A stretch of DNA of 64,000 bases. It comes from an uncultured Spirochaetales bacterium. Its GTDB lineage: Bacteria > Spirochaetota > Spirochaetia > DAHUYW01. The position numbers were made by a program, and so were the translations under genes. The stretch spans positions 31,521 to 95,520 of the forward strand of contig CAZDMH010000006.1 of assembly GCA_964506755.1 (NCBI GenBank). Direction: 5' to 3'. Below, in pieces: positions 1 to 64,000 of this stretch (positions are counted from its first letter, which is position 1; the number at the start of each line of letters is the position of its first letter). Under the pieces are notes generated by a model. The model did not search any database. It was not told the origin of the DNA and saw only the letters and a program-made list of their open reading frames with translations.

Positions 1-22
1 CGGGGACGGTTTCGGGAAGCGC

Positions 23-394
23 GTGCCATCCGGAGCGCGGCAGCACGCCACTGCGGGTCCCTATTCACCAGTCCTCGAGGTGTCGGGGCGCACGATCGTC
101 GTAACCTCCGGGCAGGCCTCGATTGACTCCGAGGGAAAGGTCATTGGGGTAACGATTGAAGAGCAGACGGAGCACACGATCGCCAACTGTCGACGTCAAC
201 TCGAGTCTGCGGGATGCGGTTTGGAGGACGTATTCAAGGTCAACGTCTATCTCACCGATCTCGACCGGTGGTCTGATTTCAATAAGGTCTACGAGCGCTT
301 GATCCCAGAACCGCGCCCTGTGAGAACCGCGGTCCAGGTAGGGCTGCTTCCCGGGCTCCTCGTCGAAATCGAAATGTGGGCAATACTCAGGTAG
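23..394 (+). CDS. RidA/YjgF-family reactive-intermediate (enamine/imine) deaminase
   Basis: 123-aa ORF. GPYSP...VVTSGQ and the C-terminal hydrophobic core are typical of RidA family proteins. Its size matches the family. Confidence 0.8.
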   Translation: MPSGARQHATAGPYSPVLEVSGRTIVVTSGQASIDSEGKVIGVTIEEQTEHTIANCRRQLESAGCGLEDVFKVNVYLTDLDRWSDFNKVYERLIPEPRPVRTAVQVGLLPGLLVEIEMWAILR

Positions 395-399
395 CAACC

Positions 400-1155
400 A
401 TGAAGTGGAAAGAAATGACGGCCGTGGAGCTGAGAGCTCTGGATCGAAAGGTCCCGTTGCTGCTTCCCGTCGCTGCAGTCGAACAGCACGGGCCGCACCT
501 TCCGACTGCAACCGATTCGATGATAGCCGAGCACCTCTGCCTCACGGCGGAGGCAGAGCTCTCAGAGACGGTGCTCCTCCTTCCGACCGTGACGGTTGGC
601 TGCTCAGGTCACCACCTCGATTTCGGGGGGACTCTGTCCGTGGACCATACGACTTTCATCGCCTACGTTTCGGGGATTCTCGATTCGGTCGCCGCTGCCG
701 GCTTTCGCGATATCGTAATCTTCAACAGCCACGGCGGCAATCAAGCTGCAGCTCAGGTGATGGTCGAAAGCTGGGGTATGTCGCATCCGAAATGCCGCGT
801 CGTCCTGCTCACCTGGTGGAAGCTTGCAGGTGAGGCATTGTCGGCGATTACCGAGACAGGACCCGGAGGGGTCGGACATGCCGGAGAGTTCGAGACGTCG
901 TTGATGCTCGCGATCGCGCCCGATTTGGTGCGACACGATCGAATCGAAAAAGGCGGGAATCTCCCTACGTTCCCGTGGGCCGAGTCGGACATGATTCGAG
1001 GAGCGCAGGGCCTTCTCCACAGGCCGGTTCGGGGGATGACCTCAAACGGAGTCTTCGGCGATCCCACCGCCGCGTCAGCGGAGAAGGGCAGGAGAATCGC
1101 CGAAGCTGTCGTAGATAGGCTCAAGACGGTTATTGCTGACCTCGGACGGGGATGA
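400..1155 (+). CDS. creatininase-family amidohydrolase
   Basis: The ORF runs from 376. The ATG at 400 lies just after the RidA stop at 392-394. EQHGPHLP and NSHGGN motifs are characteristic of the creatinine amidohydrolase / MftE-like family. Confidence 0.75.
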   Translation: MKWKEMTAVELRALDRKVPLLLPVAAVEQHGPHLPTATDSMIAEHLCLTAEAELSETVLLLPTVTVGCSGHHLDFGGTLSVDHTTFIAYVSGILDSVAAAGFRDIVIFNSHGGNQAAAQVMVESWGMSHPKCRVVLLTWWKLAGEALSAITETGPGGVGHAGEFETSLMLAIAPDLVRHDRIEKGGNLPTFPWAESDMIRGAQGLLHRPVRGMTSNGVFGDPTAASAEKGRRIAEAVVDRLKTVIADLGRG

Positions 1156-1460
1156 GGGGCGTTCCTGACACGCGAGCAGAAATCGGACCTATGCCGCCAC
1201 TTGCATTACAATCGAGGCAGAGGCTATCGCCACAGATGGACGCGGGTTTGAGGGCTATCTCGATCTTCCCCACCTATCCTTCTTCTGCGGCTGTAGGGTA
1301 CCTCTTCGACCCGACGAAAGCCTGTCTCGAGCCTCCTGTGTATAGGGCGACCTTTTTTTGGCGCAGGCGAACCGCAGAATCGCAACAGCGCCTCCTCTAT
1401 CCATCTCGACAATGGCCACGAAACGACACCCATAGTTGAAGCTGCGCCGATAGGAGTAGC

Positions 1461-3284
1461 ATGATGAAAAGAGAGTTCCATCTTCCAAACGCTCGACTAT
1501 CGGTGATCGTCGTCATTGCTTCACTCTTCGCGGCATGCAGCCAATTTACCCTCTACGACAAGTTCAGCAGCATAGACAAGAACCAATCATCGAACAACCT
1601 GGTAATCTCACCAGCTTCAGCGCTCGTCACGACGGGAACGACTGTCACCTTCACTGCCTCGGGTGGGAGCGCGCCCTACGCTTTTGAAGTGGTCTCAGGC
1701 GGCGGGACCGTCAACTCCACGACCGGTGTCTACTCGTCTCCGGTGACCGTGGGAAACGCCGTTGTTCGTCTTTCCGACGCGACCGGTGCAGCAGTGAACG
1801 CGGCAGTGATAGTTATCGCGGCCGGGGGCTCCGCTCGACTCGCCATCAGCCCTCAGACGGTGAGCGTGTCCTTGGGATCGAACCTTACATTTGCGGCCTC
1901 CGGAGGCACCCCTCCCTATTCGTACGCGATAACGCAGGGCGCCGGGTCAATTGATCCGATCACAGGTGTCTATGCGACCCCCGCTTCGACGGGATCGGCC
2001 ACCATTTCGGTTGCCGACAGCGCCTTCAGCGTACGTTCGGCGGACGTGCAGATAGTGGCGCTTGGTGGGGGGCTCGCAATCACGCCGATGTCAGGCGTTA
2101 TCGGAGCCAACACCTCCTTGACCTTTACCGGCTTCAACGGGGTGCCTCCCTACACGTTCAGCATCGTCGCCGGCGCCGGGACGATCAACGGAAGCTCGGG
2201 CGTCTACCACGCGCCCGGGACGGCCGGGACGGCCACCGTGCGTCTGGCCGACAATGTCGGCTCAACGAGCGAAACCGCGGTCACGATCATTGCTCCTCCC
2301 TCTACGGTGGCAATTCGCCCGGTTGCACCGGCGGTATCCGTCGGAGGGACCGTGAACTTCACCGCAAGCGGAGGCTCGCCGCCCTACAGCTTCTCGGTTC
2401 TCGGCGGCGGAGCGGGCGGAAGCGTCAACGCGATCTCCGGTGCGTACGTTGCACCGATTTCCCCCGGAAACGATACCGTACGCGTGACCGATGCCTTCGG
2501 TGGAATCAGCAACGGCGAGGTAACGGTCGTGGCAGCGTCGCAGCTGGTCATCTCACCCTCGACATTGACGATCAGCGCCGGAAACACCTACCAGTTTGGC
2601 GCAAGCGGCGGTGTCGTTCCATATATCTTCACTTTATTTTCGGGTGCCGGTTCGGTGAATGGTGGTGGCCTGTACACGGCAGCTGCAGTCTCGTCGACTG
2701 ACATCGTACGCGTCACGGACAATGTTGGCTCCACGAGCGACGCGGCTATCTCAGTCGTTTCTGCCGGTCCTCTTGCAATCAGCCCGACTTCCGCAGCTGT
2801 TCCTGAGGGCGGCACAATCACCTTTGCCGGCTCCGGCGGCTCCCCGTCCTACATCTTCAGCGTTTCCGCGGGGACCGGCTCTATCGGAGCATACTCCGGA
2901 ACCTACACTGCGACGGGCTCGGTCGGCGCTTCAGCTGCAACCGTGAAGATTTCCGACGCCACCTCCTTCTCTGTGACTGCAACCGTCGACGTCGTTCCCG
3001 CTGCTCCTTCGTCACTGGTCGCAACCGCAGTCGGAACCCACGAGATCGATCTGACATGGACGAATAATTCGAGCGCCGCCGGCGGCGTTGTCATCGAGCG
3101 CAAAGAGGGCAGCAACGGCACGTATGGAATTGTGACTACCGTCGGTCCTGCCGTGAACAGTTATCAAGACAACCCGAGCTCTCCCGCACTCAGCCCGAAA
3201 ACGCTCTATGTCTATCGCGTTCGCGCGGTGGCGGGACCGCTGGATTCACCGTATTCGAATGAGGCTTTCGATGTGACGCTTTGA
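1461..3284 (+). CDS. exported lipoprotein with seven tandem Ig-like (Big-type) repeats and a C-terminal fibronectin type III domain
   Basis: AGGAG RBS at 1452-1456. Signal peptide with lipobox LFAAC. It has 7 repeats of ~78 aa (consensus ..ISP.S..V..G.T.TFTASGGS.PY.F..VSG.G.IN..TGVY.AP...G.ATVR..D..G...). The C-terminus (PSSLVATAVGTHEIDLTWTN...YVYRVRAV) is FN3-like. Confidence 0.7.
   Translation: MMKREFHLPNARLSVIVVIASLFAACSQFTLYDKFSSIDKNQSSNNLVISPASALVTTGTTVTFTASGGSAPYAFEVVSGGGTVNSTTGVYSSPVTVGNAVVRLSDATGAAVNAAVIVIAAGGSARLAISPQTVSVSLGSNLTFAASGGTPPYSYAITQGAGSIDPITGVYATPASTGSATISVADSAFSVRSADVQIVALGGGLAITPMSGVIGANTSLTFTGFNGVPPYTFSIVAGAGTINGSSGVYHAPGTAGTATVRLADNVGSTSETAVTIIAPPSTVAIRPVAPAVSVGGTVNFTASGGSPPYSFSVLGGGAGGSVNAISGAYVAPISPGNDTVRVTDAFGGISNGEVTVVAASQLVISPSTLTISAGNTYQFGASGGVVPYIFTLFSGAGSVNGGGLYTAAAVSSTDIVRVTDNVGSTSDAAISVVSAGPLAISPTSAAVPEGGTITFAGSGGSPSYIFSVSAGTGSIGAYSGTYTATGSVGASAATVKISDATSFSVTATVDVVPAAPSSLVATAVGTHEIDLTWTNNSSAAGGVVIERKEGSNGTYGIVTTVGPAVNSYQDNPSSPALSPKTLYVYRVRAVAGPLDSPYSNEAFDVTL
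1600..2950. repeat. in-frame tandem coding repeats (~235-240 nt unit, 7 copies) inside the 1461-3284 gene
   Basis: Protein-level periodicity is mirrored at the DNA level (recurring ...ttcaccgc(c/a)agcggaggc...ccctac... blocks). Boundaries are approximate. Confidence 0.5.
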
Positions 3285-3547
3285 TGGGACCGTCGCCGTG
3301 CCGCCACGTGCGGCCACTTGACCTTCGGTCAGCAACCTAGTAGATTCTCAGTTGCTGAACGAAGAGATCCCTCCGCGCCCGGTGGTGTGTTGAGAGCCCA
3401 ATGCCGCTCTCATCGCTCCATTCGACCAGCGGCGCGATCAGTTGTCCTGCCTACCTTCTTGCTCTCGAGAGCGTAGTCCAGTCCACTTCTTCATACGCAA
3501 AATACGACTCATTGGGTTTCAACGGAGAGACCCATCAAAGGATATCT

Positions 3548-4873
3548 ATGGATTCTACGATTACGACTACGTTTCGTGAGCTGGGCCTTCAAGAGGATTT
3601 GCTCGAACAACTTGCGCGTCAAGGCTTCGAGGTACCGACCCCGGTCCAGACTGAGGCGATCCCCTCAGTTCTTGCCGGGAGGGACCTTCTTGCGTCTGCA
3701 CAAACAGGAAGCGGTAAGACCGCTGCATTCTCTCTTCCCATCATCCAGCTCCTTTCCTCCGAGCGCGGGAGACCGGAGCCGCATCGCCCGAGAGCGCTGA
3801 TCCTCGCCCCAACCCGCGAGCTCGCGGGCCAAATAGGGGATGTTATCAAGATATTCACCAAAGGCGGCAGGATATCGAGCACGGTAATCTATGGGGGCGT
3901 CGGAAAACATCAGCAGATACATGCCCTTCGCCGCGGTATCGATATTGCGATTGCTACTCCGGGGCGGCTTCTCGACCTGATGGGGGAGGGCGCGGTGAGC
4001 CTCGATCATGTGAAGATAATCGTTCTCGACGAGGCTGATCGGATGCTCGATATGGGTTTCATACCGGACGTCGAGCGAATCATCAAGCGCCTACCCGCAG
4101 TTCGTCAGTCGCTGTTCTTCTCCGCCACTCTCCCGGCCGCAGTTGTGCGACTTTCCGGTGAGATGCTCACCGACGCTGTGAGGGTTCGCGTCGAGACAAA
4201 CGAGACGACGCGACCGCGGATTGACCAGCAGGTAATGTTCGTCGCCCGCGAGGACAAGCGCGCCGTGCTCCGAATGATACTCTCCGAACGAGACAGCTTT
4301 CGCGCTCTGGTCTTTACCCGTACGAAGTACCGGGCCCGCGATGTCGCCCGTTACCTCGCAAAAAACGGCATCGCTTCGGACGACCTGCACGGGGACAAGA
4401 GCCAGAACGCACGGACGCGTGCTCTTGCGGACTTCCACAGCGGGAGAATCCAGGTTCTTGTCGCTACCGATATAGCCTCACGCGGTATCGACATCGACGA
4501 CATAGACCACGTCATCAACTTCGAGCTGCCGAACGAAACCGAAAGCTACGTTCATCGCATCGGACGAACGGCGAGAGCCGGCAAGGCTGGAATTGCCCTC
4601 TCACTCTGCGATGCCACCGAGCTGGGGAGCCTCTCGTCGATTCAAAGGGCGCTGGAACAAGCGATACCGGTCTATTCCGATCATCGCTACCACAACGAAG
4701 AGGTGGCGTCTGCGGCCAGCCGAATGGGGCGTGGCCGAGCCGGACGGCAATTTGAGAAGCCCGGCCAAGACCGTCGTTCGCGTTCGGGAGGGGTCCCGCC
4801 GAAATCGCGATTCAGCGGCCGAACAGCCGCGAGCGTACCCAGGCGATCGAGCGGACCGCGTCGCCCTCGCTGA
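3548..4873 (+). CDS. DEAD-box ATP-dependent RNA helicase with Arg/Gly/Ser-rich C-terminal tail
   Basis: Q-motif, AQTGSGKT (motif I), PTRELA, DEAD (VLDEADRMLDMGF), SAT and HRIGRTAR motifs are present. The ORF opens at 3401, but the helicase core begins at the ATG at 3548 (MDSTITTTFRELGL). Confidence 0.9.
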   Translation: MDSTITTTFRELGLQEDLLEQLARQGFEVPTPVQTEAIPSVLAGRDLLASAQTGSGKTAAFSLPIIQLLSSERGRPEPHRPRALILAPTRELAGQIGDVIKIFTKGGRISSTVIYGGVGKHQQIHALRRGIDIAIATPGRLLDLMGEGAVSLDHVKIIVLDEADRMLDMGFIPDVERIIKRLPAVRQSLFFSATLPAAVVRLSGEMLTDAVRVRVETNETTRPRIDQQVMFVAREDKRAVLRMILSERDSFRALVFTRTKYRARDVARYLAKNGIASDDLHGDKSQNARTRALADFHSGRIQVLVATDIASRGIDIDDIDHVINFELPNETESYVHRIGRTARAGKAGIALSLCDATELGSLSSIQRALEQAIPVYSDHRYHNEEVASAASRMGRGRAGRQFEKPGQDRRSRSGGVPPKSRFSGRTAASVPRRSSGPRRPR

Positions 4874-5789
4874 CGACGTCCCTGAGCTCCTCGACCGCGG
4901 CTGGCGTCAGGAGCGCGTCCACCCCCATCAGGAACTCTACGCTTCCACGCAATGCGCCCTGCGCGTCCTCGCGGTAGGGGTATTGATCCATCGAGTACCA
5001 GCCGTCGTAGCCGAGCTCCTTGAGCCAGAACAGCAGCTCGACGAACTCGGCGAAGTGCACTGAGCCGACGATCATGTCGTCGTCCCATGAGCGATAGTTG
5101 TCGTTGAAGTGCATGTGAAACAGTTTGCTGCCGTAGTCAGAAAGGATTACCGCAGCTTCCGCTAAGTTCTCTCCCGCCACGAGTGAGTGCCCGGTATCAA
5201 TGGTGACGCCCACGTTCGGCAGATTTACCTCTCGGGCAACGAGCAGGGTATCGGCCGCTCTGGCCATGAAGGAATGGGTCCGGGGCTCCTTTGGCTTGTA
5301 CTCAAGCGAAAACTGAATGTCGGGGAATGCCTTTGCCGCCTTGGAAACAGAGTCGACGATCCAGCCGCGGCTTTCGCGGTAGTCGTGTTGGAAGACGTAG
5401 TCGTAGCCGTCTTGTCCGGGCCAGAGATTGATGAGAGGACAGCCGAGCGTTCGTGCCAACTCTGCGGCAATCACCGTCTCATCCAGCGCCTGGGCTCTTA
5501 TGTCCGCCATTTTGGAGGTAAATGCCCCCTTTCCCCATCGCTTCTGTGAGAAGTGATCGGGGATGATCGAGACACACTGCAGGTTGTACTTGTCGAGCAG
5601 ACCGCCGATCTCCTCGACGTTGTCCTTTGTGACATCCCAGGTCCCTACGAGCTCGACCCCCTCGACTCCGGAGATGTCGGCGGCTTGTCGTATCATCTCC
5701 TCTTTCGATGGCTGGTCCTTGTAACCCGACGACAGAAATCGGTCGCAGGTATTGCCGAGATTTCCGAGTATGACCGCGTACTTAGGCAT
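4812..5789 (-). CDS. sugar phosphate isomerase/epimerase (xylose isomerase-like TIM barrel)
   Basis: 325-aa ORF with the conserved Glu/His/Asp-containing TIM-barrel blocks of the AP-endonuclease-2 / xylose-isomerase-like family (…VGVTIDTGH…, …FHMHFNDN…). Its 3' end overlaps the helicase tail by 62 nt (convergent). Confidence 0.8.
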   Translation of the reverse strand: MPKYAVILGNLGNTCDRFLSSGYKDQPSKEEMIRQAADISGVEGVELVGTWDVTKDNVEEIGGLLDKYNLQCVSIIPDHFSQKRWGKGAFTSKMADIRAQALDETVIAAELARTLGCPLINLWPGQDGYDYVFQHDYRESRGWIVDSVSKAAKAFPDIQFSLEYKPKEPRTHSFMARAADTLLVAREVNLPNVGVTIDTGHSLVAGENLAEAAVILSDYGSKLFHMHFNDNYRSWDDDMIVGSVHFAEFVELLFWLKELGYDGWYSMDQYPYREDAQGALRGSVEFLMGVDALLTPAAVEELRDVVSEGDAVRSIAWVRSRLFGR

Positions 5790-5993
5790 GATTTCCTCCT
5801 GGTGCTTGCTTCCATCGTGAGGTCAGTGCAGCTGTGAATTTCAGTCTACGATGGGTCCATGGGTTTGTCTACGAAGCGAAAGTGCCAAAATGGCGCGAAA
5901 AACGCCTGTTGACAATCGCCACAAACAGGATGGACGTATCCGGGCTCACCGGGTATTATGATGAACCAAATTCGACGGATTCAGGAGGTTGCG

Positions 5994-6182
5994 ATGGCCG
6001 AAAGAGAAACTCTAGTGATAGCTTCCAAGGTGAAGGCTTACATCAAGGCGAACGGCGGGCTGAAGTGCTCGGCGTCCGTCATCGACGCCCTGTCCGACAA
6101 AGTTCGTTCTTTGTGTGACGCTGCCGTCCGAAACGCGCAGGTCGACAAGCGCAAGACAGTTCAAGACAAAGACGTTCAATAG
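5994..6182 (+). CDS. bacterial histone-fold protein (HBb / DUF1931-like singlet)
   Basis: 62 aa from the ATG at 5994, preceded by an AGGAGG RBS at 5981-5986. MAERETLVIASKVKAYIKANGGLKCSASVIDALSDKVRSLCDAAVRNAQVDKRKTVQDKDVQ aligns by eye along its length with Bdellovibrio HBb and the archaeal HMf histone fold, including the R/KKTV loop (RKTVQ). Confidence 0.6.
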   Translation: MAERETLVIASKVKAYIKANGGLKCSASVIDALSDKVRSLCDAAVRNAQVDKRKTVQDKDVQ

Positions 6183-6222
6183 ACAATCCGGGGGCTTGAG
6201 CGCCGACGCCGCAGCCCCCGGC

Positions 6223-8376
6223 CTACTCCCCGACAGACTGTGTTCTCGACTTCGCTGAGCTCGGAGTGAGCGCTGCCTCGCTGCCCTGAGGATAGGTTGT
6301 GAGCTTAGCGCGAGGATAGTAGTGGGAGAGGATTTGCTCGTAGGTGTAGCCGGCAGATGCCATGCCGGCGGCACCGTCCTGGTCCATGCCTACGCCGTGT
6401 CCCCATCCACCGCCGGTAAAGATGAAGTACTCCGGTAGTCCGGCTGCGCCGAGCTTCGGCCGGTAGGTGAACAGGGTGCTACGGAGATCTCCGAGGACCG
6501 ATCGGATGCGGTCACCTTTCACCGTAAGATTCCCTTCGGAACCGACGAGCTCGATTTTCGAAATCCTGCCGGAGATGCCTCGGCCGCGGGTTATGAGGGT
6601 GAGCACGGTGCCGATTGTTTTGATCCGGTCGGCTCTGCGGGTGATCTCCGCAGCGCTCACCCATTTTGTCCATCGGTATGCCGAGCTCGAAAAGAAGGGT
6701 GGCACCGCGCTGTAGCTCGCGGGGTCGCTCTGCAGCCAAGCGGTGAGCTCGGTGAGTGAAAGCTCGTGTGAACGCTCTCCCAGGAGTATGTCGGGTACGG
6801 CCGCCATTCCGCCTGGGTCCCCCCACACTACCTTGCTGGTCTCCGTATAGCCGCCTGAGTTCGCACTGTAGTAGGCCTTCAACGGTTTTCCGTCATATTC
6901 GAGGATTTGTCCTTGCGTCGCATTGACGGCCTCGGTCGTGGCCTTTGATTCGTTTCCCACTCCCAGATAAGCGGCCGATCGAACCGAACCATAGACATCG
7001 AACCCCTTCTTCGCATATGCCCCCATGGAAGCGAGGGTGTATGAACGCGCGGCAACCGCCTGTGCCTTGAGCGCCTCGGGCGGCCAGAAGGAGTACATCT
7101 CAGAAGGCAGTACCGAATAAAGATACTCCTCGAGCGGCAGTCGATCTACCACGGTGAAGCCTTCTGTGCCCGGAATGAGAATGATTTCGCCGCGGTAGGC
7201 GCGATCGCCGGACGTGGCGAAGAAGCTGCCCTTTTCGCTGAGGAGATCGAAAACTACGGTCGTGCTCTCCGGGCTCATGTAGCGCAGCACTGCCGGCGAG
7301 CTCCATGAGAGGAACGGTGGCTGGCCGGGGCTGGAGAGAGTGATATCCGATCCGTCGCGCTTGAGATCGAGCACCTGGCCTTCCTCACCTCGATAGGTCA
7401 ACGTATCCTTTCTGGAAAGGCTCCGAATCTCATACTTGCCTCCCGTCTTGATCGTCAACGAATGGAGGTGCTCGGCGAGGGCGACCCGGATATGAGGAGC
7501 GAGTGCCGAGGCGCTCGGGAAGGTTGTGACCCGAGGCGGTAGAGTATAGCGCTGGCGGTTGGTTGTCGCAGCGGACTGGCTTGCGACGAGCTGAGGATTT
7601 TCACGCTCTACCTTGGCGATGTCGTTCCTTATCCCTTCGTTGTTGGGCAGGATATCCTGTGCCCGTTGCAGCAGTGGATAGGCTTCCTTGATCTTGCCTT
7701 GAGCGAGAATCGAGCGCGCAAGAGGAGGAATTGCGATCGTCAAATCGGCGTTCTGTTTTCGAACAGTTTGGAAGTCGTCTTGCGCATTCGCGAAGTTTCC
7801 GTCCGCATAAGCAATCTCGCCGAGAAAGAACCACGCCATCGGTTGGTGGTTGTGAATGGCAAGCGCCTCGTGAAACAGGGTCACCGCCTTCGCGGTCTGT
7901 CCGAGATCCATATACAGTACGGCCTCAAGGAAGATGGTCCGGTAGCTCGGCTTTGAGAGGGGAAGCATCGACTTCGCCTCTGTCCGTTGTCCAGCGAGCA
8001 CACGCGCGGTAAAAAGCGCGTTTTCGACTTCGGAGCTGTCGGGCGCAGCGGAACGGAGGCTCTCGAGAGCCTTGATAGCATCGAGGTAGTCGCCCGCCTC
8101 CTCATAAAGGTGAACGAGCTCCCATCGAGGGCGCGGAGCGTCGGTGTTGTCGTGAGACAGTTGCTCGAGTGTCGAGATGCTGCCATAGAAATCGCCGCGA
8201 TAGTACGATGATACGGCACCTGCAAAGCTGGGGGGCGGCGCCTTCTGTGCGACGGTCGTGTCTGGCCGCGGATTGACGCACGAGCCTGCCAGCCCGACGA
8301 TTAGGCATACAAACGCGAGCTGATTGCTCCGGTAGAATCGAGGGTGGTATCGATGCAGGTAATCGAACAGTCGCAT
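6223..8376 (-). CDS. SpoIID/LytB-domain protein with N-terminal TPR repeats (peptidoglycan amidase activator-like), lipoprotein
   Basis: 717 aa with lipobox LAGSC and TPR-like helices in the N-terminal third. The C-terminal SpoIID/LytB domain carries ...YSANSGGYTE... and ...GHGVGM... motifs. Confidence 0.8.
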   Translation of the reverse strand: MRLFDYLHRYHPRFYRSNQLAFVCLIVGLAGSCVNPRPDTTVAQKAPPPSFAGAVSSYYRGDFYGSISTLEQLSHDNTDAPRPRWELVHLYEEAGDYLDAIKALESLRSAAPDSSEVENALFTARVLAGQRTEAKSMLPLSKPSYRTIFLEAVLYMDLGQTAKAVTLFHEALAIHNHQPMAWFFLGEIAYADGNFANAQDDFQTVRKQNADLTIAIPPLARSILAQGKIKEAYPLLQRAQDILPNNEGIRNDIAKVERENPQLVASQSAATTNRQRYTLPPRVTTFPSASALAPHIRVALAEHLHSLTIKTGGKYEIRSLSRKDTLTYRGEEGQVLDLKRDGSDITLSSPGQPPFLSWSSPAVLRYMSPESTTVVFDLLSEKGSFFATSGDRAYRGEIILIPGTEGFTVVDRLPLEEYLYSVLPSEMYSFWPPEALKAQAVAARSYTLASMGAYAKKGFDVYGSVRSAAYLGVGNESKATTEAVNATQGQILEYDGKPLKAYYSANSGGYTETSKVVWGDPGGMAAVPDILLGERSHELSLTELTAWLQSDPASYSAVPPFFSSSAYRWTKWVSAAEITRRADRIKTIGTVLTLITRGRGISGRISKIELVGSEGNLTVKGDRIRSVLGDLRSTLFTYRPKLGAAGLPEYFIFTGGGWGHGVGMDQDGAAGMASAGYTYEQILSHYYPRAKLTTYPQGSEAALTPSSAKSRTQSVGE

Positions 8377-8441
8377 TACACTCCCAGTTTCCCTATTGTC
8401 GGCAACACTGAACCTTCAGCCGCCGGCAAAATCTCCTGCGC

Positions 8442-9356
8442 TCAAGGCTCCAAATGTGACACCGGAACCAGGAGTACGGGGACGTTGATGCGGCTCAGGA
8501 CTCGGCTTGCGATGCTTCCCTCCCAAATTGCCGACATGCCGCTCTTACCGTGGGTTCCGAGAACCAGCAACCGCGCCTGCCGTTCGACGACGCTCTCGCA
8601 GATGACGGTCGCCGGATCGCCTCGTCGAAGCTCCGCCGACACCGTTAGGCCGAGCCGTTCGAACTCCCGGCATTCGTTTTCCAGGTACTCCTCCGCCTCT
8701 TCGGCCGCCATCTCGAGCATTCGGTCGGCGCTTGTCGGGAGCAACTTCGTGGAATCCTCCCACTTGCCGGGAAGGGTGCGCAGGGTGGGAACGACCATCA
8801 ACAAGTGTACCACGCTCTGCGTTTCAATCGCGAACTCGCCGGCCACCGAGACGCTTTTCTCATGCTCCGGTGTGCCGTCGAGCGGAACGAGGAACGGCGA
8901 AAGCGTGAGGATCTCCGGTGCAACCTTCTGAGAGCTCGGATGCACGATGAGAACGGGGACCGTTCCGAGGGAAACGAGCTTCTGAGCGATGCTGCCGAAC
9001 ACGAGGGTATTGGGGCCGCTTCTCCCGTGGGTGCACATGACGATTAGATCGTGGTCGAACTCTTCCTGATGATCCGCTATGCTGCGAGCGACGCCGCTGA
9101 CCGGAATATCGTGGACATGATAATTCACCTTTATCTCGGAGCCGAAGAAGCGCTCCGCGGTGGAACGGAGATAGTCGTCGGCCTCCTCCTTCGTGGTCAG
9201 GTGACGCTCCCCGTGGATTTCACTCGGAGCCCTTCCTTCGATGATGTGGACAAGTGTCACCTCCGACGCTCCGTGTTTCGAGAGGTAGGCTGCTGCCGAC
9301 AGAGAAGCTTCAGCGAGTTGAGAGCCGTCCAAGGGAATGAGGATGTGCTTAAACAT
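8442..9356 (-). CDS. tandem universal stress protein (two UspA domains)
   Basis: It has two UspA-like halves, each with ...ILIPLDGS.../...LVMCTHGRSG... ATP-binding-type motifs. The ATG at 9354-9356 lies 4 nt downstream of the mntH stop. The ORF extends to 9386. Confidence 0.8.
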   Translation of the reverse strand: MFKHILIPLDGSQLAEASLSAAAYLSKHGASEVTLVHIIEGRAPSEIHGERHLTTKEEADDYLRSTAERFFGSEIKVNYHVHDIPVSGVARSIADHQEEFDHDLIVMCTHGRSGPNTLVFGSIAQKLVSLGTVPVLIVHPSSQKVAPEILTLSPFLVPLDGTPEHEKSVSVAGEFAIETQSVVHLLMVVPTLRTLPGKWEDSTKLLPTSADRMLEMAAEEAEEYLENECREFERLGLTVSAELRRGDPATVICESVVERQARLLVLGTHGKSGMSAIWEGSIASRVLSRINVPVLLVPVSHLEP

Positions 9357-9360
9357 TGGA

Positions 9361-10668
9361 TCAACCCCCCGCAAAGGTTTGAACAAGCAAATAGACGTTC
9401 AGCGCGAGTATGAGCGCCGCCACGATCGAAGAAACGATGGTCGTTGCACTCCGGCTGACAAGGACCCCCATTATGTCCTTGCGCGCCGTAAAGATGATTA
9501 GCGGCAGTATGGCAAAGGGAAGAGCAAAGCTCAAGATCACCTGACTGATTACGAGGGTTCGGGTCGGATCGAGGCCGATCGCGATGACCACTAGCGAAGG
9601 CACCATGGTCACGCCGCGTCTGACCCACACCGAGATCTTCTTGTTTATGAAACCTTGCATGACCACCTGCCCTGCGCTCGTCCCGACCGTGGAGGAGGAG
9701 AGACCCGATGCAAGCAGAGATATCCCGAAGATAACCCGGGCGGCAGATCCGAGAAGCGGCTCGAGCGTCTTTGAAGCGTCCTCTATGGTTGCGATCTGCG
9801 TCAGCCCATGGCGATGGAATGTCGCAGCGGCCATGATGAGCATCGCAGCATTTACGAGCCCTGCTATGCCCATGGCGATGATGACGTCGACGATCTCGTA
9901 GCGAAACAGCCGCTTTAACCGAGAGGGGTCCCGAACGACGATCCTCCCCTGCATCAATGCGGAATGAAGAAAGATAACGTGAGGCATGACCGTAGCCCCA
10001 ACGATTCCTGTGGCAAGCACGATGCTGTCAGGGCCTGAGAAATTGGGCAGAAGCCCCGTGACTGCGAGCTCGTGCCAATCAGGACGATCGAGCACAGTCT
10101 CGATGAGATAGCTTACTGCGATGATACCGACCATCGAGGTGATTATCGCCTCGATTTTTCGGAATCCATATTGCTCGAGAGCAAGGATCAGCGTGGTGGC
10201 AATCCCGGTCAGAAGACCGCCTACGAAGAGCGGAAAGCCGAAGATGAGGTTGAAACCGATAGCCGCCCCGAGGAACTCCGCGAGATCGGTGGCGATCGCC
10301 ATGATCTCCATGATGACCCACATGACGTAGACCACGGAGCGTGGGAAGCGTTCACGGCAGTGCTCTGCGAGGTTCTTCCCGGTGGCGATGCCCAATTTGG
10401 CCGAGAGCGTCTGAATGAGCATCGCCATGAGATTGCTCGCAAGTATCACCCAGACCAGAGTGTATCCGAACTCCGAACCCGCCTGGATGTTCGTGGCGAA
10501 ATTACCAGGGTCGATGTAGGCCACACAGGCGATGAAGGCCGGCCCGAGAAACGGCATGAGGCGCTTGAAGGGGTTGCGTTGCTCCGTTCCGGCAAGCGCG
10601 TCGCGTGCGGCGGCGATCGTCCCGGAGTCGCCGCTGCTCTTGCTGGTTACATCCTGGAAGTCATCCAC
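9361..10668 (-). CDS. mntH: NRAMP-family divalent metal (Mn2+/Fe2+) transporter
   Basis: 435 aa and ~11 TM segments. Signature GPAFIACVAYIDPGNFATNIQAGSEFGY (DPGN motif) and MPH motif region. Confidence 0.9.
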   Translation of the reverse strand: MDDFQDVTSKSSGDSGTIAAARDALAGTEQRNPFKRLMPFLGPAFIACVAYIDPGNFATNIQAGSEFGYTLVWVILASNLMAMLIQTLSAKLGIATGKNLAEHCRERFPRSVVYVMWVIMEIMAIATDLAEFLGAAIGFNLIFGFPLFVGGLLTGIATTLILALEQYGFRKIEAIITSMVGIIAVSYLIETVLDRPDWHELAVTGLLPNFSGPDSIVLATGIVGATVMPHVIFLHSALMQGRIVVRDPSRLKRLFRYEIVDVIIAMGIAGLVNAAMLIMAAATFHRHGLTQIATIEDASKTLEPLLGSAARVIFGISLLASGLSSSTVGTSAGQVVMQGFINKKISVWVRRGVTMVPSLVVIAIGLDPTRTLVISQVILSFALPFAILPLIIFTARKDIMGVLVSRSATTIVSSIVAALILALNVYLLVQTFAGG

Positions 10669-10679
10669 GTGATCTCCTC

Positions 10680-11357
10680 CTATTCCCGGTATTCTGTCTC
10701 GTTCTCACAGACGTTCACGATCAGCTGCCCTGCCGAGTTCTGACCGAGGGTATGCTGCAACTTTCCGACCGAGATTGTTATCAACCCGTCAACGGGCTCG
10801 ATCGATTTGACGACGACACGAGTGCCCAGACTGAGGCCGAGCTCGTCCAAGCGCTCGAGCAGACGCGGATCGCGGTCGTTCACCTCGATGATCTCGGCGC
10901 TCTCTCCGGGTTTCAGGCTGGTGAGTCGGACGCGGCCGTTATCCATTACGGTTCCTTCCCGCGAGGGTATCGGGGAGCCGTGGGGATCGGTAAGCGGATG
11001 ATCGAGCATCTCGTCGATTCGGTCCTCGAGGTACTCCGAGATGACATGCTCGAGGCGCTCCGCCTCGACGTGTACACGGTCCCACGGGACTCCGAGTGCC
11101 TCGGCGAGGTAGGTTTCAAGGAGGCGATGGTGACGAATGGTCTCGAGGGCGATGAGCCTTCCCGCCTCGGTAAGAGTTGCTCCTCGATACGGTGAGTAAT
11201 AGACCAACTCGAGGCCCGCGAGTTTCTTCAGCTGACCGGTCACCGTCGCCGCCGAGAAGCCGAGGCGGTCTGCGAGTAGGGTCGTCGTCGCGTGTTCGCG
11301 GTCCAGCTCGAGCATATATATCTCTTTCAGGTAGTCTTGATCGGTGTCCGTCGTCAT
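10680..11357 (-). CDS. DtxR/MntR-family metal-dependent transcriptional repressor with C-terminal FeoA/SH3-like domain
   Basis: 225 aa with an N-terminal winged-HTH DtxR domain (…LGFSAATVTGQLKKLAG…) and metal-site helices (…RHHRLLETYL…), plus a C-terminal FeoA-like domain. It lies immediately upstream of mntH. Confidence 0.9.
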   Translation of the reverse strand: MTTDTDQDYLKEIYMLELDREHATTTLLADRLGFSAATVTGQLKKLAGLELVYYSPYRGATLTEAGRLIALETIRHHRLLETYLAEALGVPWDRVHVEAERLEHVISEYLEDRIDEMLDHPLTDPHGSPIPSREGTVMDNGRVRLTSLKPGESAEIIEVNDRDPRLLERLDELGLSLGTRVVVKSIEPVDGLITISVGKLQHTLGQNSAGQLIVNVCENETEYRE

Positions 11358-11385
11358 CTGTGTCCCTCATCTGACCCGAGGTTTT

Positions 11386-11398
11386 TGGTTAACCTAAA
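11386..11398. promoter_or_regulatory. DtxR/MntR-type palindromic operator (TTGGTTAACCTAA, core GGTTAACC)
   Basis: A perfect 8-bp palindrome flanked by TTA/TAA-type arms. It resembles the DtxR box half-sites (TTAGGTTAG/CCTAACCTAA) and sits between the predicted -10 and the start codon of the DtxR-family gene. Confidence 0.5.
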
Positions 11399-11404
11399 TA
11401 TAAA

Positions 11405-11440
11405 GTAGTATATAGTGAAGAAATTGATTTCTGTCAATCG
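11405..11440 (-). promoter_or_regulatory. sigma70-like promoter for the DtxR-family/mntH/usp operon (TTGACA-18-TATATA on the minus strand)
   Basis: In a ~115-bp AT-rich island (11358-11474) within a 60% GC genome. The -35 hexamer reads TTGACA on the minus strand (11433-11438), with TATATA/TATACT about 17-18 nt downstream. Confidence 0.4.
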
Positions 11441-11474
11441 AAAAAATAATCGAAAACTGTCTCGAAAAACGCCG

Positions 11475-14400
11475 CTATTGATCGTACCAATCGGAGCCGA
11501 ATAGCCGCCCCGCGGTGAGATCACGGGCGGCCCGGCTCTCTGTCGTTCTCGGGCTCGAGGCGGTCGTGCCGGCGGTTGTGCCGCCGAACAGCGGGTAGCG
11601 CATGGCAAGAGCGGGGTCGATCTTGCTCATTCGCTCGAAGGTGCGACGAGCGTCCGACTCCTTTCCAGCCTGAACGTAGCTGAATGCAAGACGAACAAGG
11701 ACATGAGCGTTGTCCGGATCGATGCGACCGGCCTTCTGCAGATACTCCTGGGCTTTGCCGTACTGCTTCTGCAGGCTGCAGACGTTCGCGGCGTTTATCA
11801 GCGCGGGCAGATACTCTGTCGAGGAGAGCACCTTCTCGAACGTAGTGAGCGCCTTCTCAAAGAGACCGAACTGGGCGTAGAGGATTCCGAGCTGGTTTTC
11901 TCGGGCCGGGGAGGGAGACAGCGAGAGCGATGCAATGATCGCTTTCTCTCGAGGGACGAGGGCCGACCGGCGGTAGTCCGCCAAATCGGATTCATAAAGC
12001 GACCTCACCCGCTCGCGTTCAGGTATCGGAGTCGAAATGGCGGGACTATAACCCGCCGGTGGATAGAGCCTCCATGCCTCCTTGGTCGTGAACAACTGGG
12101 CAAGCCCGCGCGCGTTTGCCTCCCTCCATTCGACCGCTGCCGTCCGCCACGCCTTCGTGAACCCCTGGTCGACGACGGTCGTCTCGACGGGAATCCATGC
12201 CGTGCCGTCGCGTGAGATAAAATCCTCCGGGGAGGTGAAAAGGCGGGCGGCGAGCTCCGCGGGGACTCCTGAATCGAACGCAGTGAAGATGTGTCCCGGT
12301 GTGGTGATGTAGGCAGTCGAGACGCCGACCGATTCGAGAAGGCTGTTGTAGAGAACTGAAAGATCGTCGCAGTCGCCTGACCTGCTATCGAGGGTTTCGA
12401 CTGGGAAGCGAACGAAATCGATTGAAGAGTTGTCGCGGGAGAGCGATTCGTAGGCGCTCGAGGGATCGACCACATATCGAACCCCCGCTGCGCGCATGGC
12501 AGAGAAAAGCCGGGCCGCCGAGAGAAAGCTCTGCGGGAGGAGGCTCGTCGGGATGTCATCCACCATCCCAATGACCTGACCGCTGAACCGCAGCAATGCA
12601 GGGTCGGTGGTCGTCATGAACGAACCGATCTTTCGATCGTCCGTCCACCGAATTGCGTTTCGATTGAGGATCCCAACTGGCCTGCTGGTCATCGACTGAT
12701 AGACCTTGCCGGCGGCCGTATACGTGACGGTGATCTGGGCCTCACCGGTTGTGCTTTCGCCGCGATCCAGCAGCGAGGAGTCGAACAGGGCTCGAATATT
12801 GATTGACACCGACTGACCGACTCCGAGGGCCGGTGGAAGCTCCGCCGGGCTCGGAGCCTGCATCAATCCGGGAACAAAAAGCGTGAGCGACGGTTCGGTA
12901 AGAACAGTCGGTCCGATGTTCTGCAGAGTAACCGTACCGAGTGCGTGGTCGGCGTAATAGCGGTAGTGAGCCGGAAAGACGCCGCCGATTTCCAGGTCGC
13001 GAAGCAGAAGGCTTGGACCCGCGCCCACGCTCGGCACATGGACGCCGTAGCGGTCGAGCTTCTCACCGGTGAATGGATTCTCAGAGAGAGCCACGGGATA
13101 TGTATCTGTCGCCGATGGGATCGAGATGCGAAAATCGCTGTAGCCTATTCCTGCCGGAGAGTCGACCCGGGTAGCGATAATCCGCGCCTCATGCCAATTG
13201 CGGTACAGAGCTCGGGCGGCGTCGCGCTCGAGCCTGACGCTGGCATCGGTATCCATGAACCGAACGGAGTAGGTCTTCGAGTCTATGTCGTATGCACCTT
13301 GCGTCTCGAGGGGGACGGCAACCGCATACTCTGCTCCGGACTGCGGCAAACGGCGGCCTCGGTAGTGCCGCTCAGTCGCTCGGCCAAGGAGGGACACGAT
13401 CGACGTGCGAAGCCTGCCCCTCCGCGCGGTGTATTCGCTTTCCGTTTCAAACATATCCCGCGGGGCGGTCAGCGCAGGATCGACGGAGGCGAGGATCTGC
13501 CCGGCCAACGCGTCGTCGAGGAAGCTGCGTTGAGCACCCGACACCCTACCGTTTATCGCCGACAGCAGCAGACCGAGAGGTGAGGATCCCACTCCCTTGG
13601 TCGACCAGAGACCGAGGCCGTTGGATTCACTTCGTCCCGTGATTGCAAGCTTCGTGCCGTCGGCCGAAAACGCCATGTCGCGTATGTTTCCATGATGCGG
13701 GGTGAAGGTCGCCACCGGACGCCAGGTGCCGTCTGCGATCCTCCACACCCGTACGTCGCGGGTGTGGCCGGTCAACAGGAACCTGCCGTCGGGCGAGAAC
13801 CGGACTGAATGGACCGGACCCAGCTCGATGTTCCCGACGATCTGTGCCGGCAGAAAGCCGGCGCCCTTCGACCTGCCGTCCCAACCTTTCCCCGGCTTGC
13901 CCGCGCCTGTTGAGTCTTGTCGCCAAATCCGAAGCGTATCCGCGTACCCGGCAGCGAGCCATTTGCCGTCTGGAGAAAAGGCTATTTGCTCGTACTCTCG
14001 GGAGAGGTTTCGCTCCCCGTTGGTGTAGCTGTAGCTCTCTTCGAGTCGGTTGCCCTCAACACTGTAGACTACGACACTTCGCTCCATCTGCTCGCTTTGG
14101 GCCACGGCCACTTGCCGTCCGTCGGGCGAGAAGGAGATTGAAGAGATCGCGGGACCGTAGCCGGTGTACCGGAAGACCGGAGTGAAGCTCCTGCCGTCTC
14201 GTCGCCACAGGAACAGCTCATCGTGCGTCGCGGAAACGAGATGCTCTCCGTCGAGGCTGAGTGCGAGGCTGACCACGGTGGCGTCATGGTCGGTGAGCAC
14301 CACCAGTGGCGCGCCGTTTTTGGGGTTGACGAGTGCGATATCGTTGTCGGTGCGGAACGCGGGGAAGATCAGAAAGGACTCGTCAGGCGCGAACTGGAGG

Positions 14401-14690
14401 ATCGAGGCGTTGCGGAATGTGCCGCCCCAGTAAACTGGCTGCTTGTGTTTCCAGAGGAGCTCCCAGCTCTCGTCGAGCACACGAACGGAGTTCCCTTCGC
14501 TCCAATCAGCAAGCGCTACGAAGCTTCCGAACCGGGAGAGCTCGACATCGACGCCCTGATCTGCCGACGGTACGAAACGGATCTGGTTCGCTTCGAAGTC
14601 CTCGCCGGCGGCGCATGGCGCCAAACCCCATCCGAACGCGAGGAAAGCAACGATCGCGACGATCCCCCCCTTTCGAACCATCGGATTCAC
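11475..14690 (-). CDS. exported WD40 beta-propeller / transglutaminase-like cysteine-protease-core / TPR multi-domain protein
   Basis: 1071 aa with a signal peptide. Repeated ...FSPDG... WD40 blades sit in the N-terminal ~330 aa. The central Cys/His/acid triad reads GDCDDLSVLY...TPGHIF...WIPVETT (transglutaminase-like fold). TPR helices lie at the C-terminus. The annotated start is GTG, and an in-frame ATG lies 3 codons in. Confidence 0.8.
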   Translation of the reverse strand: MNPMVRKGGIVAIVAFLAFGWGLAPCAAGEDFEANQIRFVPSADQGVDVELSRFGSFVALADWSEGNSVRVLDESWELLWKHKQPVYWGGTFRNASILQFAPDESFLIFPAFRTDNDIALVNPKNGAPLVVLTDHDATVVSLALSLDGEHLVSATHDELFLWRRDGRSFTPVFRYTGYGPAISSISFSPDGRQVAVAQSEQMERSVVVYSVEGNRLEESYSYTNGERNLSREYEQIAFSPDGKWLAAGYADTLRIWRQDSTGAGKPGKGWDGRSKGAGFLPAQIVGNIELGPVHSVRFSPDGRFLLTGHTRDVRVWRIADGTWRPVATFTPHHGNIRDMAFSADGTKLAITGRSESNGLGLWSTKGVGSSPLGLLLSAINGRVSGAQRSFLDDALAGQILASVDPALTAPRDMFETESEYTARRGRLRTSIVSLLGRATERHYRGRRLPQSGAEYAVAVPLETQGAYDIDSKTYSVRFMDTDASVRLERDAARALYRNWHEARIIATRVDSPAGIGYSDFRISIPSATDTYPVALSENPFTGEKLDRYGVHVPSVGAGPSLLLRDLEIGGVFPAHYRYYADHALGTVTLQNIGPTVLTEPSLTLFVPGLMQAPSPAELPPALGVGQSVSINIRALFDSSLLDRGESTTGEAQITVTYTAAGKVYQSMTSRPVGILNRNAIRWTDDRKIGSFMTTTDPALLRFSGQVIGMVDDIPTSLLPQSFLSAARLFSAMRAAGVRYVVDPSSAYESLSRDNSSIDFVRFPVETLDSRSGDCDDLSVLYNSLLESVGVSTAYITTPGHIFTAFDSGVPAELAARLFTSPEDFISRDGTAWIPVETTVVDQGFTKAWRTAAVEWREANARGLAQLFTTKEAWRLYPPAGYSPAISTPIPERERVRSLYESDLADYRRSALVPREKAIIASLSLSPSPARENQLGILYAQFGLFEKALTTFEKVLSSTEYLPALINAANVCSLQKQYGKAQEYLQKAGRIDPDNAHVLVRLAFSYVQAGKESDARRTFERMSKIDPALAMRYPLFGGTTAGTTASSPRTTESRAARDLTAGRLFGSDWYDQ

Positions 14691-14751
14691 CCGGGTGCAT
14701 TATACCACACCTCTCCGGTCGGCGTGAGGACAGGGACGAGTAGAGGTATTT

Positions 14752-17505
14752 CTACTGTCCGTACAGGAGGTCGACGACCTTGAGCCCCGCGGAACCGTCG
14801 GTAACGTAGGCGTATCTACCCGAGACCGCAACGTCGCCGGCGCCGTAGTCGACAGGAACCGTGCGGGCGATCGCGGACGCAACGGGACTGCTCAAGTCGA
14901 CGATCTGGAGTCCTGCGGTCCAGTCAGCGACGACTGCATAGCCTCCCGCCACCGAGACTGCGTGTGCGTCCCCATCTGTGTTCACCGTTTGCGGGCTGCC
15001 CAAAGATGAGGGATCGGAAGCATCGGCGAACTTGAGGCCTGTCGTCCCGTCGGCCACGTAGACATAGTCGTCGGCTACTGCTACCCCGCGCGTCACATTC
15101 CCTGTCGCGAGAGTACCCACTGAAACCGGAGATCGCGGGTTGGAGACATCGAAGACCTCGAGCCCGGAGTATCCCTCCACGACGAATGCGTAGTGTCCTG
15201 AAACGAATACATCCTCGGCGGCGCCGATTGTCAAGGCCGTTCCGAGCACGCTCGGTGCAGTTGGATCGGAGATGTCCACAGCCAGAAGCCCGCCGACGCC
15301 CATTCCGACGTAGGCGTAGTCTCCGAAGACGTCGATACCCTTGGATTCGCCGGGAGTATAGAGCGTCTTCACCAGTGTTGCCTCCATCGGCGACGAGACG
15401 TCGACTATGTAGACGGTACCGGCCTGGCTCGCCACGTAGACGTAATCGCCGGACAGAGCAATCCCGTAGGAGAGTCCCGGTATCGAGACAGTTCGGATCG
15501 AATGGGGATGGGCCGGATCAGATACATCGACGACCTCCAGGGTGTCCCAGTCGGTAACGAATGCATAGTCCTCCGACGTCTTGACGAAGTTGGCGTAGGT
15601 ATAGCCAGGATCGGATCCGACAACCTCCGCCTCGATCGGAGCGTTGGTATCGAGGATGCTGAGAAAACCGGCGACGAGGGACACGTAGACAAACTCGCCG
15701 TCAATCGCAACGTCGGAGGCACTTCCGCCAATACTCATCACGGGAACGGCCACAGCCGGCGAAACGGGATTCGAGACGTCGATGATCTCGACGCCATTCG
15801 TACCCTCCGTGACGTAGGCTCGACTCCCTGCAACCGATACGCGAGAGGCATTCGCCGTCGTCGGAGCGGTACCTCTCAGAACTGCGGACTCGGGAATCGA
15901 AATGTCGATGACACACAGTCCCGATGCCCCGTTCGTCACGTAGGCATAGCCGTCTGAGAGCGCGATGTCCCATGCGTTTCCGACTTTGACCGTCCTAACA
16001 ACGGCAGCGGAGGCAATGGGCGATATCTTGACGATGTCGAGGTCGGCGCCATTCGTCACGTAGGCGTAGTTGCCGGATATTTTGATCGAGTAGGCGTATC
16101 CGGAGGAGGTCGTCACGGTCTTTACCACCGACGCAGTCTGGGGAGTGGAGAAGTCAATGACCTGCAGCCCCCCTGAGTGGGCGGCCGCGAAGGCGTAGTT
16201 GCCCTGGATGGCCACGTCACGAGCCCCCTTTGCAGTTGACACATCCCGGACCACCGCAGAGGAGGAGGGAAGAGTCATATCGATGATCCGTACCCCGCCC
16301 GTGGATCCGTCGACAATGTCAGCGTACGTCATGAAGAGGTAATTGCCGGCGGCCGTCACTACGTTTGCGTAGTTGTTTTCGGGTGCGGGAAACCACTGCA
16401 CGACGGAGGCGGAGGTCGGGTTCGAGACGTCGAGAACCTGAACGCCCTGATTGAAAACCGAGACATAAGCGCGAGCTCCGGATACCGAGACCGACTGTGC
16501 CGATGCCGATGTAGCGACAGTACGAACTATCCTGCCGCCGTTGAACGGAGAGGCTGCACCGTGGCTGGGGGCACTGAACAGCGAACCTTCAAGTGCCGGA
16601 CGTACCTTGTAGAAGTATCCGGCGCCGTCAGTTGCGCGCGCGTCGAGATACTCATTCATGGAGCGGGGCGCAGCGATAAGACTGTATGGTCCCGCCCGGT
16701 CGCTGCTTCGCCATACCTCGAAGTCGGAAGTTGCCGCAATCTGCGGCCACTTCAGTCGAATGGCCTTTCCTTCGGGAAACAGGCGAGGAGCGAGCGTACC
16801 CGAAGACAAGGGTATGGCCCGCACGATACCGGACCAGTCCTCCTCACCATTCGACGAGCGAGCCCTCAAGAGAAACACGTGCATGTTCCCGTTCGTGAGC
16901 CCGGAGAGCACCTGAGGAGAGGCAACGTCGAGAAGGGCAGAGCCATAGTAGGTCGCGGAGGGAATTGAGCCGTCGGTAGTGTAGAAGATGTCATAGCTTT
17001 CAGCCAGGGGAACGGCATTCCACTTGAGCGTGACTTCATGGTTTCCGGGGACGACTTGAAAAGACGGGATTGCACCGGCGTCGATTAGAGATATTGTTGC
17101 CGATCCCGTGTTCCCGTTCTTGTCCTTCGCCGTCACGCGAATCGACAAGCTCCCCGAGAGCCCGGCGGTCGGAAACTGAAACGTGAACTTGCCGTCGATA
17201 TCGACGCCGATTGGCCCCGTCAACGATGTCGCGAGCACCTCGTAGTTGACGGTCGCAATTGCCCCCTTGTCGCCGTTCGCCGTTGTAGCGTCCGAAATCA
17301 CGCCGTTCACGATTACCGTCGAGGAATAGGAACTGCCATCCTCAGGCGAGACTATCGAAATCGTGGGCGCCAGCTTGTCCTTGGCCTGCAGGACCATGTC
17401 CAGGCCCATTGGCATCGGGCATGCGATCAGGAGCGCCGCTGAGGCGAGCGTCACGACGATGAAAGCGAATTGCAGGCCTATCATCCTTCTTCGATCGTTT
17501 TTCAT
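14752..17505 (-). CDS. LVIVD-repeat beta-propeller lipoprotein with N-terminal Ig-like and FN3-like domains
   Basis: The ATG at 17503-17505 (MKNDRRRMIGLQFAFIVVTLASAALLIAC, lipobox) has a GGAGGAG RBS and lies 4 nt after the upstream stop. The ORF extends to 17664. About 14 repeats of G.YA.V..G..GL.VVD.S.P..P..V..V are present (LVIVD family). Confidence 0.8.
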   Translation of the reverse strand: MKNDRRRMIGLQFAFIVVTLASAALLIACPMPMGLDMVLQAKDKLAPTISIVSPEDGSSYSSTVIVNGVISDATTANGDKGAIATVNYEVLATSLTGPIGVDIDGKFTFQFPTAGLSGSLSIRVTAKDKNGNTGSATISLIDAGAIPSFQVVPGNHEVTLKWNAVPLAESYDIFYTTDGSIPSATYYGSALLDVASPQVLSGLTNGNMHVFLLRARSSNGEEDWSGIVRAIPLSSGTLAPRLFPEGKAIRLKWPQIAATSDFEVWRSSDRAGPYSLIAAPRSMNEYLDARATDGAGYFYKVRPALEGSLFSAPSHGAASPFNGGRIVRTVATSASAQSVSVSGARAYVSVFNQGVQVLDVSNPTSASVVQWFPAPENNYANVVTAAGNYLFMTYADIVDGSTGGVRIIDMTLPSSSAVVRDVSTAKGARDVAIQGNYAFAAAHSGGLQVIDFSTPQTASVVKTVTTSSGYAYSIKISGNYAYVTNGADLDIVKISPIASAAVVRTVKVGNAWDIALSDGYAYVTNGASGLCVIDISIPESAVLRGTAPTTANASRVSVAGSRAYVTEGTNGVEIIDVSNPVSPAVAVPVMSIGGSASDVAIDGEFVYVSLVAGFLSILDTNAPIEAEVVGSDPGYTYANFVKTSEDYAFVTDWDTLEVVDVSDPAHPHSIRTVSIPGLSYGIALSGDYVYVASQAGTVYIVDVSSPMEATLVKTLYTPGESKGIDVFGDYAYVGMGVGGLLAVDISDPTAPSVLGTALTIGAAEDVFVSGHYAFVVEGYSGLEVFDVSNPRSPVSVGTLATGNVTRGVAVADDYVYVADGTTGLKFADASDPSSLGSPQTVNTDGDAHAVSVAGGYAVVADWTAGLQIVDLSSPVASAIARTVPVDYGAGDVAVSGRYAYVTDGSAGLKVVDLLYGQ

Positions 17506-17509
17506 CTGC

Positions 17510-19711
17510 TCACTCCTCCTCGACAAAGAGAATGTCGGTGCGAGGGTTGATCTGCTCGGCCGCGCGTGCATCGCCGGCGCCCGAACCGGCGAGGAAGGCG
17601 AAACGCTGCGCCTCCTCCGGGTCGAGCTCGGCCGCCTGCGCGTAGAGGGAGGCGGCCGAGTCATAGCGGTCGAGAAGGTAGCTCGCGCGTGACATGTTGA
17701 GTAGAACCTTGGCCGCTATGGAGGTTGCCCCCTTGCCCGAACGCCTCAACAGAGCCAGCGTACGCTCGAAACGCGCGAGGGCCTCTGAGTATTGCTCACG
17801 GAGATAGAGGAGATTACCGAGATTAATCTGCGGGCTGAGATAGGACGGATCGATCTGCAGCGCCCTGCGAAACGACTGCTCCGCCGGTTCGAGGCGGTGC
17901 AACTGCGCATACCGGATACCGAGCCGATTGAAGTCCTCTTTTCGTCCACGTTCTCGCGTCACGGACACGAGATCCTGCACCATCAAATCGGCAAGCTTAC
18001 CGAGGTCCCGCTTGAACTCCCGCTGGATCGCCTCTCTGTCGCCGTACTGCAGTCCGAGGTCCGTCTCCTTCAATCCGACCGGTCGGTAAATCTCCTGGGA
18101 TTTCTGGGTAACGTAGAACGATCGCTTCTCCGGCCTCTCGTCGTAGAGGCTCCACTCTTCCATACCTTTGCGCCACGCGCTGAGAAAGTCGGCTTGGCCA
18201 ACCATCGTGATCTCGACCGGCACCCAGAGCTCGCCTTCGACTGCAATGGTCATCCGACGGTCCGGATGGACGAGTTGATATCTGCCGGCCGGCACCTTCG
18301 TGTTGAAAGCCGCATAGATGTGGCCGGGTACCGTGATGAACGCACTCTGAACTCCCGCAGCTTCGAGGAGGCTGCAGTAGACAACCGTCAGATCGTCGCA
18401 GTCGCCCGTTATGCGTTTGAGGGTGTCGCGTGGCAGACTGATGGAGTCGACGACGAGCGGATCTCCTTGGGCTTTCGTAAACGGCAACGCGGGATCGGCT
18501 TGGTAGAGACAGCCAATCTCGCCGAGAGCCGCAAAGAGCTGCATCCCGTACTGGATGGAGTCGTTGAATGATGGGATCGTCGCCTCCTTGCAGCTCTGGC
18601 GGATGAAGCTTGCGTAGTTTCGTAGCGCGCTGTCCGAGGGGGTAATGAACGCCGCGACCTTCCGGTCGTCATCCCAGGTTACCGCCGTCTTGTCATGGAG
18701 GTCATAGGATACCGACTGGCGCTGTTCAGCGGCCCGTCCCCTCACCTTGTAGGCGGCGATGATCTCCCCGGTAAGCGGCGTGACGCCCTCCGTGGTGAAT
18801 ACTTCGGAGTTGAAGGAGGCGAGAAGCGGTACCTTCACGCTCTCTCCCCCCCGAAGCTCGGGGATCGTCGCCGCGTGCGTGGGAGAATCCATATAGCCGG
18901 CTTGGTGAAACGATACCTCGAGGTCGGTCACGACATCCTTTTCGGTGTTGGTGATCGTCACCTCTCCAAGCGGGTGTTTGACGTAGTAGGATTGCATCGC
19001 CGCGAAAGCAGGGGGGATGCCGGCATCGGAGAAGCGCAGAGCGCGGATGATTGTCTGAGGCGCGTCTGGATCCTGGCCGAAGCGATAGTGAATGGAAAAG
19101 CCGACGCCAAGCAGCAGACCGTCGAAATCCGACAGTGGACCGAAGGATTTCAGATACTTGATGCTTGGGTGGACGTCGACGCTGAAATTGAAGGACGGAT
19201 CGAGCGATATCCTACCGCCCCCTTCGAGATAGAGATTCCCGTATCCGACGGTGCCGACCTCCGGAAGCAGGGAAGGAAAGTAGGACTCGGCGAATCCCCC
19301 CAGCACCTCTGCGCCGACCTCAAAGGTCTTCGCGAATCGGTGGGAAAACGAGATGCCCAATGCAGCGAACCAATTGCTGTGGGACCATTTGGCGGGCTCG
19401 CTGAGATCGCGGCTGTCGAACTGCATCATACCGGCCTTGAAGGTCGGCTGCACCACAGGAAGTGGGGGGATTGGCCAGCGGAGGAGCCCGGAAATCTGGT
19501 ATGCGTTGAAGGTGGCCCCGTAGGTACCGAAGGGAGAGAGCGATTCGTACTCGGCACTCAACGAGAACGGAAATCGATAGTAGGAATTGAGGTTGGAGGA
19601 GACGGAGCCCGTCCCGGGTTGGGATTGAGAATAGAGTGGCGCTGAAAGGAGGAGAAGAAGTATGAGGAACAGCCACGTTCCGCGCCGACCACCGGAATGA
19701 TGCATGATCAT
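17510..19711 (-). CDS. exported beta-rich N-domain / transglutaminase-like core / TPR protein (paralogous module to 11475-14690)
   Basis: The ATG at 19709-19711 has an AGGAGG RBS at 19718-19723. The signal peptide is MIMHHSGGRRGTWLFLILLLLLSAPLYSQ. The N-terminal ~250 aa are amphipathic beta-strand-rich (possibly barrel-like). The core reads GDCDDLTVVYCSLLEAAGV...VPGHIY...WVPVEIT, and TPR sits at the C-terminus. The ORF extends to 19753. Confidence 0.75.
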   Translation of the reverse strand: MIMHHSGGRRGTWLFLILLLLLSAPLYSQSQPGTGSVSSNLNSYYRFPFSLSAEYESLSPFGTYGATFNAYQISGLLRWPIPPLPVVQPTFKAGMMQFDSRDLSEPAKWSHSNWFAALGISFSHRFAKTFEVGAEVLGGFAESYFPSLLPEVGTVGYGNLYLEGGGRISLDPSFNFSVDVHPSIKYLKSFGPLSDFDGLLLGVGFSIHYRFGQDPDAPQTIIRALRFSDAGIPPAFAAMQSYYVKHPLGEVTITNTEKDVVTDLEVSFHQAGYMDSPTHAATIPELRGGESVKVPLLASFNSEVFTTEGVTPLTGEIIAAYKVRGRAAEQRQSVSYDLHDKTAVTWDDDRKVAAFITPSDSALRNYASFIRQSCKEATIPSFNDSIQYGMQLFAALGEIGCLYQADPALPFTKAQGDPLVVDSISLPRDTLKRITGDCDDLTVVYCSLLEAAGVQSAFITVPGHIYAAFNTKVPAGRYQLVHPDRRMTIAVEGELWVPVEITMVGQADFLSAWRKGMEEWSLYDERPEKRSFYVTQKSQEIYRPVGLKETDLGLQYGDREAIQREFKRDLGKLADLMVQDLVSVTRERGRKEDFNRLGIRYAQLHRLEPAEQSFRRALQIDPSYLSPQINLGNLLYLREQYSEALARFERTLALLRRSGKGATSIAAKVLLNMSRASYLLDRYDSAASLYAQAAELDPEEAQRFAFLAGSGAGDARAAEQINPRTDILFVEEE

Positions 19712-19989
19712 CGCAGCACCTCCTGGCTCGAGATTATTGTCTATGCGCTTCACTCCACCGTGGGGTGGATGTCGCGGTCAGTTAATCCCTGTTCGGTGCA
19801 GACATGATAAGTAGGGCCGGCTGACTCAATTGTATCCCGCCGACGGTCAGCTCGCAACCTGAAATTGCGCACGACCCAAACTCAGCTGCCGCGAGGGTGG
19901 GAAATCGAGACCGGGCAGAGCCCGTGCCGCGACAAATTTGTGGCAAAAAACCGACAATACGGGTACACTAATAGTGAAAAGGGGGGAGC

Positions 19990-21864
19990 ATGAAACAGCT
20001 TCATCAGCTCACCAGCGGACGCCGGTCGAGAACCGTGCGACGCTTGCTTCAAGTCGGTGGACTCTCGGCCCTTGCCGTTGTGGTTGCGATCCTGCTGGCT
20101 GCGTGCGGCGGCTCGAAGACGGAAATGAGCGCCGACCAAATAGCGTTCCAAAAGAAGATTGCTGAGAACAGCCTCCTGGCGAAGACTGTCAGGAAACCGG
20201 GCGGCGGAAAATACGAGAAAGGCGTTGTCGGCGGAACTTGGATGACCAGCATCAACAACGACCCGAAGAGCTTCAATACCCTTACGGCTCGCGACGCCGA
20301 CACGGGATCGGTTGTCGCCGGCCTCTACGACTACCTTCTCGACTACGATCCCTACACCAAGGAATGGAAGCCGAACCTTGCCTCTTACGAGGTGAAGACG
20401 GACGAACAAGCGGGGACGATGGACGTGATTTTCACGCTCCGTGACGACCTCTATTGGACGACCCTGGCCGACCCGGGCAAAAAGGTGAAGGTGACCTCCG
20501 ACGACGTCGTCTATTGGTACAACGAGATCGACGGCGACAAGGAGCTACAGCTGCCCGGCTATGCAGGACAGTTCATCGATATGCCCGACGGCACGAAGAA
20601 ACGAATCGAAATACAGAAGATCGATGACCGCAGTTTCGTAATGAAGTATCCACGGATCATTGCGATGCCCGAGCTCTCGAGCAACATGACCTTCGGCCCG
20701 AAGTATATCTTCGAGCCCGTTAAGAAAGCGAAGGGAGCGGAGGGGGTGCTCACCCTCTGGTCTATCGACACCGATCCCAGGACCATCCCTTCGATCGGCG
20801 AGTACTACATCGCATCCTACCGACCGGGGATCAGCGTCACCCTCCAACGGAATCCGAACTACTGGAAGAAGGACGACTACGGCCAGACACTGCCCTACAT
20901 CCAGACAGTAGAAATGAAGGTAATACCGAATCGCGAAACCGAGAAGCTGAAGTTCCTTGCCGGGGATATCGACGGTTACAGCCTCCGTCCCGAGGATCTC
21001 AAGGAGATGGTCGAGAAGAGCCCGCGTGACTACACGGTCTACTACTCGGGCCCGAGCCTTGGCGCGGCGTTCATCTCGTGGAACGAGAACCCTGCCAATC
21101 TCGCCCCGAAGTACGTCAAGTGGTTCTCGAACACGAAGTTCCGCCAGGCAATGAGCTGTTTCTTCAACAGGGACCGCATTGTGAAGGAGGTCTACCGGGG
21201 GCTCGCCGAGCCGGCCATCTACATGTTCGCCCGACCGAATCCCTACTTCGACCCGAACATAAAGGAGCAGTATCTCTACGATCCTGCGCGCGGGAAGAGG
21301 CTCCTTGCCGAGATCGGCATCAAACCGAACAAAGACGGCCTGATGCAGGATTCCGACGGCAATCTCATCGAGTACGATATGATCATGGGCGTGGAGAACA
21401 ACATAGGGATCGACATCGCGAACATCTACGCAGACGACCTCAAGAAGGTCGGAATCACGCTTCACGTGAAGCCGGTGAACTTCCAGAAGCTCGTCGACAG
21501 CATAATCAATACTTATGACTGGCAGTCGGTAATGGTCGCGTTGGGTTCGAACTACTGGCCGATACAGGGGTCAAACGTCTGGCAGTCGAGCGGCAACTTT
21601 CACATTTGGCACCCGCTTCAGGAGAAGCCGGCGACCACCTGGGAGGCAAAGATCGACGAGCTGTATCAGAAAGGGTACGTTACGCGCGATCACACGGCAG
21701 CGAAGAAGATCTGGGATGAATATCAGCAATTGATTCTCGATCAGCTCCCATTGATGTACATGGTCTACGCCGACGGTTTCTCCGCCTATCGGGACAAGTG
21801 GGCGAACCTTCGTGTCGACAACCTCAACTCGCCGGACCTTCGGTACGTTTATCTGCCGAAATAG
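19990..21864 (+). CDS. ABC transporter substrate-binding lipoprotein, family 5 (peptide/nickel type)
   Basis: 624 aa with lipobox LAACGGS and a GGGGAG RBS. Typical SBP_bac_5 fold blocks are present. It is followed by cognate permeases and ATPases. Confidence 0.9.
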   Translation: MKQLHQLTSGRRSRTVRRLLQVGGLSALAVVVAILLAACGGSKTEMSADQIAFQKKIAENSLLAKTVRKPGGGKYEKGVVGGTWMTSINNDPKSFNTLTARDADTGSVVAGLYDYLLDYDPYTKEWKPNLASYEVKTDEQAGTMDVIFTLRDDLYWTTLADPGKKVKVTSDDVVYWYNEIDGDKELQLPGYAGQFIDMPDGTKKRIEIQKIDDRSFVMKYPRIIAMPELSSNMTFGPKYIFEPVKKAKGAEGVLTLWSIDTDPRTIPSIGEYYIASYRPGISVTLQRNPNYWKKDDYGQTLPYIQTVEMKVIPNRETEKLKFLAGDIDGYSLRPEDLKEMVEKSPRDYTVYYSGPSLGAAFISWNENPANLAPKYVKWFSNTKFRQAMSCFFNRDRIVKEVYRGLAEPAIYMFARPNPYFDPNIKEQYLYDPARGKRLLAEIGIKPNKDGLMQDSDGNLIEYDMIMGVENNIGIDIANIYADDLKKVGITLHVKPVNFQKLVDSIINTYDWQSVMVALGSNYWPIQGSNVWQSSGNFHIWHPLQEKPATTWEAKIDELYQKGYVTRDHTAAKKIWDEYQQLILDQLPLMYMVYADGFSAYRDKWANLRVDNLNSPDLRYVYLPK

Positions 21865-21886
21865 GGTCGCGACAACGGCAGGGTAG

Positions 21887-22972
21887 ATGGCACAACTTCG
21901 GCTGAAGCTCGGGGCCTGGGAGCGGGCAGGCGATCGCCTCGCACGGATTCGCGAACGCCACCCGCTTTCCACGTTTCTCGCCGGGCGTACGGTAACAATG
22001 CTCGTCATGCTGTTCTTTCTCGGACTGGGCGTCTTTGGCCTCATGACTCTCGCCCCCGGGGACATCGTGGACAACTACGTTCGCAGTCAGATGTTCACAA
22101 TGAACAACTACCGCACTGCCGACAACACCATCACGCAGGAGCAGATCCAGCAAGAGAAGCACCGTCTCGGCCTCGACCTGCCGTTCTACGATCAGTATTT
22201 CCGGTGGCTCTATCAGGTGTTCGTGAAACACGATCTCGGGCGTTCCCTTATTTCGAGGGCACCTGTTCTCTTTCTCGTTTCGACGCGGATGATGAACTCA
22301 ATCATCCTCAATCTCATCTCCCTCGTCTTTCTCACCACGATCTCGTTCGCGCTCGGCATCTTTTTCTCATCAAAAGCCGGAACGCGAATCGACCCTGTCG
22401 TTGCCTTCGTGAGTCTCTTTCTCAATGCGTTCCCCGGTATCCTCATGCTTCTGCTTCTGCAGATATTCGCAGCATCCACCGGTTGGTTCCCCGTGACTGC
22501 CTATCCAACCGAGAACTTCACGGGACGTCCCTTCGGGTTCGCCTTCTCCTATCTCTATCACATCACCTTGCCGCTCATCGGTGCGTTCCTCGGGGGAATC
22601 GGGGGCTCGCTGCGACTTATCCGAGCAACAATGCTTGATCAGCTCGGTCAGCCCTACATAACAGCACTCCGCTCGCGCGGAATCGGGGAACCGAGAATCT
22701 ACTTCAACCACGCCTTTCGCAACACGATGAACCCCTTCATCACGAGCTCATCGAATCTCCTCGCGAGCCTTTTTTCCGGGTCGCTCATCCTGGAGATCAT
22801 CTTCTCCTATCCGGGGATCGGACGGCTCATGTACGAGGCGGTTCTGCAGAAGGACATCAATCTGGTCATGACGAATGTCATGTTCATCAGTTTCCTCATT
22901 CTCATCGGCATGCTTATCTCGGATATCGCGCTCGCCCTCGTCGATCCGAGGATACGGTACTCGGCGGCATGA
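21887..22972 (+). CDS. ABC transporter permease (DppB/OppB-like)
   Basis: BPD_transp_1 signature region with an N-terminal ...LAPGDIVDNYV... block typical of OppB/DppB. The true start is probably downstream of 21887. Confidence 0.85.
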   Translation: MAQLRLKLGAWERAGDRLARIRERHPLSTFLAGRTVTMLVMLFFLGLGVFGLMTLAPGDIVDNYVRSQMFTMNNYRTADNTITQEQIQQEKHRLGLDLPFYDQYFRWLYQVFVKHDLGRSLISRAPVLFLVSTRMMNSIILNLISLVFLTTISFALGIFFSSKAGTRIDPVVAFVSLFLNAFPGILMLLLLQIFAASTGWFPVTAYPTENFTGRPFGFAFSYLYHITLPLIGAFLGGIGGSLRLIRATMLDQLGQPYITALRSRGIGEPRIYFNHAFRNTMNPFITSSSNLLASLFSGSLILEIIFSYPGIGRLMYEAVLQKDINLVMTNVMFISFLILIGMLISDIALALVDPRIRYSAA

Positions 22973-24051
22973 AACGGTTTTGGACCATCCTCAAGCACAG
23001 GCCGATCGCCTTCGCCGCGCTGGTCGTACTGATCATCCTCTATACCGGCATGGTCTTCTGCGAGTTTCTCGCTCCCTACGGTCGAAACGAGCTCTTCGCG
23101 CAGCACTCGAACGAGCCTCCCAACCTCATCTGGTACTCTTCGGAGCTTGGGTTCCGGCCTCAGGTCCAGCGCATGGTGCTGATCAACGACATAACGCGGG
23201 AGTACGTTCGGGTCAAGGGCGAGTACACTGCAGTCCGTTTCTTCACGAGGGGACCCGAGGTTCGGATGTGGGGTCTCGTTTCGATCAAGACGCACCTCTT
23301 CGGGACAGCCTCCTACGGTGGGGGGGAAGAGAAGTTTCAACCGGTATTTCTTTTCGGAGCGGACAACCTTGGACGCGACGTCTTCAGCCGGATTCTCTAC
23401 GGTTCTCGAATTTCCCTGACCATCGGGTTCGTCGGGGTGGCGATCTCCCTCACGCTTGCCCTCCTTTTCGGGGGGCTCGCCGGATACTTCGGAGGTATTT
23501 GGGACTGGATCATCATGCGGCTGTGCGAGTTCATCATCCTTGTCCCGGGGCTCTATCTCATCCTGTTTCTGCGTTCGATTCTCAGCACGAACCTCGATTC
23601 CGGTCAGACCTACGCCCTCATTACGGTTATTCTCTCCTTCGTCGGATGGCCGGGAACGGCGCGGATGATTCGCGGGATGGTACACGCGATCAAGCGCAAC
23701 GACTTCGTGGCGAACGCCGAGCTCGAATCGATGCCTTCTCTCGTGATAATTTTTCGCCACATCGTGCCGCAGATGTCGTCCATCCTCGTGGTGAGCGTCA
23801 CTCTAGGAGTACCCGGGTTCATTCTCGGCGAAACCATTCTATCCTATCTCGGACTCGGAATCGTGGACCCGGCAGTCAGCTGGGGCAGCATGATCAGCCG
23901 GGATGCCACCTCAATCTCCAACCTCGTCTCGTTTCCCTGGCTTCTCATCCCCGGGCTTTTTCTGCTGCTCGTCACACTGTCGTTCAATTTCCTCGGAGAG
24001 CTCCTGCGCGACGCCCTCGACCCCCATTGGAAGGAGCGACAGGGTGGGTGA
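22969..24051 (+). CDS. ABC transporter permease (DppC/OppC-like)
   Basis: 360 aa with 6 TM segments and the EAA-like loop. Its start overlaps the previous gene's stop (ATGA). Confidence 0.85.
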   Translation: MKRFWTILKHRPIAFAALVVLIILYTGMVFCEFLAPYGRNELFAQHSNEPPNLIWYSSELGFRPQVQRMVLINDITREYVRVKGEYTAVRFFTRGPEVRMWGLVSIKTHLFGTASYGGGEEKFQPVFLFGADNLGRDVFSRILYGSRISLTIGFVGVAISLTLALLFGGLAGYFGGIWDWIIMRLCEFIILVPGLYLILFLRSILSTNLDSGQTYALITVILSFVGWPGTARMIRGMVHAIKRNDFVANAELESMPSLVIIFRHIVPQMSSILVVSVTLGVPGFILGETILSYLGLGIVDPAVSWGSMISRDATSISNLVSFPWLLIPGLFLLLVTLSFNFLGELLRDALDPHWKERQGG

Positions 24052-25081
24052 GCGAGGGGCGACGGCGCTTTCCGTACACGGGCTTACGGTGAGCTTCCGG
24101 ACCGGGGAGGGCCTGCTTCAAGCTGTTCGCGGCCTGGACTACTCGGTGGCCAGAGGCCAGTGTCTCGGAATCGTCGGAGAGTCGGGATCGGGCAAGAGCG
24201 TTTGCGCGACGGCCGCGCTCGGACTGCTCGACAAGAGCGCCGATGTACGCGGCAGCATCGAGATCGACGGCCGATTGCTCTCCGAGTTGACAGACGAACA
24301 GAAACGTCTCCTGCGTGGAAGAGCGATCTCGATAATCTTTCAGGAGCCAAGTCGTTCGTTCGATCCGATCTACAGCATTGGCAAGACCTTCGAGGAGACT
24401 ATTCGAGCGAAGGAGGCAAGTGTCAGTGCAGCTGAATGCCGTTCGCGAGCAGTAAAGCTGCTCGGCGAGGTTCACATCCCGCGGGCCGAAGAGCGTCTCA
24501 AGAACTTCCCGCACCAGTTCTCCGGAGGAATGCTGCAGAGGATCATGATAGCGCTAGCGCTCGCCAACGATCCGGAGATTCTCGTCGCCGACGAGCCGAC
24601 AACCGCGCTCGATGTGACTATCCAAGCCCAGATCGTGGGACTGCTGCGCGAGCTTCAGGTGAAACGAGGTCTCTCACTCATCTTCATCTCGCACGACCTT
24701 CGCCTTGTCGCCCAGATTGCAGATAGAATCATGGTGATGTACGGCGGCCTCGTCCTCGAGTTGGGGGATGCCGAGGAGGTATTGCGTCATCCCAGAAGCC
24801 CTTACACGCGCGCCCTGCTCGATTCGGTTCCTGAATGGGGAAGCCATTATTCTGCCGGGAACCTGATCAGCATCGCGGGGGCGGTTCCGAATCCCGTACG
24901 GCCCGAACCCGGGTGTCCTTTCGCGCCGCGCTGCGGGCTCGTGCGGGACGAGTGCCGGGCCCGGCTCCCTGATCTTCTCGAGGCGCCGGGCGAGCCGGCG
25001 ATCGCTGCGGAGAGGGCAGGAGAGTCGCTTGTTCACGGCATGACCCTCTACCGTTGCGTGGTGCCCGGGGTGAAGCGGTGA
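24044..25081 (+). CDS. ABC transporter ATP-binding protein (OppD/DppD-like)
   Basis: GTG at 24044 with an AAGGAG RBS at 24031-24036. Walker A GESGSGKS, signature LSGGMLQR, Walker B ILVADEPTTALD, and a C-terminal oligopeptide-type extension. The ORF frame opens at 23903. Confidence 0.9.
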   Translation: MGERGATALSVHGLTVSFRTGEGLLQAVRGLDYSVARGQCLGIVGESGSGKSVCATAALGLLDKSADVRGSIEIDGRLLSELTDEQKRLLRGRAISIIFQEPSRSFDPIYSIGKTFEETIRAKEASVSAAECRSRAVKLLGEVHIPRAEERLKNFPHQFSGGMLQRIMIALALANDPEILVADEPTTALDVTIQAQIVGLLRELQVKRGLSLIFISHDLRLVAQIADRIMVMYGGLVLELGDAEEVLRHPRSPYTRALLDSVPEWGSHYSAGNLISIAGAVPNPVRPEPGCPFAPRCGLVRDECRARLPDLLEAPGEPAIAAERAGESLVHGMTLYRCVVPGVKR

Positions 25082-26088
25082 ATGCGATACTCGAGCTGCG
25101 CGAGGTATCGAAGATCTACAAGCTCGAAGCGGGGTTGTTCGCTGCAGCGGGTCGGCATGTGTGGGCAGTCAACGACGTCTCGCTCGACATAGAACGGGGT
25201 GAAACCTACGGGCTCGTGGGTGAATCGGGTTCCGGCAAGACCACCCTGGCTCGTACGATCGTCCAGCTCGTGCCACACACGGCCGGAACGATCGACTATT
25301 ATCCGGACCGCACAAGTCAGAGAGAGGGGTCGGCTGAGCGCTGGCGCATTTCACGTGGGGACAGCGAATCGCTCCGGATGTTTCGCTCGGAGGTGAAGTA
25401 CATCTTCCAGGACCCGTCCTCCTCACTCGATCCGCGCATGAGCATTGGCTCGATTCTGACTGCCGGAACACGCTACAGTCCGCGCTTCCCAGGGCGCTCG
25501 GAGGTCGAAGATAGGGTCCGGGAGGTGATTGCCGCAGTAGGTCTGCGCGAAGCGGATCTCGATCGCAGGCCGTCGGAGTTCTCCGGGGGGCAACGTCAAC
25601 GAATTTCACTTGCGCGTGCCTTGATCTACAGCCCCACTGTGCTTATCTGCGACGAAGTGGTGAGCGCTCTCGACGTTTCGATTCAGGGCCAAATACTCAA
25701 TCTGCTCGTGGAGCTCAAGCATCGGTTTGAGCTGACGATGATCTTCATCGCGCACGACCTCACGGTCGTTTCCTACATGGCCGATCGAATCGGCGTCATG
25801 TACGGCGGGAGTCTGATGGAAGAGGCTCCTTCGGCGAACCTCACGCAACGTCCGCTTCACCCCTACACCAGGCTCCTCTACGAATCGATACCCACCTGGA
25901 ATCGAAAACTGTCCGATCGAGTCGCCATTTCCGGGGCTGCATACGTTCCAACCGTGGAGCCTACCGGTTGTCCTTTCGTTGGTCGCTGCCCTCTTGCTCG
26001 GGAACGTTGCCGCGTCGAGATGCCGCTTTTGCGAGAGATCGCCGCCGGTCATAAAGTCGCCTGTCACTTCGTGGAATCTGACGCGTAG
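25078..26088 (+). CDS. ABC transporter ATP-binding protein (OppF/DppF-like)
   Basis: GTG at 25078 overlaps the previous stop (GTGA). An alternative start is the ATG at 25054. Walker A GESGSGKTT, signature FSGGQRQR, Walker B LICDEVVSALD. Confidence 0.9.
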   Translation: MNAILELREVSKIYKLEAGLFAAAGRHVWAVNDVSLDIERGETYGLVGESGSGKTTLARTIVQLVPHTAGTIDYYPDRTSQREGSAERWRISRGDSESLRMFRSEVKYIFQDPSSSLDPRMSIGSILTAGTRYSPRFPGRSEVEDRVREVIAAVGLREADLDRRPSEFSGGQRQRISLARALIYSPTVLICDEVVSALDVSIQGQILNLLVELKHRFELTMIFIAHDLTVVSYMADRIGVMYGGSLMEEAPSANLTQRPLHPYTRLLYESIPTWNRKLSDRVAISGAAYVPTVEPTGCPFVGRCPLARERCRVEMPLLREIAAGHKVACHFVESDA

Positions 26089-26139
26089 GATATGATATTC
26101 TGCCTCGGGCAGCCAACGAACTGACAGGAGAAGTAACCA

Positions 26140-27060
26140 GTGGATGCATACACCCAATTCCGCGGCATGATGCCGATCATGCCCACCGCGATTACCAGCG
26201 ACGGCGAAATTGACGGGGAAAGTCAGCGGCGTTTAGTGCGCTACTGCCTCGACAACGGTGCCGTAGCGGTGGGTCACTTCGGCTTTGCCTCGGAGTTCTT
26301 CAAGCTTTCGGCCCGCGACCGAACGCAGCTCATAGAAATCATCGTGGCCGAGGTCGCAGGGCGGGTACCGGTCTTCATCGGCGTAACGGCGCCCTCGGAT
26401 CGGATGGCCGAAGGGTACGCGAAAGAGGCCGAGGCGCTTGGAGCGGACTACATCATGGCCGCGCTTCCCTACGTACGAGTACCGCGCCGAGACGAGATTC
26501 GCGAGTTCTTCCGGCGGCTTTCCGGGGCCACGAGTCTCCCGATTATCATTCAGGACACCCCCCAGAGCTCGTCATTGCTCGACGTTTCTATGCTGACTTC
26601 ACTCTCCGAGGAGTTTCCATCAATCACTCACATCAAAGCGGAGGGGACGGATTTTCTCGAAAAGAGCGCAGAGCTTACGCGGCGGGCGGGATCTCGTGTG
26701 CAGGTAATCGGAGGGGCAGGCGGCAAGCACATGATTCACCTCCTGCGAATCGGTGTCACGGCGTTCATGACGGGTACAGAGGCGCTCGATCTTCACGGCG
26801 AGGCGGTGAAGGCGTACCTCGACGGCGACGAGAAGCGAGCCGCGAAGATCTACTTCGAACGAATTCTTCCCTATTTCGTCTTCTACAACGATCATCCCGA
26901 CGAGTTGCTCAAGTCGATGCTGCACGACCGCGGGATAGTTGAGGATCCTTCAGTCATTGCCCCGATGGGCGGTCAATCGCTGGGAGAAGTGGAGCGACGG
27001 GAGTTCCATTGGGTGCTCGAACGGATTGGTTGGAATCGACCGCGGATAGGGGAGGAGTGA
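26140..27060 (+). CDS. DapA/N-acetylneuraminate-lyase-family class I aldolase (paralog 1)
   Basis: 306 aa. The TIM-barrel Schiff-base aldolase family pattern is present (…GVTAPSD…AEGYAKEAEALGADYIMAALPY…). Confidence 0.8.
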   Translation: MDAYTQFRGMMPIMPTAITSDGEIDGESQRRLVRYCLDNGAVAVGHFGFASEFFKLSARDRTQLIEIIVAEVAGRVPVFIGVTAPSDRMAEGYAKEAEALGADYIMAALPYVRVPRRDEIREFFRRLSGATSLPIIIQDTPQSSSLLDVSMLTSLSEEFPSITHIKAEGTDFLEKSAELTRRAGSRVQVIGGAGGKHMIHLLRIGVTAFMTGTEALDLHGEAVKAYLDGDEKRAAKIYFERILPYFVFYNDHPDELLKSMLHDRGIVEDPSVIAPMGGQSLGEVERREFHWVLERIGWNRPRIGEE

Positions 27061-27239
27061 GAAAGCCGAAGCGTAATCGGGGTCCGGATGAGGGCGTGAG
27101 AGCTGAGCTCAATGGTTCGATAAGGAAGCCACAGGTGGACTTTTCTGCAACTTTTGTTTGACAGAATCAGGCGGAGGGAGTACAATTCCTGGCACGAACA
27201 CCTTTCGCAACGGCGAATCGTGTTCGTATTTGGGAAAAG

Positions 27240-27989
27240 ATGGTCAGGACCGTTTTCAATGCCATCCGAATAGTGGAGATGCTCAGCGAAAAGGGCAGCC
27301 TCGGAGTCACCGGCATATGCAACGAGCTGTCGATGCCGAAGAGCAGCGCGCACAACATTTTGGAAACATTGGTTGACGAACGGATTCTCCAGAAAGATCG
27401 AGAATCGAACAGATACAGCCTCGGGGTTCGTCTGGTAGAGCTCGGAAATCGGGCGCAGTTGAGTCTCGACATTTGTCGGATCGCGCGCCCCCACCTTGCC
27501 GGGCTCAACCAGGTGACGGACGAAACGGTGCATCTCACTGTGTTGGATAACGACGAGGTACTTTACGTCGACTGCGTCGAGTCAAAAATGAGAATTCGCA
27601 CCTACTCAGTCATCGGCGCCCGGGCCCCGCTCTATTGTACGGCGGTCGGCAAGGCGATACTTGCCTTTCTTCCCAAGGATCAAAGAGATCGGATCCTCGA
27701 GGAGAAGGGACTCGCGCGCGTAACCCCGAACACGATAACGGACAGGGCTGCATTGTCTGAGGACCTCAAGAAGACGGTGCAGAGGGGCTATTCTATCGAC
27801 AACATGGAGCACGAAGAGTACCTCAGATGCATTGGAGCTCCGATCCGAAACTGGAAAGGCGAAGTACATGCATCGATAAGTGTCTCGGGGCCTTCACAGA
27901 GGCTGACCATGAAGCGTATCACGGCCATCGCCCCCGAGATAATCGGCGCTACCGCGCTGATTTCACAGAAGATGGGATATAGAGGGTGA
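27240..27989 (+). CDS. IclR-family transcriptional regulator
   Basis: N-terminal wHTH (…LGVTGICNELSMPKSSAHNILETL…) and C-terminal IclR effector domain. Confidence 0.85.
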   Translation: MVRTVFNAIRIVEMLSEKGSLGVTGICNELSMPKSSAHNILETLVDERILQKDRESNRYSLGVRLVELGNRAQLSLDICRIARPHLAGLNQVTDETVHLTVLDNDEVLYVDCVESKMRIRTYSVIGARAPLYCTAVGKAILAFLPKDQRDRILEEKGLARVTPNTITDRAALSEDLKKTVQRGYSIDNMEHEEYLRCIGAPIRNWKGEVHASISVSGPSQRLTMKRITAIAPEIIGATALISQKMGYRG

Positions 27990-28093
27990 TTTCAATGTAA
28001 TCGCAAAAAAAGGGGGAAGTTGTCGCGGAACTAGGAATCGAACAGTCGTAGGACTGTTTACAACTACATGTTTATTTCAGGAGGTTCCCTATC

Positions 28094-29248
28094 ATGAACA
28101 GCTTCCCGAAAGTCAGGGCAGTCATCGTGTTCATCGCGGTGCTGTTAGTAGTGTTTGGCACGGCATCTGTCTTTGCCAACGGAAATCAGGAGAAGGGCAA
28201 CAAGCAGAACACCACACAACAATCGAACAGCTCCACTGGCAGTTCTCAGTCGACGGCTCAAAGCTCCGGTAGCGCATCCAGCTCGTCTGCCACGAACACG
28301 AGCAGCGTCAAACCGACCTACACTTTGAAGTTCGCGACGGTTGCCGGTCCGAACGACCAACAGACGAAGACCATGAAGTTCTTCGCCAACGTCGTGAACG
28401 AGATCAGTGGGGGTAAGATCAAGGTCAACATTTTCCCGTCCGGACAGCTCGCGGACCAGAAGACCGAGATCCTTGATGTGGAAAATGGGTCGATTGACAT
28501 GGGTGAGGATGCAAGTCCTTCCTGGTTCGCCTCGATCGCCAACTACCCTCAGATCGGCGTGCTGGAAGCGCCCTATCTGTACAGCAGCCTTGACGAAATG
28601 TATCGAGTGCTGCTCGGTCCGGTGGGACAGAAGTACTGGAACACCCTCGAGCAGAAGTCAGGGATCAAAGTGCTCGGTGTCTGGTATCTCGGAACCCGCG
28701 AGCTCGATCTCACGAAGAAGGCCGGTTCAGTAACCACGCCGGCGCAGCTCAAAGGAATCAAGCTCCGGATGCCGGATTCGGCGGCTTGGCTCGACGTCGG
28801 CAGGTCACTTGGTGCGAACCCGACACCGCTCGGGTTCGGGGAAGTGTACTTGGCTCTCAAGACCGGAACGATCGACGGTCAGGACAACCCGATACCGACA
28901 GATATGACGCAGAAGTTCTTCGAGGTTACTCACTACCTCGTGCTTACGAATCACGTAATCGGATACACGACACCGATGATCAATGCGAAGCTCTGGAACT
29001 CGATGCCGCCGAAGATCCAACTCGACATCACGACTGCGCTCCATATCGCACGGGACTACAACAACTATCAAACGCTCCTCACCGAGCAGACCGCCCTCGC
29101 GAAGGCAGAGAAAGAGTACGGTATCCAGGTCGTAATTCCCAATCAGCGGGCATTCATGGATAACGCAAAGAAGTACTACAGTCAGCCGAAGTTCAACAAG
29201 GAATGGGGTGACGGTGTGTACGCGAAGCTGCAGGCGCTCGGGGAGTAG
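28094..29248 (+). CDS. dctP: TRAP transporter substrate-binding protein (DctP family)
   Basis: AGGAGG RBS. Signal peptide followed by an S/T/Q-rich linker. DctP-family blocks YTLKFATVAGPND…, …LKGIKLRMPDS…, …NHVIGYTTP…. Confidence 0.85.
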   Translation: MNSFPKVRAVIVFIAVLLVVFGTASVFANGNQEKGNKQNTTQQSNSSTGSSQSTAQSSGSASSSSATNTSSVKPTYTLKFATVAGPNDQQTKTMKFFANVVNEISGGKIKVNIFPSGQLADQKTEILDVENGSIDMGEDASPSWFASIANYPQIGVLEAPYLYSSLDEMYRVLLGPVGQKYWNTLEQKSGIKVLGVWYLGTRELDLTKKAGSVTTPAQLKGIKLRMPDSAAWLDVGRSLGANPTPLGFGEVYLALKTGTIDGQDNPIPTDMTQKFFEVTHYLVLTNHVIGYTTPMINAKLWNSMPPKIQLDITTALHIARDYNNYQTLLTEQTALAKAEKEYGIQVVIPNQRAFMDNAKKYYSQPKFNKEWGDGVYAKLQALGE

Positions 29249-29331
29249 CCCTGCCCGACAAAGTTCTCTAGAGGAGGATGCCCCCGGAGCTCACGGGGGC
29301 ATCCTGTTGTACCCTCGCTTGGATATAGCAC

Positions 29332-29841
29332 ATGAAATCCATACCGCGTCGAATATTCGATTTTTTCGAGGTATATCTCCCGTCGGTAGTCTTCTTCGTA
29401 CTCATTGCCTCCGTGTTTGCCGGTGTGCTGTTCCGGTACGTGTTTGACGACCCGATTCCGCAGTTTTTCGAGATCTCGATCTACAGCTTTATATGGGTCA
29501 TTTACTTGGGAGGCGCACTCGCCACACGGTTCAATCAACACATGCGTTTCGATCTGCTGTATCGTAAATTGCCGAAGAACGGACAGCTGCTCGTTGATGT
29601 CGTTTTCGATCTTTTGCTCAATGTGGTCATAGCGATCATCTTCTATCCCACAATCAAACAGGTCATACATATGGCTCCGCTCAAAGCGAGCACTCTCGGC
29701 ATTTCCTGGGCCTATCTGCTGATCTGCTTCCCGATCTTCCTGGTCTTGGTCTTTGCGCACAACAGCATGGCGATGTACTACAAGATCCGAGAGATGACGA
29801 CCGGCAGGAAAGCCGTGGAGGAGATACCACCGTGGCAGTGA
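29332..29841 (+). CDS. dctQ: TRAP transporter small permease (DctQ family)
   Basis: 169 aa with 4 TM helices, between the DctP and DctM genes. Confidence 0.8.
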   Translation: MKSIPRRIFDFFEVYLPSVVFFVLIASVFAGVLFRYVFDDPIPQFFEISIYSFIWVIYLGGALATRFNQHMRFDLLYRKLPKNGQLLVDVVFDLLLNVVIAIIFYPTIKQVIHMAPLKASTLGISWAYLLICFPIFLVLVFAHNSMAMYYKIREMTTGRKAVEEIPPWQ

Positions 29842-31124
29842 TAGTCTGGCTCGCCATATTCGTCACTTCCTTTGCGCTCGGCTACCCGCTGGCCCTCGGG
29901 CTCTTCCTGGGAGCCGCTGCATATCTGATTCTTTCTCACATCGACCTTTCGACGATCCTTAACGTGATGGTTATCCAATACGAGAGCAACTACGAGCTCC
30001 TCGCCGTTCCACTCTTCATCTTCACGGCGAAGGTGATGAATGCCTCAAAGCTAACCGACCGTCTCTTCAAGTTTGCAGGAAGCTTCGTTGGACCAGTGCG
30101 AGGGGGGCTCGGACACGTAAACGTTATCGCAAATATGATCTTCGCAGGAATGTCGGGTTCGGAGATCGCCGACATCTCGGGTCTTGGTCTGATGGAGGTA
30201 AAGGCGATGGAGGATGCCGGTTTCGACAAACCCTTCGCCTGTGCGCTCTCTGCAGCGGCATCGACAATCGGTCCGATCATTCCCCCGAGCATACCGATAG
30301 TAATCTATGCGGTGATTTCGGGCACGTCGATCGGTTACCTCTTCCTCGGTGGGATCGTTCCCGGCGTGATTCTTGCCGCCTGCCTCATGGTCTGGGTTGG
30401 AATCGTCTCCAAACGACGCAACTACCCGGTTGGTCGGTGGTACACGATAAGAGAGTTCTTGAAATCCCTTTTCGAATCGGCTCTCGTGATTCTGGCGCCG
30501 GTAATGCTCCTTGGAGGCATCTACGGCGGAGTCTTTACGCCAACAGAGGCAGCGGCGGTCGTCAGCGTCTACGGCCTTCTCTTGAGTCTCCTCGTATATC
30601 GATCAGTGGGTCTGAAAGCGGTCTACAAGGTCATCGTAGAATCAGTCGTCGCGACAGGGTTTACGAGCTTCATCATCGGCTGCGCGCTTCTCTTCGGATA
30701 CGCCATGGCTCGCGAGCAAATACCGGCCGCGGTTGCAACCTTTTTCGTTCATCTGGGCATAACGCAATCGAAGGTCCTCGTGCTCTTGTCACTCAACGTG
30801 CTCTTTCTCTTCCTTGGGTGCTTCATCGACGCGACGGCCTCCATGCTCATCGTCATCCCGATTATTCTTCCGTTGGTACAGGCGGCCCACATCGACCTCG
30901 TCCATTTCGGAGTCGTCGTTATTCTCAATCTCATGATCGGATTGAGCACGCCGCCGTACGGGGAAGCGCCAATAATCATTGCACGTCTCACGGACACGCC
31001 GCTTCGAGCCGTAATTGGCGAGACCTTGAAGTTCATCGTCTTCATGATCGCGGCATTGTTAATCATCAGCACGATTCCTGACACCGTGCTCTGGATACCA
31101 CACCTCGCCGGCTATCGAGGTTAG
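29832..31124 (+). CDS. dctM: TRAP transporter large permease (DctM family)
   Basis: 430 aa and ~12 TM segments. Its start overlaps the dctQ stop. Confidence 0.85.
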   Translation: MAVIVWLAIFVTSFALGYPLALGLFLGAAAYLILSHIDLSTILNVMVIQYESNYELLAVPLFIFTAKVMNASKLTDRLFKFAGSFVGPVRGGLGHVNVIANMIFAGMSGSEIADISGLGLMEVKAMEDAGFDKPFACALSAAASTIGPIIPPSIPIVIYAVISGTSIGYLFLGGIVPGVILAACLMVWVGIVSKRRNYPVGRWYTIREFLKSLFESALVILAPVMLLGGIYGGVFTPTEAAAVVSVYGLLLSLLVYRSVGLKAVYKVIVESVVATGFTSFIIGCALLFGYAMAREQIPAAVATFFVHLGITQSKVLVLLSLNVLFLFLGCFIDATASMLIVIPIILPLVQAAHIDLVHFGVVVILNLMIGLSTPPYGEAPIIIARLTDTPLRAVIGETLKFIVFMIAALLIISTIPDTVLWIPHLAGYRG

Positions 31125-31135
31125 AGGAGAACTGA

Positions 31136-32365
31136 ATGGTGAATCTTGTTGACAAGGAACAGATCTCGGATCTCTCGCACGGGCTCGAGGCCGGGGTTCG
31201 GCAGAGCGTTGCGCGACTCGTCGAGCAGGTCGTTAGTGCCAAGCAACGCGGCGGGAAGGTCGTAGTTATAACTGGAAGCGGCCCGAACATTCACGAGGGT
31301 GTGACGACCCTCATCGCAGAGCTTATTTCGAAGAGAATCGTCGACGGCGTGATTACAAGTTCCGCCGTCGTGGCGCACGAGATGGCCGGGGGCCTCGACC
31401 GAGTAAGACGTGTTCCCGGTAGGACACTCCCTGTGCCGGCCGAGCTCCTACCGCGAGGCGAAGTCTTTGAGGTTACCCTCTTGAGCGCCGAATCGCTCAG
31501 AAGTCTTCAGAAGGAGATGATTGTCGATACAGAGCTAATCGAAAACGCACTTGCGCTGGAAGGTGAGACAGTCATCAAAGCGGCCGGGAACATGGCCTAT
31601 CCGATCGGTCTTCGGACGGAACGCATTGCGATCGAGATCCAGGCGTTGGCCGAGAAGGAGGGAGCAGCGTTCGAAAAGATCGCCGGCCTGGGTGCGGACC
31701 ATCGGACGATGATCGGTGCGGCTGCACGTTCGGAGGTTCCGGTTCTCGTTTCGATACCGCAGTTGATCGGAGGGGGAATGGTCGGGCTCGCAATCGGAGA
31801 CAGCATGCCGTTGAAGCGCAGATCCGATGCCATTTCCAGAATGTTGTCGGGAGCCGACGTCATTATCGAGTCGGGCATTGCGCTCAGCCAGGAAATACAC
31901 GACGGCCCATTCGAGACCTATACGGGGCACGGAATCTGGTCGGCCTGGGATGGCGCTTCGACCTACAGCCTGAAGGGTAAGACTCTTGCTCGGATCGACC
32001 TCGATCCAACCTTGGAACGGGTCTGGAATCTCGAACGAAAGGGCAGTGACGTGCAGAGCACAATCGACAAGGGATTGCCGAAAACGAAGACATTCAAGGT
32101 TCCCTTTCGAATGGAGATGTCGGGGTTCGCTCGCCTCGAGGGGAGCATACCTATTGTTGCCGATCTCGGTGTTGTCTGGCCGATTGTTGCTGCCGAGGTG
32201 GCTGAACGGCTCAGCGTGGAGCTCGATTTTGTGTCAGCTCCCCAGGAAACTGAACACGGTCGTCGAATGCGTGATTGGATCGTGGAGAACGTGAGCATTC
32301 TCGACCGCGAGAGGATGGCGAGCGGGATCAAGCGGCATCGAGAATCGGCACCGGAAAGGAGATGA
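31136..32365 (+). CDS. conserved hypothetical protein (409 aa) co-operonic with the TRAP transporter and KdsB-like gene; Gly-rich nucleotide/sugar-binding-like N-terminus
   Basis: GAGGAG RBS, ATG at 31136. GKVVVITGSGPNIHEGVTTLIAELISKRIVDGVITSSAVVAHEMAGG near the N-terminus. No family recognised by eye. The downstream gene starts 1 nt after its stop. Confidence 0.6.
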   Translation: MVNLVDKEQISDLSHGLEAGVRQSVARLVEQVVSAKQRGGKVVVITGSGPNIHEGVTTLIAELISKRIVDGVITSSAVVAHEMAGGLDRVRRVPGRTLPVPAELLPRGEVFEVTLLSAESLRSLQKEMIVDTELIENALALEGETVIKAAGNMAYPIGLRTERIAIEIQALAEKEGAAFEKIAGLGADHRTMIGAAARSEVPVLVSIPQLIGGGMVGLAIGDSMPLKRRSDAISRMLSGADVIIESGIALSQEIHDGPFETYTGHGIWSAWDGASTYSLKGKTLARIDLDPTLERVWNLERKGSDVQSTIDKGLPKTKTFKVPFRMEMSGFARLEGSIPIVADLGVVWPIVAAEVAERLSVELDFVSAPQETEHGRRMRDWIVENVSILDRERMASGIKRHRESAPERR

Positions 32366-32366
32366 A

Positions 32367-33113
32367 ATGGTGAAAGCCGCAGTAATCATACCTGCCCGAT
32401 ATCACAGCACCCGCTTGGAGGGTAAACCACTTGCTACGATCGGTGGAAAGGCGCTGATTCAGCATGTCTACGAAAACGCAGTCCGGTCGAAGGTTGTCCA
32501 AGAGGTCATCGTTGCGACCGATGACGACCGCATCTACGACTTTGTGAAGGCATTCGGCGGGCGTGTGCGTATGACTGCAAAAGAGCATACGACCGGAACG
32601 GATCGTGTCGCAGAGGTGGCGAGGGACGTGGATGCTTCGATCATCGTAAATGTCCAAGGTGATGAGCCGTTTGTCACCGCGCCCATGATCTCAGAGGCGG
32701 TCCAGCCTCTCATCGATGAATCCGACCTGTCGATGAGCACTCTGATGCACCAGATTACGGAAGACAGGTTCGACGATCCGAACGTTGTCAAGGTCGTAGT
32801 CGACCGGCGTGGGAACGGGATGTATTTTTCTCGATCACTCATCCCCTATCCGCGCACCCGCGAGGGGCTTCGGGTTTTCGAGCATATCGGCGTCTACTGC
32901 TACCGGAAGGATTTCCTGCTGAGGTTCGTCTCGATGCCTCCGTCGCCCCTGGAGATGACAGAAAGTCTGGAGCAGCTCAGGGCCCTCGAGAACGGCTATC
33001 CAATACGGGTCGTAGCCACCGAATCAAAGGACTATGTGCCGCTCAGCATCGATACTCCCGAGGACCTTCATCGAGCCCAGGAGATCTACGGTTCAGGGAG
33101 ACAAGACAGGTAG
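32367..33113 (+). CDS. kdsB: 3-deoxy-manno-octulosonate (Kdo)-type CMP-sugar cytidylyltransferase (KdsB family)
   Basis: 248 aa. IIPARYHSTRLEGKPLATIGGKALIQHVYE and ...VNVQGDEPF... motifs are diagnostic of KdsB/KpsU rather than NeuA-type synthetases. Confidence 0.75.
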   Translation: MVKAAVIIPARYHSTRLEGKPLATIGGKALIQHVYENAVRSKVVQEVIVATDDDRIYDFVKAFGGRVRMTAKEHTTGTDRVAEVARDVDASIIVNVQGDEPFVTAPMISEAVQPLIDESDLSMSTLMHQITEDRFDDPNVVKVVVDRRGNGMYFSRSLIPYPRTREGLRVFEHIGVYCYRKDFLLRFVSMPPSPLEMTESLEQLRALENGYPIRVVATESKDYVPLSIDTPEDLHRAQEIYGSGRQDR

Positions 33114-33286
33114 AAAAGCGGGAAGGAATTCCGGTCGTTTCGGAGCCATTCGGCGGAGTCGTTAACCGTGCGTGACGCGAAATGAAGGTTGCGACATCCT
33201 ATGGACAACGAAAGGATCGAAGGGCAGAATTAGCCGATTTCGACAACGGTACCAAGCTCGAAAAAAACGCTCTCAAAGAGGTTATT

Positions 33287-34219
33287 GTGGCAACGACGAA
33301 ACAAAATATCCGGGGCATAATCCCCGCAACGATCTTCTGCTGCGACGATCGAGGTAAGCTCTCTTCGGAGTTACTCGAACGCCACCTGACTTATCTCATC
33401 GAGGCGGGAGTAGACGGAATCTTCGTCAACGGGACGACCGGCGAAGGCGCCGTTCTCTCCATCGAAGAAAAGACGGAGGTCATGCGGCAGACGGCGAGAA
33501 TAGGCGACGGCAGGGTGCCGCTCTACGGCGTCTGCCTCCAGCCCTCCACCGATGCCGTCGTAGAGGAGATCCGGGTCATGGCGGATCTCGGTGCGTCCTT
33601 TGCGTCAGCCGTGCCTCCCTACTACTATCTTCCTTCTCAGGAAGCGATCATGGTGCACTTCACGCGGATAGCGGACTCGAGTCCTATCCCTGTGATTCTC
33701 TACAACATTCCCCAAAACACGCATTCGCCGATGACGGTCGACACAGTGGTTGCGCTCTCGAAACACCCGAATATCGTCGGGATAAAGGACAGCTCCGGCA
33801 ACTTCGCAGACTTCAATCGCATGCTTCTCGCCACGGATCCGTCGGAGTTTGCATGTGTCCAGGGCGAAGATCTCCTCGATGGGGCTTCCTTTGCGATTGG
33901 TGCCTCCGGCGTCGTGACCGGACTGGGTAACATTCGAATCGAGCATTACATAGAGATGTATCGTGCTTCACAGAGGGGCGATCGCGCCACCATCTTGGGT
34001 CTGCAGAAACGCATCTACGACTTCGCCGAGATTGTCTGGCGGTTGCCCGGCAAGGCGATTCCCGCCATCAAGGCAGGGGCGGAGGTGGTCGGACGCGGGA
34101 ATCGACGAATGCGAGTCGAAGGGCTCACGCTCACGCCTCAGGAGTTCGAGAAGGTCCGGGAGGTCCTGCAAGCTGCCGGTGTGCTCGAACACCGATCCTT
34201 GGGTTCGACGGCCCCTTGA
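33287..34219 (+). CDS. DapA/N-acetylneuraminate-lyase-family class I aldolase (paralog 2)
   Basis: GTG at 33287 with an AAGAGG RBS at 33275-33280. The ORF frame opens at 33182. GIIPATIF...GVDGIFVNGTTGEGAVLS...ILYNIPQNT... is typical of DHDPS/NAL-family lyases. Confidence 0.75.
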   Translation: MATTKQNIRGIIPATIFCCDDRGKLSSELLERHLTYLIEAGVDGIFVNGTTGEGAVLSIEEKTEVMRQTARIGDGRVPLYGVCLQPSTDAVVEEIRVMADLGASFASAVPPYYYLPSQEAIMVHFTRIADSSPIPVILYNIPQNTHSPMTVDTVVALSKHPNIVGIKDSSGNFADFNRMLLATDPSEFACVQGEDLLDGASFAIGASGVVTGLGNIRIEHYIEMYRASQRGDRATILGLQKRIYDFAEIVWRLPGKAIPAIKAGAEVVGRGNRRMRVEGLTLTPQEFEKVREVLQAAGVLEHRSLGSTAP

Positions 34220-34332
34220 GTGCGACCGTCGACGGCGGCAGCCCATTCAAGAATCTAAGACAAAAAGGTCAAACGTATTCGACGTCCATAGCTCCAGGCG
34301 GGGCCGATCGCAATGATTAGGAGGAAGTCGAC

Positions 34333-35163
34333 ATGTTTGAGCTGCCTGAGTGTACCGTGCTGTCAAAGCAGATTAGTACCGAGCTGGGCGGCAAGACCGT
34401 CGCACGGGGGAGTCTGGGCAACAGCCCTCACAAATTCGTCTGGTACAACCGAACCCATGAAGAGTTCGCCCGCCTTTCCTGCGGAAAGCGGATCGGCGCC
34501 GCCCGCGTACGTGGCCGCTGGATCTTCCTCCCACTCGAGCCCGGCTACATCTTGGTCCTGGGCGAGTGCGGTGGGAGGATGCTCTTACACCAGCCAGGCT
34601 CGACTGCACCGGACAAGTACCATCTTCGGCTGGACCTTGAAGACGGCTCGCTCTTCACCGTGACCACGCAGATGTGGGGAGCCATGGAGCTCTACGAGAA
34701 GGGGAAGGAGCTCGAACGGGATTACATCAAAGGGATGCGGCCGACACCGGCCGAGCAGAGCTTCACGTTCGACTACTTCACCGACCTCATCGATTCGCTT
34801 GATGCGGGAGAGAAACGCAGCGTGAAAGGGTTGCTCACTCAGGATCAGCTCATTCCCGGGCTCGGGAACGCCGGGGCCCAGGACATCATGTTTCGCGCAC
34901 GCCTCCATCCCCGGCATCCCGTCGGTGAGCTCGAGGAATTGCAACGGCGAAAGCTGTATGACTCGATCCTCTCGACCGTTCACGACATCATAGAGAAGGG
35001 TGGTCGCTATGACGAGCTCGATCTCTACGGCAAACGTGGCGGTTACGTGCGGGTAATGGACAGCAAGGCCGTCGGACGCCCCTGCCCGGTCTGCGGGCAC
35101 GAGGTCGAAAAGATCGCCTACCTAGGCGGGTCCTGCTACCTGTGTCCGGTTTGCCAGCAATAG
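34333..35163 (+). CDS. Fpg/Nei-family DNA glycosylase-like protein with Phe at position 2
   Basis: AGGAGG RBS. The N-terminus is MFELPE (the canonical sequence is MPELPE). An H2TH motif (GLGNAGAQDIMFRARLHP) and a C-terminal CPVCG...CYLCPVC zinc finger are present. Confidence 0.75.
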   Translation: MFELPECTVLSKQISTELGGKTVARGSLGNSPHKFVWYNRTHEEFARLSCGKRIGAARVRGRWIFLPLEPGYILVLGECGGRMLLHQPGSTAPDKYHLRLDLEDGSLFTVTTQMWGAMELYEKGKELERDYIKGMRPTPAEQSFTFDYFTDLIDSLDAGEKRSVKGLLTQDQLIPGLGNAGAQDIMFRARLHPRHPVGELEELQRRKLYDSILSTVHDIIEKGGRYDELDLYGKRGGYVRVMDSKAVGRPCPVCGHEVEKIAYLGGSCYLCPVCQQ

Positions 35164-35178
35164 AAGAGGAGCCGACGG

Positions 35179-36066
35179 TTACACTGTCAGGAGTGTTATT
35201 GCGGCAATGGCTACCGGAATCCCGAGTGCTTCACTGAGCTTCAGACGCTCCTGGTAGAAGAGGTAGGAGGCAAGGACGAGCAGCAGGATGTTAAGCATCG
35301 TTCGCAGCGGGAAAACTACGGCGCCCTTCACCGACTGAAGGGCGAGCAGGAGGAAAAGAGGTATAGCAAGGCGCGTCGCGCTCATGTATAACGAGAACAA
35401 AAGCACGGTGAGCGGTCGGCGTTTTGCCGTCAGAGCATCCCGGTCCTTCCCGGCAACCTGGGGCGTATCGGAACGCTTTCGAAGTCCTCCCGCAAACAGG
35501 ATCATTCCCAGGCTCGCATAGAGGAGGACCGTTGTGGTCGGGTGGGCGCCCGGCAAGGTCTGATATATCTTTGGAAAACACTGCGTGAGCCCCGTGAAGA
35601 GGAAGGCAAGAAAGAGTCCCCCGATGGCTCTGGCGTCCGCTCCCCCATGCTTCTTCCGCCGAGGTCTCGCGAGGCCAAGCAGCAGAATTGTCGCAAAGAT
35701 CAAGGCGATTCCCGCCGCTTCTCGCCACGAAATGCTTTCACCGTAGGCGATAACGCTTAGGCCAAACGGGACGACGACGCTCAGCTGGATGAACGTCCAT
35801 GAGATATTCAGCTTCGTCTTTTCGACCACGCGAAAATAGATGATCATGGACAGCGTAAGGGTGACGCCGTAGGGAACCCCGATCAGGAGCGCAGACAGGG
35901 AGTAGATCGGCTCCCGGAACGAGACGACCGCGGCGGCAGACAACAAGAGCGACCACACGCCGCCGGCGATGAGGACTTGTCGGTAGTCGAGCTTCAGCTG
36001 GACGCGAAGCTTGTATGACATCCCGAAGAGCGCCCCTGCCACTCCGGAGAGGAAGACGAATATCAT
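35179..36066 (-). CDS. polytopic membrane protein (DMT/EamA-like transporter fold)
   Basis: 295 aa with ~10 predicted TM helices. Its start overlaps the upstream gene's stop. Confidence 0.6.
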   Translation of the reverse strand: MIFVFLSGVAGALFGMSYKLRVQLKLDYRQVLIAGGVWSLLLSAAAVVSFREPIYSLSALLIGVPYGVTLTLSMIIYFRVVEKTKLNISWTFIQLSVVVPFGLSVIAYGESISWREAAGIALIFATILLLGLARPRRKKHGGADARAIGGLFLAFLFTGLTQCFPKIYQTLPGAHPTTTVLLYASLGMILFAGGLRKRSDTPQVAGKDRDALTAKRRPLTVLLFSLYMSATRLAIPLFLLLALQSVKGAVVFPLRTMLNILLLVLASYLFYQERLKLSEALGIPVAIAAITLLTV

Positions 36067-37127
36067 CTTTCGCCTTCCTCCTTACCGAGCTTCTCGTAGA
36101 TCGATGCCACCGTCCGTACGACTCTCCGTCCGTCGATGAAGTCGGGACTGAACTTCATCCCTGGAGTTCGACAGCAACGGACGAACTCCTCGAAAAGGTG
36201 AGGTTCTGCGTAGGGGCGAAGGAGGTTCGCGGAGACTGCGGTGAACCGAGCCGCTGGTCGTTGATGCTCGGTCTTTTCCCTTCGATAAATCCAGACCTCC
36301 TCCCCGTTGGAGCGTACCGCTCCGTCGCTTCCGTCTATCTGGAGGAAATGATCACCCGGTGAGACGCGGCTGACCTCGAGGTTGAGGACGCACCCCGAAG
36401 CGAATGACACCGTACAGACGGCGGCGTCGGGGGCCGTGACGCGATCCTTGAATCCGGTCGTTGGATCGAGGCGTTCGGGATAGAAAATTATAGATACGCC
36501 GGACACATTTCGCATTTCGGCCGTCCACTCGTCGAGCAGGAAGAAGCTCAGATCGATCATGTGGGCTCCCAGGTCCGACAAGGCCCCGAATCCTCCAGTC
36601 TCGCGGCGCATCCGCCATTCAATCGGAACGAGAGGATCAGAGAGCCGCCCCACCGAAAGGTGAGCTCGGATATGAAACGGTTTGCCGAGGTTGCCGTCGT
36701 GGATCCACCGGCGTACGAAGCGATAGGAAGCGGTGAAGCGATAGGGCATTCGCACGCCATTCTGGAGTGCGCGTCCCTTGACCATTTCGACCATAGAGTC
36801 CGCGCTCTCGGGCGTGAGTGCCAGGGGCTTCTCGCAGAGCACGTGGGCTCCGGCCTCGATCGCCGCCGCGGCCGCTGCCGGGTGCTCTCCATCGGGAACG
36901 GCAATGGTTACAATGTTCGGATGGACCTCGGACAACATCCGCCGGTAGTCAGAGAAGAGCTTCGTTCCTTTCAATTGCTGGGTCTCGGCGAGCCGTCGGG
37001 CGCGCTCCACGTCTGCGTCGCACAATGCGACGATCGAGGTGTTCTTTGCGCGCAGGAGACCCTCGATGTGCTGTGAGGAGATGCGACCACAGCCGACGAC
37101 TGCGCAGGTGAGGTGATCTTCAACCAT
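36063..37127 (-). CDS. Gfo/Idh/MocA-family NAD(P)-dependent oxidoreductase
   Basis: ATG at 37125-37127 (MVEDHLTCAVVGCGRISSQHIEGL..., Rossmann GxGxxG). The ORF extends upstream to 37295 as a low-complexity R/S-rich run-in. Confidence 0.8.
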   Translation of the reverse strand: MVEDHLTCAVVGCGRISSQHIEGLLRAKNTSIVALCDADVERARRLAETQQLKGTKLFSDYRRMLSEVHPNIVTIAVPDGEHPAAAAAAIEAGAHVLCEKPLALTPESADSMVEMVKGRALQNGVRMPYRFTASYRFVRRWIHDGNLGKPFHIRAHLSVGRLSDPLVPIEWRMRRETGGFGALSDLGAHMIDLSFFLLDEWTAEMRNVSGVSIIFYPERLDPTTGFKDRVTAPDAAVCTVSFASGCVLNLEVSRVSPGDHFLQIDGSDGAVRSNGEEVWIYRREKTEHQRPAARFTAVSANLLRPYAEPHLFEEFVRCCRTPGMKFSPDFIDGRRVVRTVASIYEKLGKEEGER

Positions 37128-38004
37128 TTGGATCCATCCGTTCTTGGTCTCCGAAGTACTGCTCGAGAAGCAACTTCGCGAGGCGTACGTCGGCCCGGCG
37201 GTTGTCGCCCGACTCGCGCTCCACCGCCGCGACCGCGAGCTTTCGCCGCGTGATGAGCTCCGGAAGAATCGTAGCAAATGGAACCTCGCCGGCACCGGCC
37301 GGTACCTCCTCGGCGTGCACGGCGTCGGGGTAGCCGGGAACCGAGCTCCGTAAGTCGGAGCCTCGCTTGCGGCGCGCGTCCTTGCAGTGGAAATGCACGC
37401 TTACATCGTAGAGCGCTTCACAAGAGCTCGGGACATCGTACCCGTAGAAGAGGAAGTTGGCGGGGTCGAGGTTCACTCGAAAGCTAGGCGAGTCGAAGTG
37501 GTCTATGAGCTCTCTGAGTGTCTCTCCGTGCTCGGGTCCGGACTCGACTGCGAACACGACGTCGTCTCGCTCCATTTCTTCGATCCAAGACCCGACGCAC
37601 CGCAGGAAGCTCGCATCCTCGTGCCAGCCGGTGTCCTGCAGCGTCCCGATGTGACCGGTCACGTAGCGGCACCCGAGCCTGCGGGCGAGACGGGTCAATC
37701 CGCGCTCCTGCTCGACTCGCTCCGAGGTCTTTCCGGTCTCCAGCAGTGATCCGTAGCCTCCGGAAAGTGAGGAGAGGCTCAGGCGGTATGACCGGAGCTG
37801 AGTGAGGAGCGCTTCGCAGCGTGCCTCGTCCATTCGGTCGACGGTGAGGTCCGTGCCGACGTTGCGAAGCTGGACCCAACGGAAGCCGAGCTCATGGGCG
37901 GCCGCAAGGTTCTCGTCAGTCGTACCGGCGAAGGAGATCAGCACGACACTTATGTCGGCATCTCGACTCCCCTCCTCGATTCCGGAAGGTTTTCTGCCTG
38001 TCAT
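37120..38004 (-). CDS. sugar phosphate isomerase/epimerase (xylose isomerase-like TIM barrel)
   Basis: 294 aa. Conserved …FHCKD…, …ERESGDN… blocks of the AP-endonuclease-2 TIM-barrel family. An 8-nt overlap with the downstream oxidoreductase start suggests translational coupling. Confidence 0.75.
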   Translation of the reverse strand: MTGRKPSGIEEGSRDADISVVLISFAGTTDENLAAAHELGFRWVQLRNVGTDLTVDRMDEARCEALLTQLRSYRLSLSSLSGGYGSLLETGKTSERVEQERGLTRLARRLGCRYVTGHIGTLQDTGWHEDASFLRCVGSWIEEMERDDVVFAVESGPEHGETLRELIDHFDSPSFRVNLDPANFLFYGYDVPSSCEALYDVSVHFHCKDARRKRGSDLRSSVPGYPDAVHAEEVPAGAGEVPFATILPELITRRKLAVAAVERESGDNRRADVRLAKLLLEQYFGDQERMDPNG

Positions 38005-39137
38005 GCGAGCAGCTCATGAACCCGCGCGGTCGAGATGAAATTCAAGACGAGAGGTTGAGAACGATCTTTTTGCGATTGCTGCCAGGTCGCAAAGATGCCC
38101 TCTTCAGTCGTGAGCGTCTTTACATACCGACTCGAACCGGTTCCGTAGGGGGAGACGAACGAGGGAAAGAGCGTGGAAATCCGTCGAAGTTGCAGCTGAT
38201 CATCGTCAAGGCCGACAGCGAGGCCGCCAAGCTCCTCGCACGAATATCCTCGTGGACGTCGAACAGCCTGCTCGTGCTCCGCATAGTTGCGAACCGACTC
38301 CCCTCCGTCGTAGAAGAACAGGATGAGCGGGGGGAGATTCGCGAAATGGCCTACGCGGGGCACCGCGAGAGTGCCGGTGATGCGGCTCATCGAAACATCC
38401 CAGGTGAACCCACGCGGGAAGAAGCCGAAGTGTGGTTGTCCGAAATCATCTGCGCCCGCCTTTCGCACGGAATACGCGCTGTTCGAGCTCGACCAATTGA
38501 AGGGATGAGTGCAGTAGATGGCCACATCGTTTCCATGATCGTTGCGATAGAGCACGGGATCCTTCACGTGCATGTGTGAGGGATCCTCTGCAGCGAACAC
38601 CTCGGTGAGCCCCGAAGGCGACAGCTCCTCAGGCGTTCCCCCGCGAATCACATCGATTGTCCAGATGCCGGTGCCCGGTTTGCGGAACCGGTCGAGCCCC
38701 GGCGGATAGGGAATGCCCGCCTTCTCCGAGGAGATGTAGAACTCCAGCCCACGCGAGCCGAAATAGAGCGAGGTGCCCTCGATCGAGATTACCTCCCGGC
38801 CCGGCCGGCCGAGCTCGGCCTTGTTCATCGTGACAACCGGTTCGAAGGTGCGACCATGATCCTTGGAGCGTAGGATCGCGAGCTCGAGACCGCGTTCACC
38901 CACACCGGTTCCTGTGCGAGAATCTCCTGCATTGCGATACCGTCCGCAGAGGTAGAGAACCCCGTCGGCGTTCTCTACGAGGTTTCCTCCGCCGAACCAG
39001 TAGCCGTCCGCGCTGCGTTTGGGTGCCACTATGACGCGCGCTGCGTTCTGGTCGATCAAAGCCGCCGCAAGCTTCTCGAGTCTGTCGAGGGTAGCAATCG
39101 GCAGCGTGCTCAGTGATTTCATCTCATCTCCAATCAT
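38001..39137 (-). CDS. BNR-repeat (sialidase-like) beta-propeller glycoside hydrolase
   Basis: 378 aa with an Asp-box motif SKDHGRTF (S-x-D-x-G-x-T-W/F) and beta-propeller-like periodicity. No signal peptide is obvious. Confidence 0.6.
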   Translation of the reverse strand: MIGDEMKSLSTLPIATLDRLEKLAAALIDQNAARVIVAPKRSADGYWFGGGNLVENADGVLYLCGRYRNAGDSRTGTGVGERGLELAILRSKDHGRTFEPVVTMNKAELGRPGREVISIEGTSLYFGSRGLEFYISSEKAGIPYPPGLDRFRKPGTGIWTIDVIRGGTPEELSPSGLTEVFAAEDPSHMHVKDPVLYRNDHGNDVAIYCTHPFNWSSSNSAYSVRKAGADDFGQPHFGFFPRGFTWDVSMSRITGTLAVPRVGHFANLPPLILFFYDGGESVRNYAEHEQAVRRPRGYSCEELGGLAVGLDDDQLQLRRISTLFPSFVSPYGTGSSRYVKTLTTEEGIFATWQQSQKDRSQPLVLNFISTARVHELLA

Positions 39138-39144
39138 TGGTCGG

Positions 39145-40008
39145 CTATCCTTTCAGGGCGCCCGATGTCAGCCCCCGTACGATGTTCTTATTTGCGAATA
39201 CGAAGAATACTACAATGGGTATGATGACGATTACGACGCCGGCGAATATCACGCCCCATTCGATGGAATACTGCTGGATCTCTACGATCCTGAGCATTCC
39301 GAGCGGAATCGTGTACTTTGACTGAGAGCTCAGCAGAATCATTGCGTGATAAATCTCGTTCCAGTTGCGGAGGAAGAGGAAGATCGACACCACCATCATT
39401 CCCCCTGTCGAGATCGGCAGAATGATGCGAAAGAAGGTCTGGAAGTGGGAGGCCCCGTCAATGGCCGCGGAGTCTTCGAAGTCGCGGGGAAGGTGACGAT
39501 AGAAGGACTCCATCAAGAAGACACCGAACGGTACCCCGGCTGCCACGTAGATCAAGATGAGGCCGACGCGGGTGTCCAGCAGGCCGAGTCTTCGCAGTAT
39601 CAGAAACTTTGGAACGAGGGTAAGGATGATCGGAAGCATCATTGAAGCGGTGAGAACCCAGAACGCGGCTCTGGTAAAGGGGTTCGGAAAGCGCGCTATG
39701 ACGTACGCCGCGAGCAGCGAAAGAAAAACGCCTACGGCTACCGATGATGCGGCGACGATAATACTGTTCATATAGAAAGCGCCGATGTTCGCCTCGGTCC
39801 AAGCCCGGAGGTAGTTGTCGAAGTGGAATACCGCGGGGATTCCGAGCGGGTTCTGGTAGAGGGCCCGGTTGTCCTTGAACGATCCGAAAAGCGTCCACAC
39901 GAGCGGATAGAGCATGACCACGGTCCAAACGAGGAGGACGATCAACCCGACCGACCAGAGAAACGAGCTCACTACCCCACTACCTGAGCGCCCAGCTTCA
40001 CTACGCAT
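39145..40008 (-). CDS. carbohydrate ABC transporter permease (MalG-like)
   Basis: 287 aa, 6 TM, with the EAA loop region …IDGASHFQTFFRIILP…. Confidence 0.85.
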   Translation of the reverse strand: MRSEAGRSGSGVVSSFLWSVGLIVLLVWTVVMLYPLVWTLFGSFKDNRALYQNPLGIPAVFHFDNYLRAWTEANIGAFYMNSIIVAASSVAVGVFLSLLAAYVIARFPNPFTRAAFWVLTASMMLPIILTLVPKFLILRRLGLLDTRVGLILIYVAAGVPFGVFLMESFYRHLPRDFEDSAAIDGASHFQTFFRIILPISTGGMMVVSIFLFLRNWNEIYHAMILLSSQSKYTIPLGMLRIVEIQQYSIEWGVIFAGVVIVIIPIVVFFVFANKNIVRGLTSGALKG

Positions 40009-40975
40009 ACTCGATCGCCTCCTGTCTCAGTACACGCGACAGTACGGCAGTCAAGATGAGAGCGAGCAGGAAGTTGAGGATAGCTACTGCGGTGCCGTAG
40101 CCGAATTTGAAGTTGTCGAACGCCTGAAAATACATGTAGGTGCCCAAGACCTCCGTGCCGTGGTTCGGTCCGCCTCGGGTGAGGATCCTGATGAAGACGA
40201 AGGTGTCATTGAGTGTGTTGATAACCATCAGCGAAAGACAGGTTTTCAGAACGTTCTTCATGAGCGGGATGACGATCGTAAAGAATTGTCGGATCTTTCC
40301 CGCCCCCTCCATCTCGGCCATCTCCAACAGAGACCGGGGAATGTTGCTCATCCCGGCGCTGATGATAAGCATCTGATATCCAACCGACGCCCATATCGTG
40401 GCGAATATCACCGAGCCGAGGGCTGTGCTGGGATCGCCGATCCATGCGTGCGTCAGCCTATCGAGGCCCGCCATACGGAGGAGGCCGTTCAGTATCCCGA
40501 TCGAAGGGTTGTAGATGAATTGGAAAATGATTGCGACGATCGAGATCGACAGGATGTTCGGAAAGAAGATGATGCCCTGGAACAGCTTCGCACCCTTTCG
40601 GAAGCCAAGGAACAGCATTCCGCTGAACAATAGGGCAAGGGTCATCGTCAAGATGATCTTGACGACGACGATCGTCAGATCGTGAGACAACGACTGCCAA
40701 ACGATTTGGTCTGACAGAAGGCGAACGTAGTTGTCCAGCCCCGTGAAGAGCTTCCGTTGCGAGAGACCGCTCCACTGAAAAAAGCTGATGTATATTCCCT
40801 GAAAGACGGGAAAGATATGCAAGAACAGCGAGATTGCCAAGGCCGGACCGAGCCCAATGATCATGAATAGGGTAGCGGAGCGGTGCTTGGATACACGATA
40901 TTCCATTGGCGGTCGATTCCCTCCGACGGCAGACTCTTCGCGAGGAGGGGAGGTGGAGCTCCCCTCCTCGAACAA
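40001..40975 (-). CDS. carbohydrate ABC transporter permease (MalF-like)
   Basis: 324 aa, 6 TM, with the EAA loop …EMAEMEGAGKIRQFFTIVIP…. Confidence 0.85.
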   Translation of the reverse strand: MFEEGSSTSPPREESAVGGNRPPMEYRVSKHRSATLFMIIGLGPALAISLFLHIFPVFQGIYISFFQWSGLSQRKLFTGLDNYVRLLSDQIVWQSLSHDLTIVVVKIILTMTLALLFSGMLFLGFRKGAKLFQGIIFFPNILSISIVAIIFQFIYNPSIGILNGLLRMAGLDRLTHAWIGDPSTALGSVIFATIWASVGYQMLIISAGMSNIPRSLLEMAEMEGAGKIRQFFTIVIPLMKNVLKTCLSLMVINTLNDTFVFIRILTRGGPNHGTEVLGTYMYFQAFDNFKFGYGTAVAILNFLLALILTAVLSRVLRQEAIEYA

Positions 40976-40977
40976 TG

Positions 40978-42330
40978 CTATTTGGGGAAGTAGGCTTTCA
41001 GAAACTTGACGCTCTTGTCGTTTCGAACCTTCTCGGCCGCCGCCTCCACATTCTGGCAGAACTGGTCTGCGGTAACCTGTTTCGTCATGAGTGCCTGGAG
41101 TTGCGATGAGATGGTGTTCCTCACTTCGTTCGACAAGTATCCGCCCTCAGGCCAGGAGATCTGCTGCACCTTGTTCATCCAGTCGAGTGCGCTCTGGATC
41201 GCCGGGCTTTTCGGCGCCTCCGCATTCGCGGCAGGCTCGTTGGAAAGGATATTGGTCAGCTGGGTCATGCGAATCATCATCTTCTTCGAATAGAGTGCGC
41301 GCACGAACTCTTTCCCGGCGGCTTCATTGCCTCCTTTGAAGATGACAACTGACGCGTTCCCGTAGGGCGTTACGATCGGTTTGACTCCCTTGTCGATGAA
41401 GAAGGAGGGCAGGAATCGGATACCGTCGGCAAAACCCGGAGGAAAGTCCTTCGACATCTCGCTCTCGATCCATGTTCCCGTCGGTACAAATGCCGCCTTT
41501 CCGTTGATCCATTCCTGTTGGCTCTGGATGTGGTTCATTCCTTCGGAACCCGCAAGCAGATAACCTTTGTCGATAACCTGTTGGTACTTCTTGATGACGT
41601 TCTTGAACACGTCCGATGTGAAGAATCCCGGTTTCAGCTCGACCCAATCGATGAAAGCCTGCCGTCCACCTTCGGCACCGACGGCTCCACGAAGCACGAA
41701 GTCGGTGAAATAGTAGGGATAGACGCCGGTTGTAACCATCGGCTCGATGCCCTTCGCCATCATCTTCGGCGCTTCCGCGAGGAACTCCTCGAAGTTCGTC
41801 GGCGGTGTCCACCCATTCTTGTCAAAGATGTCCTTGTTGTAGAAAAAGCCGATGAGGTGGAACGGGAGCTGGATGCCCCAGGTTTTGCCGTCGAGCACGT
41901 CGAATCGATACGATAGGATCGTGTCGCGCAATGTCTCGGTGCCCGCCCAGTTTTTGCCGTTGAGAAAGTCGTCCAGCTGGAGAATCAGCCCTTCGTTGTA
42001 GAGCTGATCCACCGTAATGCGTCCTGCGCCGGCATTGAAGTAGACCTCCGGAGGATCGCCCGCGACGATCCGCGGTCGAATCTGGTCGTGAACCTTGGGA
42101 TTCGCGACAAGATTCACGGCAACGTTTGGATAGCGAGAGTTGAACTCCTTGATGACATCCTGCCAGAACTCCACCTTGATGGGCCCGACGAAGGCGTAGA
42201 CGTTCAACTTGCCACTGAGACCGGCGCCGGCGGTTGTCGATGGCGTCTCCGTCGTGCCGGACGCGAATAGCGCCGCGGATGCGACGAGGAGCAAACCGGC
42301 TGCGATGAGGAGACCGAACAATCGTTTCAT
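40978..42330 (-). CDS. carbohydrate ABC transporter substrate-binding protein (family 1)
   Basis: 450 aa with a signal peptide, upstream of the two permeases. Confidence 0.85.
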   Translation of the reverse strand: MKRLFGLLIAAGLLLVASAALFASGTTETPSTTAGAGLSGKLNVYAFVGPIKVEFWQDVIKEFNSRYPNVAVNLVANPKVHDQIRPRIVAGDPPEVYFNAGAGRITVDQLYNEGLILQLDDFLNGKNWAGTETLRDTILSYRFDVLDGKTWGIQLPFHLIGFFYNKDIFDKNGWTPPTNFEEFLAEAPKMMAKGIEPMVTTGVYPYYFTDFVLRGAVGAEGGRQAFIDWVELKPGFFTSDVFKNVIKKYQQVIDKGYLLAGSEGMNHIQSQQEWINGKAAFVPTGTWIESEMSKDFPPGFADGIRFLPSFFIDKGVKPIVTPYGNASVVIFKGGNEAAGKEFVRALYSKKMMIRMTQLTNILSNEPAANAEAPKSPAIQSALDWMNKVQQISWPEGGYLSNEVRNTISSQLQALMTKQVTADQFCQNVEAAAEKVRNDKSVKFLKAYFPK

Positions 42331-42363
42331 GGGAACCTCCCTTTTTTGGCCCCTGCGGGGCCT

Positions 42364-43539
42364 CTATGTGACTGCGTCGATTCGGAATGGGAACATCGTC
42401 CCCACGTTTCCGGCGAACGCTGATTCCAGGTTGAAGAGAGCATACTCTCCGACCAGCAGCGCCGCCCCGACTGCTGCGGAATCGAGGTGCAGCGCTGCCC
42501 GTCGAATCGTCATTTTGCGTTCCATGACGGGAAATGAACATTCGGGAATGAGGCTCTCCAATAGAGGAAAGAGCTCCGGCAGCTCCGCGATCATCGACCC
42601 ACCGATAACCACGGTCGTAATGCCGGTCAGGCTGACAAGGTTGCCGATACCGGCCGACAGATACTGAGCAACTCGGCGGATGACACCCGACCGGGCACCG
42701 TCGTCCTTTGCGGCTCCGAGCTGCGACTCGACGATCGACCGCTTTGCGAAGACCTCGAGACAACCTCGGTTGCCGCACACACATCGCGGACCAAACGGAT
42801 CGACACTGGTATGTCCCAGCTCGGTTGGAAAGTGAGACCCGCCTTTGAAGATCTTGTCGTTGTAGATGAACCCCGATCCGATGCCGTCCGCGAGGGTAAC
42901 GTAGATGAGATTTCGTTCGCCGCGAGCTGCGCCGACGAGCTTCTCAGCAAAAGCCGCCACGACAGGGTTCTGCTCGATAATGACCGGGACCCCAACGCGC
43001 CGCTCGAACTCGTCGCTGCGCAGCAATCCGTTCCAGTTGTGGAACTCGGTAGCCATGAGCAGCTTCCCCTCTTCGTAGTCCATGATCCCGGGCGACCCGA
43101 GCCCCATCCCCAGTACGCGTCGGCCTTCGTCCCGCATCTCTTCGATGAACGGCATAATCTCCGCGGCGATGAGCTCCATGAGCCGGCCGAGGTCATCTTC
43201 CGCGTAGTCGAACGAGAATCTGCGGAGAATGGCACCGGTCAGATCACAACAGACGCCGAGCACGTGGGTCCTTCGCAGCTCCACGCCGAGCACTGCATGC
43301 TGCTCACCCGTGAATGAGTACCTCGGAAGCTTTCGGTTGTTCTTACTGATGCCCTCAGATTCGCAGAGCAGCCCAAGGCTGTTGAGATAGTCGACGATCT
43401 TCGTTACGGAGGGGATGCTGAGACCCAAGGCGCGGGCAAGCTCGTTTCGAGACGCGCCGTCAGTCTCGCGGATTGTCTTCAGGAGCAGATAGGCGTTTTC
43501 ACGACGTTGTTCTTTCGCGTTTTTCGTAACCGTCGTCAT
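42364..43539 (-). CDS. ROK-family transcriptional regulator (NagC/XylR-like)
   Basis: N-terminal wHTH (…SRNELARALGLSIPSVTKIVDYL…), ROK sugar-kinase-like fold and CxCGxxGCLE zinc motif (CVCGNRGCLE). Confidence 0.85.
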   Translation of the reverse strand: MTTVTKNAKEQRRENAYLLLKTIRETDGASRNELARALGLSIPSVTKIVDYLNSLGLLCESEGISKNNRKLPRYSFTGEQHAVLGVELRRTHVLGVCCDLTGAILRRFSFDYAEDDLGRLMELIAAEIMPFIEEMRDEGRRVLGMGLGSPGIMDYEEGKLLMATEFHNWNGLLRSDEFERRVGVPVIIEQNPVVAAFAEKLVGAARGERNLIYVTLADGIGSGFIYNDKIFKGGSHFPTELGHTSVDPFGPRCVCGNRGCLEVFAKRSIVESQLGAAKDDGARSGVIRRVAQYLSAGIGNLVSLTGITTVVIGGSMIAELPELFPLLESLIPECSFPVMERKMTIRRAALHLDSAAVGAALLVGEYALFNLESAFAGNVGTMFPFRIDAVT

Positions 43540-43616
43540 TCTCTGTCCCGACCCTGATGGTAAGTAAACTTAAGTTAGTTGCTTCGCCATTATAACACGG
43601 CTAGTCGGGCTGTCAA

Positions 43617-45368
43617 CTAAATTCTCAGAGCTGCAGCTACAGGGGAGTCGGAAAGCCGTCGGTCGGGATCCATCCGTTTCCAGGTATCGAAGAACAACCG
43701 GGCGGCTTCCCGGTACGAGATCCCCTTCAGCTCCACGAGGATACGGATGCTTCGATCGACAAGCTTCTTGTTTGTCGGCAGCACATGCACCATCCAGTTG
43801 CCTTCGATGCGCCCAAGGAGCGCGGCGGTGACTGTGGAGACTACGTTGAAGATGAGCTTCACGGCGAGATGACTCGCGACAGCCAGGGGGCCGGCAGGAA
43901 TGGAGAGGGGGACCGTGAAGCGTGCGCCTCTGTGGGTGCCCCCAATGTTGAGCCCGTAGTGGTCGTCGAATCCTTCTGGAACAGCCAGCTCTTCGACGGC
44001 GAGTCGACTTTCGACATCGACCCAGAGGAACACCGCCGGGTGCCTGGTGGTTCTCGAGACGTCCGATTCATTTCCGATGGCATATGCGTAGCAGCTGCGC
44101 GCCGAGAGGTCGGGCGGATTCTCCGCCAGCTGTGACGGTGCGTTCATGGCGCGGTAGGTCTCGGAACCCCAGTCGAGACCGGTGGGAGGGCGCTGAAGGA
44201 GATCCTTCCAGGCGGCGGGCGTCGCAAGAAATGGATGTTTTGCGAAGGCCCAACTCGGTTCCAGCGTTGACTCATCGCGACGAGAGAACGGGGGCAGTGC
44301 GAAGGTTGGCGTTCGTTCGGTGGTGTCTGCAAGTATGTCGATGAGATAGGTGTCGGCAAAATAGGTGACCAGTCCATTGCTTCGATAGATTTCGCTTTCT
44401 GCCTCGACGGCGCCGGCCAGTCCGGAGACTGCTCCCGGTTCCGACAGCTGCCTGAGCAGCCCGGTGATGCTGTCGGCGAAATCCGACGGTGTCGCCGGAG
44501 GCGGCAGCTCGACGCCCTGCGATTCCGTCGCCCACGAGCTTACCGCCCACTCGAGAGCGTATCCGATACAGACGAGCTCGAGTGAGGTTGCCTGCATTCG
44601 CGTGGAGCCTGCGATGGCCATCGGCCCGAACGGTGCTTCGATGAAGCAGATTCCGTTCCTCGAAAAGAGCTGCCTGCAGCGTTCGAGATTCTGTTCCATC
44701 AATGCACGTGGGTTACAGTAGAAGAAGTAGGTCTCCGCCCCTCGTTCGTCGGCTTCGAGGGTCATTCCAATCGTGCTCCATGCGATGCCAGCTTCTCCCA
44801 GTGCAACGAAAAGATCGTCCGGGCCGATTCCGGTTTCGCTCACCTGTCGGCGGCCGAAGCTCTGATGGTCTTCGAAGTACTCCACCGAACGGATGACCGC
44901 GAGCTCACCTCCGCTCACGACGCTTCCGGCCTTGTCGGCAAGCTGCAGACAGCGATCGCGAAGAGAGGGACACCGGTCGGCGGTTTCAATGAAGCAGCGG
45001 CGCCACATGGCCTCAAGCTGGGCGGACATGCGTCCCGACGCCCCGCAACCTCCGAAGTATATGCGTCCGTCGGTTTCAAGGAGGCGGCGCACAGAGCGGC
45101 GAAGGCGATCGATCTCGTGAGATCGAAGCAGATCGGATGCCGTTTCGATCATGCTGCTGTCGACGGCGAAAAGCTGCCGGATTCCCTCGTCCGTTCTTCG
45201 CTGCGCCGTGTCGCCGAAATGGGCAGTAAGAGGGTGTGCCTGCTCGGTTGGCAGAAACCCGAGTTGGAACTGCCGTTCCCGTTCTACGAAGTCGTCGGCC
45301 TCCGCACGCGCTTCATCTGAGATGTTCATGTTCCTACGGAGGGTAGCCAAGGAGAGGATGACCGTCAA
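43617..45368 (-). CDS. large SIS-domain protein (MurQ etherase / GckR-like sugar-phosphate binding)
   Basis: 583 aa. An SIS-like GRIYFGGCGASGRMS nucleotide/sugar-phosphate loop resembles the MurQ/GlmS/GckR family. Its length and duplication are consistent with a two-SIS GckR-like architecture. By-eye assignment. Confidence 0.5.
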   Translation of the reverse strand: MTVILSLATLRRNMNISDEARAEADDFVERERQFQLGFLPTEQAHPLTAHFGDTAQRRTDEGIRQLFAVDSSMIETASDLLRSHEIDRLRRSVRRLLETDGRIYFGGCGASGRMSAQLEAMWRRCFIETADRCPSLRDRCLQLADKAGSVVSGGELAVIRSVEYFEDHQSFGRRQVSETGIGPDDLFVALGEAGIAWSTIGMTLEADERGAETYFFYCNPRALMEQNLERCRQLFSRNGICFIEAPFGPMAIAGSTRMQATSLELVCIGYALEWAVSSWATESQGVELPPPATPSDFADSITGLLRQLSEPGAVSGLAGAVEAESEIYRSNGLVTYFADTYLIDILADTTERTPTFALPPFSRRDESTLEPSWAFAKHPFLATPAAWKDLLQRPPTGLDWGSETYRAMNAPSQLAENPPDLSARSCYAYAIGNESDVSRTTRHPAVFLWVDVESRLAVEELAVPEGFDDHYGLNIGGTHRGARFTVPLSIPAGPLAVASHLAVKLIFNVVSTVTAALLGRIEGNWMVHVLPTNKKLVDRSIRILVELKGISYREAARLFFDTWKRMDPDRRLSDSPVAAALRI

Positions 45369-45396
45369 TCAGTGCGAGGAGGAGAAAAGAAAATGA

Positions 45397-45425
45397 TTGA
45401 GCCGCGCCGGCTGTTTGCGTATAAT
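45397..45425 (+). promoter_or_regulatory. sigma70-like promoter TTGAGC-17-TATAAT upstream of the CPBP protease gene
   Basis: -35 at 45397-45402 and -10 TATAAT at 45420-45425, with an extended TGnTATAAT-like context (tgcgTATAAT). Confidence 0.4.
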
Positions 45426-45563
45426 CGCTGACGTCGGTTCACGATAGCTTTTTGCCATAGGTCGTTGTTTCAGAAAACCACATCATACAAAGGTCTTGGT
45501 CGATGAATGCACACGCTCAGTGTGCACATCTCATTGTTGGCTTCATGGAATTGGGAGGCACAT

Positions 45564-46433
45564 GTGAGTAATGACAAACCTCTCCGAGACGCGACCGTAT
45601 TCTTCGTGATTACTATCGGCCTCTCCTACTTGGTCTTCTGGGGACCGCTCGCCCTCTTCAGGATTACTGCAATCAGTTTTGTGAGCGGAGAGAAGGGGCC
45701 GGTCTGGGCGATCGTGATGTTCATGATCGGCGGGTTCGTTCCGTCTCTCACCGCAGTCCTGCTGACGGCCGTCAAGGGCGGCGGCACGGCGCTCCGCCGG
45801 CTGGGGCGTCGCGCCATCCAGTTCAGGATCGGGTGGTCGAATTACCTTTCTATCGTCGTTCTGGTTGCCGTTGCCGCCGTGGCTCAGATCTTCGTGAACC
45901 GCCTGCTGGGCCACAAGTTCGAGTTCGGGCTCTTCGTGACTCAGCTCGGAAGCGTTCTTCCGCTCATCATCATCGGCCCGATCTCGGAGGAGTTCGGTTG
46001 GCGAGGATATGCGTTGGGCCGGCTTCAGACAAGGTTCAACGCCCTTCTCTCATCTCTGATCGTCGGCATCGTGTGGGGATTCTGGCATCTGCCGCTGTTT
46101 CTGATGCCGGGGACCTCTCAGCAAACACTCGGAATCCCTTTTGTTGGATTCCTCTGTGGGGTCACGGCCGTATCGATTCTCATGACCCTGTTCCACAATA
46201 GAACCGGCGGAAGCATCCTCACGGCCATCTTCTTCCACTGGGTCTACACCTATGCCGCGCAGGTTACCGCGACTGGCGTTACCCGCTCTCCGCTCTACAA
46301 CTGGTTGGAGTTCTCGCCGTACGTGGTGTTGGCCCTCGCCGCAGTTGCAATCTTCGGCGTGCGGCTGGGAATGGATGGTCCGCGCCGAGCGGTAGGAGGA
46401 CCGGATCTCCCCGGCGAGACTAGTCCTGGCTGA
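45564..46433 (+). CDS. CPBP-family (CAAX/Abi) intramembrane metalloprotease
   Basis: GTG at 45564 preceded by GGGAGG (45551-45556). The ORF frame opens at 45507. Motifs EEFGWRGY (motif 1), FWHLP (motif 2) and HWVYTY (His motif 3) in a polytopic membrane protein. Confidence 0.8.
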   Translation: MSNDKPLRDATVFFVITIGLSYLVFWGPLALFRITAISFVSGEKGPVWAIVMFMIGGFVPSLTAVLLTAVKGGGTALRRLGRRAIQFRIGWSNYLSIVVLVAVAAVAQIFVNRLLGHKFEFGLFVTQLGSVLPLIIIGPISEEFGWRGYALGRLQTRFNALLSSLIVGIVWGFWHLPLFLMPGTSQQTLGIPFVGFLCGVTAVSILMTLFHNRTGGSILTAIFFHWVYTYAAQVTATGVTRSPLYNWLEFSPYVVLALAAVAIFGVRLGMDGPRRAVGGPDLPGETSPG

Positions 46434-47466
46434 TCATGGTAGCCGAGGTGTGATGGCCGCTGATGTTCAAGAAACGCATCGGGTCGATGACCTGGTTGCC
46501 AAGCCATACCTCGAAGTGGACGTGCGGACCCGTTGAGAGTCCGGTGGTGCCGAGCAACCCGATGACCTGGCCCTGTTTGACGTGCTCCCCTTCGTGAACG
46601 TAGATGCGCATCAGGTGGGCGTAGCGAGTATAGAAACCAAACGCGTGACGGAGAAAGACGTTGTTGCCGTAGCCGAGGGGTTGATAGGCCGTCGAGACGA
46701 CGACTCCGTCCGCGGCCGCCACGATCGGTGTTCCTTCGCTGTACGCTATGTCGACCCCCGTGTGGAGATACATCCGGTGGGTGAAGGGGTGGATAGCGGG
46801 TCCAAAGAAGGTCGTTATGATTCCCCGGCCGCCTTTCACGGGCCATTCTGTCGGCAGCTCTGCGAGAAGCCGTTTGTGTGATTCGTAAAAGGCCGTCACC
46901 CGCTTGACGGACTGGACCGAGCTGCTCATCACCGATGTCAGGTTTCGCAGCTCGGCAACCTCAGTGAGAGTGGTGTTCGAGCTTGCTCCCGAGACGCCCG
47001 CGAGCGCGGGGCTCGGGCCGATTTGAGGGGCATCATCAACGTTCCGGTTGCGCAGGCCCAGCGAGCTCATTGTCTGGTTCATTGCAGTTTCGAAGACACG
47101 CGATACCTGGATGAGATTGCCTACTCGGTTCTGGACCTGCTGAAGGCTGGCCTGACTATTACGAAGGCTTCCCGCACTGGACGAGAGGAGGCGGCTCATA
47201 TTGCCGATATCGGCTCTTGCGATGAACAGCACCGCGATGATCGCAGCAAAGAGCAACCCTGCGAAAACCATTGAAAAGACCGAAAGATGGAAGTTGAAGA
47301 TCTTCTTCTCAGAATAGGGGACAAGCAGAATCGTAACCCGCTGCTTGCCGAGCATGACGGCTCGACGCGCGAAGCGCCACGTTTCGTTGGCACCTGCGCG
47401 GAGCTTCCGGTTGATGCTGTCTACTATCTTACCTTCAATCTGCTTGTAATGGACAAACGGTGTCAC
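46420..47466 (-). CDS. membrane-anchored M23-family (LytM/lysostaphin-like) metallopeptidase
   Basis: N-terminal TM anchor and coiled-coil region. The C-terminal M23 domain carries HTGVDIAY and GLSTGPHVHFEV motifs. Its 3' end overlaps the CPBP gene 3' end by 14 nt. Confidence 0.85.
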   Translation of the reverse strand: MTPFVHYKQIEGKIVDSINRKLRAGANETWRFARRAVMLGKQRVTILLVPYSEKKIFNFHLSVFSMVFAGLLFAAIIAVLFIARADIGNMSRLLSSSAGSLRNSQASLQQVQNRVGNLIQVSRVFETAMNQTMSSLGLRNRNVDDAPQIGPSPALAGVSGASSNTTLTEVAELRNLTSVMSSSVQSVKRVTAFYESHKRLLAELPTEWPVKGGRGIITTFFGPAIHPFTHRMYLHTGVDIAYSEGTPIVAAADGVVVSTAYQPLGYGNNVFLRHAFGFYTRYAHLMRIYVHEGEHVKQGQVIGLLGTTGLSTGPHVHFEVWLGNQVIDPMRFLNISGHHTSATMISQD

Positions 47467-47651
47467 AGCTGCTACCTGACGGCTCTCATTGTCTTTAGAC
47501 CATATCGCTTAGGACCACACTTTTCAAGACCCGATCGGCGGGCGATCCGGCCGGAACGAGCGGGCGAGTGAGACAATACCGGCTCTCATAATTGTCGACC
47601 GGTCCGAGACGCTACTTTATCACCCTTCGCGGCGATTGTTGGAGAAAGGCA

Positions 47652-47679
47652 TTGACAACTAAAATAGTCATGATATACT
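47652..47679 (+). promoter_or_regulatory. sigma70-like promoter TTGACA-16-TATACT upstream of the GntR gene, with an overlapping imperfect inverted repeat (ATGATAT...ATCAT)
   Basis: AT-rich 250-bp intergenic region. A consensus -35 hexamer at 47652-47657 and -10 at 47674-47679. The inverted repeat overlaps the -10 and is a candidate autoregulatory GntR operator. Confidence 0.45.
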
Positions 47680-47716
47680 GTTTGAGACATCATACCACTA
47701 TACCAAAATGTGAATT

Positions 47717-48439
47717 ATGAAAAAGTACTTGCCGGTTCAGAGTGAACGCCTCTATGAACGCATTGTTGAGCAGATTGAAGCAGCCATTGCGGCCGGAGAC
47801 CTGAAAGTCGGCGAGAAACTGCCCCCCGAACGCGAGTTGGCTACACAGTTCGCCGTGAGCCGAACCGCGGTTCGGGAGGCGGTGAAGATCCTTCGCGAGA
47901 AGGGATACATCGATATTCATCCGGGGCGCGGTACCTTTGTCACCAACAAAGCCCCAAACTCAATGCGACAATCTTTCGACCTCCTCATGAAGTTCGGTTC
48001 TGTTGACGGTTCGGCGAATCTCGTGGAGGTGCGCGAAATCCTCGAGCCGGAGATAGCAGGTCTTGCCGCCACGCGGATGACCGACGAGTTCGTCGCCGAC
48101 ATGCAAGAGGCGGTGGAAACGATGGAGAGCGCCGCCGACGTCGATGTTTACGTCGAGGCCGATTTGGACTTTCACCTCGCTCTGGCGGAAGCGACGCAGA
48201 ACCCGATCATTCCCGCGCTCATGGATTCGATCATCGACCTTCTGCGCGAACAGCGCAAGCGCATCGGCCTAGCCGAAGGCGGGCTCGAGCGCGGTCAGCG
48301 TCACCACAAAGAAATCCTGGAGGCGGTGAAGCGAAAAGACTCCGAAGCTGCGCGCTCGGCAATGAAGCGTCATCTGCGGCAGGTTGCGGAGGACTCTGGA
48401 ACGACTGAATCGGACGAAGCACGTAGTAAATCTGACTGA
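47717..48439 (+). CDS. GntR-family (FadR/FCD subfamily) transcriptional regulator
   Basis: N-terminal wHTH (…ERELATQFAVSRTAVREAVKIL…) and C-terminal FCD ligand-binding domain. Confidence 0.85.
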   Translation: MKKYLPVQSERLYERIVEQIEAAIAAGDLKVGEKLPPERELATQFAVSRTAVREAVKILREKGYIDIHPGRGTFVTNKAPNSMRQSFDLLMKFGSVDGSANLVEVREILEPEIAGLAATRMTDEFVADMQEAVETMESAADVDVYVEADLDFHLALAEATQNPIIPALMDSIIDLLREQRKRIGLAEGGLERGQRHHKEILEAVKRKDSEAARSAMKRHLRQVAEDSGTTESDEARSKSD

Positions 48440-48451
48440 CTGGAGTTTCAC

Positions 48452-49333
48452 ATGGCACAATTAGGATTTATCGGCCTTGGCGTGATGGGCCGGGGACTAA
48501 CGAAACGCCTCATGGAGGCCGGGCACACGGTAACCGGCTATAATCGGACTCGTTCGAAGGCCGAGAAGCTGATCGAGCAGGGCATGAAATGGGCGGACAG
48601 TCCACGAGCAGTCGCGGAAGCCTCAGACATCACCTTCAGCATGATCGCAAACACCAAGGCCTTGGAAGCGATCTCCGAAGGTGATGACGGTCTTCTCGCA
48701 GGTCTCTCGCCCGGCAAGATCTACGTCGACATCAGCACCGTGACACCTGAAGCAAGTCGAAGGCTTGCGAAGAAGGTGGCTGAGAAGGGCGCGGCGATGC
48801 TCGATGCGCCGGTATCCGGCAGCGTCTCCACCCTCGAGGCGGGGAAGCTGACGATGATGGTCGGGGGTGACCCTGAGGTGTACGAAAAGGTCAAACCGAT
48901 CTTCCTCGACATCGGTCCGAAAGCTACTCACGTCGGTGCAAACGGCCTTGCGGTAGCGATGAAGATAGCGACGAACCTCAGTCTTGCAGTGCAGATGCTC
49001 GCATTCAGTGAGGGCGTGCTGCTTGCCGAGAAGAGCGGTATCCCGAGGACGACCGCCGTGGAGGTTCTGGTGAACAGCGTCATCGCTTCACCGATGGTGA
49101 AATACCGCGGACCGTTTGTGCTCGAGATGCCGCAGGAAGCCTGGTTCAACGTGAACATGATGCAGAAAGACCTGAACTTCGCATTGGAGCTTGGTCGGGA
49201 GCTCGATGTTCCGCTCCCGACCACTTCGTTGACGAACGAGTTTCTGACCGCCGCGCGCGGCATGGGGCTCGTCAAGCAGGACTTCGCGGTAATGTTCGAG
49301 GTCCTTGCGACTATGTCGGGGCTTGGGAAATGA
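48452..49333 (+). CDS. NAD(P)-dependent 3-hydroxyisobutyrate / 2-hydroxy-3-oxopropionate (tartronate semialdehyde) reductase family dehydrogenase
   Basis: N-terminal GFIGLGVMG Rossmann motif and HIBADH-family catalytic Lys region (…ATNLSLAVQ…). 293 aa. Confidence 0.85.
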   Translation: MAQLGFIGLGVMGRGLTKRLMEAGHTVTGYNRTRSKAEKLIEQGMKWADSPRAVAEASDITFSMIANTKALEAISEGDDGLLAGLSPGKIYVDISTVTPEASRRLAKKVAEKGAAMLDAPVSGSVSTLEAGKLTMMVGGDPEVYEKVKPIFLDIGPKATHVGANGLAVAMKIATNLSLAVQMLAFSEGVLLAEKSGIPRTTAVEVLVNSVIASPMVKYRGPFVLEMPQEAWFNVNMMQKDLNFALELGRELDVPLPTTSLTNEFLTAARGMGLVKQDFAVMFEVLATMSGLGK

Positions 49334-50334
49334 CGAAGCGCACGGAAAGCGGCGTCGTATCCGGCGCCGAATCGGTTGGAGTGGATCATTGGATTCACTG
49401 CTACGAACAGATGGCGAAGATCCGGCACTTTGAGGAGCACGTCAACCAGCTCTACATGAATGCCCTCATGCCCGGCCTGGCACATCTCTATATCGGCCAG
49501 GAAGCGGTTGCAGTCGGCATTTGCGAAGCGCTCCGGCGCGATGACTACATTACAAGCACTCATCGCGGTCATGGTCATTGTCTGGCGAAGGGGGCGGCGG
49601 TAGATCGCATGTTTGCCGAGTTGCTGGGGAAGGAGGCTGGTTATTGTCGGGGCAAAGGCGGCTCGATGCACATAGCTGATCCCGATACCGGAAACCTCGG
49701 TGCAAATGCGATCGTCGGCGGGAGCGCCGGGATTGCCACCGGCGCGGCATTTTCAGCGAAGATGAGGGGAAGCGACCAGGTCGCCGTCTGTTTCTTCGGC
49801 GAGGGAGCGCTCGGTCAAGGCATTATGTACGAGGTCATGAATATGGCGTCGCTGTGGAAGTTGCCCGTCATCTATGTCTGCGAAAACAACCTCTACAATG
49901 AATACACTCATTTTACCGAGACGCTTGCCGGAGACATCATGACGCGGGCGAAGGGGTTCGACCTTCAAGCCGAGTCTATCGAAGGGCAGGATGTCCAGGT
50001 AGTCTACGAGACCGCCAAACGGCTGGTAGCTCGTGCGCGAAAGGGTGAGGGGCCCTCCTTCCTCGAATGTCAGACCTATCGGTACTTCGGTCACCATGTC
50101 GGCGACATCAATAGAGAGTACTACCGCTCAAAAAAAGAAGAGCAGGAGTGGAAATCGAGCCATGATCCGCTCATCATTCTGGAGAACAGGCTGTTGAAAG
50201 AGGAGGACGTGGAAAAGTCGACTCTCGACAAGATACTGAAAGATGTCGAGGCCGAGGTGGAGGCCGGGGTCGTATTCGCGAAGGACACCCCCTACCCGGA
50301 CGAGCGGGAGGTTACCGAAGATGTATACGCCTAA
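49330..50334 (+). CDS. 2-oxoacid dehydrogenase E1 component alpha subunit (TPP-dependent; BCKDH/PDH/acetoin-type)
   Basis: 334 aa. A TPP-binding GDG…N motif region (…FGEGALGQG…N…) and the E1-alpha phosphorylation-loop region. Its start overlaps the upstream stop (ATGA). Confidence 0.85.
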   Translation: MTKRTESGVVSGAESVGVDHWIHCYEQMAKIRHFEEHVNQLYMNALMPGLAHLYIGQEAVAVGICEALRRDDYITSTHRGHGHCLAKGAAVDRMFAELLGKEAGYCRGKGGSMHIADPDTGNLGANAIVGGSAGIATGAAFSAKMRGSDQVAVCFFGEGALGQGIMYEVMNMASLWKLPVIYVCENNLYNEYTHFTETLAGDIMTRAKGFDLQAESIEGQDVQVVYETAKRLVARARKGEGPSFLECQTYRYFGHHVGDINREYYRSKKEEQEWKSSHDPLIILENRLLKEEDVEKSTLDKILKDVEAEVEAGVVFAKDTPYPDEREVTEDVYA

Positions 50335-50346
50335 GAAGGGAAGAAG

Positions 50347-51333
50347 ATGGCTTTGAGGGAAGTGACCTTTGGCGACGCAATCAGAGAGGCGCTCGCGGAA
50401 GAGATGCGCCTCGACGAATCGGTTTTCATAATCGGAGAAGACGTAGCCGAAGCCGGCACTCCGTTCAAGGTGTTGAGCGGGCTGGTCGATGAGTTCGGGA
50501 CAAAACGTGTCGTCGACACCCCGATCTCTGAGCTCGGTTTTTCCGGGATCGGCGTCGGTGCCGCAATGACCGGCGTACGTCCCGTCGTGGATATCATGTT
50601 CGGCGATTTTCTCGGTCTCGCCATGGATCAAATCGCCAACCAGGCCGCAAAGGTTCATTACATGTCCGGCGGAAAGCTCAAGGTTCCGATGGTCTTTCGA
50701 ACGACACTCGGGGCGACCCGTCGCTCGGCCGCCCAGCACTCGCAGAGCCTGCACGCATGGGTGAGTCACATTCCGGGTCTGAAGGTGGCTATCCCCGCCA
50801 CGCCGTACGACGCCAAGGGACTGATGAAGTCGGCGATCCGCGATGACAGTCCCGTCGTCTTCTTCGAAGACAAGATGATGTACAAGCTGAAGGGGGAGAT
50901 TCCGGACGAAGAATATGTCGTACCCTTCGGAAGTGCCGACATCAAGCGCAGCGGAACGGACATCACGTTGGTCGCAACGAGCTCGATGGTGCAGGTCGCA
51001 TTGGGCGCGGCGGCCAAGCTGGAAGGGATCGGAATAAGCGCGGAGGTGGTCGATCCGCGCACGACATCACCCCTGGACAAGGAGACCCTCATCGAGTCGG
51101 CGAAGAAGACCTCACGGGTGGTCGTTCTTGACGAAGGCTACGAGTTCTACGGAGTGACGGCGGAGATAGCGTCGGTCATTGCCGAGGGCGCCTTCTACTA
51201 TTTGGACGCTCCGGTGAAGAGAATGGGGGCTATGGACGTTCCGGTGCCGTTTTCACCGGTCTTGGAGGACATGACCGTCCCCACGGAGGAGTCGGTCTTT
51301 GAAGCGGCCAAATCACTATGCGGGAGAAGTTGA
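50347..51333 (+). CDS. 2-oxoacid dehydrogenase E1 component beta subunit
   Basis: 328 aa. Transketolase-like pyrimidine-binding and C-terminal domains (…EDVAEAGTPFKV…, …VVFFEDKMMY…). Confidence 0.85.
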   Translation: MALREVTFGDAIREALAEEMRLDESVFIIGEDVAEAGTPFKVLSGLVDEFGTKRVVDTPISELGFSGIGVGAAMTGVRPVVDIMFGDFLGLAMDQIANQAAKVHYMSGGKLKVPMVFRTTLGATRRSAAQHSQSLHAWVSHIPGLKVAIPATPYDAKGLMKSAIRDDSPVVFFEDKMMYKLKGEIPDEEYVVPFGSADIKRSGTDITLVATSSMVQVALGAAAKLEGIGISAEVVDPRTTSPLDKETLIESAKKTSRVVVLDEGYEFYGVTAEIASVIAEGAFYYLDAPVKRMGAMDVPVPFSPVLEDMTVPTEESVFEAAKSLCGRS

Positions 51334-51334
51334 G

Positions 51335-52660
51335 ATGGCAATAAAGACATATGGCACGATGGCGGTCGATTGGGAGCAACGAATCGACTTCGATCGACTT
51401 CGCAACGAACGGCTCGATCGGGTAAAGAAGCTCTTGAAAGAATCGGAGATGGGTTCGCTTCTCTGCTTCGACATGAACAATGTGCGGTACATCACTGCGA
51501 CACATATCGGTACGTGGGCCCAGGACAAGGCGAACCGATTTACGCTCCTGGCACAGGGCGACGAGCCGATTCTCTGGGACTTCGGCTCGGCGGCAAAACA
51601 CCATCAGCTCTACGCCCCGTGGCTCGGGGAGAAGCGCTCCCGTGCCGGCATCTCGATGCTGCGAGGGGCCATGACACCAGAGATGGGGCGTGCCGAGGAC
51701 GTAGCGCGCAAGATCAAGCTCGAGCTCGAAGAACGAGGTCTCGCCAAGGAACCGGTCGGAGTCGACATAGCCGAGCTGCCGGTGCTGTTTGCCCTCCAGA
51801 AGGAGGGGTTGACGATTGTCGACGGCCAGGCTCTTCTGTCGGAGGCAAGAGTCATTAAGACGCAGGACGAAATTGCGCTTCTTACCCACGCGGCAGCCCA
51901 GGTCGACGCGGCCTACGACGAGCTCTATCGAGCGATGAAACCGGGTATGCGCGAGAACGAGGCGGTTGGAATCGTCTCGAAGGTGCTGTACGACCTCGGG
52001 TCGGAGTACGTCGAGGCGGTCAATGCGATCTCCGGCGAGCGCTGCAATCCCCATCCTCACGTCTTTTCGGACCGCATGCTCAGGCCTGGCGACCCGGTCT
52101 ACTACGATATCCTTCAGTCCTATATGGGCTACCGCACATGTTACTACCGCTGCTTCTCGGTCGGATACGCCTCACATGCCATGGTAGACGCCTACAAGCG
52201 CTGCCGGGACTACCTGGACGCCGCAATCGAGCTCGTACGTCCGGGACGGACGACAGCGGAAATCGCGTCAGTGTGGCCCAAGGCGGAGGAGTTCGGATTC
52301 CCGAGCGAAGAAGCGGCCTTCGCGCTCCAGTACGGGCACGGCATCGGCCTGCAGATTTGGGAGAAGCCCGTTATCAGCCGTCTCGTATCTTTGGATCATC
52401 CAACCGAGATAAAGCCGGGAATGGTCTTTGCGCTCGAGACCTACTGGCCTTCGACCGACGGATGGAGTGCCGCCAGGATCGAGGAAGAGATCGTCGTCAC
52501 CGAAACCGGGCACGAGATCATAACTCGTTTCCCGGCCAACGATCTGATGGTGGCCGGCCACCACTACTACACTGCGACCGGCCCGCTTCCGACGACGAGA
52601 ACACACGAACCGGACAACAATTCGGAGGTCGTCAAGATGGTGGAGGCCGTGAGAGGCTAA
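51335..52660 (+). CDS. M24-family creatinase/prolidase-like protein (creatinase_N + pita-bread fold) with a partly substituted metal site
   Basis: ATG at 51335, 1 nt after the E1-beta stop, with a GGGAGAAG RBS. The pita-bread C-domain (…HGIGLQIWEKP…, …GMVFALE…, …EEEIVVTE…) is present. Its stop overlaps the E2 start (TAATG). Confidence 0.75.
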   Translation: MAIKTYGTMAVDWEQRIDFDRLRNERLDRVKKLLKESEMGSLLCFDMNNVRYITATHIGTWAQDKANRFTLLAQGDEPILWDFGSAAKHHQLYAPWLGEKRSRAGISMLRGAMTPEMGRAEDVARKIKLELEERGLAKEPVGVDIAELPVLFALQKEGLTIVDGQALLSEARVIKTQDEIALLTHAAAQVDAAYDELYRAMKPGMRENEAVGIVSKVLYDLGSEYVEAVNAISGERCNPHPHVFSDRMLRPGDPVYYDILQSYMGYRTCYYRCFSVGYASHAMVDAYKRCRDYLDAAIELVRPGRTTAEIASVWPKAEEFGFPSEEAAFALQYGHGIGLQIWEKPVISRLVSLDHPTEIKPGMVFALETYWPSTDGWSAARIEEEIVVTETGHEIITRFPANDLMVAGHHYYTATGPLPTTRTHEPDNNSEVVKMVEAVRG

Positions 52661-54141
52661 TGGCTGCCGCCGTCGTAATGCCGGCGCTGGAGATGGCGCA
52701 GGAAACCGGGGTTCTCATCCGTTGGCTCAAGCAAGCGGGAGAGAGCGTCACGAAGGGCGAACCGCTCATGGAGGTCGAAACCGACAAAGCCGCCGTCGAG
52801 ATCGAATCTCCCGGTGAGGGCGTGCTCGGCGGGATCATCGCGAACGAAGGCGACGTCGTTCCGGTCGGAAATACAATCGCCTGGATTCTCTCACCCGGCG
52901 AAGAGCCGCCGAAAGTAGAACCGGCCGCCCAGTCGGGGCGGGCCCGGAGCGGAAGCCCGCTCGGCGACAGCCCGGCTTCCGGAGAGCGCGCTCGCAGCGG
53001 GGGCCGCGATCTGTTGGGCGGTGACGGCCAGTCTCCCAGGATCGGCCGCACAGGCGGCCCTGACACACCGGCCGGAGGGCAGACGGCTCTTTCGTGGGCG
53101 GTGACCCCTTTGGCGCGCAATATCGCCGAGGAAAACGGTGTCGACCTCACGAAAGTCACGCCAACGGGAAATCGAATAGAAAAGGCTGACGTCCTCGCAT
53201 ACATGGGGGAGAGCTCCCCGGGTGGGGCCTTCGCCGCCTCGGGGACCGGCTTTGTGTCGATCGAGGGCGGGTCGACGGCCAAACTTCGACCGGCTTCGCC
53301 GAAGGCGCGCCGGCTGGCAGTCGAGCGGGGCATGGGGCTGGCATCTATCGCGGGCTCCGGACCGGAGGGCGCGGTGCTCGCGGCCGACGTCATATCTGCC
53401 GCCGAGACTCTTTCGAACCGACCGGGCATTCGTCCCGGCCGTGCAGCCGGGGCGGCGGGCATTGAGGAACCGAGCAGCTTGTGGCGCGTGATGGCGGCCC
53501 GCATGAGCGAAAGCTGGAGGACGGTGCCCCATTTCTATCTCGTGCGGGAGGTGGAGGCGAGCCGGCTCCTGGAATGGCGCGATCGCGCCGGCGGCGAGGT
53601 GGAGGATCGCACCGGTACCAGGCTGACGCTGACGGACCTTCTCGTGAAGTGCGCCGGTTGGGCGCTCCGACGGCATCCTCGCGTCAACGCGGCGTGGGCT
53701 GACGGTGCGATCAGGACCGGCGGCGAGGTGAATGTAGGTATCGCGGCGGCGCTCGACGAGGGGCTGGTTGTTCCGGTGATTCGCGGCGCGGATTGGGCGT
53801 CGCTGGTAGAGATCGCCGGACAGCGCAGCGAGTTGCTTTCACGTGCTCGCGAGCGCAAGCTGCGCCCTGAGGACATGGACAACGGGAGCTTCACGATCAC
53901 GAATCTCGGCATGTACAAGGTGGATGCCTTCAACGCGATCGTAAACCCCCCGCAAGCGGCAATCCTGGCGGTTGGAAGGATCGCCGAGAGAGTGGTGCCG
54001 ATCGAGGGAAGGGCGGTGATCCGACCGATGATGGTGATGACCCTTTCCTGCGACCATCGAGTTGTCGACGGTGTGCGGGCGGCGCAGTTTCTCGACGACC
54101 TGGCCCAAACGATAGAGGACCCCTGGAGAATGTTGATATGA
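52660..54141 (+). CDS. 2-oxoacid dehydrogenase E2 (dihydrolipoamide acyltransferase) with one lipoyl domain and two tandem peripheral-subunit-binding-like domains
   Basis: ATG at 52660; the ORF frame opens at 52138. Lipoyl-Lys motif EVETDKAAVEIES. PSBD-like TPLARNIAEENGVDLTKVTPTGNRIEKADV and SPKARRLAVERGMGLASIAGSGPEGAVLAADV. Catalytic SCDHRVVDG. Confidence 0.85.
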   Translation: MAAAVVMPALEMAQETGVLIRWLKQAGESVTKGEPLMEVETDKAAVEIESPGEGVLGGIIANEGDVVPVGNTIAWILSPGEEPPKVEPAAQSGRARSGSPLGDSPASGERARSGGRDLLGGDGQSPRIGRTGGPDTPAGGQTALSWAVTPLARNIAEENGVDLTKVTPTGNRIEKADVLAYMGESSPGGAFAASGTGFVSIEGGSTAKLRPASPKARRLAVERGMGLASIAGSGPEGAVLAADVISAAETLSNRPGIRPGRAAGAAGIEEPSSLWRVMAARMSESWRTVPHFYLVREVEASRLLEWRDRAGGEVEDRTGTRLTLTDLLVKCAGWALRRHPRVNAAWADGAIRTGGEVNVGIAAALDEGLVVPVIRGADWASLVEIAGQRSELLSRARERKLRPEDMDNGSFTITNLGMYKVDAFNAIVNPPQAAILAVGRIAERVVPIEGRAVIRPMMVMTLSCDHRVVDGVRAAQFLDDLAQTIEDPWRMLI

Positions 54142-55631
54142 GTGCACCGGAAAGGCTACGTGGATCACTTGTTGCGAAGGAAAAGAACGGGAGTGGCGAG
54201 AACCCAGCTCTCGGCGATTTCGGCTGCTACCTTGCCGGAGAGTGGAAGAAGACGGGAAACGGCGTCGACGTGCGCAGTCCCTTCGACGGCTCACTCGTCG
54301 CGGTCGTTCATCGGGCAGGAAAGGCCGAAGTCGCGTCGGCGATCGACATTGCCGTGGAGGCGTTTCGGGGGACAAGGAAGCTCCCCGCCTGGAAGAGAGC
54401 GGAGATCCTCGAAAGGACAAGTGCGGGCATCGAGGAGCGTCACGAGGAGCTCGCCCGCACGATTGCGCTCGAGGCGGGCAAGCCGATCAATACTGCGCGC
54501 GCTGAGGTAGGCCGCGCGGTCTTCACTTTCAAGGTAGCCGCGGAGGAATCGAAGCGTATCTACGGCGAGATCGTTCCCCTTGATTGGATTCCCGGCAACG
54601 AAGGGCGGGAAGCGCAGGTGCGCCGCGTCCCCCTCGGACCGGTCGTCGGCATCAGTCCCTTCAACTATCCGCTGAATCTGGTCGCGCACAAGGTGGCGCC
54701 CGCCCTGGCGGCGGGCAACCCCATCATCCTTCGGCCTGCCAGCCAGACTCCGGTGAGCGCACTGAAGCTTGCCGAGATCATCGGCCAATCCGGCTGGCCG
54801 CGCGAGGCCTTCAGCGTACTGCCGAGCTCTACCGCGGACGCCGCTCAGCTGGTCGAAGACGAACGCATCAAGCTTCTGACCTTTACGGGGAGCCCGGCCG
54901 TCGGCTGGGCACTGAAGAGCAGAGCCGGACGAAAGAAGATCACGCTCGAGTTGGGAGGCAACGCCGGGGTGATCGTGCACAGGGACGCCGATGTCAAGTT
55001 TGCCGCCGAGCGGGTGGTGTGGGGCGGATTCTCCTATTCGGGGCAATCCTGTGTTTCAGTCCAACGCGTCTATCTTCACGAAGAGATTTATGAAGACTTC
55101 GTCGCTGAGCTCGTCCCACGGGTAAAGAAGCTGAAAGTGGGTAACCCCCTGGATGAGGAAACTGACGTGGGTCCGGTGATTGATGACCAAGCGGCGGAGC
55201 GGGTTCAAGAATGGGTCGAAGAGGCCGAACGAGACGGCGCAGAGGTTCTCGCCGGCGGGCGTCGAGAGGGCAATATCTGGCGTCCGACCGTGCTGGCGAA
55301 TCTGCAACCGCAGATGCGAGTCTGCTGTCAGGAGGTTTTTGCCCCTTTGATCGGGCTGTATCGGTATACCGACGTGCAGGAGGCCATTCGGGCGGTGGAT
55401 GACAGCGAGTTCGGACTCCAGGCAGGGCTTTTCACGAACGACTGGGGCGTGATCCGATCTGCATTTGACGAGATCGAAGTCGGCGGGCTGATGGTCAACG
55501 ACGTGTCCACTTTCCGGGTCGACCATATGCCCTACGGCGGTGTGAAGCAGTCGGGAACGGGGCGGGAGGGCCTTCGCTACGCAATCGAAGAGATGAGCGA
55601 GATGAAGCTTCTTACGATGAATACGCGCTGA
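54138..55631 (+). CDS. NAD(P)+-dependent aldehyde dehydrogenase
   Basis: 497 aa. ALDH Glu active-site block LELGGNAG and Cys block GQSCVSVQR. Its start overlaps the E2 stop (ATGA). Confidence 0.85.
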   Translation: MSAPERLRGSLVAKEKNGSGENPALGDFGCYLAGEWKKTGNGVDVRSPFDGSLVAVVHRAGKAEVASAIDIAVEAFRGTRKLPAWKRAEILERTSAGIEERHEELARTIALEAGKPINTARAEVGRAVFTFKVAAEESKRIYGEIVPLDWIPGNEGREAQVRRVPLGPVVGISPFNYPLNLVAHKVAPALAAGNPIILRPASQTPVSALKLAEIIGQSGWPREAFSVLPSSTADAAQLVEDERIKLLTFTGSPAVGWALKSRAGRKKITLELGGNAGVIVHRDADVKFAAERVVWGGFSYSGQSCVSVQRVYLHEEIYEDFVAELVPRVKKLKVGNPLDEETDVGPVIDDQAAERVQEWVEEAERDGAEVLAGGRREGNIWRPTVLANLQPQMRVCCQEVFAPLIGLYRYTDVQEAIRAVDDSEFGLQAGLFTNDWGVIRSAFDEIEVGGLMVNDVSTFRVDHMPYGGVKQSGTGREGLRYAIEEMSEMKLLTMNTR

Positions 55632-55731
55632 ATGCGCCAAGATCAAAGAGGGAGGAGGTGAGATACGAGTTCCGTTTGTCTTCCATAGTTTCAATTGAGC
55701 CGGGTTCGAAGAACCCGATGGAGGTAAAAAG

Positions 55732-56952
55732 ATGTCAAGAAAGTACGTGATTCTCGTGGCGGTACTCGCCTTCGTATCGGCGACATTCGCCGTGGCATCC
55801 GGGACCAGCGAAAAGACGACAAAAGCCCCAATCACGATCGGCGCGTCGCTTTCTCTGTCCGGAGATTTCTCCTCTGACGGACTGGGGTTCAAACAGGGGT
55901 ACACCCTTTGGGCCGATTACGTGAACTCTCATGGTGGGTTGCTGGGGCGACAGGTCAAGCTCGACATCGTATCCGACGCGAGCAGTCCCGATCAGGTTCA
56001 GACGAACTACCAGAAGCTGATTACCGTCGACAAGGTCGATATCGTCTTTGGTCCGTTCTCGTCGCTGCTCACGAAACCGGCTTCGGTCGTCGCAAACCGC
56101 TACGGCTATGCAATGGTCGAGGGCGCCGGCGGCGGTCCGTCGGTCTTTACTCGGGGTCTCAAGAATGTATTCGACGTGGCTCTTCCTGTCGTCAACGACC
56201 TCGACAGCTACACGAAGTACATCCTCTCCCTACCTGCAAGTGAGCGCCCCAAGACTGCGGCCTATGCAACCGAGGACGATCCATTCACACAACCCCAGAT
56301 CGAACGGGCTCGCAAGCTCCTGGAAGCGGGCGGAGTGAAGACCGTATCGTTCCAGGTCTACCCGTCTGAGACCACCGACTACAATCCGATTGCCGACAAG
56401 ATAATCGCCTCGAAAGCACAGGTAGTCGTGGCCGGCACCTTGCTTCCGGACATCAGCGCTTTCATTCAGCGGTTCATGCAGCAGCACTACAACCCCGAAA
56501 GCGTCGTCGCTACGGCCGGGCCGGACCTCGGCAGCCAGTTCACGAAGGCCGTCGGCGGCTCCGGAAACGCGGAAGGCGTGATGGTCCCGAACGCTTGGTA
56601 CGCCTCACTCGATGCCCCGGGAAATGCTCAGTTCGTCAAAGACTTCATAGCGAAATACGGCGGATCTCCATCCGATATCAATGCTGATGCGGCCGAGGCC
56701 TATTCGGTCGGACAGGTGGTGCAGCAGGCAGTCGAGAAGATCGGAAGTCTCGATAACGCCAAGCTCATCAAAGAGCTTCACTCGGGAGATACCTTCAAGA
56801 GCATCGAGGGCCCTGTCAGGTTCGACGGCCAAGGAAGGAATACCGCCATAAGCGCCTATGTCTTCCAGTGGCAGAACGGCAAATACCTTCCGGTGTATCC
56901 GCAGTCAGTCGCGAAAGCCAAGCCAGAGTTTCCGAAACCGAATTGGCAATAG
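55732..56952 (+). CDS. branched-chain amino acid ABC transporter substrate-binding protein (LivK/LivJ family)
   Basis: 406 aa with a signal peptide and a periplasmic binding protein type I fold (…ITIGASLSLSGDFSSDG…). Confidence 0.85.
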   Translation: MSRKYVILVAVLAFVSATFAVASGTSEKTTKAPITIGASLSLSGDFSSDGLGFKQGYTLWADYVNSHGGLLGRQVKLDIVSDASSPDQVQTNYQKLITVDKVDIVFGPFSSLLTKPASVVANRYGYAMVEGAGGGPSVFTRGLKNVFDVALPVVNDLDSYTKYILSLPASERPKTAAYATEDDPFTQPQIERARKLLEAGGVKTVSFQVYPSETTDYNPIADKIIASKAQVVVAGTLLPDISAFIQRFMQQHYNPESVVATAGPDLGSQFTKAVGGSGNAEGVMVPNAWYASLDAPGNAQFVKDFIAKYGGSPSDINADAAEAYSVGQVVQQAVEKIGSLDNAKLIKELHSGDTFKSIEGPVRFDGQGRNTAISAYVFQWQNGKYLPVYPQSVAKAKPEFPKPNWQ

Positions 56953-57069
56953 GCGATAGACAACAAGACGCAAGGGGGCGGCGATGGTCGCCCCCTTCAT
57001 CAATCGGCCACTACACATAAACTCGGCGGGTAGGGTGTCGCCCACGGCCGAAAAGACGGAGTTCAATAG

Positions 57070-57945
57070 ATGACACTGATACTGGATGCGATCATAACGG
57101 GATTGCTGTCCGGCTCGATTTATGCCCTGATGGCCTCGGGATTGACGTTGATCTTCGGCGTCATGGACATCATCAACGTCGGTCAGGGGGCCCTCGTAAT
57201 TCTCGGGGCCTACATGAGCTTCTTCCTCCAGCAGCAGTTCCATATCGATTTATTCGTCGGCCTGCTCATCACCATGCCGGCAATGTTCTTGCTGGGTCTG
57301 GGATTGGAGGTCGCATTCATACGGCCAATCAAACGCAATCGTACTACACTTTCCATTCTCATCACCTTCGCGATCTCTCTCATTATCGAGGGGGTGCTGT
57401 CACTTCTCTTCACGACGAACCTGGTGCAGATGCATGCATGGTACGTCGACACCTCGCTCAGGATTGGAAAGTTCTACCTGGCGTGGGTCTATCTGTTCGA
57501 TTTCGGCTTGAGCGTTGTTCTTCTCGGCGGGCTCTATTTCATTCTGTATCGAACGAAGTTCGGGTTCGGACTGAGGGCATCCATGCAGAATCGCACGGCT
57601 GCACAGCTGATCGGCATAAACGTCGAGCGAGTCTCGGCAATCACCTTCGGAATCGGCGTTTCACTTGCAGCCGCCGGGGGAATGGCATATGGAGCCACGA
57701 CCACCTTCAATCCCAACAGCCTCTATGACCTCATCTCCCGCCTCCTCGTGATCATCATACTCGGCGGCATGGGAAGCCTGCGTGGGGCGTTGATCGCGGC
57801 CCTCGGGATGCTGGTCATCGAAGACGTTACCTCGGTGGTTTGGTCGCCCGTTTGGGCAAACACCGTGTTCTTCATGCTTCTCGTGGTCGTTCTCGTACTG
57901 AGGCCGCAGGGACTGTTCGGGCAGCTGGAAGGGAGAAAACAATGA
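57070..57945 (+). CDS. livH: branched-chain amino acid ABC transporter permease
   Basis: 291 aa, 8 TM, LivH-type. Confidence 0.85.
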   Translation: MTLILDAIITGLLSGSIYALMASGLTLIFGVMDIINVGQGALVILGAYMSFFLQQQFHIDLFVGLLITMPAMFLLGLGLEVAFIRPIKRNRTTLSILITFAISLIIEGVLSLLFTTNLVQMHAWYVDTSLRIGKFYLAWVYLFDFGLSVVLLGGLYFILYRTKFGFGLRASMQNRTAAQLIGINVERVSAITFGIGVSLAAAGGMAYGATTTFNPNSLYDLISRLLVIIILGGMGSLRGALIAALGMLVIEDVTSVVWSPVWANTVFFMLLVVVLVLRPQGLFGQLEGRKQ

Positions 57946-58985
57946 GAACGATCAAACCTGTCGGGCTCATCGCCCTTCTCGTGATATCGATCGTCTTCCC
58001 GCTGATAATCAAGAGCCCTGCAGTCACCACGGTCGCCTTCTTTACGCTGATCTTTGCGGCCGCCGCAACGGCGTGGAACATCTTCTCGGGATACACCGGG
58101 TACATCGCTTTGGGTCATGCCGCCTACTTCGGGATCGGATCCTATGCAATGGCAATCATGTGCAAGGATTGGGGGCTGCAGGGCGGATATCTACCGTTTC
58201 TGCTCTTGCCCCTGGCCGGAGTAGCTGCGGGGATCTTCGCCGTCCCGATGGGATGGATTGCCCTCCGTACGCGAAAGCACACCTTTGTCGTCGTGACGAT
58301 AGCGATGTTCTTCATCATGCAGCTCATGGCCTTCAACCTTCGAGGGGTAACGAACGGCTCGGTCGGCATGACCCTGCCGATACCGACCAATTGGAGCGGT
58401 GTGTTCTTCAACATCCCGTTTTACTATGTAGCGCTACTTATCCTCCTCATTGCGTTGCTCCACTCCTGGTGGATCCGCCATTCGAAATACGGGCTCGGAC
58501 TGCTCGCGATACGCGACGACGAGGAACGAGCGCTCGGTTTAGGTGTCAATACCGGGCAGTTCAAGCTTTCCGCATTCGTAATCTCGGCGTTTTACGTCGG
58601 CATGATCGGGGCGCTGCACGCCTACTACATCGAGTCGCTCTATCCCGCCTTCGCTTTCGACCCACTGTTCGATCTCGTCGTAGCGTTGATGACGTTCCTC
58701 GGCGGACTCGGCACACTTGCGGGGCCGATTCTCGGCGCGATCATCCTCGAGCCGACCCAGCAGTACTTCACCATGCGATTCAGCCAGAACGGCTATTACT
58801 TGATCATCTACGGTGCCATGTTTCTGGCCATAATTCTCTTCCTCCCGGAAGGCATCCTGCCCACTCTCAGACGCCGACTGGCAAGAACCAACAGCGAGAG
58901 CAGCGGCCTACAAACGAACATACAGAAGGACGAAGAGGCTCCAGCAGCGGAGGCCACGATACATTCGGACGAGGTGAAGCGATGA
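57942..58985 (+). CDS. livM: branched-chain amino acid ABC transporter permease
   Basis: ATG at 57942 overlaps the livH stop (ATGA). LivM-type permease. The ORF frame opens at 57840. Confidence 0.85.
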   Translation: MRTIKPVGLIALLVISIVFPLIIKSPAVTTVAFFTLIFAAAATAWNIFSGYTGYIALGHAAYFGIGSYAMAIMCKDWGLQGGYLPFLLLPLAGVAAGIFAVPMGWIALRTRKHTFVVVTIAMFFIMQLMAFNLRGVTNGSVGMTLPIPTNWSGVFFNIPFYYVALLILLIALLHSWWIRHSKYGLGLLAIRDDEERALGLGVNTGQFKLSAFVISAFYVGMIGALHAYYIESLYPAFAFDPLFDLVVALMTFLGGLGTLAGPILGAIILEPTQQYFTMRFSQNGYYLIIYGAMFLAIILFLPEGILPTLRRRLARTNSESSGLQTNIQKDEEAPAAEATIHSDEVKR

Positions 58986-59713
58986 CACTTCTTGAGGCGA
59001 CAAACGTATCCAAGGCCTTTGGCGGGGTGCGGGCGTTGGATGCCTGTTCGATCACGGTAGAGAAGGGCAGCATGACCGGTCTCATCGGACCGAATGGATC
59101 CGGCAAGACGACTCTGTTCAACGTCATGACCGGCTACGAGACCGTTGACGCAGGAGAGGTTAGGTTCTCCGGAAGGCCCATCCAGAACAGCACTCCGGAT
59201 AGGGTCTTTGCACTCGGCATCGGCCGCACCTTTCAGTTGACTCGGATTTTCCCGCGGTTGACGGTTCTCGAGAACATGCACGTTGCCGTCCAACGGACCG
59301 GATTCAAGGCGCTCTTTGGAAGGTGGACCTCCTCAAAAGAGCATCAGAGGGCTCTGGATTTATTGGATTTCGTCGGGATCATCGGTTTGAAGGACCTCCC
59401 GGCCGGGAATCTCTCCTACGGCCAGAAGAAGCTCCTCGAGTTTGCCTACATTCTCATCGCGGAGCCGCAAGTCATCCTGCTCGACGAGCCGGCAGGGGGG
59501 GTAAATCCTACGATGATAAGCTATCTGTCGGACCGCATTCGCGATCTCAACAAGAAGGGCGTCACCTTCCTCATCGTGGAGCACAACATGGAATTCGTCA
59601 TGAGCATCTGCGAAAAGGTCACGGTAATGGACCACGGTTCCAAGATAGCAGAGGGCACCCCGGACGAGGTGCGTGACAATCCAAGCGTTCTCGAAGCCTA
59701 CCTAGGAGCCTGA
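58982..59713 (+). CDS. livG: branched-chain amino acid ABC transporter ATP-binding protein
   Basis: ATG at 58982 overlaps the livM stop. Walker A GPNGSGKTT, signature YGQKKLLE, Walker B ILLDEPAGGV. A long run-on ORF from 58073 in the same frame is not coding upstream of 58982. Confidence 0.9.
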   Translation: MTLLEATNVSKAFGGVRALDACSITVEKGSMTGLIGPNGSGKTTLFNVMTGYETVDAGEVRFSGRPIQNSTPDRVFALGIGRTFQLTRIFPRLTVLENMHVAVQRTGFKALFGRWTSSKEHQRALDLLDFVGIIGLKDLPAGNLSYGQKKLLEFAYILIAEPQVILLDEPAGGVNPTMISYLSDRIRDLNKKGVTFLIVEHNMEFVMSICEKVTVMDHGSKIAEGTPDEVRDNPSVLEAYLGA

Positions 59714-59715
59714 AG

Positions 59716-60438
59716 ATGTTGTTGAAATTGAACGAGGTTGTCGCAGGATACGACGGCAGTGACGTTTTGAAGGGAGTAAACATCGAGGTCGAGAAAGGTT
59801 CGATTACCTGCATCGTCGGTCCAAATGGGGCCGGAAAGTCAACCGTCCTGCGTGTTATCAGCGGATTGCTCAAACCTCGCAAGGGCGAAGTGACGTTCAA
59901 GGACCGCGGAATAGCCGGCTCGAATCCACGCCAGATTCTTTCGTTTGGAATTGCCCAGGTCCCTCAGAATCATAGCCTGTTCCCCGATATAAACGTTCGG
60001 GAGAATGTGAGGATGGGGGGATACATGGTGAGCGATTCCGCGCTCGTCGAGGAGCGACTTGCGAGAGTCGAAGAGCTTTTCCCTGTGGTGCGCGAGCGAG
60101 CGAAAGACAGGGCGGGCAGCCTTTCCGGCGGACAGCAGCGACTCGTCGAGTTTGCACGGTCGTTGATGCTCGATCCAGACCTCATTCTGCTCGATGAGCC
60201 GTCGATGGGGCTCGATCCCAAGACCCTCAAGCAGGTGTTCGAAACCGTAAAGATGATGCACAATACAGGACGTACGATCCTGCTCGTTGAACAGAACGTG
60301 CGGGCCGGTCTCGAGATCGCCACGCAAGGTATCGTCATGGAAAGCGGAAAGGTCCGTCTGGTGGGCACCCACCAAGAAATACTCGATAATCCGCAGATTG
60401 CGAACCTTTACCTGGGAGGTACGCTGTCTCGAAACTGA
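59716..60438 (+). CDS. livF: branched-chain amino acid ABC transporter ATP-binding protein
   Basis: Walker A GPNGAGKST, signature LSGGQQRL, Walker B ILLDEPSMGL. 240 aa. Confidence 0.9.
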   Translation: MLLKLNEVVAGYDGSDVLKGVNIEVEKGSITCIVGPNGAGKSTVLRVISGLLKPRKGEVTFKDRGIAGSNPRQILSFGIAQVPQNHSLFPDINVRENVRMGGYMVSDSALVEERLARVEELFPVVRERAKDRAGSLSGGQQRLVEFARSLMLDPDLILLDEPSMGLDPKTLKQVFETVKMMHNTGRTILLVEQNVRAGLEIATQGIVMESGKVRLVGTHQEILDNPQIANLYLGGTLSRN

Positions 60439-60484
60439 GATTCGATCGTGCCGCGCGACTGCGTAAGGGGAAGGTAGCGCTGCA

Positions 60485-62137
60485 ATGAGTCACGCAAGAG
60501 ATCATCTCGATTTGAGCGTCTATGGAATCGAAGGCGCCACCACGGTCTATCACAATCCCGGCTACGAGGAGCTATTTCGTCATGAGACCGCAGCCGGCCT
60601 GGATGGGTGCGAGCAGGGGGTGGTGACGAAGCTGGGCGCCGTCGCGGTCAGGACAGGAGTCTTCACCGGACGTTCACCCCGCGACAAGTACTTTGTGGTG
60701 GAGCCGAGCTCCGAGAAGAACGTCTGGTGGAAATCGTCGCCGGAGTCACCAAGTGACAACAGGCCGATGTCAAAGGAGCTCTGGTCTCGTCTCGAGATCT
60801 TGGCGGCTGAGGCGCTGTCCGGCAAGCCGTTGTACGTTGTCGACGGCTTCTGCGGGGCCAACCGCGATACGCGGATCAAGGTTAGGTTCATCCTAGAGGT
60901 TGCCTGGCAGGCTCATTTCGTAACGAACATGTTCATTCGACCGACACCGGAGGAGCTCGAGGACTTCGAGCCCGATTTCGTCACGCTGACCGCATCGAAG
61001 ACCAAGGTGGCAAACTGGCGCGAGGAGGGACTGCACAGCGAGGTGGCCGTCGCGTTTCACCTGGGCGCGAAGCGTTCCGTGATCATCGGAACATGGTACG
61101 GAGGGGAGATGAAAAAGGGCATCCTCACCGTCATGAACTACTACCTTCCCCTGCGGGGGATCGCCTCGATGCACTGTTCTGCAAACCTCGGCCGCGAGGG
61201 GGATACGGCCATCTTCTTCGGGCTTTCCGGTACCGGCAAGACGACGCTCTCGACCGATCCCGACCGGGCGCTGATAGGTGACGACGAGCACGGGTGGGAC
61301 GACGACGGGGTTTTCAACTTCGAAGGCGGCTGCTACGCGAAGGTCATACACCTCGACAGAAGGAAAGAGCCCGACATCTACCGGGCGATCCGGCGTGACG
61401 CGCTGCTGGAAAACGTCGTGGTCGATTCGGAGGGGGAGATCGATTTTGCAGACGTCTCGATTACCGAGAACACCCGAGTTTCATACCCCATCGACTTTAT
61501 CGAGAACATAGTGCGCCCGTTGTCCAGAGGCGGGCACGCTAGGAACGTCATATTCCTTACAGCAGATGCATTTGGGGTGCTGCCGCCGGTGGCCATTCTC
61601 ACCCCCGATCAGACGCAGTATCATTTCTTGAGCGGTTACACATCGAAGCTGGCAGGTACCGAGCGAGGGGTTCGCGAGCCCGAACCCACGTTTTCCTCCT
61701 GCTACGGAGGTGCATTTCTCTCTCTGCACCCGACAGTCTATGCGCGCGAATTGGTGCGGAAGATCGAGGCGCACGGAACGAGGGTCTATCTTGTCAACAC
61801 CGGATGGATCGGCGGCCCGTATGGGGTCGGGAAACGGATAGATATCGACGCCACTCGCTCGATCGTTCGCGCCATATTGAGCGGTGCGCTCGAAGAGCTC
61901 GGCGCAACTGAGCTGAATACTCTCCCCATCTTCAAACTCGCGATACCCCGGCATGTAAGCGGGGTCGAGGATCGGTTCCTCAATCCACGAAACGCCTGGA
62001 AGGACCCCGAAGACTGGGATCGAGCCGCTTCCGATCTTGCACGCCGCTTCATCGAGAACTTCCGGGCTTTCACCGATGTTGCGCTGGGTAGGAAGCTCCT
62101 CAACGCCGGACCGTCGCCCGCCGGAGATCTGAAGTGA
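60485..62137 (+). CDS. pckA: phosphoenolpyruvate carboxykinase (ATP)
   Basis: 550 aa. Kinase-1a [24 protein letters not shown] and the ATP-PEPCK-specific C-terminal blocks. Confidence 0.9.
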
Positions 62138-62562
62138 GCGTCTGAAATTGGTCTCCACCATGAAACCGAGGACTACTCCGAGGACCATGGGCAGCGGTGA
62201 GAAACCAATGTAACGCATGAGGTAACCAATGCCCCCCATCACGAGAACCACCGCCGGTATGAAATGTGGAACAGCGAGACGTTTGCGCCACATCGAGAAG
62301 CGCGGCAACTTGATTCGTGTCCTGCCCTCGGCCTTCGGCCAGTCGGGCAGTCTGCTCTGGCGGAGCAGCTCGCTGACGGCGAAGAGACCAACCATAACAA
62401 GAATCGGACCAAAGCGTGAATCAGATTGACCGAGCCGAACGCGAAACGATTCACTCCCGAGATCGGGTTGTTCCCCACGGTGGCAATCATGAGACTGAGA
62501 ACGCCGGGAATGAGCCCTTTGATTAGAGAGCCTTCCGACAGGCTTGCGAGGCCGCCGATCAC
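62138..62562 (-). pseudogene. frameshifted remnant of a polytopic membrane (transporter-like) protein
   Basis: Two consecutive minus-strand frames (62562-62239 and ~62395-62138) each encode hydrophobic TM-like segments (…KGLIPGVLSLMIATVGNNPISG…; …HFIPAVVLVMGGIGYLMRYIGFSPLPMVLGVVLGFMVE…). Joining them needs a frame change near 62240-62395. No intact start/stop pair. Confidence 0.3.
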
Positions 62563-62589
62563 CCCGCTCGGCGAGATCGTCTGGACATG

Positions 62590-64000
62590 CTACGGCTCCG
62601 GTCGAGTCTCCCCGGCAGCCTGCACCGCTTGCTCGATTTCCGACAGCCGCAGGTCTTCGCGTTCCCTGCGATCGACGCGTTTGCGCTCGAATAGGTAGAA
62701 GGCGGCCGGAACGACGAAGAAGGTGAGGATAGCCGAGAAAAGGACTCCGCCGAGCATGACCTCTCCAAGCCTCTGTCCGAACTCCGAACCCTGACCTCGT
62801 GAGAAGATCAGCGGAAAGCTGATAACGAGGACGGTCACGGTCGTCATTACGATCGGACGGAAGCGCAGCCGGGCTGAATCGACGAGTGCGTCGAGGAACG
62901 GCATCTTTCCGAGGCGCACCACGACGAAGTCGAGGTAGAGGATCGCATTCTTCGCCGACAGGCCAATGAGCATCAGCATTCCCATGACGCCGAAAACGTC
63001 CAGGCCGCCGCCGAGGAGGAACACGAACCAGATTGCGCCAGTCAAGGCGAGGGGTACGGGAAGCAAGAGGTAGATAGGGTAGCGGAAGGAGTTGAACTGG
63101 GCCCCCATGACCAGGTATGCGAGAAGGACCGAAAGGCCGAAGACTTCAGGTCCGAGGATCGAGAGCTGCTTGGTGAGTGCCGCCAAGCCGAAGCGGCTGC
63201 CGTTGGAAAGCGTTACCCCGTTGCCGAGCAGCCCGGCGCGGGTCAACTCCCTACGGATTTGGCGCTGGAAAATCAGCACGGGCGGCGCACCACGTTCGAG
63301 GTTGAGAGAGTACTGCGCTGTGTAGAGACGATCATAGCGATGGAGCTCGCGCGGGGCCTCCACCGGGGAGAAGTGGCCGAGCTGACCGATGCGGAGATTG
63401 GTTTTCAGCTGAGAGGAATAGATGGGCAGGCTCAACAGCGACTGCTCCCCCGACAGATTCCTCGGATTCACCTCCACCATGATAGGATAGCTCTGTCCCC
63501 CCGACTGAACGTTTCCCGCTTGAGCGCCGTTTGCGTAGATGCGAAGGGTCTGCGCGAGATTGTTGGGGGTGATCCCGCTTCCCTTGAGACTCGACGGGTC
63601 GGGCTGGAAATCGTTTTCCAGGGTCGTTCTCGAGAGGCTGGATGTAACGTCGCCGACCCATTTGTTGTTCTGCATCAGCTCGAGGATCTTGTTGTTCTCC
63701 TTCATGAGGCGGTCGAAGTTCGGCGAGACCAGCGTAATCGTGGTCGAGGAACCCTCGCCCCTAAAACCGCCGCCCGCGCTGACGAAGGCTCTTGCCCCTG
63801 GATGAGCGCTGATGATCTTCCGAACTGCGCGGCGAAATCGGCCCACAAGAGCAAATACCCCGGGTCGACTGCCCCGCGGTGCGAGCTCGACCTGTATACG
63901 GGCGTTGTCGGCCTGGTTGGAACCGCCGAAAACTCCGCCTCCGCCGATCACCGTTTGAACGATTCGAACCGACGGCTGAAGCATGAGGTACTGCTCGACG
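62590..64000 (-). CDS. RND-family efflux transporter permease, C-terminal part (gene continues beyond window end)
   Basis: More than 464 aa in a frame that stays open to the window edge. AcrB/HAE-type periplasmic porter subdomains and C-terminal TM bundle (…PVPLALTGAIWFVFLLGGGLDVFGVMGMLMLIGLSAKNAIL…). Confidence 0.8.
   Translation of the reverse strand, partial: VEQYLMLQPSVRIVQTVIGGGGVFGGSNQADNARIQVELAPRGSRPGVFALVGRFRRAVRKIISAHPGARAFVSAGGGFRGEGSSTTITLVSPNFDRLMKENNKILELMQNNKWVGDVTSSLSRTTLENDFQPDPSSLKGSGITPNNLAQTLRIYANGAQAGNVQSGGQSYPIMVEVNPRNLSGEQSLLSLPIYSSQLKTNLRIGQLGHFSPVEAPRELHRYDRLYTAQYSLNLERGAPPVLIFQRQIRRELTRAGLLGNGVTLSNGSRFGLAALTKQLSILGPEVFGLSVLLAYLVMGAQFNSFRYPIYLLLPVPLALTGAIWFVFLLGGGLDVFGVMGMLMLIGLSAKNAILYLDFVVVRLGKMPFLDALVDSARLRFRPIVMTTVTVLVISFPLIFSRGQGSEFGQRLGEVMLGGVLFSAILTFFVVPAAFYLFERKRVDRREREDLRLSEIEQAVQAAGETRPEP

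Follow-up and report, generated by a model that had tools for sequence, protein, structure and literature searches.

Bacterial histones have been an experimental subject only since 2023-2025. HBb is a DNA-bending dimer, and HLp is a DNA-wrapping tetramer that serves as the main chromatin protein in Leptospira. These two are the only bacterial histones to have been characterized experimentally (PMC12701072). HBb (Bd0055) is the "bacterial dimer" α3 histone of Bdellovibrio bacteriovorus (PDB 8CMP, 8FVX, 9EZZ, and 9F0E), while HLp of Leptospira perolatii, with LA_2458 of L. interrogans, is a bacterial face-to-face (FtF) tetrameric histone (PDB 9QT0-2); an archaeal FtF histone is HTkC of Thermococcus kodakarensis (PDB 9F2C). 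In α3-truncated histones, the α2 helix is short (4 to 5 residues less than in nucleosomal histones), α3 has only 3 to 4 residues, and the motif RxTxxxxD is present (PMC11390915); in HBb, α2 lacks one turn relative to HMfB (PMC11317129). The bacterial dimers, of which HBb is one, lack R48 and N52 of the FtF profile and carry an RKT sequence and α1 lysines (PMC11390915), whereas the tetramer interface of HLp involves R49, S52, N53, and R55 (PMC12701072).

Schwab et al. (2024; PMC11390915) count the class Spirochaetia among those that harbor bacterial-dimer histones, and such α3 histones in Spirochaetota have been reported bioinformatically (PMC11390915; PMC11317129). Neither Treponema nor Spirochaet* was found in the supplements of Schwab et al. 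2024, and a literature search found no paper on bacterial-dimer histones in Treponema. The gene described here confirms and localizes an uncharacterized member of the known Spirochaetia histones, whose existence in that class had already been reported. It lies in a 64-kb window, by which we mean the whole stretch of DNA that was analyzed, and the features of the locus are as follows.

5994..6182, plus strand: histone coding sequence, ATG at 5994, TAG at 6180-6182 (62 amino acids, 6.7 kDa, pI 9.3)
5983-5988, plus strand: Shine-Dalgarno sequence AGGAGG, 5 nt upstream of the ATG
5931..5936, plus strand: −35-like hexamer TGGACG of a likely sigma-70-type promoter (consensus scan; conserved position)
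5954..5959, plus strand: −10-like hexamer TATTAT (consensus scan; 17 nt after the −35)
5909..5914, plus strand: TTGACA hexamer, proposed earlier as a −35 element, present in the sequence
6188..6221, no strand assigned: GC-rich hairpin between convergent stop codons (minimum free energy −24.6 kcal/mol, z −2.9)

The coding sequence specifies, letter for letter, the peptide MAERETLVIASKVKAYIKANGGLKCSASVIDALSDKVRSLCDAAVRNAQVDKRKTVQDKDVQ, exactly the 62-residue product given in a preliminary description of this DNA. That description placed the gene at 5900-6182; the right-hand end is the end of the stop codon, but the segment from 5900 to the ATG is only upstream region. The same 62-amino-acid product is found in independent gene calls on JGI and Logan contigs that have the same neighbors. 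Two JGI calls start instead at an in-frame ATG at 5958, which would yield a 74-amino-acid protein. We favor the shorter form because the N terminus MAE(K/R)ETLV is conserved, because the ribosome-binding site (RBS) is placed for it, and because 5958 falls inside the −10 box. The 62-residue protein contains 12 lysines and arginines versus 8 aspartates and glutamates. Upstream lies a gene for a xylose-isomerase-like TIM-barrel protein (4812..5789) and downstream a SpoIID/TPR gene (6223..8376), and since both are on the minus strand, the histone gene stands alone, as had been proposed, in an intergenic island with 204 bp upstream (5790-5993) and 40 bp downstream. The histone and SpoIID/TPR genes are convergent (stops at 6182 and 6223).

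The AGGAGG sequence had been recognized as the RBS from the outset, and GGAG-type sites occupy the equivalent place in all 23 related loci that we inspected. The promoter proposed with it did not hold up as well: TTGACA is indeed present, but there is no −10-like hexamer 16 to 19 nt after it, the consensus scan passed over it, and it is not conserved in the three related spirochaete loci with which we aligned it (L011, L008, and L019), so the −35 element in use is probably a different one. These same three loci have a TGGACG-17-TATTAT pair at the same spacing, and when they are aligned with the window gene, the GACG core is invariant and TAT.AT is conserved. This pair (5931-5959) likely functions as the promoter of the histone gene. 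Most of the other relatives have a promoter of the TCGACA-17-TACTAT type upstream. From the position of TATTAT, transcription is predicted to start near 5966, giving a leader of about 28 nt.

At the 3′ end of the histone gene, a scan for intrinsic terminators called none because the hairpin at 6188-6221, which we found by folding, has no T-run; it is likely a transcript-end or terminator element all the same. Most of 19 related loci have a strong hairpin no more than about 20 nt from the stop codon, and two loci that are AT-rich at this place (L013 and L024) have classical T-run terminators. The perfect Shine-Dalgarno sequence, dedicated promoter, and 3′ hairpin do no more than suggest that the protein is abundant. 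Because ARAGORN found no tRNA and Rfam gave no match at gathering thresholds anywhere in the 64-kb window, we see no structured-RNA alternative for the locus.

When the single protein sequence was compared with all PDB chains by phmmer, the only matches were prokaryotic α3-truncated histones, four distinct sequences in all. They included HLp of L. perolatii (9QT0; E = 1.4e-10), HBb of Bdellovibrio (8CMP and 8FVX; E ~2e-9), and HTkC of Thermococcus (9F2C; E = 1e-4), and the alignments to HBb and HLp ran over residues 2 to 61 with one gap or none. The block-by-block resemblance to HBb that had been read from the sequence by eye is thus well past chance. A family profile built from 51 sequences (the window protein and 50 relatives) matched HBb at 78.8 bits (3.5e-21), HLp at 67.5 bits (1.1e-17), and HTkC at 45.8 bits (7e-11); the archaeal histone chains 8bdk (HmvA), 9qv5, and 9qv6 came next.

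The AlphaFold2 model of the monomer (mean pLDDT, 85) is a helix-loop-helix-loop-turn structure with the following predicted elements.

Residues 5-21: α1
Residues 22-26: loop L1
Residues 27-50: α2
Residues 51-57: loop L2
Residues 58-60: α3 turn

A Foldseek search of the PDB with this model placed HBb, HLp, and HTkC in the top nine positions (TM scores, 0.71 to 0.82), with eukaryotic core histones (H2B and H4) after them; HBb was the best match, at a TM score of ~0.8 and 44 to 45% identity. The predicted fold is therefore the histone fold, helix-loop-long helix-loop-helix, and not some other structure, an outcome that the preliminary description had said would count against it. The features of α3 truncation are also present: α3 is a 3-residue turn (58 to 60) with the chain ending 2 residues past D60, α2 is 24 residues long in the model and aligns without gaps to α2 of HBb (through which the comparison with HMfB was made), and R53-K-T55-V-Q-D-K-D60 supplies both the RD clamp and the loop-2 threonine. 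Judged by its sequence and its predicted structure, the 62-amino-acid protein is an α3-truncated bacterial histone; sequence comparison, predicted fold, and conservation all agree on the truncated, HBb-like fold first proposed for it.

Two further likenesses in the preliminary description did not survive comparison with curated models. The protein shares with the archaeal histones HMfA and HMfB the handshake topology, the RxTxxxxD motif (RD clamp), and the K-T loop, but its α2 is about one turn shorter, its α3 is a single turn where a full α3 has ~10 residues, and the four-helix-bundle residues for hypernucleosome stacking are absent. The only Pfam family matched in a search to E ≤ 10 was PF00808, just under threshold (20.8 bits versus a cutoff of 21.4) and over residues 28 to 62, the α2-L2 half, and 47 of the 51 family members touch PF00808; the NCBIfam model archaea_histone (NF043032) scored 19.1 bits against a cutoff of 50. 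We thus rejected an HMf-type nucleosomal histone. Nor is the protein of the DUF1931 type, since DUF1931 proteins are pseudodimeric doublets with two folds per chain (Aquifex AQ328 type) and the window protein is a 62-residue singlet with a single fold and no Pfam match to DUF1931 even at E ≤ 10. Of the profile search suggested earlier, then, the truncated histones were recovered and DUF1931 was not. The label "DUF1931" comes up solely in the PDB, as the molecule name that the depositor gave HLp.

HBb and HLp differ in oligomeric state, and the window protein shares nearly the same pairwise identity with each (26/57 with HBb and 24/56 with HLp). Because identity does not discriminate between them, we used diagnostic positions and HMM scores. 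HLp residues R49, S52, and N53 correspond to N47, V50, and D51 in the window protein; in the family alignment, column 47 is N in 27 sequences, S in 15, K in 7, A in 1, and R in 1, and D occupies column 51 in 45 of the 51 sequences. Of the FtF residues R49, N53, and R55, only R55 is retained (as R53), and this is also the universal clamp arginine. The residues expected of a bacterial dimer are in place: the FtF residues R48 and N52 (HLp R49 and N53) are absent, with N47 and D51 instead, the S11-K12 motif and the α1 lysines (HMM positions 11, 13, and 17; K12, K14, and K18 here) vary little or not at all, and loop L2 carries R53-K54-T55.

An alignment of 33 genomic relatives with HBb, HLp, HTkC, and P0094 split cleanly into an FtF-like and an HBb-like group. 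Members of the former, from Planctomycetota and Gammaproteobacteria, carry R..xN(K/R)R(S/T)TV(R/K)PxD(L/F); their L1 is shorter by one residue, and a basic tail is frequent at their N terminus. The latter are marked by (A/x)D(K/G)RKTV(Q/M)D together with a cysteine in α2. The window protein and all of its spirochaete relatives show the HBb pattern; in RKT versus R(S/T)T, in QD versus (R/K)P, and in L1 length, it sides with the HBb group. It also scored higher on a dimer-type HMM, built solely from nonspirochaete dimer-type sequences, than on an FtF-type HMM (90.5 versus 73.5 bits, a margin of 17). In leave-one-out controls, HBb gave +40 bits and HLp −40 bits. The archaeal tetramer HTkC scored higher on the dimer HMM than on the FtF HMM, which means that the test follows lineage and not oligomeric state in itself. 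The protein thus clusters with the HBb type both in the PDB profile comparison and on the dimer HMM, and its preference for the dimer subclass is clear in these comparisons but weaker than the preferences of the reference proteins HBb and HLp for their own types. We place it with moderate confidence in the HBb-like bacterial-dimer subclass, and it would accordingly be expected to form a dimer.

The likeness to HBb extends over the whole protein. Each is a single fold of similar length, and the two align without gaps over residues 5 to 61 at ~45% identity, with the same short α2, one-turn α3, and L1 of equal length, the same S-K motif at the start of α1 followed by the α1 lysines, the same D-x-R-K-T...D clamp and loop, and a cysteine at the same position of α2 (C41 here, C39 in HBb). 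The differences are the host phylum (Spirochaetota versus Bdellovibrionota), a C terminus ~4 residues shorter past the clamp aspartate, and an α1 that is closer to that of HLp; HBb is known from crystals, and the window protein is known here from its sequence. HTkC shares the α3-truncated fold (TM score, ~0.75), the S/K-K-V-K motif of α1, and the RKT loop, but it is only ~32% identical, comes from an archaeon, and builds its tetramer with the conserved R/N interface.

The contacts of HBb with the DNA backbone are known from HBb-DNA crystals and molecular dynamics (MD) simulations (PMC11317129), and HBb residue numbers map to the window protein at an offset of +2. The contact positions here are A10, S11, K12, K14, K18, K24, C25, S26, A27, K54, T55, and K59. 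Seven of the ten top-ranked contacts in the simulations are identical (S11, K12, K14, K18, S26, K54, and T55); elsewhere K24 stands for N22 and K59 for R57, both basic here, A10 stands for T8, and C25 stands for T23. How HBb binds is disputed between an end-on filament (PMC10627809) and bending (PMC11317129).

In the mechanism that we propose, the histone gene would be transcribed alone from a sigma-70-type promoter of its own and translated from its perfect Shine-Dalgarno sequence, the transcript ending at the GC-rich hairpin. Two 6.7-kDa chains would pair, as in the crystal structures of the homologous HBb, in an antiparallel histone-fold handshake, with a hydrophobic core made of the conserved residues V13, L33, V37, L40, and V61 (HBb V11, L31, I35, L38, and I59). 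At either end, L1 from one chain (K24-C25-S26-A27) would be joined to L2 from its partner (K54-T55 and K59), the joint being braced by the R53-D60 RD clamp and by D51 (HBb D49). The first turns of both α1 helices (A10-S11-K12, K14, and K18) would form a central site. The two end sites and the central site would all touch the phosphate backbone at minor grooves, and because such contacts are to the backbone, binding would be independent of sequence. A dimer of this kind would bend and compact DNA and so serve as a nucleoid-associated protein. By homology to HBb, the most likely function is that of a nucleoid protein that bends and compacts DNA as a homodimer, irrespective of sequence. Taken as a whole, the locus is probably best explained as encoding an HBb-like bacterial-dimer singlet histone of a Spirochaetia host, transcribed alone, that would act as a DNA-bending nucleoid-associated protein.

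A reading that we regard as unlikely is that the protein is functionally an FtF histone like HLp, in which two dimers would close into a tetramer wrapping ~60 bp instead of bending DNA as a dimer. HLp is the best single-sequence PDB match, both proteins come from the phylum Spirochaetota and share the α3-truncated fold (TM score, 0.71 to 0.78) and the RD clamp, and the scores of the window protein on the two HMMs lie far closer together than those of HBb. Its α1, TLVIASKVKAYIK, hardly differs from that of HLp, the N-terminal AE..TL motif included (the shared stretch reads AE.(D/E)TL..ASKVKAYIK), and its C terminus is as short as that of HLp, ending almost right after the clamp aspartate. Where the tetramer interface would form, however, the residues are not those of HLp, nowhere in the spirochaete clade are they R/N, and the aspartate of column 51 is kept through most of the family; the R..xN(K/R)R(S/T)TV(R/K)P sequence, the shorter L1, and the basic tail of true FtF relatives are all missing, with RKT and QD in place of the RTT and RP of HLp and an L1 one residue longer; and both the family profile and Foldseek place HBb above HLp. 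The surroundings differ too, in that the hlp-SMC-MAP-DUF350 neighborhood of Leptospira (PMC12701072) is replaced by the TIM-barrel and SpoIID/TPR genes. Three oddities, of which the mixture of an HLp-like α1 and C terminus with an HBb-like α2-L2 is one, together leave a small chance that the clade behaves unlike either solved bacterial histone. The second is the cysteine C25, conserved in 39 of 51 sequences, which sits at the L1 position of HBb T23 and HLp T27, a DNA backbone contact. The third is that we found the clade, which is well populated, only in uncultured genomes (metagenome-assembled genomes [MAGs]) within the class Spirochaetia. That these proteins constitute a third functional type between HBb and HLp, with a distinct oligomer or with thiol (redox)-sensitive DNA binding, strikes us as improbable; on this reading, a free-living Treponematales-like lineage might also have the histone as its main chromatin protein, as Leptospira has HLp. 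Lying between HBb and HLp in sequence, the clade would offer a useful third test of the residues that decide between dimer and tetramer, and the gene bears on whether spirochaetes other than Leptospira use histones as major nucleoid proteins.

Readings that deny a general chromatin role altogether fare worse. The short length of the gene and the overlapping open reading frames in other frames (5834..6118 on the plus strand and 6012..6374 on the minus strand) would suit a chance open reading frame or a misframed intergenic piece, but 94 clustered homologues, almost all of 61 to 62 amino acids, were found, and when 1.84 billion representative proteins were searched with a profile, 1,577 clusters passed at E ≤ 1e-3 and 611 at the stricter E ≤ 1e-10. 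When the gene is compared with its orthologues in 17 spirochaete sequences, pS is at saturation (0.64 to 0.83) against a pN of 0.11 to 0.20, and dN/dS is 0.08 to 0.10 wherever dS was not saturated and could be computed. With a confident fold prediction and a conserved RBS and start added to these, a chance origin is refuted and has next to no probability left: the histone gene is genuine, purifying selection on it is strong, and the absence of conservation in relatives that the preliminary description had held out as a refutation is not what we found. A specific regulatory or partner role, as an NF-Y/CBF-like protein or an adaptor and not as a general nucleoid protein, is very improbable. PF00808, the sole Pfam family matched, does include the NF-Y/CBF transcription factors, but that match is the subthreshold one to the α2-L2 half, and the close structural and sequence relatives are all nonspecific DNA-binding prokaryotic histones. 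There is no partner histone-fold gene in the vicinity, the 64-kb window yielded no second copy, and no neighbor conserved across lineages hints at a dedicated pathway. Finally, the columns invariant in the 51 aligned sequences (S11, K12, K14, S26, A44, R53, T55, and D60) take in residues of the backbone contacts and of the clamp.

Other nucleoid proteins were looked for in the window by tblastn with Escherichia coli HU, IHF, and Dps and Borrelia Hbb-like queries; this search, which covers the window only, gave no match. None of ten window neighbors was found by tblastn beside the histone gene in 46 related loci, the sole synteny signal being one weak DEAD-box match in L015, and all-against-all clustering of the flanking open reading frames yielded only small local groups. 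Because the neighborhood of the histone gene is not conserved beyond close relatives, we draw no operon or pathway inference from it; our guess is that the SpoIID/TPR neighbor is kept only in the closest relatives.

The host is probably an uncultured, Treponematales-like bacterium of the class Spirochaetia. All genomic relatives with at least 65% identity are MAGs labeled Treponema, Treponematales, Spirochaetales, or Spirochaetaceae, while more distant relatives belong to Bdellovibrionota, Myxococcota, Planctomycetota, and Chlamydiota, and the adjacent SpoIID/TPR protein has named homologues in Treponema and Spirochaetia. The named matches of the PEPCK gene (60485-62137), at 65 to 68% identity, are from Bacteroidota and are uninformative for taxonomy. 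The remainder of the window consists of ordinary chromosomal genes, such as those for transporters, PEPCK, and a 2-oxoacid dehydrogenase E2.

In the window histone gene, an in-frame ATG at position 5958 would add a stretch (5958-5993) to the reading frame and give a 74-aa form, the start chosen in two JGI gene calls (P0096 and P0103). Because this ATG overlaps the −10 box and lacks a Shine-Dalgarno (SD) site, the 74-aa form is probably a miscall. Whereas the window gene has a predicted leader of ~28 nt, without a hairpin of the kind described next, the histone gene in one spirochaete subclade is preceded by a leader of ~80 nt (alignment A3, comprising related loci L001 to L005 and L012), located in two of these loci as follows.

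L001, 2330-2420: leader of the histone gene (alignment A3)
L002, 5916-6006: leader of the histone gene (alignment A3)

In the same alignment, this leader separates a conserved TCGACA-17-TACTAT promoter from the RBS, and it contains a GC-rich hairpin of variable sequence lying between conserved ACCG and CGGAAAAAT elements. Several base pairs of the hairpin show compensatory changes. The ~80-nt leader may be regulatory.

Within the protein, loop L1 between α1 and α2 carries the motif K-C-S, in which Cys (residue 25 of the window protein) stands where the Bdellovibrio histone HBb and the Leptospira histone HLp have their DNA-contacting Thr. The motif was found in two groups, namely, the spirochaete dimer-like clade (39 of the 51 aligned proteins) and the tail-bearing histones of Planctomycetota that resemble the face-to-face (FtF) tetramer class.

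Window, 5994-6182, residue 25: K-C-S motif
Related loci L035, L036, L040, and L041 and related protein P0094: K-C-S motif

The top profile matches in a search of representative proteins (P0350 to P0373, all from outside the window) consist of two tandem HBb-type α3 histone folds in 126 to 162 aa, as in P0350, P0351, and P0361. In P0353 and P0358, the two folds follow a Cys-rich, zinc-finger-like N-terminal region, which looks ZZ-like by eye. The two-fold proteins represent naturally occurring HBb-type pseudodimers and differ from the doublet histones of the DUF1931 family.

Distant relatives of the window histone (39 to 47% identity) were also found on five predicted viral contigs of 44 to 87 kb (L051 to L055).

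L051 (IMG/VR UViG_3300033143_002018), 3977-4165: histone relative

The product in L051 and L052 is a 62-aa singlet with the motifs SK, RKTV, and D. Its gene has a dedicated RBS and phage-type surroundings, with genes for thymidylate synthase and phosphoesterases along with an ATPase gene and one that weakly matches a tail fiber. These singlets are unlike the "phage histones" of Schwab et al. (2024; PMC11390915), which have an additional C-terminal helix and lack RxTxxxxD.

Elsewhere in the window lie the following genes.

60485-62137: ATP-dependent PEPCK
1461-3284, plus strand: long ORF, 607 aa
43617-45368, minus strand: long ORF, 583 aa

The best named matches of PEPCK are from Bacteroidota (Marinilabiliales, Tenuifilaceae; 65 to 68% identity), whereas the gene adjoining the histone gene points to spirochaetes. 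PEPCK may have been acquired by lateral transfer, or its Bacteroidota signal may merely reflect sparse naming among closer matches. Pfam scans of the two long ORFs at 1e-5 and 1e-6 returned zero matches. Metal homeostasis genes form a compact cluster on the minus strand (8442-11357), and a row of three large repeat proteins is encoded on the same strand at 11475-19753.

10680-11357, minus strand: DtxR-family repressor with FeoA domain
9361-10668, minus strand: Nramp transporter
8442-9386, minus strand: tandem universal stress protein
Within 11475-19753, minus strand: WD40 and TPR protein, 1071 aa
Within 11475-19753, minus strand: LVIVD-repeat protein, 970 aa
Within 11475-19753, minus strand: TPR protein, 747 aa

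Follow-up and report, generated by a model that had tools for sequence, protein, structure and literature searches.

The locus on the minus strand of the 64-kb window (the whole stretch of DNA that was analyzed) raises the question of what three adjacent genes for large exported proteins do when two of them share a transglutaminase-like core and the gene between them encodes a lipoprotein. An earlier note on this DNA had taken the three genes for one transcript and a unit. Our analysis reveals that genes 1 and 2 are conserved as a pair, while gene 3 stands apart.

Layout of the locus

The ORF coordinates agree with the earlier note on the three reading frames, their sizes, and the intergenic gaps, which are 4 nt between genes 1 and 2 and 61 nt between genes 2 and 3 (Table 1). 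Its view of the products as envelope proteins is supported as well: signal peptides could be read directly from all three sequences, and gene 2 carries the lipobox LLIAC (...AALLIAC29), which predicts a bacterial lipoprotein. The start of gene 1 is probably ATG 19711, giving a protein of 733 aa, rather than GTG 19753, since an AGGAGG lies 7 nt 5' of this ATG. For the middle ORF, the longest reading (from 17664) gains a low-complexity extension and nothing else. No terminator-like site was seen in either gap. The promoter-like site upstream of gene 1 is a pattern match only, such sites being no more numerous than expected from shuffled sequence. The best database matches were from Spirochaetota, with 50 to 71% identity.

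Table 1. Features of the three-gene locus, with positions in the window.
Feature	Coordinates	Strand	Details
Gene 1	17510..19753	(-)	747 aa from GTG 19753; barrel, beta-sandwich, transglutaminase-fold core, TPR
Gene 1, N-domain, predicted 8-stranded outer-membrane beta-barrel	19082..19567	(-)	about residues 63-224; ends ...HYRF, then Gly-x-Asp-Pro-Asp linker
Gene 1, beta-sandwich domain	18677..19042	(-)	residues 238-359; AF2 model; Foldseek matches
Gene 1, transglutaminase-fold core	18083..18667	(-)	residues 363-557; C452 (18398-18400), H478 (18320-18322), E514 (18212-18214)
Gene 1, C-terminal TPR region	17579..17998	(-)	about residues 586-725; Pfam TPR_2, TPR_12, TPR_1 above cutoffs
Promoter-like site TTGCGA-17-TACAAT, upstream of gene 1	19829..19857	(-)	consensus scan
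Gene 2	14752..17505	(-)	917 aa partner lipoprotein; GAGGAGGAG just upstream, overlapping gene 1 end
Gene 2, signal peptide, lipobox (Cys29), and conserved tether CPMPMGLDMVLQAKDKLAPTISIVSP	17344..17505	(-)	gapless alignment, 25 loci
Gene 2, Ig-like domain and possible FN3-like region	16516..17367	(-)	residues 47-140 (Big_9) and about 150-330 (fn3)
Gene 2, LVIVD repeats	14755..16515	(-)	about 14 blades; Pfam LVIVD; 42-aa period
Gene 3	11475..14690	(-)	1071 aa; signal peptide, WD40 propeller, middle domain, beta-sandwich and transglutaminase-fold core, TPR
Gene 3, perfect extended -10 element TGGTATAAT, gene 2-gene 3 gap	14699..14707	(-)	8 nt before GTG 14690
Gene 3, WD40 propeller	13581..14558	(-)	about residues 45-370; Pfam WD40; FSPDG-type motifs at residues 100, 187, 238, 298, 341
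Gene 3, middle domain	13014..13550	(-)	residues 381-559; no recognizable family; conserved in L058
Gene 3, beta-sandwich and transglutaminase-fold module	12051..13013	(-)	C774, H800, E836
Gene 3, TPR region	11601..11912	(-)	Pfam TPR_2, TPR_19, TPR_8

Gene 1 joins a predicted outer-membrane barrel to a transglutaminase-fold core

The N-terminal domain of gene 1 had been described as beta-strand-rich; the strands are there, but the description missed their identity as an outer-membrane barrel and hence the predicted periplasmic placement of the enzyme. Following the signal peptide, the model, which is based on an 11-sequence alignment (word-indexed homologue searches gave 1 and then 10 proteins), has the 8 antiparallel transmembrane strands and aromatic C-terminal strand of a small outer-membrane beta-barrel, and it resembles the poreless barrels NspA and OmpA. 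The match to OMP_b-brl (PF13505) lies below the gathering score (18.5 bits versus a cutoff of 28.7); sub-threshold matches were also found in 9 of 32 gene 1 orthologues, and the remaining weak matches were all to outer-membrane barrel families too. Small even-stranded barrels have both termini in the periplasm. Because the barrel has eight strands, we place the rest of gene 1 on the periplasmic side, and its catalytic and TPR part should be tethered there under the outer membrane.

The beta-sandwich that follows the barrel gave Foldseek matches to PapD-like Ig folds and to the N-terminal sandwich of animal TG2 and TG3. The paralogous module proposed for genes 1 and 3 was recovered by alignment (gene 1 238-739 versus gene 3 560-1049, 29% identity, E 1e-57), and structure prediction agrees with the transglutaminase-like fold suggested for it, the model having a papain-like alpha+beta core with the Cys at a helix N-terminus and the His on the following beta-strand. 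The GDCDD, PGH, and WVPVE motifs supply a predicted catalytic triad, C452/H478/E514 in gene 1 and C774/H800/E836 in gene 3, with Glu as the acid where Asp is usual. As the earlier note had anticipated for the GDCDD Cys and the PGH His, these residues are near-invariant: among about 250 diverse relatives, the Cys was found in 249/250, the His in 246/247, and the Glu in 234/235, and the GDCDD and PGH motifs around them are likewise kept in more than 99% of these otherwise widely divergent members.

Genes 1 and 2 form a cassette with a specific lipoprotein tag

In Spirochaetota, genes 1 and 2 are conserved together as an envelope cassette. Close relatives, all of them MAGs, were covered by a pattern-limited scan, which revealed gene 1 orthologues at 46 Spirochaetota loci; in 31 of 42 loci the next gene downstream, on the same strand, is a gene-2-like lipoprotein gene, and the gene 1 stop and the partner start usually overlap, most often by 1 nt. 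At 4 further loci the gene-2-like gene is adjacent in another orientation, and the rest are mostly contig ends. The genes flanking the cassette are unrelated housekeeping genes (aldo-keto reductase, metallo-beta-lactamase, GNAT, and methyltransferase genes, for example), and no accessory gene recurs at these loci, a small TPR protein being seen in just 4. Several cassettes can occur in one genome, as in a MAG with the three loci L003, L050, and L058. This synteny establishes a functional linkage of genes 1 and 2, short of a substrate relationship.

The partner N-termini could be aligned without gaps over 25 loci, and counted from the lipobox cysteine (present in 25/25), C0, P1, P3, D14, P18, and P25 were invariant. 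A lipobox Cys-Pro-x-Pro motif was found in 21 of 576 ORFs, all adjacent to gene 1; the same loci have 34 other lipobox-like ORFs, none of which carries it. The N-terminal tag is thus specific to gene-1-adjacent lipoproteins; the invariance of D14, P18, and P25 may merely mark the start of the Ig domain. Cross-linking at the tether is not favored because it contains no invariant Gln or Lys, and no cleavage site could be named in it. A sister subfamily and distant members of the family also have downstream lipoproteins, with bodies of Big_5, Flg_new, cadherin-like, BNR, DUF5122, or LVIVD domains. The post-Cys motif of the sister-subfamily partners is different and looser, and for the distant members both partners that were read (n = 2) have a lipobox at the N-terminus.

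As to the body of gene 2, the approximately 14 LVIVD blades described earlier stand: LVIVD (PF08309) reached 306 bits (cutoff 20.2) over 13 stretches (E 1.9e-93), and the 42-aa period over about residues 331-917 fits 14 blades, which probably form two 7-bladed propellers. The other domains assigned to it are less clear, the Ig call being borderline (Big_9 23.2 bits versus a cutoff of 23.6, E 1.4e-4) and the FN3 call weak (fn3 E 0.079). A 2004 description (PMC2447325) was the only account of LVIVD that we found in the literature.

A model for the cassette

We hypothesize that the product of gene 1 works in the periplasm as a cysteine peptidase or transamidase, recognizing its cognate lipoprotein and acting on it, a reading to which we would give an even chance. 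The folds of the domains, the conservation of residues, the synteny, and the specificity of the motif are shown by the results above, and from these we infer topology, catalytic activity, substrate identity, and reaction outcome. The N-terminal barrel would insert into the outer membrane, while the beta-sandwich, the Cys452-His478-Glu514 core, and the TPR region would hang in the periplasm beneath it, OmpA-fashion. Gene 2 would be translated from its overlapping or abutting start, and its mature N-terminus would serve as a family-specific tag (Cys-Pro-x-Pro-hydrophobic, an acidic stretch, and the first Ig domain), and the variable body behind it would consist of Ig-like domains and beta-propellers. 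Gene 1 would read this tag through its TPR/beta-sandwich part, after which cysteine peptidase or transamidase chemistry at the Cys-His-Glu center would leave the lipoprotein processed, released, or fixed in place at the outer membrane's inner face. Gene 3 would be a soluble periplasmic member of the family, with a WD40 propeller and a middle domain in place of the barrel. Instead of substrate presentation by the propellers, the comparative data point to the conserved N-terminus of the lipoprotein as the element that would be recognized.

More tentatively, and with less than an even chance, the cassette may belong to an undescribed spirochete lipoprotein-handling pathway in which an outer membrane-tethered enzyme reads the Cys-Pro-x-Pro tag and covalently processes its client, with several cassettes per genome and barrel-less WD40 variants serving other clients. 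If so, the client might be released by being cut off its lipid anchor, or it might be transamidated onto another envelope component such as peptidoglycan. To our knowledge, the sorting, exposure, release, and anchoring of spirochete lipoproteins are poorly understood, and we know of no envelope transglutaminase-fold enzyme with an assigned role there. The cassette would offer a concrete enzyme-client pair, with a candidate active site (Cys452, His478, Glu514), a candidate tag (lipobox-Cys-Pro-x-Pro), and hundreds of natural variants; its importance would be modest if the enzyme does no more than serve a single class of accessory surface proteins among environmental spirochetes.

In Pseudomonas and Legionella, the target of LapG is LapA, a large repeat-rich surface protein that it cuts in the N-terminal retention region. 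LapG resembles the proposed gene 1 enzyme in being a periplasmic transglutaminase-fold cysteine enzyme, but gene 1 has a barrel anchor and TPR repeats, its third residue is Glu, and no match to the BTLCP/LapG family (PF06035) was obtained at E <= 0.1; the likeness is at the fold level only. Unlike LapA, the partner here is a lipoprotein, not a type I secretion adhesin, and there is no LapD-like regulator.

Alternative substrates and functions of gene 1

Peptidoglycan is another conceivable substrate. The enzyme might break or make peptide or isopeptide bonds within the sacculus, or it might attach an envelope protein to an amine of peptidoglycan, in which case gene 1 would be an outer-membrane-to-wall tether or remodeling factor and the lipoprotein its structural or regulatory partner. 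Among the fold matches are PeiW and PeiP, which are pseudomurein endo-isopeptidases, as well as the TgpA periplasmic domain, and gene 1 has the OmpA-like layout of a barrel first and a periplasmic module second that is typical of wall-contacting proteins. Where OmpA has the peptidoglycan-binding OmpA_C, the module of gene 1 is a beta-sandwich, transglutaminase-fold core, and TPR region. However, no OmpA_C, LysM, or SPOR domain was detected. A TPR-SpoIID protein is encoded 3 kb away (6223-8376), but this neighbor is not kept at other loci. Action on peptidoglycan would also leave the strict pairing with an N-terminally tagged lipoprotein unexplained, and we regard it as unlikely.

No more probable is a role for gene 1 as an assembly factor like Slam or a BAM accessory, whose TPR would capture the cognate lipoprotein and aid its insertion or surface transfer, the transglutaminase-fold domain serving quality control or binding. 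In Slam, the TPR region is N-terminal, the barrel is a 14-stranded DUF560 domain, and there is no enzyme domain; several Slam-lipoprotein pairs can occur per genome. Gene 1 likewise combines TPR with an outer-membrane barrel beside the gene of a putative client lipoprotein, as in Neisseria, in several pairs per genome; one relative gave a weak TPR_Slam match (E 0.0029), and the adhesin-like partner bodies (Ig, cadherin-like, Flg_new, LVIVD) are as expected of surface proteins. Bacteroidota lipoproteins carry post-Cys export signals, which the signal after the partner cysteine recalls. Yet the barrel of gene 1 is N-terminal, the opposite of the Slam domain order, no DUF560 match was found, and an 8-stranded barrel like those of NspA and OmpA could not conduct a folded propeller. 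The catalytic domain, with its invariant Cys-His-Glu, favors chemistry over mere binding. Membership of gene 1 in Slam or in a type IX-like sortase group was ruled out by barrel size and domain order. BepA and the BAM lipoproteins (the TPR-protease BepA, the propeller lipoprotein BamB, and the TPR lipoprotein BamD) bring together similar parts on the inner side of the outer membrane: barrel, TPR, beta-propeller lipoprotein, and protease. This is a compositional analogy only; the protease is of another class, and homology is limited to the TPR repeats, where the matches were sub-threshold.

Gene 3 is a barrel-less paralogue outside the cassette

If the three proteins formed one complex from one transcript, the LVIVD and WD40 propellers and the TPR regions could present substrates to two catalytic cores. 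The adjacency of the three genes on one strand, the gaps free of terminator-like sites, and the module common to genes 1 and 3 are consistent with such a complex, but gene 3-type genes were found beside gene 1/gene 2 at no other locus. Full-length gene 3 orthologues (about 1013-1090 aa) do recur; they stand alone, without synteny to genes 1 and 2, and WD40-class members have no partner lipoprotein. The closest approach was seen at locus L002, with a gene-3-like module about 5 kb from the cassette and on the opposite strand. The idea that the trio is a conserved unit thus does not hold beyond genes 1 and 2: gene 3 is an accidental neighbor that sits beside the cassette in this lineage alone.

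A single three-gene transcript, as the earlier note had it, is doubtful because of the perfect extended -10 in the gap between genes 2 and 3. Perfect extended -10 elements occur twice in the 64 kb versus 0.26 expected, both intergenic and correctly oriented, and gene 3 is probably transcribed from its own promoter. We consider one complex of all three proteins distinctly improbable.

In gene 3, WD40 (PF00400) scored 81.5 bits against a cutoff of 27 (E 3.5e-23). Its LAPC is a poor lipobox, and its orthologues have ordinary signal peptides. The middle domain had no match in Pfam or in a PDB sequence search.

Relatives of the transglutaminase-fold module

Of the families suggested earlier for these proteins, LVIVD, WD40, and TPR exceeded their cutoffs, BTLCP was not matched, and Transglut_core (PF01841) stayed below its gathering score (14.0-15.5 bits versus 23; 17-20 bits in relatives). 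Within gene 1, TPR is the Pfam assignment, Transglut_core and OMP_b-brl both being sub-threshold, and no Pfam model reached its cutoff on the shared module. Although the low Transglut_core score would suit a catalytically dead domain in a structural envelope scaffold or adhesin, inactive enzyme lineages typically lose their catalytic residues, and the retention of Cys, His, Glu, and their motifs in the family makes this the least probable reading.

The module has no solved structure: its profile matched nothing in a PDB sequence search, and gene 1 matched TPR proteins only. At the level of fold, animal transglutaminases (TG2, TG3, factor XIII), BDI_1141/3kd4, 3isr, and TgpA share the order of beta-sandwich then core and the placement of the Cys at a helix N-terminus and the His on the next strand pair. 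They differ from the module, which has Glu for Asp, no C-terminal barrel domains, and no sequence-level tie to any solved structure. TM-scores were low (0.2-0.29) because the domain orientations differ.

The family comprises 3316 representatives of clusters at 50% identity, and the members that we looked up had generic names or none. The N-terminal region of NF058533, "anti-phage protein ProA," was matched by gene 1 261-536 (E 2e-9) and gene 3 724-857 (E 6e-8), with 35.4 and 30.5 bits against a cutoff of 1500 for the full-length model and coverage of model positions 11-291 of 1903 (15%). The N-terminal 290 of the 1903 ProA positions thus appear to be a homologous beta-sandwich and transglutaminase-fold module; genes 1 and 3, in contrast, encode exported envelope proteins. 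A defense system was rejected, PADLOC giving weak matches to the WD40/TPR regions of gene 3 only and the ProA match reflecting a shared domain. Literature searches on ProA or transglutaminase-like anti-phage proteins (no ProA paper was found) and on S. pyogenes TglA and transglutaminase-like spirochete lipoproteins yielded nothing useful. In keeping with the earlier note, we found no characterized named system that matches genes 1-3.

A link of the cassette to the mntR-mntH-usp neighbors or to the peptide ABC transporter genes is unsupported, as these neighbors are not kept beside it elsewhere. The mntR gene has a promoter-like site of its own.

Gene 1 and gene 3 share a transglutaminase-fold module with a conserved Cys-His-Glu triad

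ORF calling in the window returned the three genes head to tail on one strand, with the sizes and the gaps (4 nt between gene 1 and gene 2, 61 nt between gene 2 and gene 3) that the earlier note had given. For gene 1, the ATG at 19711, which has AGGAGG 7 nt upstream and the signal peptide directly after it, looks like the better start. The longest reading of gene 2 begins at 17664, its extra part being a low-complexity Arg/Pro/Ser stretch that overlaps gene 1. GAGGAGGAG precedes the gene 2 ATG and overlaps the final codons of gene 1, and translational coupling of the two genes is plausible. As had been described, each of the three proteins starts with a signal peptide, and gene 2 carries a lipobox (LLIAC, Cys29).

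Gene 1 and gene 3 have in common a module of ~500 residues (29% identity, E 1e-57); with the ORFs and domains confirmed, the earlier observation of paralogous modules is therefore correct. AlphaFold modelled residues 238-560 of gene 1 with confidence (pLDDT 93.3), as a beta-sandwich at the N-terminus and then an alpha+beta core, in which the Cys starts a helix and the His starts the next long strand. Fold searches concurred on a transglutaminase fold, as proposed, with matches to BDI_1141 (3kd4; score 9.8), Streptococcus pyogenes TglA (9.1), 3isr (9.0), PNGase (8.3), PeiW (8.3), TgpA (8.1), and LapG (7.6), and Foldseek aligned animal TG2 and TG3 over the entire unit of sandwich and core. In an alignment of 39 homologues, the D-C of GDCDD and the P-G-H were invariant, and the Glu of WVPVE was at least 90% conserved. 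Among ~250 diverse members from an exhaustive profile search, the candidate triad was conserved at Cys (249/250), His (246/247), and Glu (234/235). The conserved Cys-His-acid set proposed earlier is confirmed, its acid being Glu.

At the sequence level, the module is only weakly connected to known families: it scored under the Pfam Transglut_core cutoff, no Pfam or NCBIfam model reached its own cutoff on it, and no relative was found among solved structures. Its sole specific NCBIfam similarity was to "anti-phage protein ProA" (NF058533), a model of 1903 positions whose first ~290 (11-291) appear homologous to the module. Membership was rejected as a shared domain only (35 bits vs a cutoff of 1500); PADLOC matched neither gene 1 nor gene 2, and a literature search found no publication on ProA. 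Family members that were looked up had no names other than "hypothetical protein" or "TPR repeat protein".

For the repeats, Pfam matched TPR in gene 1 and WD40 plus TPR in gene 3, in agreement with the earlier assignments. The ~14 LVIVD blades proposed for gene 2 also held up, with 13 Pfam stretches (306 bits) and a 42-aa period over residues 331-917. Its Ig-like and FN3-like domains fared less well, the former call being borderline and the latter weak (E 0.079). LVIVD repeats were described in 2004 (PMC2447325), and no functional studies after that description were found in the literature.

Positions of the genes and sequence elements discussed
Feature	Sequence	Positions	Strand	Remark
Gene 1	window	17510..19753	minus	747 aa ORF
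Gene 2	window	14752..17505	minus	917 aa ORF
Gene 3	window	11475..14690	minus	1071 aa ORF
Extended -10 element TGNTATAAT	window	14699-14707	minus	one of only two perfect copies in window
Extended -10 element TGNTATAAT	window	43589-43597	minus	the other perfect copy
Promoter-like TTGACA-17-TATATA	window	11409-11437	minus	AT-rich gap ahead of repressor/MntH/stress-protein genes
Repressor, MntH, stress-protein genes	window	8442-11357	minus	downstream of gene 3
TPR-SpoIID protein	window	6223-8376	minus	717 aa
ABC transporter operon	window	19990-26088	plus	divergent, upstream of gene 1
Small TPR protein (c20)	L002	6402-7319
Small TPR protein (c20)	L019	8450-9322
Small TPR protein (c20)	L023	8437-9312
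Small TPR protein (c20)	L060	2211-3023
Broken gene 1 orthologue	L042	9536-11526
Broken gene 1 orthologue	L065	6001-8138
Broken gene 1 orthologue	L066	5348-8178

The N-domain of gene 1 is a predicted outer-membrane barrel

The N-domain of gene 1 is kept in orthologues, where it ends in G-F-S-x-x-Y-R-F followed by a Gly-x-Asp-Pro-Asp linker. Nine of 32 orthologues had sub-threshold matches to OMP_b-brl, and the remaining weak matches were all to outer-membrane barrel families. A model built from 11 sequences (pLDDT 82.7) has eight long strands, which points to an outer-membrane barrel; the earlier note had recognised the strands but not the barrel. Small even-stranded barrels have both termini on the periplasmic side, from which we infer that the sandwich, core, and TPR region of gene 1 would hang in the periplasm beneath the outer membrane, in an OmpA-like layout.

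Gene 1 is paired with a tagged lipoprotein across Spirochaetota

Scanning one genome for each species yielded 61 related loci, nearly all labelled Spirochaetota (Spirochaetaceae, Oceanispirochaeta, Sediminispirochaeta, Treponemataceae, and Breznakiellaceae); the few labelled otherwise are probably mis-binned. After ORFs were called, clustered, and mapped, 42 gene 1-type loci could be scored. A gene-2-like gene lay directly downstream on the same strand in 31, most commonly with a stop/start overlap of one base, and adjoined gene 1 in another orientation in 4; none was found in 7, four of which end at a contig edge. The genes flanking this two-gene cassette are unrelated, and single MAGs hold several cassettes at separate loci (L003, L050, and L058 in one MAG, for example).

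The partner N-termini aligned without gaps in 25 loci, including the window, with Cys0, Pro1, Pro3, Asp14, Pro18, and Pro25 invariant, a hydrophobic residue at position 4, and mainly acidic or polar residues at positions 5-8. Among 576 non-overlapping ORFs of these loci, a lipobox with CPxP[ILMV] occurred 21 times, each time in the gene adjoining gene 1, and was absent from the other 34 lipobox-like ORFs. The tag is thus specific to gene 1 partners.

Pairing with lipoproteins reaches past gene 1's own subfamily. In a sister subfamily, whose module is nearer that of gene 3 and in which a barrel-like domain at the N-terminus is usual as well (OMP_b-brl E 5e-5 in L053), every readable same-strand downstream gene encodes a lipoprotein; these have another, looser post-Cys motif, and the bodies scanned contain Big_5, Flg_new, or cadherin-like plus Lcl_C domains. 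Three remoter members are followed by a cadherin-like plus DUF5122 protein and a BNR protein, both beginning with a lipobox, and by an LVIVD protein seemingly split from its N-terminus.

In thirteen loci, two lipoprotein genes come one after the other, the LVIVD part often being in the second. In Oceanispirochaeta-like loci (L013, L015, L016, L018, L020, L022, and L024), the CPxP-tagged partner is a giant of ~1400-1970 aa without LVIVD, and a lipoprotein of ~1200 aa with the Ig and LVIVD part comes next; given this split, gene 2 of the window seems to combine both roles in a compact fusion. A small TPR protein of ~290 aa directly adjoins the cassette in four loci and may be an occasional third component. 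In several loci the gene 1 orthologue is broken up, with two or three ORFs in its place, through frameshifts or assembly errors in the MAGs; this also explains why many database entries of the family are only ~500 aa.

Gene 3 belongs to a separate class and probably has its own promoter

The exhaustive search returned 3316 cluster representatives at E <= 1e-3, of which 1572 also passed E <= 1e-30. The main class (650-750 aa) consists of barrel, module, and TPR. In a second recurrent class (~1013-1090 aa), the module lies near residue 540-590, and the members aligned are full-length gene 3 orthologues in which a WD40 propeller and a middle domain replace the barrel. Most of these have ordinary signal peptides, and since the LAPC of gene 3 is a poor lipobox, we read its product as a putative soluble exported protein. 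In three further proteins (P0204, P0215, and P0217; 1051-1075 aa), the module sits near residue 199, the position it takes in the barrel-first class, and the C-terminus has a long extension that finishes with a hydrophobic helix and then a basic tail (RIRRRKKP); this extension looks like an inner-membrane anchor or sorting signal and, if an anchor, would make these proteins span the periplasm.

The earlier note had taken the three genes as probably one transcript and suggested a complex of their products. None of the other gene 1-type loci examined carries a gene 3 orthologue in its operon; in L002, a gene-3-like module is found ~5 kb off on the other strand. The closest gene 3 orthologue (53% identity) is flanked on one side by a chemoreceptor gene and on the other by a TPR gene of the opposite strand, a context that L058 resembles. 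The 61-nt gap contains a perfect extended -10 element, TGGTATAAT, at a distance of 8 nt from the GTG of gene 3. Perfect extended -10 elements number 2 in 64 kb vs 0.26 expected, both intergenic and oriented toward the next gene, and no good Shine-Dalgarno sequence was found before gene 3. The spacing suggests a nearly leaderless mRNA and, together with the contexts elsewhere, makes gene 3 probably a transcription unit of its own; because the gap has no terminator, read-through from gene 2 may also occur. The trio is a lineage-specific juxtaposition rather than a conserved unit.

A model for gene 1 action on its cognate lipoprotein

The usual ligands of TPR domains are peptides in extended form, many of them acidic. 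The tag, with its Pro-x-Pro segment and then an acidic stretch, lies at the end of the lipoprotein that is anchored in the membrane, where it would be within reach of an outer-membrane-tethered enzyme. On these grounds we favour a model in which gene 1 would recognise the tag of its cognate lipoprotein and then process, release, or fix it by peptidase or transamidase chemistry. We give about even chances to the general proposal that the enzyme recognises and acts on this lipoprotein; that the tag itself is the substrate site is a tentative suggestion. As no tether position is an invariant Gln or Lys in the 25-locus alignment, we lean somewhat toward hydrolysis rather than cross-linking at the tag. 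The closest analogue in its mode of working is LapG, whose target in LapA is the N-terminal retention region.

An enzyme directed at peptidoglycan would fit the OmpA-like layout and the PeiW and TgpA fold matches, but it leaves the tagged partner unexplained and seems unlikely. Equally unlikely is a Slam-like assembly factor: TPR, barrel, and adjoining client fit that pattern, while an eight-stranded poreless barrel and an invariant triad speak against simple chaperoning or translocation. The three-protein complex suggested earlier, contradicted by synteny and the internal promoter, is improbable, and an inactive scaffold, at odds with the conserved triad residues, is more improbable still.

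The individual folds are all known, and transglutaminase-like plus TPR combinations occur elsewhere, for example in the cytoplasmic SirB1/YchA family. What appears undescribed is the fusion of a barrel to a periplasmic transglutaminase-fold and TPR unit, the strict pairing of gene 1-type enzymes with tagged lipoproteins, and the size of the family.

Neighbouring genes in the window

The oligopeptide-type ABC transporter operon (an SBP_bac_5 protein, two permeases, and two ATPases) had no conserved association with the cassette across the loci compared. Three kb from the cassette lies another fusion of TPR with an envelope enzyme, in which N-terminal TPR repeats precede a SpoIID domain, a peptidoglycan-remodelling factor; the gene is not kept beside the cassette in other loci. 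Downstream of gene 3 are genes for a repressor of the DtxR/MntR type that includes a FeoA domain, for an MntH transporter (NRAMP), and for a tandem universal stress protein, and the AT-rich gap ahead of them may hold the repressor's operator.

Follow-up and report, generated by a model that had tools for sequence, protein, structure and literature searches.

Kdo is the sugar that anchors bacterial lipopolysaccharide (LPS). Known sialic-acid systems include the SiaPQM TRAP transporter of Haemophilus influenzae, together with the lyase NanA and the CMP-synthetase SiaB/NeuA, as well as nan clusters with the sialidase NanH and the GntR-type regulator NanR. In E. coli, exogenous Kdo is salvaged via the sialic-acid transporter and KdsB (NanT, KdsB, and WaaA; labelling with Kdo-8-N3; PMC10619137), and the genome of strain BW25113 has no annotated gene for its Kdo aldolase activity (PMC10619137). 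For N-acetylneuraminate lyases (NALs), the cleavage or synthesis of Kdo is only a promiscuous side reaction (about 1% of the main activity), with D-arabinose accepted to form Kdo (PMC4016182). The Kdo hydrolase KdhAB/KdoH of Francisella, Helicobacter, and Legionella possesses a sialidase-like catalytic subunit (PMC3573668); KdhAB trims the LPS precursor of its own cell and requires a small membrane partner.

We analysed a window of 64,000 nt (the whole stretch of DNA under study) from a contig of an uncultured Spirochaetales bacterium and, with moderate confidence, read positions 27158–34219 as a single operon under IclR control that would serve to scavenge a free 3-deoxy-ulosonic acid of the Kdo type. 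Similar to sialic-acid scavenging, it combines a TRAP transporter displaying the SiaP triad, a lyase of the DHDPS/NAL family, and a CTP-dependent cytidylyltransferase of the PF02348 fold family, joined in related loci by a secreted hydrolase of the sialidase family, and it would share a sugar-acid-type repressor and the choice between salvage and catabolism. In contrast to those systems, the cytidylyltransferase is of the KdsB type (for the 8-carbon Kdo) instead of the NeuA type and sits within the transporter operon, the lyase differs from both NanA and DapA in score or motif, NanK, NanE, and NagAB are absent, and nothing in nan or sia clusters corresponds to the 409-aa protein that we name DSL. 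While Kdo salvage in E. coli likewise joins import of the sialic-acid type to activation by KdsB, it is a side activity of scattered housekeeping genes, whereas here a dedicated regulated operon holds its own putative KdsB paralogue, DSL, and a lyase. The secreted BNR_2 proteins of related loci are sialidase-like, as is the catalytic subunit of KdhAB/KdoH, but they stand alone and in loci of a nutrient-acquisition type.

Organization of the operon and its gene products

Checking of open reading frames confirmed the genes of an earlier sequence-only reading at their positions, forming a co-directional series (27240–34219, plus strand), and family assignment by Pfam and NCBIfam profile searches agreed with its proposed order of an IclR regulator, TRAP DctPQM, an unknown 409-aa protein, KdsB, and a NAL-family enzyme. 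The close spacing of the genes fits a single operon, with DctQ and DctM overlapping by 10 nt and gaps of 11 nt between DctM and DSL and 1 nt between DSL and KdsB. Upstream, the best promoter site of the region is sigma-70-like (27158–27186, plus strand; TTGACA, 17 nt spacer, TACAAT; 11 of 12 matches), and five related loci have -35 and -10 elements ahead of iclR that line up with those of this site. Just 3' of the -10 element, two imperfect CGAACnnnGTTCG-type boxes make up a candidate IclR operator (27194–27227), a 15+15 nt inverted repeat whose arms (27194–27208 and 27213–27227) are 87% complementary. L004, L005, L013, L016, and L022 keep its consensus CGAACAnCGTTCGTAATTACGAACAnCGTTC at the corresponding place ahead of iclR, and IclR may bind at this palindrome. 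The first gene encodes a KdgR/BhcR-like regulator of the IclR family (27240–27989; HTH_IclR and IclR_C, E 2.8e-52) that scored below the NCBIfam equivalog cut-offs of both BhcR and KdgR; in related loci, the IclR gene also lies upstream of the TRAP genes.

All three subunits of the predicted TRAP transporter (28094–31124) were confirmed by Pfam and NCBIfam, namely the solute-binding protein DctP (28094–29248; PF03480, E 3e-66), the small membrane subunit DctQ (29332–29841; PF04290, E 2e-22), and the large membrane subunit DctM (29832–31124; PF06808, E 9e-93; TIGR00786, 374 bits against a cut-off of 268). DctP has a signal peptide and then a Ser/Gln/Thr-rich linker of about 50 aa and was placed in the SiaP/4PF6 branch, with 4pf6 as top PDB match (2.5e-50) and SiaP proteins next. 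This closest solved homologue, the TRAP binding protein RD1_1052 of Roseobacter denitrificans, was presumably solved with bound Kdo. It has LRMP and DGQDNP in common with DctP, as well as a Trp following the second Arg that is missing from SiaP, though at 34% identity the two are not orthologues (33% to SiaP). A motif check proposed earlier revealed equivalents of SiaP Arg127, Arg147, and Asn187 (GTRE, KLRMP, and DGQDNP), so that the Arg/Arg/Asn carboxylate triad is kept.

The gene for the CMP-3-deoxy-manno-octulosonate synthetase (32367–33113) starts 1 nt past the DSL stop codon, and its product is of the true KdsB type as previously supposed, passing the curated cut-offs of four KdsB models (e.g., NF003952, 308 against 193 bits; TIGR00466, 216 against 155) and containing the motif IIPARYHSTRLEGKPL on which that assignment had been based. 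Further conserved motifs are PARY.S.RL.GKP, QGDEP, the His of (K/E)H(V/I)G(I/V)Y, ESLEQLR, and DTP. The top PDB match was KpsU (1gq9, 3e-60), and identities to E. coli KdsB, E. coli KpsU, and V. cholerae KdsB amounted to 45–46%. A kdsA/kdsC/waaA context, named earlier as an argument against the proposal, does not surround the gene, and a search with reference WaaA resulted in no homologue in the window.

The last gene (33182–34219) encodes a class I pyruvate aldolase-like enzyme and candidate ulosonate lyase, whose placement in the DapA/NAL family holds (PF00701, E 6e-54). It retained GTTGE, the Schiff-base Lys (GIKDSSG), and YY, while YNVPGRT of DapA is replaced by YNIPQNT (Arg138 to Asn). 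Since Arg138 is lost and the dapA score stays under the cut-off (167 against 206 bits), a lysine-type DHDPS, which had been named as a possible outcome, is ruled out, as is NanA (97 against 382 bits). The statement that Kdo aldolases are known from the NAL family was overstated in view of the promiscuous activity of about 1% (PMC4016182). In the extended loci L008 and L015, homologues of the operon lyase (42–45% identity) occupy the distal end. To the cluster 2 type, the commonest lyase linked to KdsB-DSL, it is 28% identical, and the window harbours no homologue of that type. In L004 and L005, the closest relatives of the operon, no lyase follows KdsB.

DSL (31136–32365, 409 aa) is an uncharacterised cytoplasmic protein, and the sequence-only reading, which listed it as unknown, missed its importance: no other partner of KdsB is as conserved, and no other element of the locus holds as much interest. 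It is strongly conserved (more than 3900 homologues at 60–80% identity), matched no Pfam family, and displays a Rossmann fold similar to deoxyhypusine synthase (DHS) and ArgZ-C, its relatives belonging to the superfamily of DHS and the C-terminal ornithine-cyclodeaminase domain of ArgZ/AgrE (LOR/SDH, TIGR00300). The motifs G.GP.IH.G and A..AH(D/E) are common to DSL and ArgZ. These fold relatives (DHS, AgrE ornithine cyclodeaminase domain) are NAD-dependent redox-neutral enzymes, and DSL itself is probably an enzyme that binds a nicotinamide-type cofactor; every statement on its action is our inference.

Linkage of KdsB and DSL across genomes

A scan of 185,579 species genomes for DSL resulted in at least 588 confirmed matches of sporadic distribution, and none was found in 72,556 plasmid records. 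Of 66 evaluable loci, 54 have KdsB and DSL adjacent and co-directional, with either gene first, and the two lie side by side in genomes of more than a dozen phyla, among them Spirochaetota, Acidobacteriota, Planctomycetota, Bacteroidota, Hydrogenedentota, KSB1, Calditrichota, Aerophobota, Verrucomicrobiota, and Chloroflexota. Their pairwise identities co-vary (r = 0.85; 0 of 999 Mantel permutations as high). Locus L045 carries two KdsB genes, of which only the DSL-adjacent copy falls in the tight DSL-linked group, the other being divergent, which argues for a dedicated KdsB paralogue. Recurring neighbours are secreted BNR_2 sialidase-like proteins with two to five Asp-boxes (in about 30 related loci), SSF, MFS, and TRAP transporters, DHDPS-family lyases, GH92, GH38, and GH78 glycosidases, and IclR, GntR, or LacI regulators; among 37 well-flanked loci (at least 5 kb on either side), 29 harboured a transporter, BNR protein, or DHDPS lyase within 8 kb. 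These neighbours in many phyla strengthen the earlier proposal of uptake, CMP activation, and cleavage of an exogenous 3-deoxy-ulosonic acid and support KdsB-DSL as the conserved core of a system that scavenges Kdo, or a near analogue of it, in the manner known for sialic acid. A literature search revealed no paper describing such a KdsB-DSL system.

In the operon, the TRAP transporter would import the acid, its carboxylate clamped by the Arg/Arg/Asn triad of a DctP from the sialic-acid/Kdo-binding branch. In the cytoplasm, the dedicated KdsB paralogue, partnered by DSL, would turn the sugar into its CMP derivative, with DSL isomerising or otherwise remodelling it directly before or after activation; alternatively, the DHDPS/NAL-family lyase would split the acid into pyruvate and a pentose. 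In other phyla, the same core seems to be wired to secreted sialidase-like hydrolases, with SSF or MFS transporters replacing TRAP. Kdo is the putative substrate mainly by KdsB homology, and the direction of flux, salvage or catabolism, is likewise putative.

Alternative readings

The Kdo-scavenging reading is based on the family and motif assignments, the promoter and conserved operator, the adjacency, co-variation, and recurring neighbours of KdsB-DSL, the second KdsB of L045, the lack of WaaA homologues near the pair outside L001, the occurrence in Chloroflexota, and the cited work on Kdo salvage, KdhAB, and NALs. It is weakened by the identity of DctP to 4pf6 and SiaP of only 34% and 33%, by the window containing neither a sialidase-like hydrolase nor a cluster 2 lyase, by the lyase-free L004 and L005, and by the 8 well-flanked loci that have the pair in unrelated surroundings. 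A fairly unlikely alternative is an obligatory CMP-dependent, Leloir-like catabolism with no salvage branch, in which KdsB and DSL would perform the first steps, CMP serving as nucleotide handle or leaving group, and DSL with its bound nicotinamide cofactor would act on the CMP-sugar by epimerisation or by oxidation and elimination, its product passing via a DHDPS-family lyase, PfkB kinase, and SIS isomerase into central metabolism. The pair is indeed better conserved in these loci than any lyase (KdsB in 32, DHDPS in 16 of the 37 well-flanked loci), minimal modules of regulator, BNR hydrolase, transporter, KdsB, and DSL are lyase-free (L067, L070, L079), and extended loci also hold PfkB, double-SIS, Zn-ADH, SDR, and Amidohydro_2 genes. 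The redox-neutral fold of DSL, its motifs common with ArgZ, and the presence of the pair on contigs of Chloroflexota MAGs (L061, L080), a phylum without LPS, point the same way. However, activation costs CTP, and, to our knowledge, CMP-sugars have no precedent as catabolic intermediates. Five loci (L020, L025, L032, L069, L073) display DSL beside a BNR protein with no KdsB within 10 kb, which suggests that a dedicated KdsB is no strict requirement for DSL. Moreover, class I aldolases of the DHDPS/NAL family can cleave free Kdo directly, so that CMP activation is chemically unneeded (PMC4016182).

Scavenging of the same type might also concern another ulosonic acid, either modified or isomeric Kdo (Ko, 5-O-methyl-Kdo, an anhydro-Kdo, Kdo8N) or a 7- or 9-carbon analogue, which we regard as unlikely. 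DSL would then make the KdsB substrate from the imported form, analogous to NanOx/YjhC, the oxidoreductase converting 2,7-anhydro-Neu5Ac to Neu5Ac. This would explain why DSL is sometimes paired with BNR alone, expected if it handles the hydrolase product, and agrees with the redox-neutral conversions performed by its relatives with bound cofactor, with a DctP equidistant from the 4pf6 and SiaP types, leaving the ligand unfixed, and with hints at decorated substrates from URO-D-like genes in four loci (weak Pfam URO-D match only, no NCBIfam match) and GH78/GH92/GH38 in several; but the sugar-contacting motifs of KdsB are the same as in Kdo-specific enzymes, and no direct evidence was found for any particular derivative. 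Distinctly unlikely is a chance proximity of housekeeping envelope genes to a sugar-acid catabolic system, with KdsB as the normal CMP-Kdo synthetase for LPS or capsule, DSL as an unrecognised, e.g., Kdo-modifying, envelope enzyme, and the TRAP transporter and aldolase serving an unrelated acid such as a 2-keto-3-deoxy-aldonate. KdsB indeed has all canonical motifs and scores above the KdsB cut-offs, waaA adjoins DSL-KdsB in L001, and DSL-linked KdsBs are just slightly closer to each other (median 54% identity) than to proteobacterial ones (45–47%). The surroundings of the pair are unrelated in 8 of the 37 well-flanked loci, where it stands by itself, e.g., beside an ECF sigma factor or rubrerythrin, so that KdsB may be the housekeeping copy in some genomes. 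However, about 15 loci besides the window have the pair lodged within an IclR-controlled transporter operon, only a few bases from its neighbours, which makes an essential LPS gene unlikely, and no WaaA homologue appeared in the 79 genome-scan loci other than L001. The sporadic distribution of DSL, its absence from the plasmid records, the recurring secreted sialidase-like hydrolases and glycosidases, and the second, divergent KdsB of L045 also speak against it.

Neighbouring operons

No sialidase-like hydrolase was found in the window. The BNR sialidase-like enzyme proposed 4 kb downstream (38001–39137, 378 aa) had no match in Pfam, NCBIfam, or PDB sequence searches, its structure model suggests a five-bladed GH43/GH130-like propeller, and its one Asp-box-like motif (SKDHGRTF) likewise arises in 2% of shuffles. 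It lies on the opposite strand in a separate operon with a ROK regulator, an ABC sugar transporter, a TIM-barrel protein, and a Gfo/Idh/MocA protein, and on this model and location we rejected it as a sialidase-fold protein. The second NAL-family paralogue (26140–27060) was upheld as a DHDPS-family protein by Pfam/NCBIfam, but not as a member of the scavenging locus. Since it lies directly 3' of an Opp-type ABC transporter (SBP_bac_5 by profile match, permease and ATPase by reading of the translations) and the iclR promoter intervenes between it and iclR, it is probably the last gene of this upstream ABC operon.

Organization, regulation and transporter of the operon

Listing of open reading frames combined with family scans revealed seven genes in a co-directional row, encoding an IclR regulator (27240-27989), the TRAP subunits DctP (28094-29248, PF03480), DctQ (29332-29841, PF04290), and DctM (29832-31124, PF06808), a 409-aa deoxyhypusine-synthase-like protein without family assignment, hereafter DSL (31136-32365), KdsB (32367-33113), and a protein of the DHDPS/NAL family (33182-34219, PF00701). 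The dctQ and dctM genes overlap by 10 nt, and gaps of 11 nt and 1 nt separate DctM from DSL and DSL from KdsB, respectively. Since the spacing of the seven genes is compatible with it, a single transcript seems plausible. A near-consensus sigma-70-type promoter (27158-27186, 11 of 12 matches) is followed by an inverted repeat of 15+15 nt (27194-27227). Five related loci, belonging to Spirochaetota and Aerophobota, show the same order of -35 box, -10 box, and two CGAACnnnGTTCG-like boxes ahead of iclR. A search for the exact palindrome in related loci gave no match because the operator boxes are degenerate; the aligned upstream regions do share the motif. We read the operon as autoregulated and repressor-controlled, and we infer that IclR binds to the candidate operator boxes within the inverted repeat.

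The three consecutive transporter genes encode a complete tripartite DctP-type TRAP system, for which TIGR00787 and TIGR00786 also scored above their cut-offs. In the sialic-acid binder SiaP, an Arg/Arg/Asn triad clamps the carboxylate of the substrate, with Arg147 forming the salt bridge. The equivalent of Arg147 is kept in DctP (KLRMP aligned with KLRVP of SiaP), as are those of Arg127 (GTR) and Asn187 (DGQDNP). In addition, DctP falls in a branch of its family together with SiaP and PDB 4pf6, the latter presumably a structure with bound Kdo. The identity to SiaP and 4pf6 is only 33-34%, so that the ligand is not fixed by homology. Apart from that, DctP carries a low-complexity linker of about 50 residues rich in Ser, Gln, Thr, and Asn (residues ~28-75), which connects the signal peptide to the folded domain, lacks a lipobox cysteine, and is unusual among DctP proteins.

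KdsB, DSL and the DHDPS-family enzymes

By all sequence tests applied, the cytidylyltransferase of the operon is of the genuine KdsB type, and activity on Kdo and CTP is predicted. It exceeded the cut-offs of NF003952 (308 vs. 193 bits), NF009905 (286 vs. 255), NF003950 (264 vs. 234), and TIGR00466 (216 vs. 155), and the only other ulosonic-acid cytidylyltransferase model to match was that of the pseudaminic-acid enzyme PseF with 45 bits. Its closest solved relative is KpsU, the capsule isozyme of E. coli (1gq9, E 3e-60). Alignments with KpsU (1gq9) and the KdsB proteins of V. cholerae and E. coli revealed that PARY.S.RL.GKP, QGDEP, the His of (K/E)H(V/I)G(I/V)Y, ESLEQLR, and DTP are all kept; according to the structural literature, these are the catalytic, nucleotide-, metal-, and sugar-binding motifs, the first of them P-loop-like. 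With identities of 45-46% to E. coli KdsB, E. coli KpsU, and V. cholerae KdsB, the protein is about as distant from the two E. coli isozymes as these are from each other (44% identity, PMC3149649).

DSL belongs to an isolated and very tightly conserved family without a Pfam model or a characterized member, and it has the fold of redox-neutral enzymes that hold a nicotinamide cofactor, so that cofactor use is predicted. More than 3900 homologs share 60-80% identity with it, all but two of them annotated as hypothetical, and an alignment of 30 homologs revealed 116 invariant positions, including TGSGPN.HEG and PFRMEMSGFARL. Searches of Pfam and NCBIfam for a known family of which DSL might be a diverged member resulted in sub-threshold matches only, namely to deoxyhypusine synthase (PF01916, below the gathering threshold over the whole domain), the C-terminal domain of ArgZ, and TIGR00300. 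Likewise, a profile search against PDB sequences gave a single marginal match, again ArgZ, with the common motifs G.GP.IH.G and A..AH(D/E). When 1.84 billion representative proteins were searched exhaustively with a profile, 207 matches resulted, forming about two full-length clusters at 50% identity, with no distant relatives or fusion proteins among them. Residues 303-332 combine a near-invariant sequence with low model confidence, which would suit a mobile active-site loop.

The DHDPS/NAL-family protein of the operon matched PF00701 with an E value of 6e-54 and kept the Schiff-base lysine (GIKDSSG) as well as GTTGE and PPYY. An assignment as DapA was rejected at 167 bits against a cut-off of 206; YNVPGRT of DapA reads YNIPQNT here, with Asn replacing Arg138, the residue that binds aspartate semialdehyde. 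NanA was rejected as well (TIGR00683, 97 vs. 382; NF003164, 120 vs. 281). Judged by its sequence, the protein is a putative class I pyruvate-aldolase-type enzyme without assigned specificity. It shares 28% identity with the lyase type most often linked to KdsB and DSL (cluster 2) and thus represents another subtype; the extended loci L008 and L015, both from Spirochaetota, harbor homologs with 42-45% identity at their far ends.

A further aldolase gene at 26140-27060 had been counted as part of the same locus in the sequence-only reading. It lies upstream of the operon promoter and directly behind an Opp-type ABC transporter, to whose operon it most likely belongs. In that operon (19990-27060, plus strand), of which this divergent DHDPS-family gene is the last, the binding protein was identified through Pfam as SBP_bac_5, and two permeases and two ATPases were read from the translations. 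The gene product revealed a KdgD-like GFASEFFKL where GTTGE is expected, and reached only 40 and 54 bits with the NanA models TIGR00683 and NF003164 (cut-offs 382 and 281). In the Ignavibacteria locus L036, a homolog (54% identity) is placed between an SSF transporter and KdsB-DSL, so that a functional link of this gene to the pair is conceivable.

Genomic context and putative function of the KdsB-DSL pair

Scanning one genome per species confirmed at least 588 DSL-encoding loci, of which the best 80 were analyzed by clustering neighboring ORFs and family scans of the cluster representatives. These 80 loci, all from metagenome-assembled genomes, covered Spirochaetota, Acidobacteriota, Planctomycetota, Bacteroidota (with Ignavibacteria/Chlorobiota), Hydrogenedentota, KSB1, Calditrichota, Aerophobota, Verrucomicrobiota, Chloroflexota, Thermodesulfobacteriota, Nitrospirota, Zixibacteria, and others. 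Among those extending 1 kb or more to either side of DSL, kdsB was found at most 400 bp from the DSL gene and on the same strand in 54 of 66, the order being KdsB-DSL in 38 and DSL-KdsB in 16 of them. Pairwise identities of DSL and the neighboring KdsB co-varied (r = 0.85; none of 999 Mantel permutations as high), and the two genes have a shared history. Recurrent neighbors among the best 80 loci were DHDPS-family lyases (28 loci), secreted BNR_2 sialidase-like proteins with 2-5 Asp-boxes (25 + 7 loci), Na+/solute symporters (18 loci), and TRAP systems orthologous to that of the window (13-15 loci, 58-83% identity by tblastn), together with MFS transporters, IclR, GntR, and LacI regulators, GH92 and GH38 mannosidases, and GH78 rhamnosidases. 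Extended loci additionally harbored a PfkB kinase, a double-SIS protein, a Zn-dependent dehydrogenase, an SDR, and an Amidohydro_2 protein. In the 37 of the best 80 loci whose flanks measured 5 kb or more in both directions, KdsB was located within 8 kb in 32, a transporter in 19, a BNR protein in 16, and a DHDPS-family protein in 16; transporter, hydrolase, and lyase occurred together in four, and eight had neither transporter, BNR, nor DHDPS within 8 kb. Four loci from three phyla (L010, L016, L033, and L034) also revealed a gene for a protein of about 400 aa upstream of the transporter or lyase, with a weak Pfam URO-D match and no NCBIfam match. In Candidatus Vecturithrix granuli (L001:6323-10050), a divergent gene for a WaaA-type Kdo transferase adjoins DSL-KdsB, and the series continues with TRAP genes, DHDPS, Fe-ADH, an SIS protein, and Zn-ADH.

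The KdsB of the pair might simply be the housekeeping enzyme, as would suit the eight well-flanked loci in which the pair stands in unrelated surroundings, but several observations argue against this. The kdsB gene of the window is placed inside a repressor-controlled transporter operon, and an LPS-gene context was rejected, since WaaA adjoins the pair at a single locus (L001) and at no other among the best 80. DSL is sporadic among species, judged by the at least 588 confirmed loci, and no homolog was found in 72,556 plasmid records. The KSB1 locus L045 (5879-9481) harbors two KdsB genes in tandem upstream of DSL, of which the DSL-adjacent one is 64-68% identical to other DSL-linked KdsB proteins, whereas the second copy reaches at most 53%. 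Finally, the pair was detected on contigs binned as Chloroflexota (L061 and L080; binning errors are possible), a phylum that is generally held to lack LPS.

Nearly all lipopolysaccharides contain Kdo, as do plant rhamnogalacturonan-II and some algal scales, which makes it a steady component of necromass and plant debris. To our knowledge, its recovery or degradation by bacteria is essentially undescribed; the known salvage is a side activity of sialic-acid genes, and first reports of Kdo aldolase activity are decades old. No publication on this locus or on DSL was found in the literature on Kdo uptake, catabolism, salvage, aldolase, and hydrolase or on deoxyhypusine-synthase-like proteins together with Kdo. 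The sequence-only reading had proposed a scavenging locus for Kdo or a sialic-acid-like sugar, with NAL-family aldolases and a BNR sialidase-like hydrolase; the observation is largely real, and the interpretation holds in part. As in sialic-acid scavenging systems, a secreted hydrolase of the sialidase family, a high-affinity acid transporter, an NAL-family lyase, a CMP-synthetase, and a sugar-acid repressor recur around DSL, but these loci are built around a Kdo-type cytidylyltransferase. The window has the transporter, a lyase-family enzyme, and the CMP-synthetase; its lyase subtype differs from the commonly linked one, and no sialidase-family hydrolase was found within the 64 kb. We would describe the locus as a sialic-acid-type scavenging system in a new version, specific for a Kdo-type sugar and equipped with DSL, a widespread and uncharacterized enzyme family, and we favor regulated uptake and processing of Kdo or a close analog as the role of the operon. 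The glycosidases associated with the pair would be compatible with glycans that bear Kdo, e.g., LPS inner cores or the Rha-Kdo side chain of rhamnogalacturonan-II. Published work makes every component plausible for Kdo: catalytic subunits of Kdo hydrolases are sialidase-like (PMC3573668), exogenous Kdo can be salvaged in E. coli via a sialic-acid transporter and KdsB (PMC10619137), and NAL enzymes slowly interconvert Kdo and D-arabinose plus pyruvate (PMC4016182). A Kdo aldolase activity has been described, but the E. coli BW25113 genome lacks an annotated gene for it (PMC10619137).

That KdsB and DSL are paired so constantly, and that their genes are translationally coupled in the window, suggests that they act in consecutive steps. 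For DSL we favor a cofactor-dependent isomerization or remodeling of the sugar. By analogy to the Leloir pathway, where a nucleotide handle is used for an NAD-dependent epimerase, it might act on the CMP-sugar; alternatively, it might act on the imported form and make a substrate usable by KdsB. KdsB takes only the minor beta-pyranose anomer, and CMP-Kdo decays (half-life 34 min; PMC3149649). Five loci in which DSL lies beside a BNR protein without KdsB (L020, L025, L032, L069, and L073) would rather suit a DSL that acts on free sugar. CMP activation may nevertheless form part of a catabolic route, since KdsB-DSL is more conserved than any lyase. Tentatively, and with rather more doubt than conviction, we propose that KdsB and DSL constitute a previously unrecognized two-enzyme module in more than 12 bacterial phyla with which environmental bacteria process the Kdo they scavenge; DSL would represent a novel enzyme family with a new reaction on Kdo or CMP-Kdo, e.g., a cofactor-dependent epimerization or elimination on the CMP-sugar, the CMP-sugar would be a catabolic or recycling intermediate, and the DHDPS-family proteins would represent the long-missing natural Kdo aldolase genes. 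If the locus is what it appears to be, it offers candidate genes for Kdo uptake, activation, and cleavage, as well as a regulator and operator as a candidate Kdo-responsive switch, and DSL might perform new chemistry, with either a CMP-sugar or a 3-deoxy-ulosonic acid as its substrate. This would bear on metabolic labeling of LPS with Kdo analogs and on the cycling of carbon where the carriers live, namely in sediments, soils, and digesters.

Neighboring genes in the window

The 378-aa protein encoded at 38001-39137, previously read as the BNR sialidase of the locus, did not withstand closer analysis: a BNR/sialidase family match, repeated Asp-boxes, and a six-bladed propeller of the GH33 type were all lacking. 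It models as a five-bladed propeller and is encoded in a separate operon on the minus strand (35179-43539), and its family of more than 1800 members has no Pfam model, some members being auto-named 'exo-alpha-sialidase' contrary to their fold. The same operon encodes a ROK regulator, an ABC sugar transporter (binding protein and two permeases), a xylose-isomerase-like TIM barrel, a Gfo/Idh/MocA oxidoreductase, and an EamA permease. Beside the Kdo-type operon, a gene at 34333-35163 (plus strand), not conserved at this position in related loci, encodes an Fpg/Nei-like protein (109 bits vs. a cut-off of 212) whose N-terminus reads MFELPE instead of the canonical MPELPE and thus lacks the catalytic N-terminal proline. 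Three very large consecutive genes at 11475-19753 (minus strand), encoding WD40/TPR, LVIVD-repeat, and TPR proteins of 1071, 970, and 747 aa, appear to be unrelated to the Kdo-type operon.
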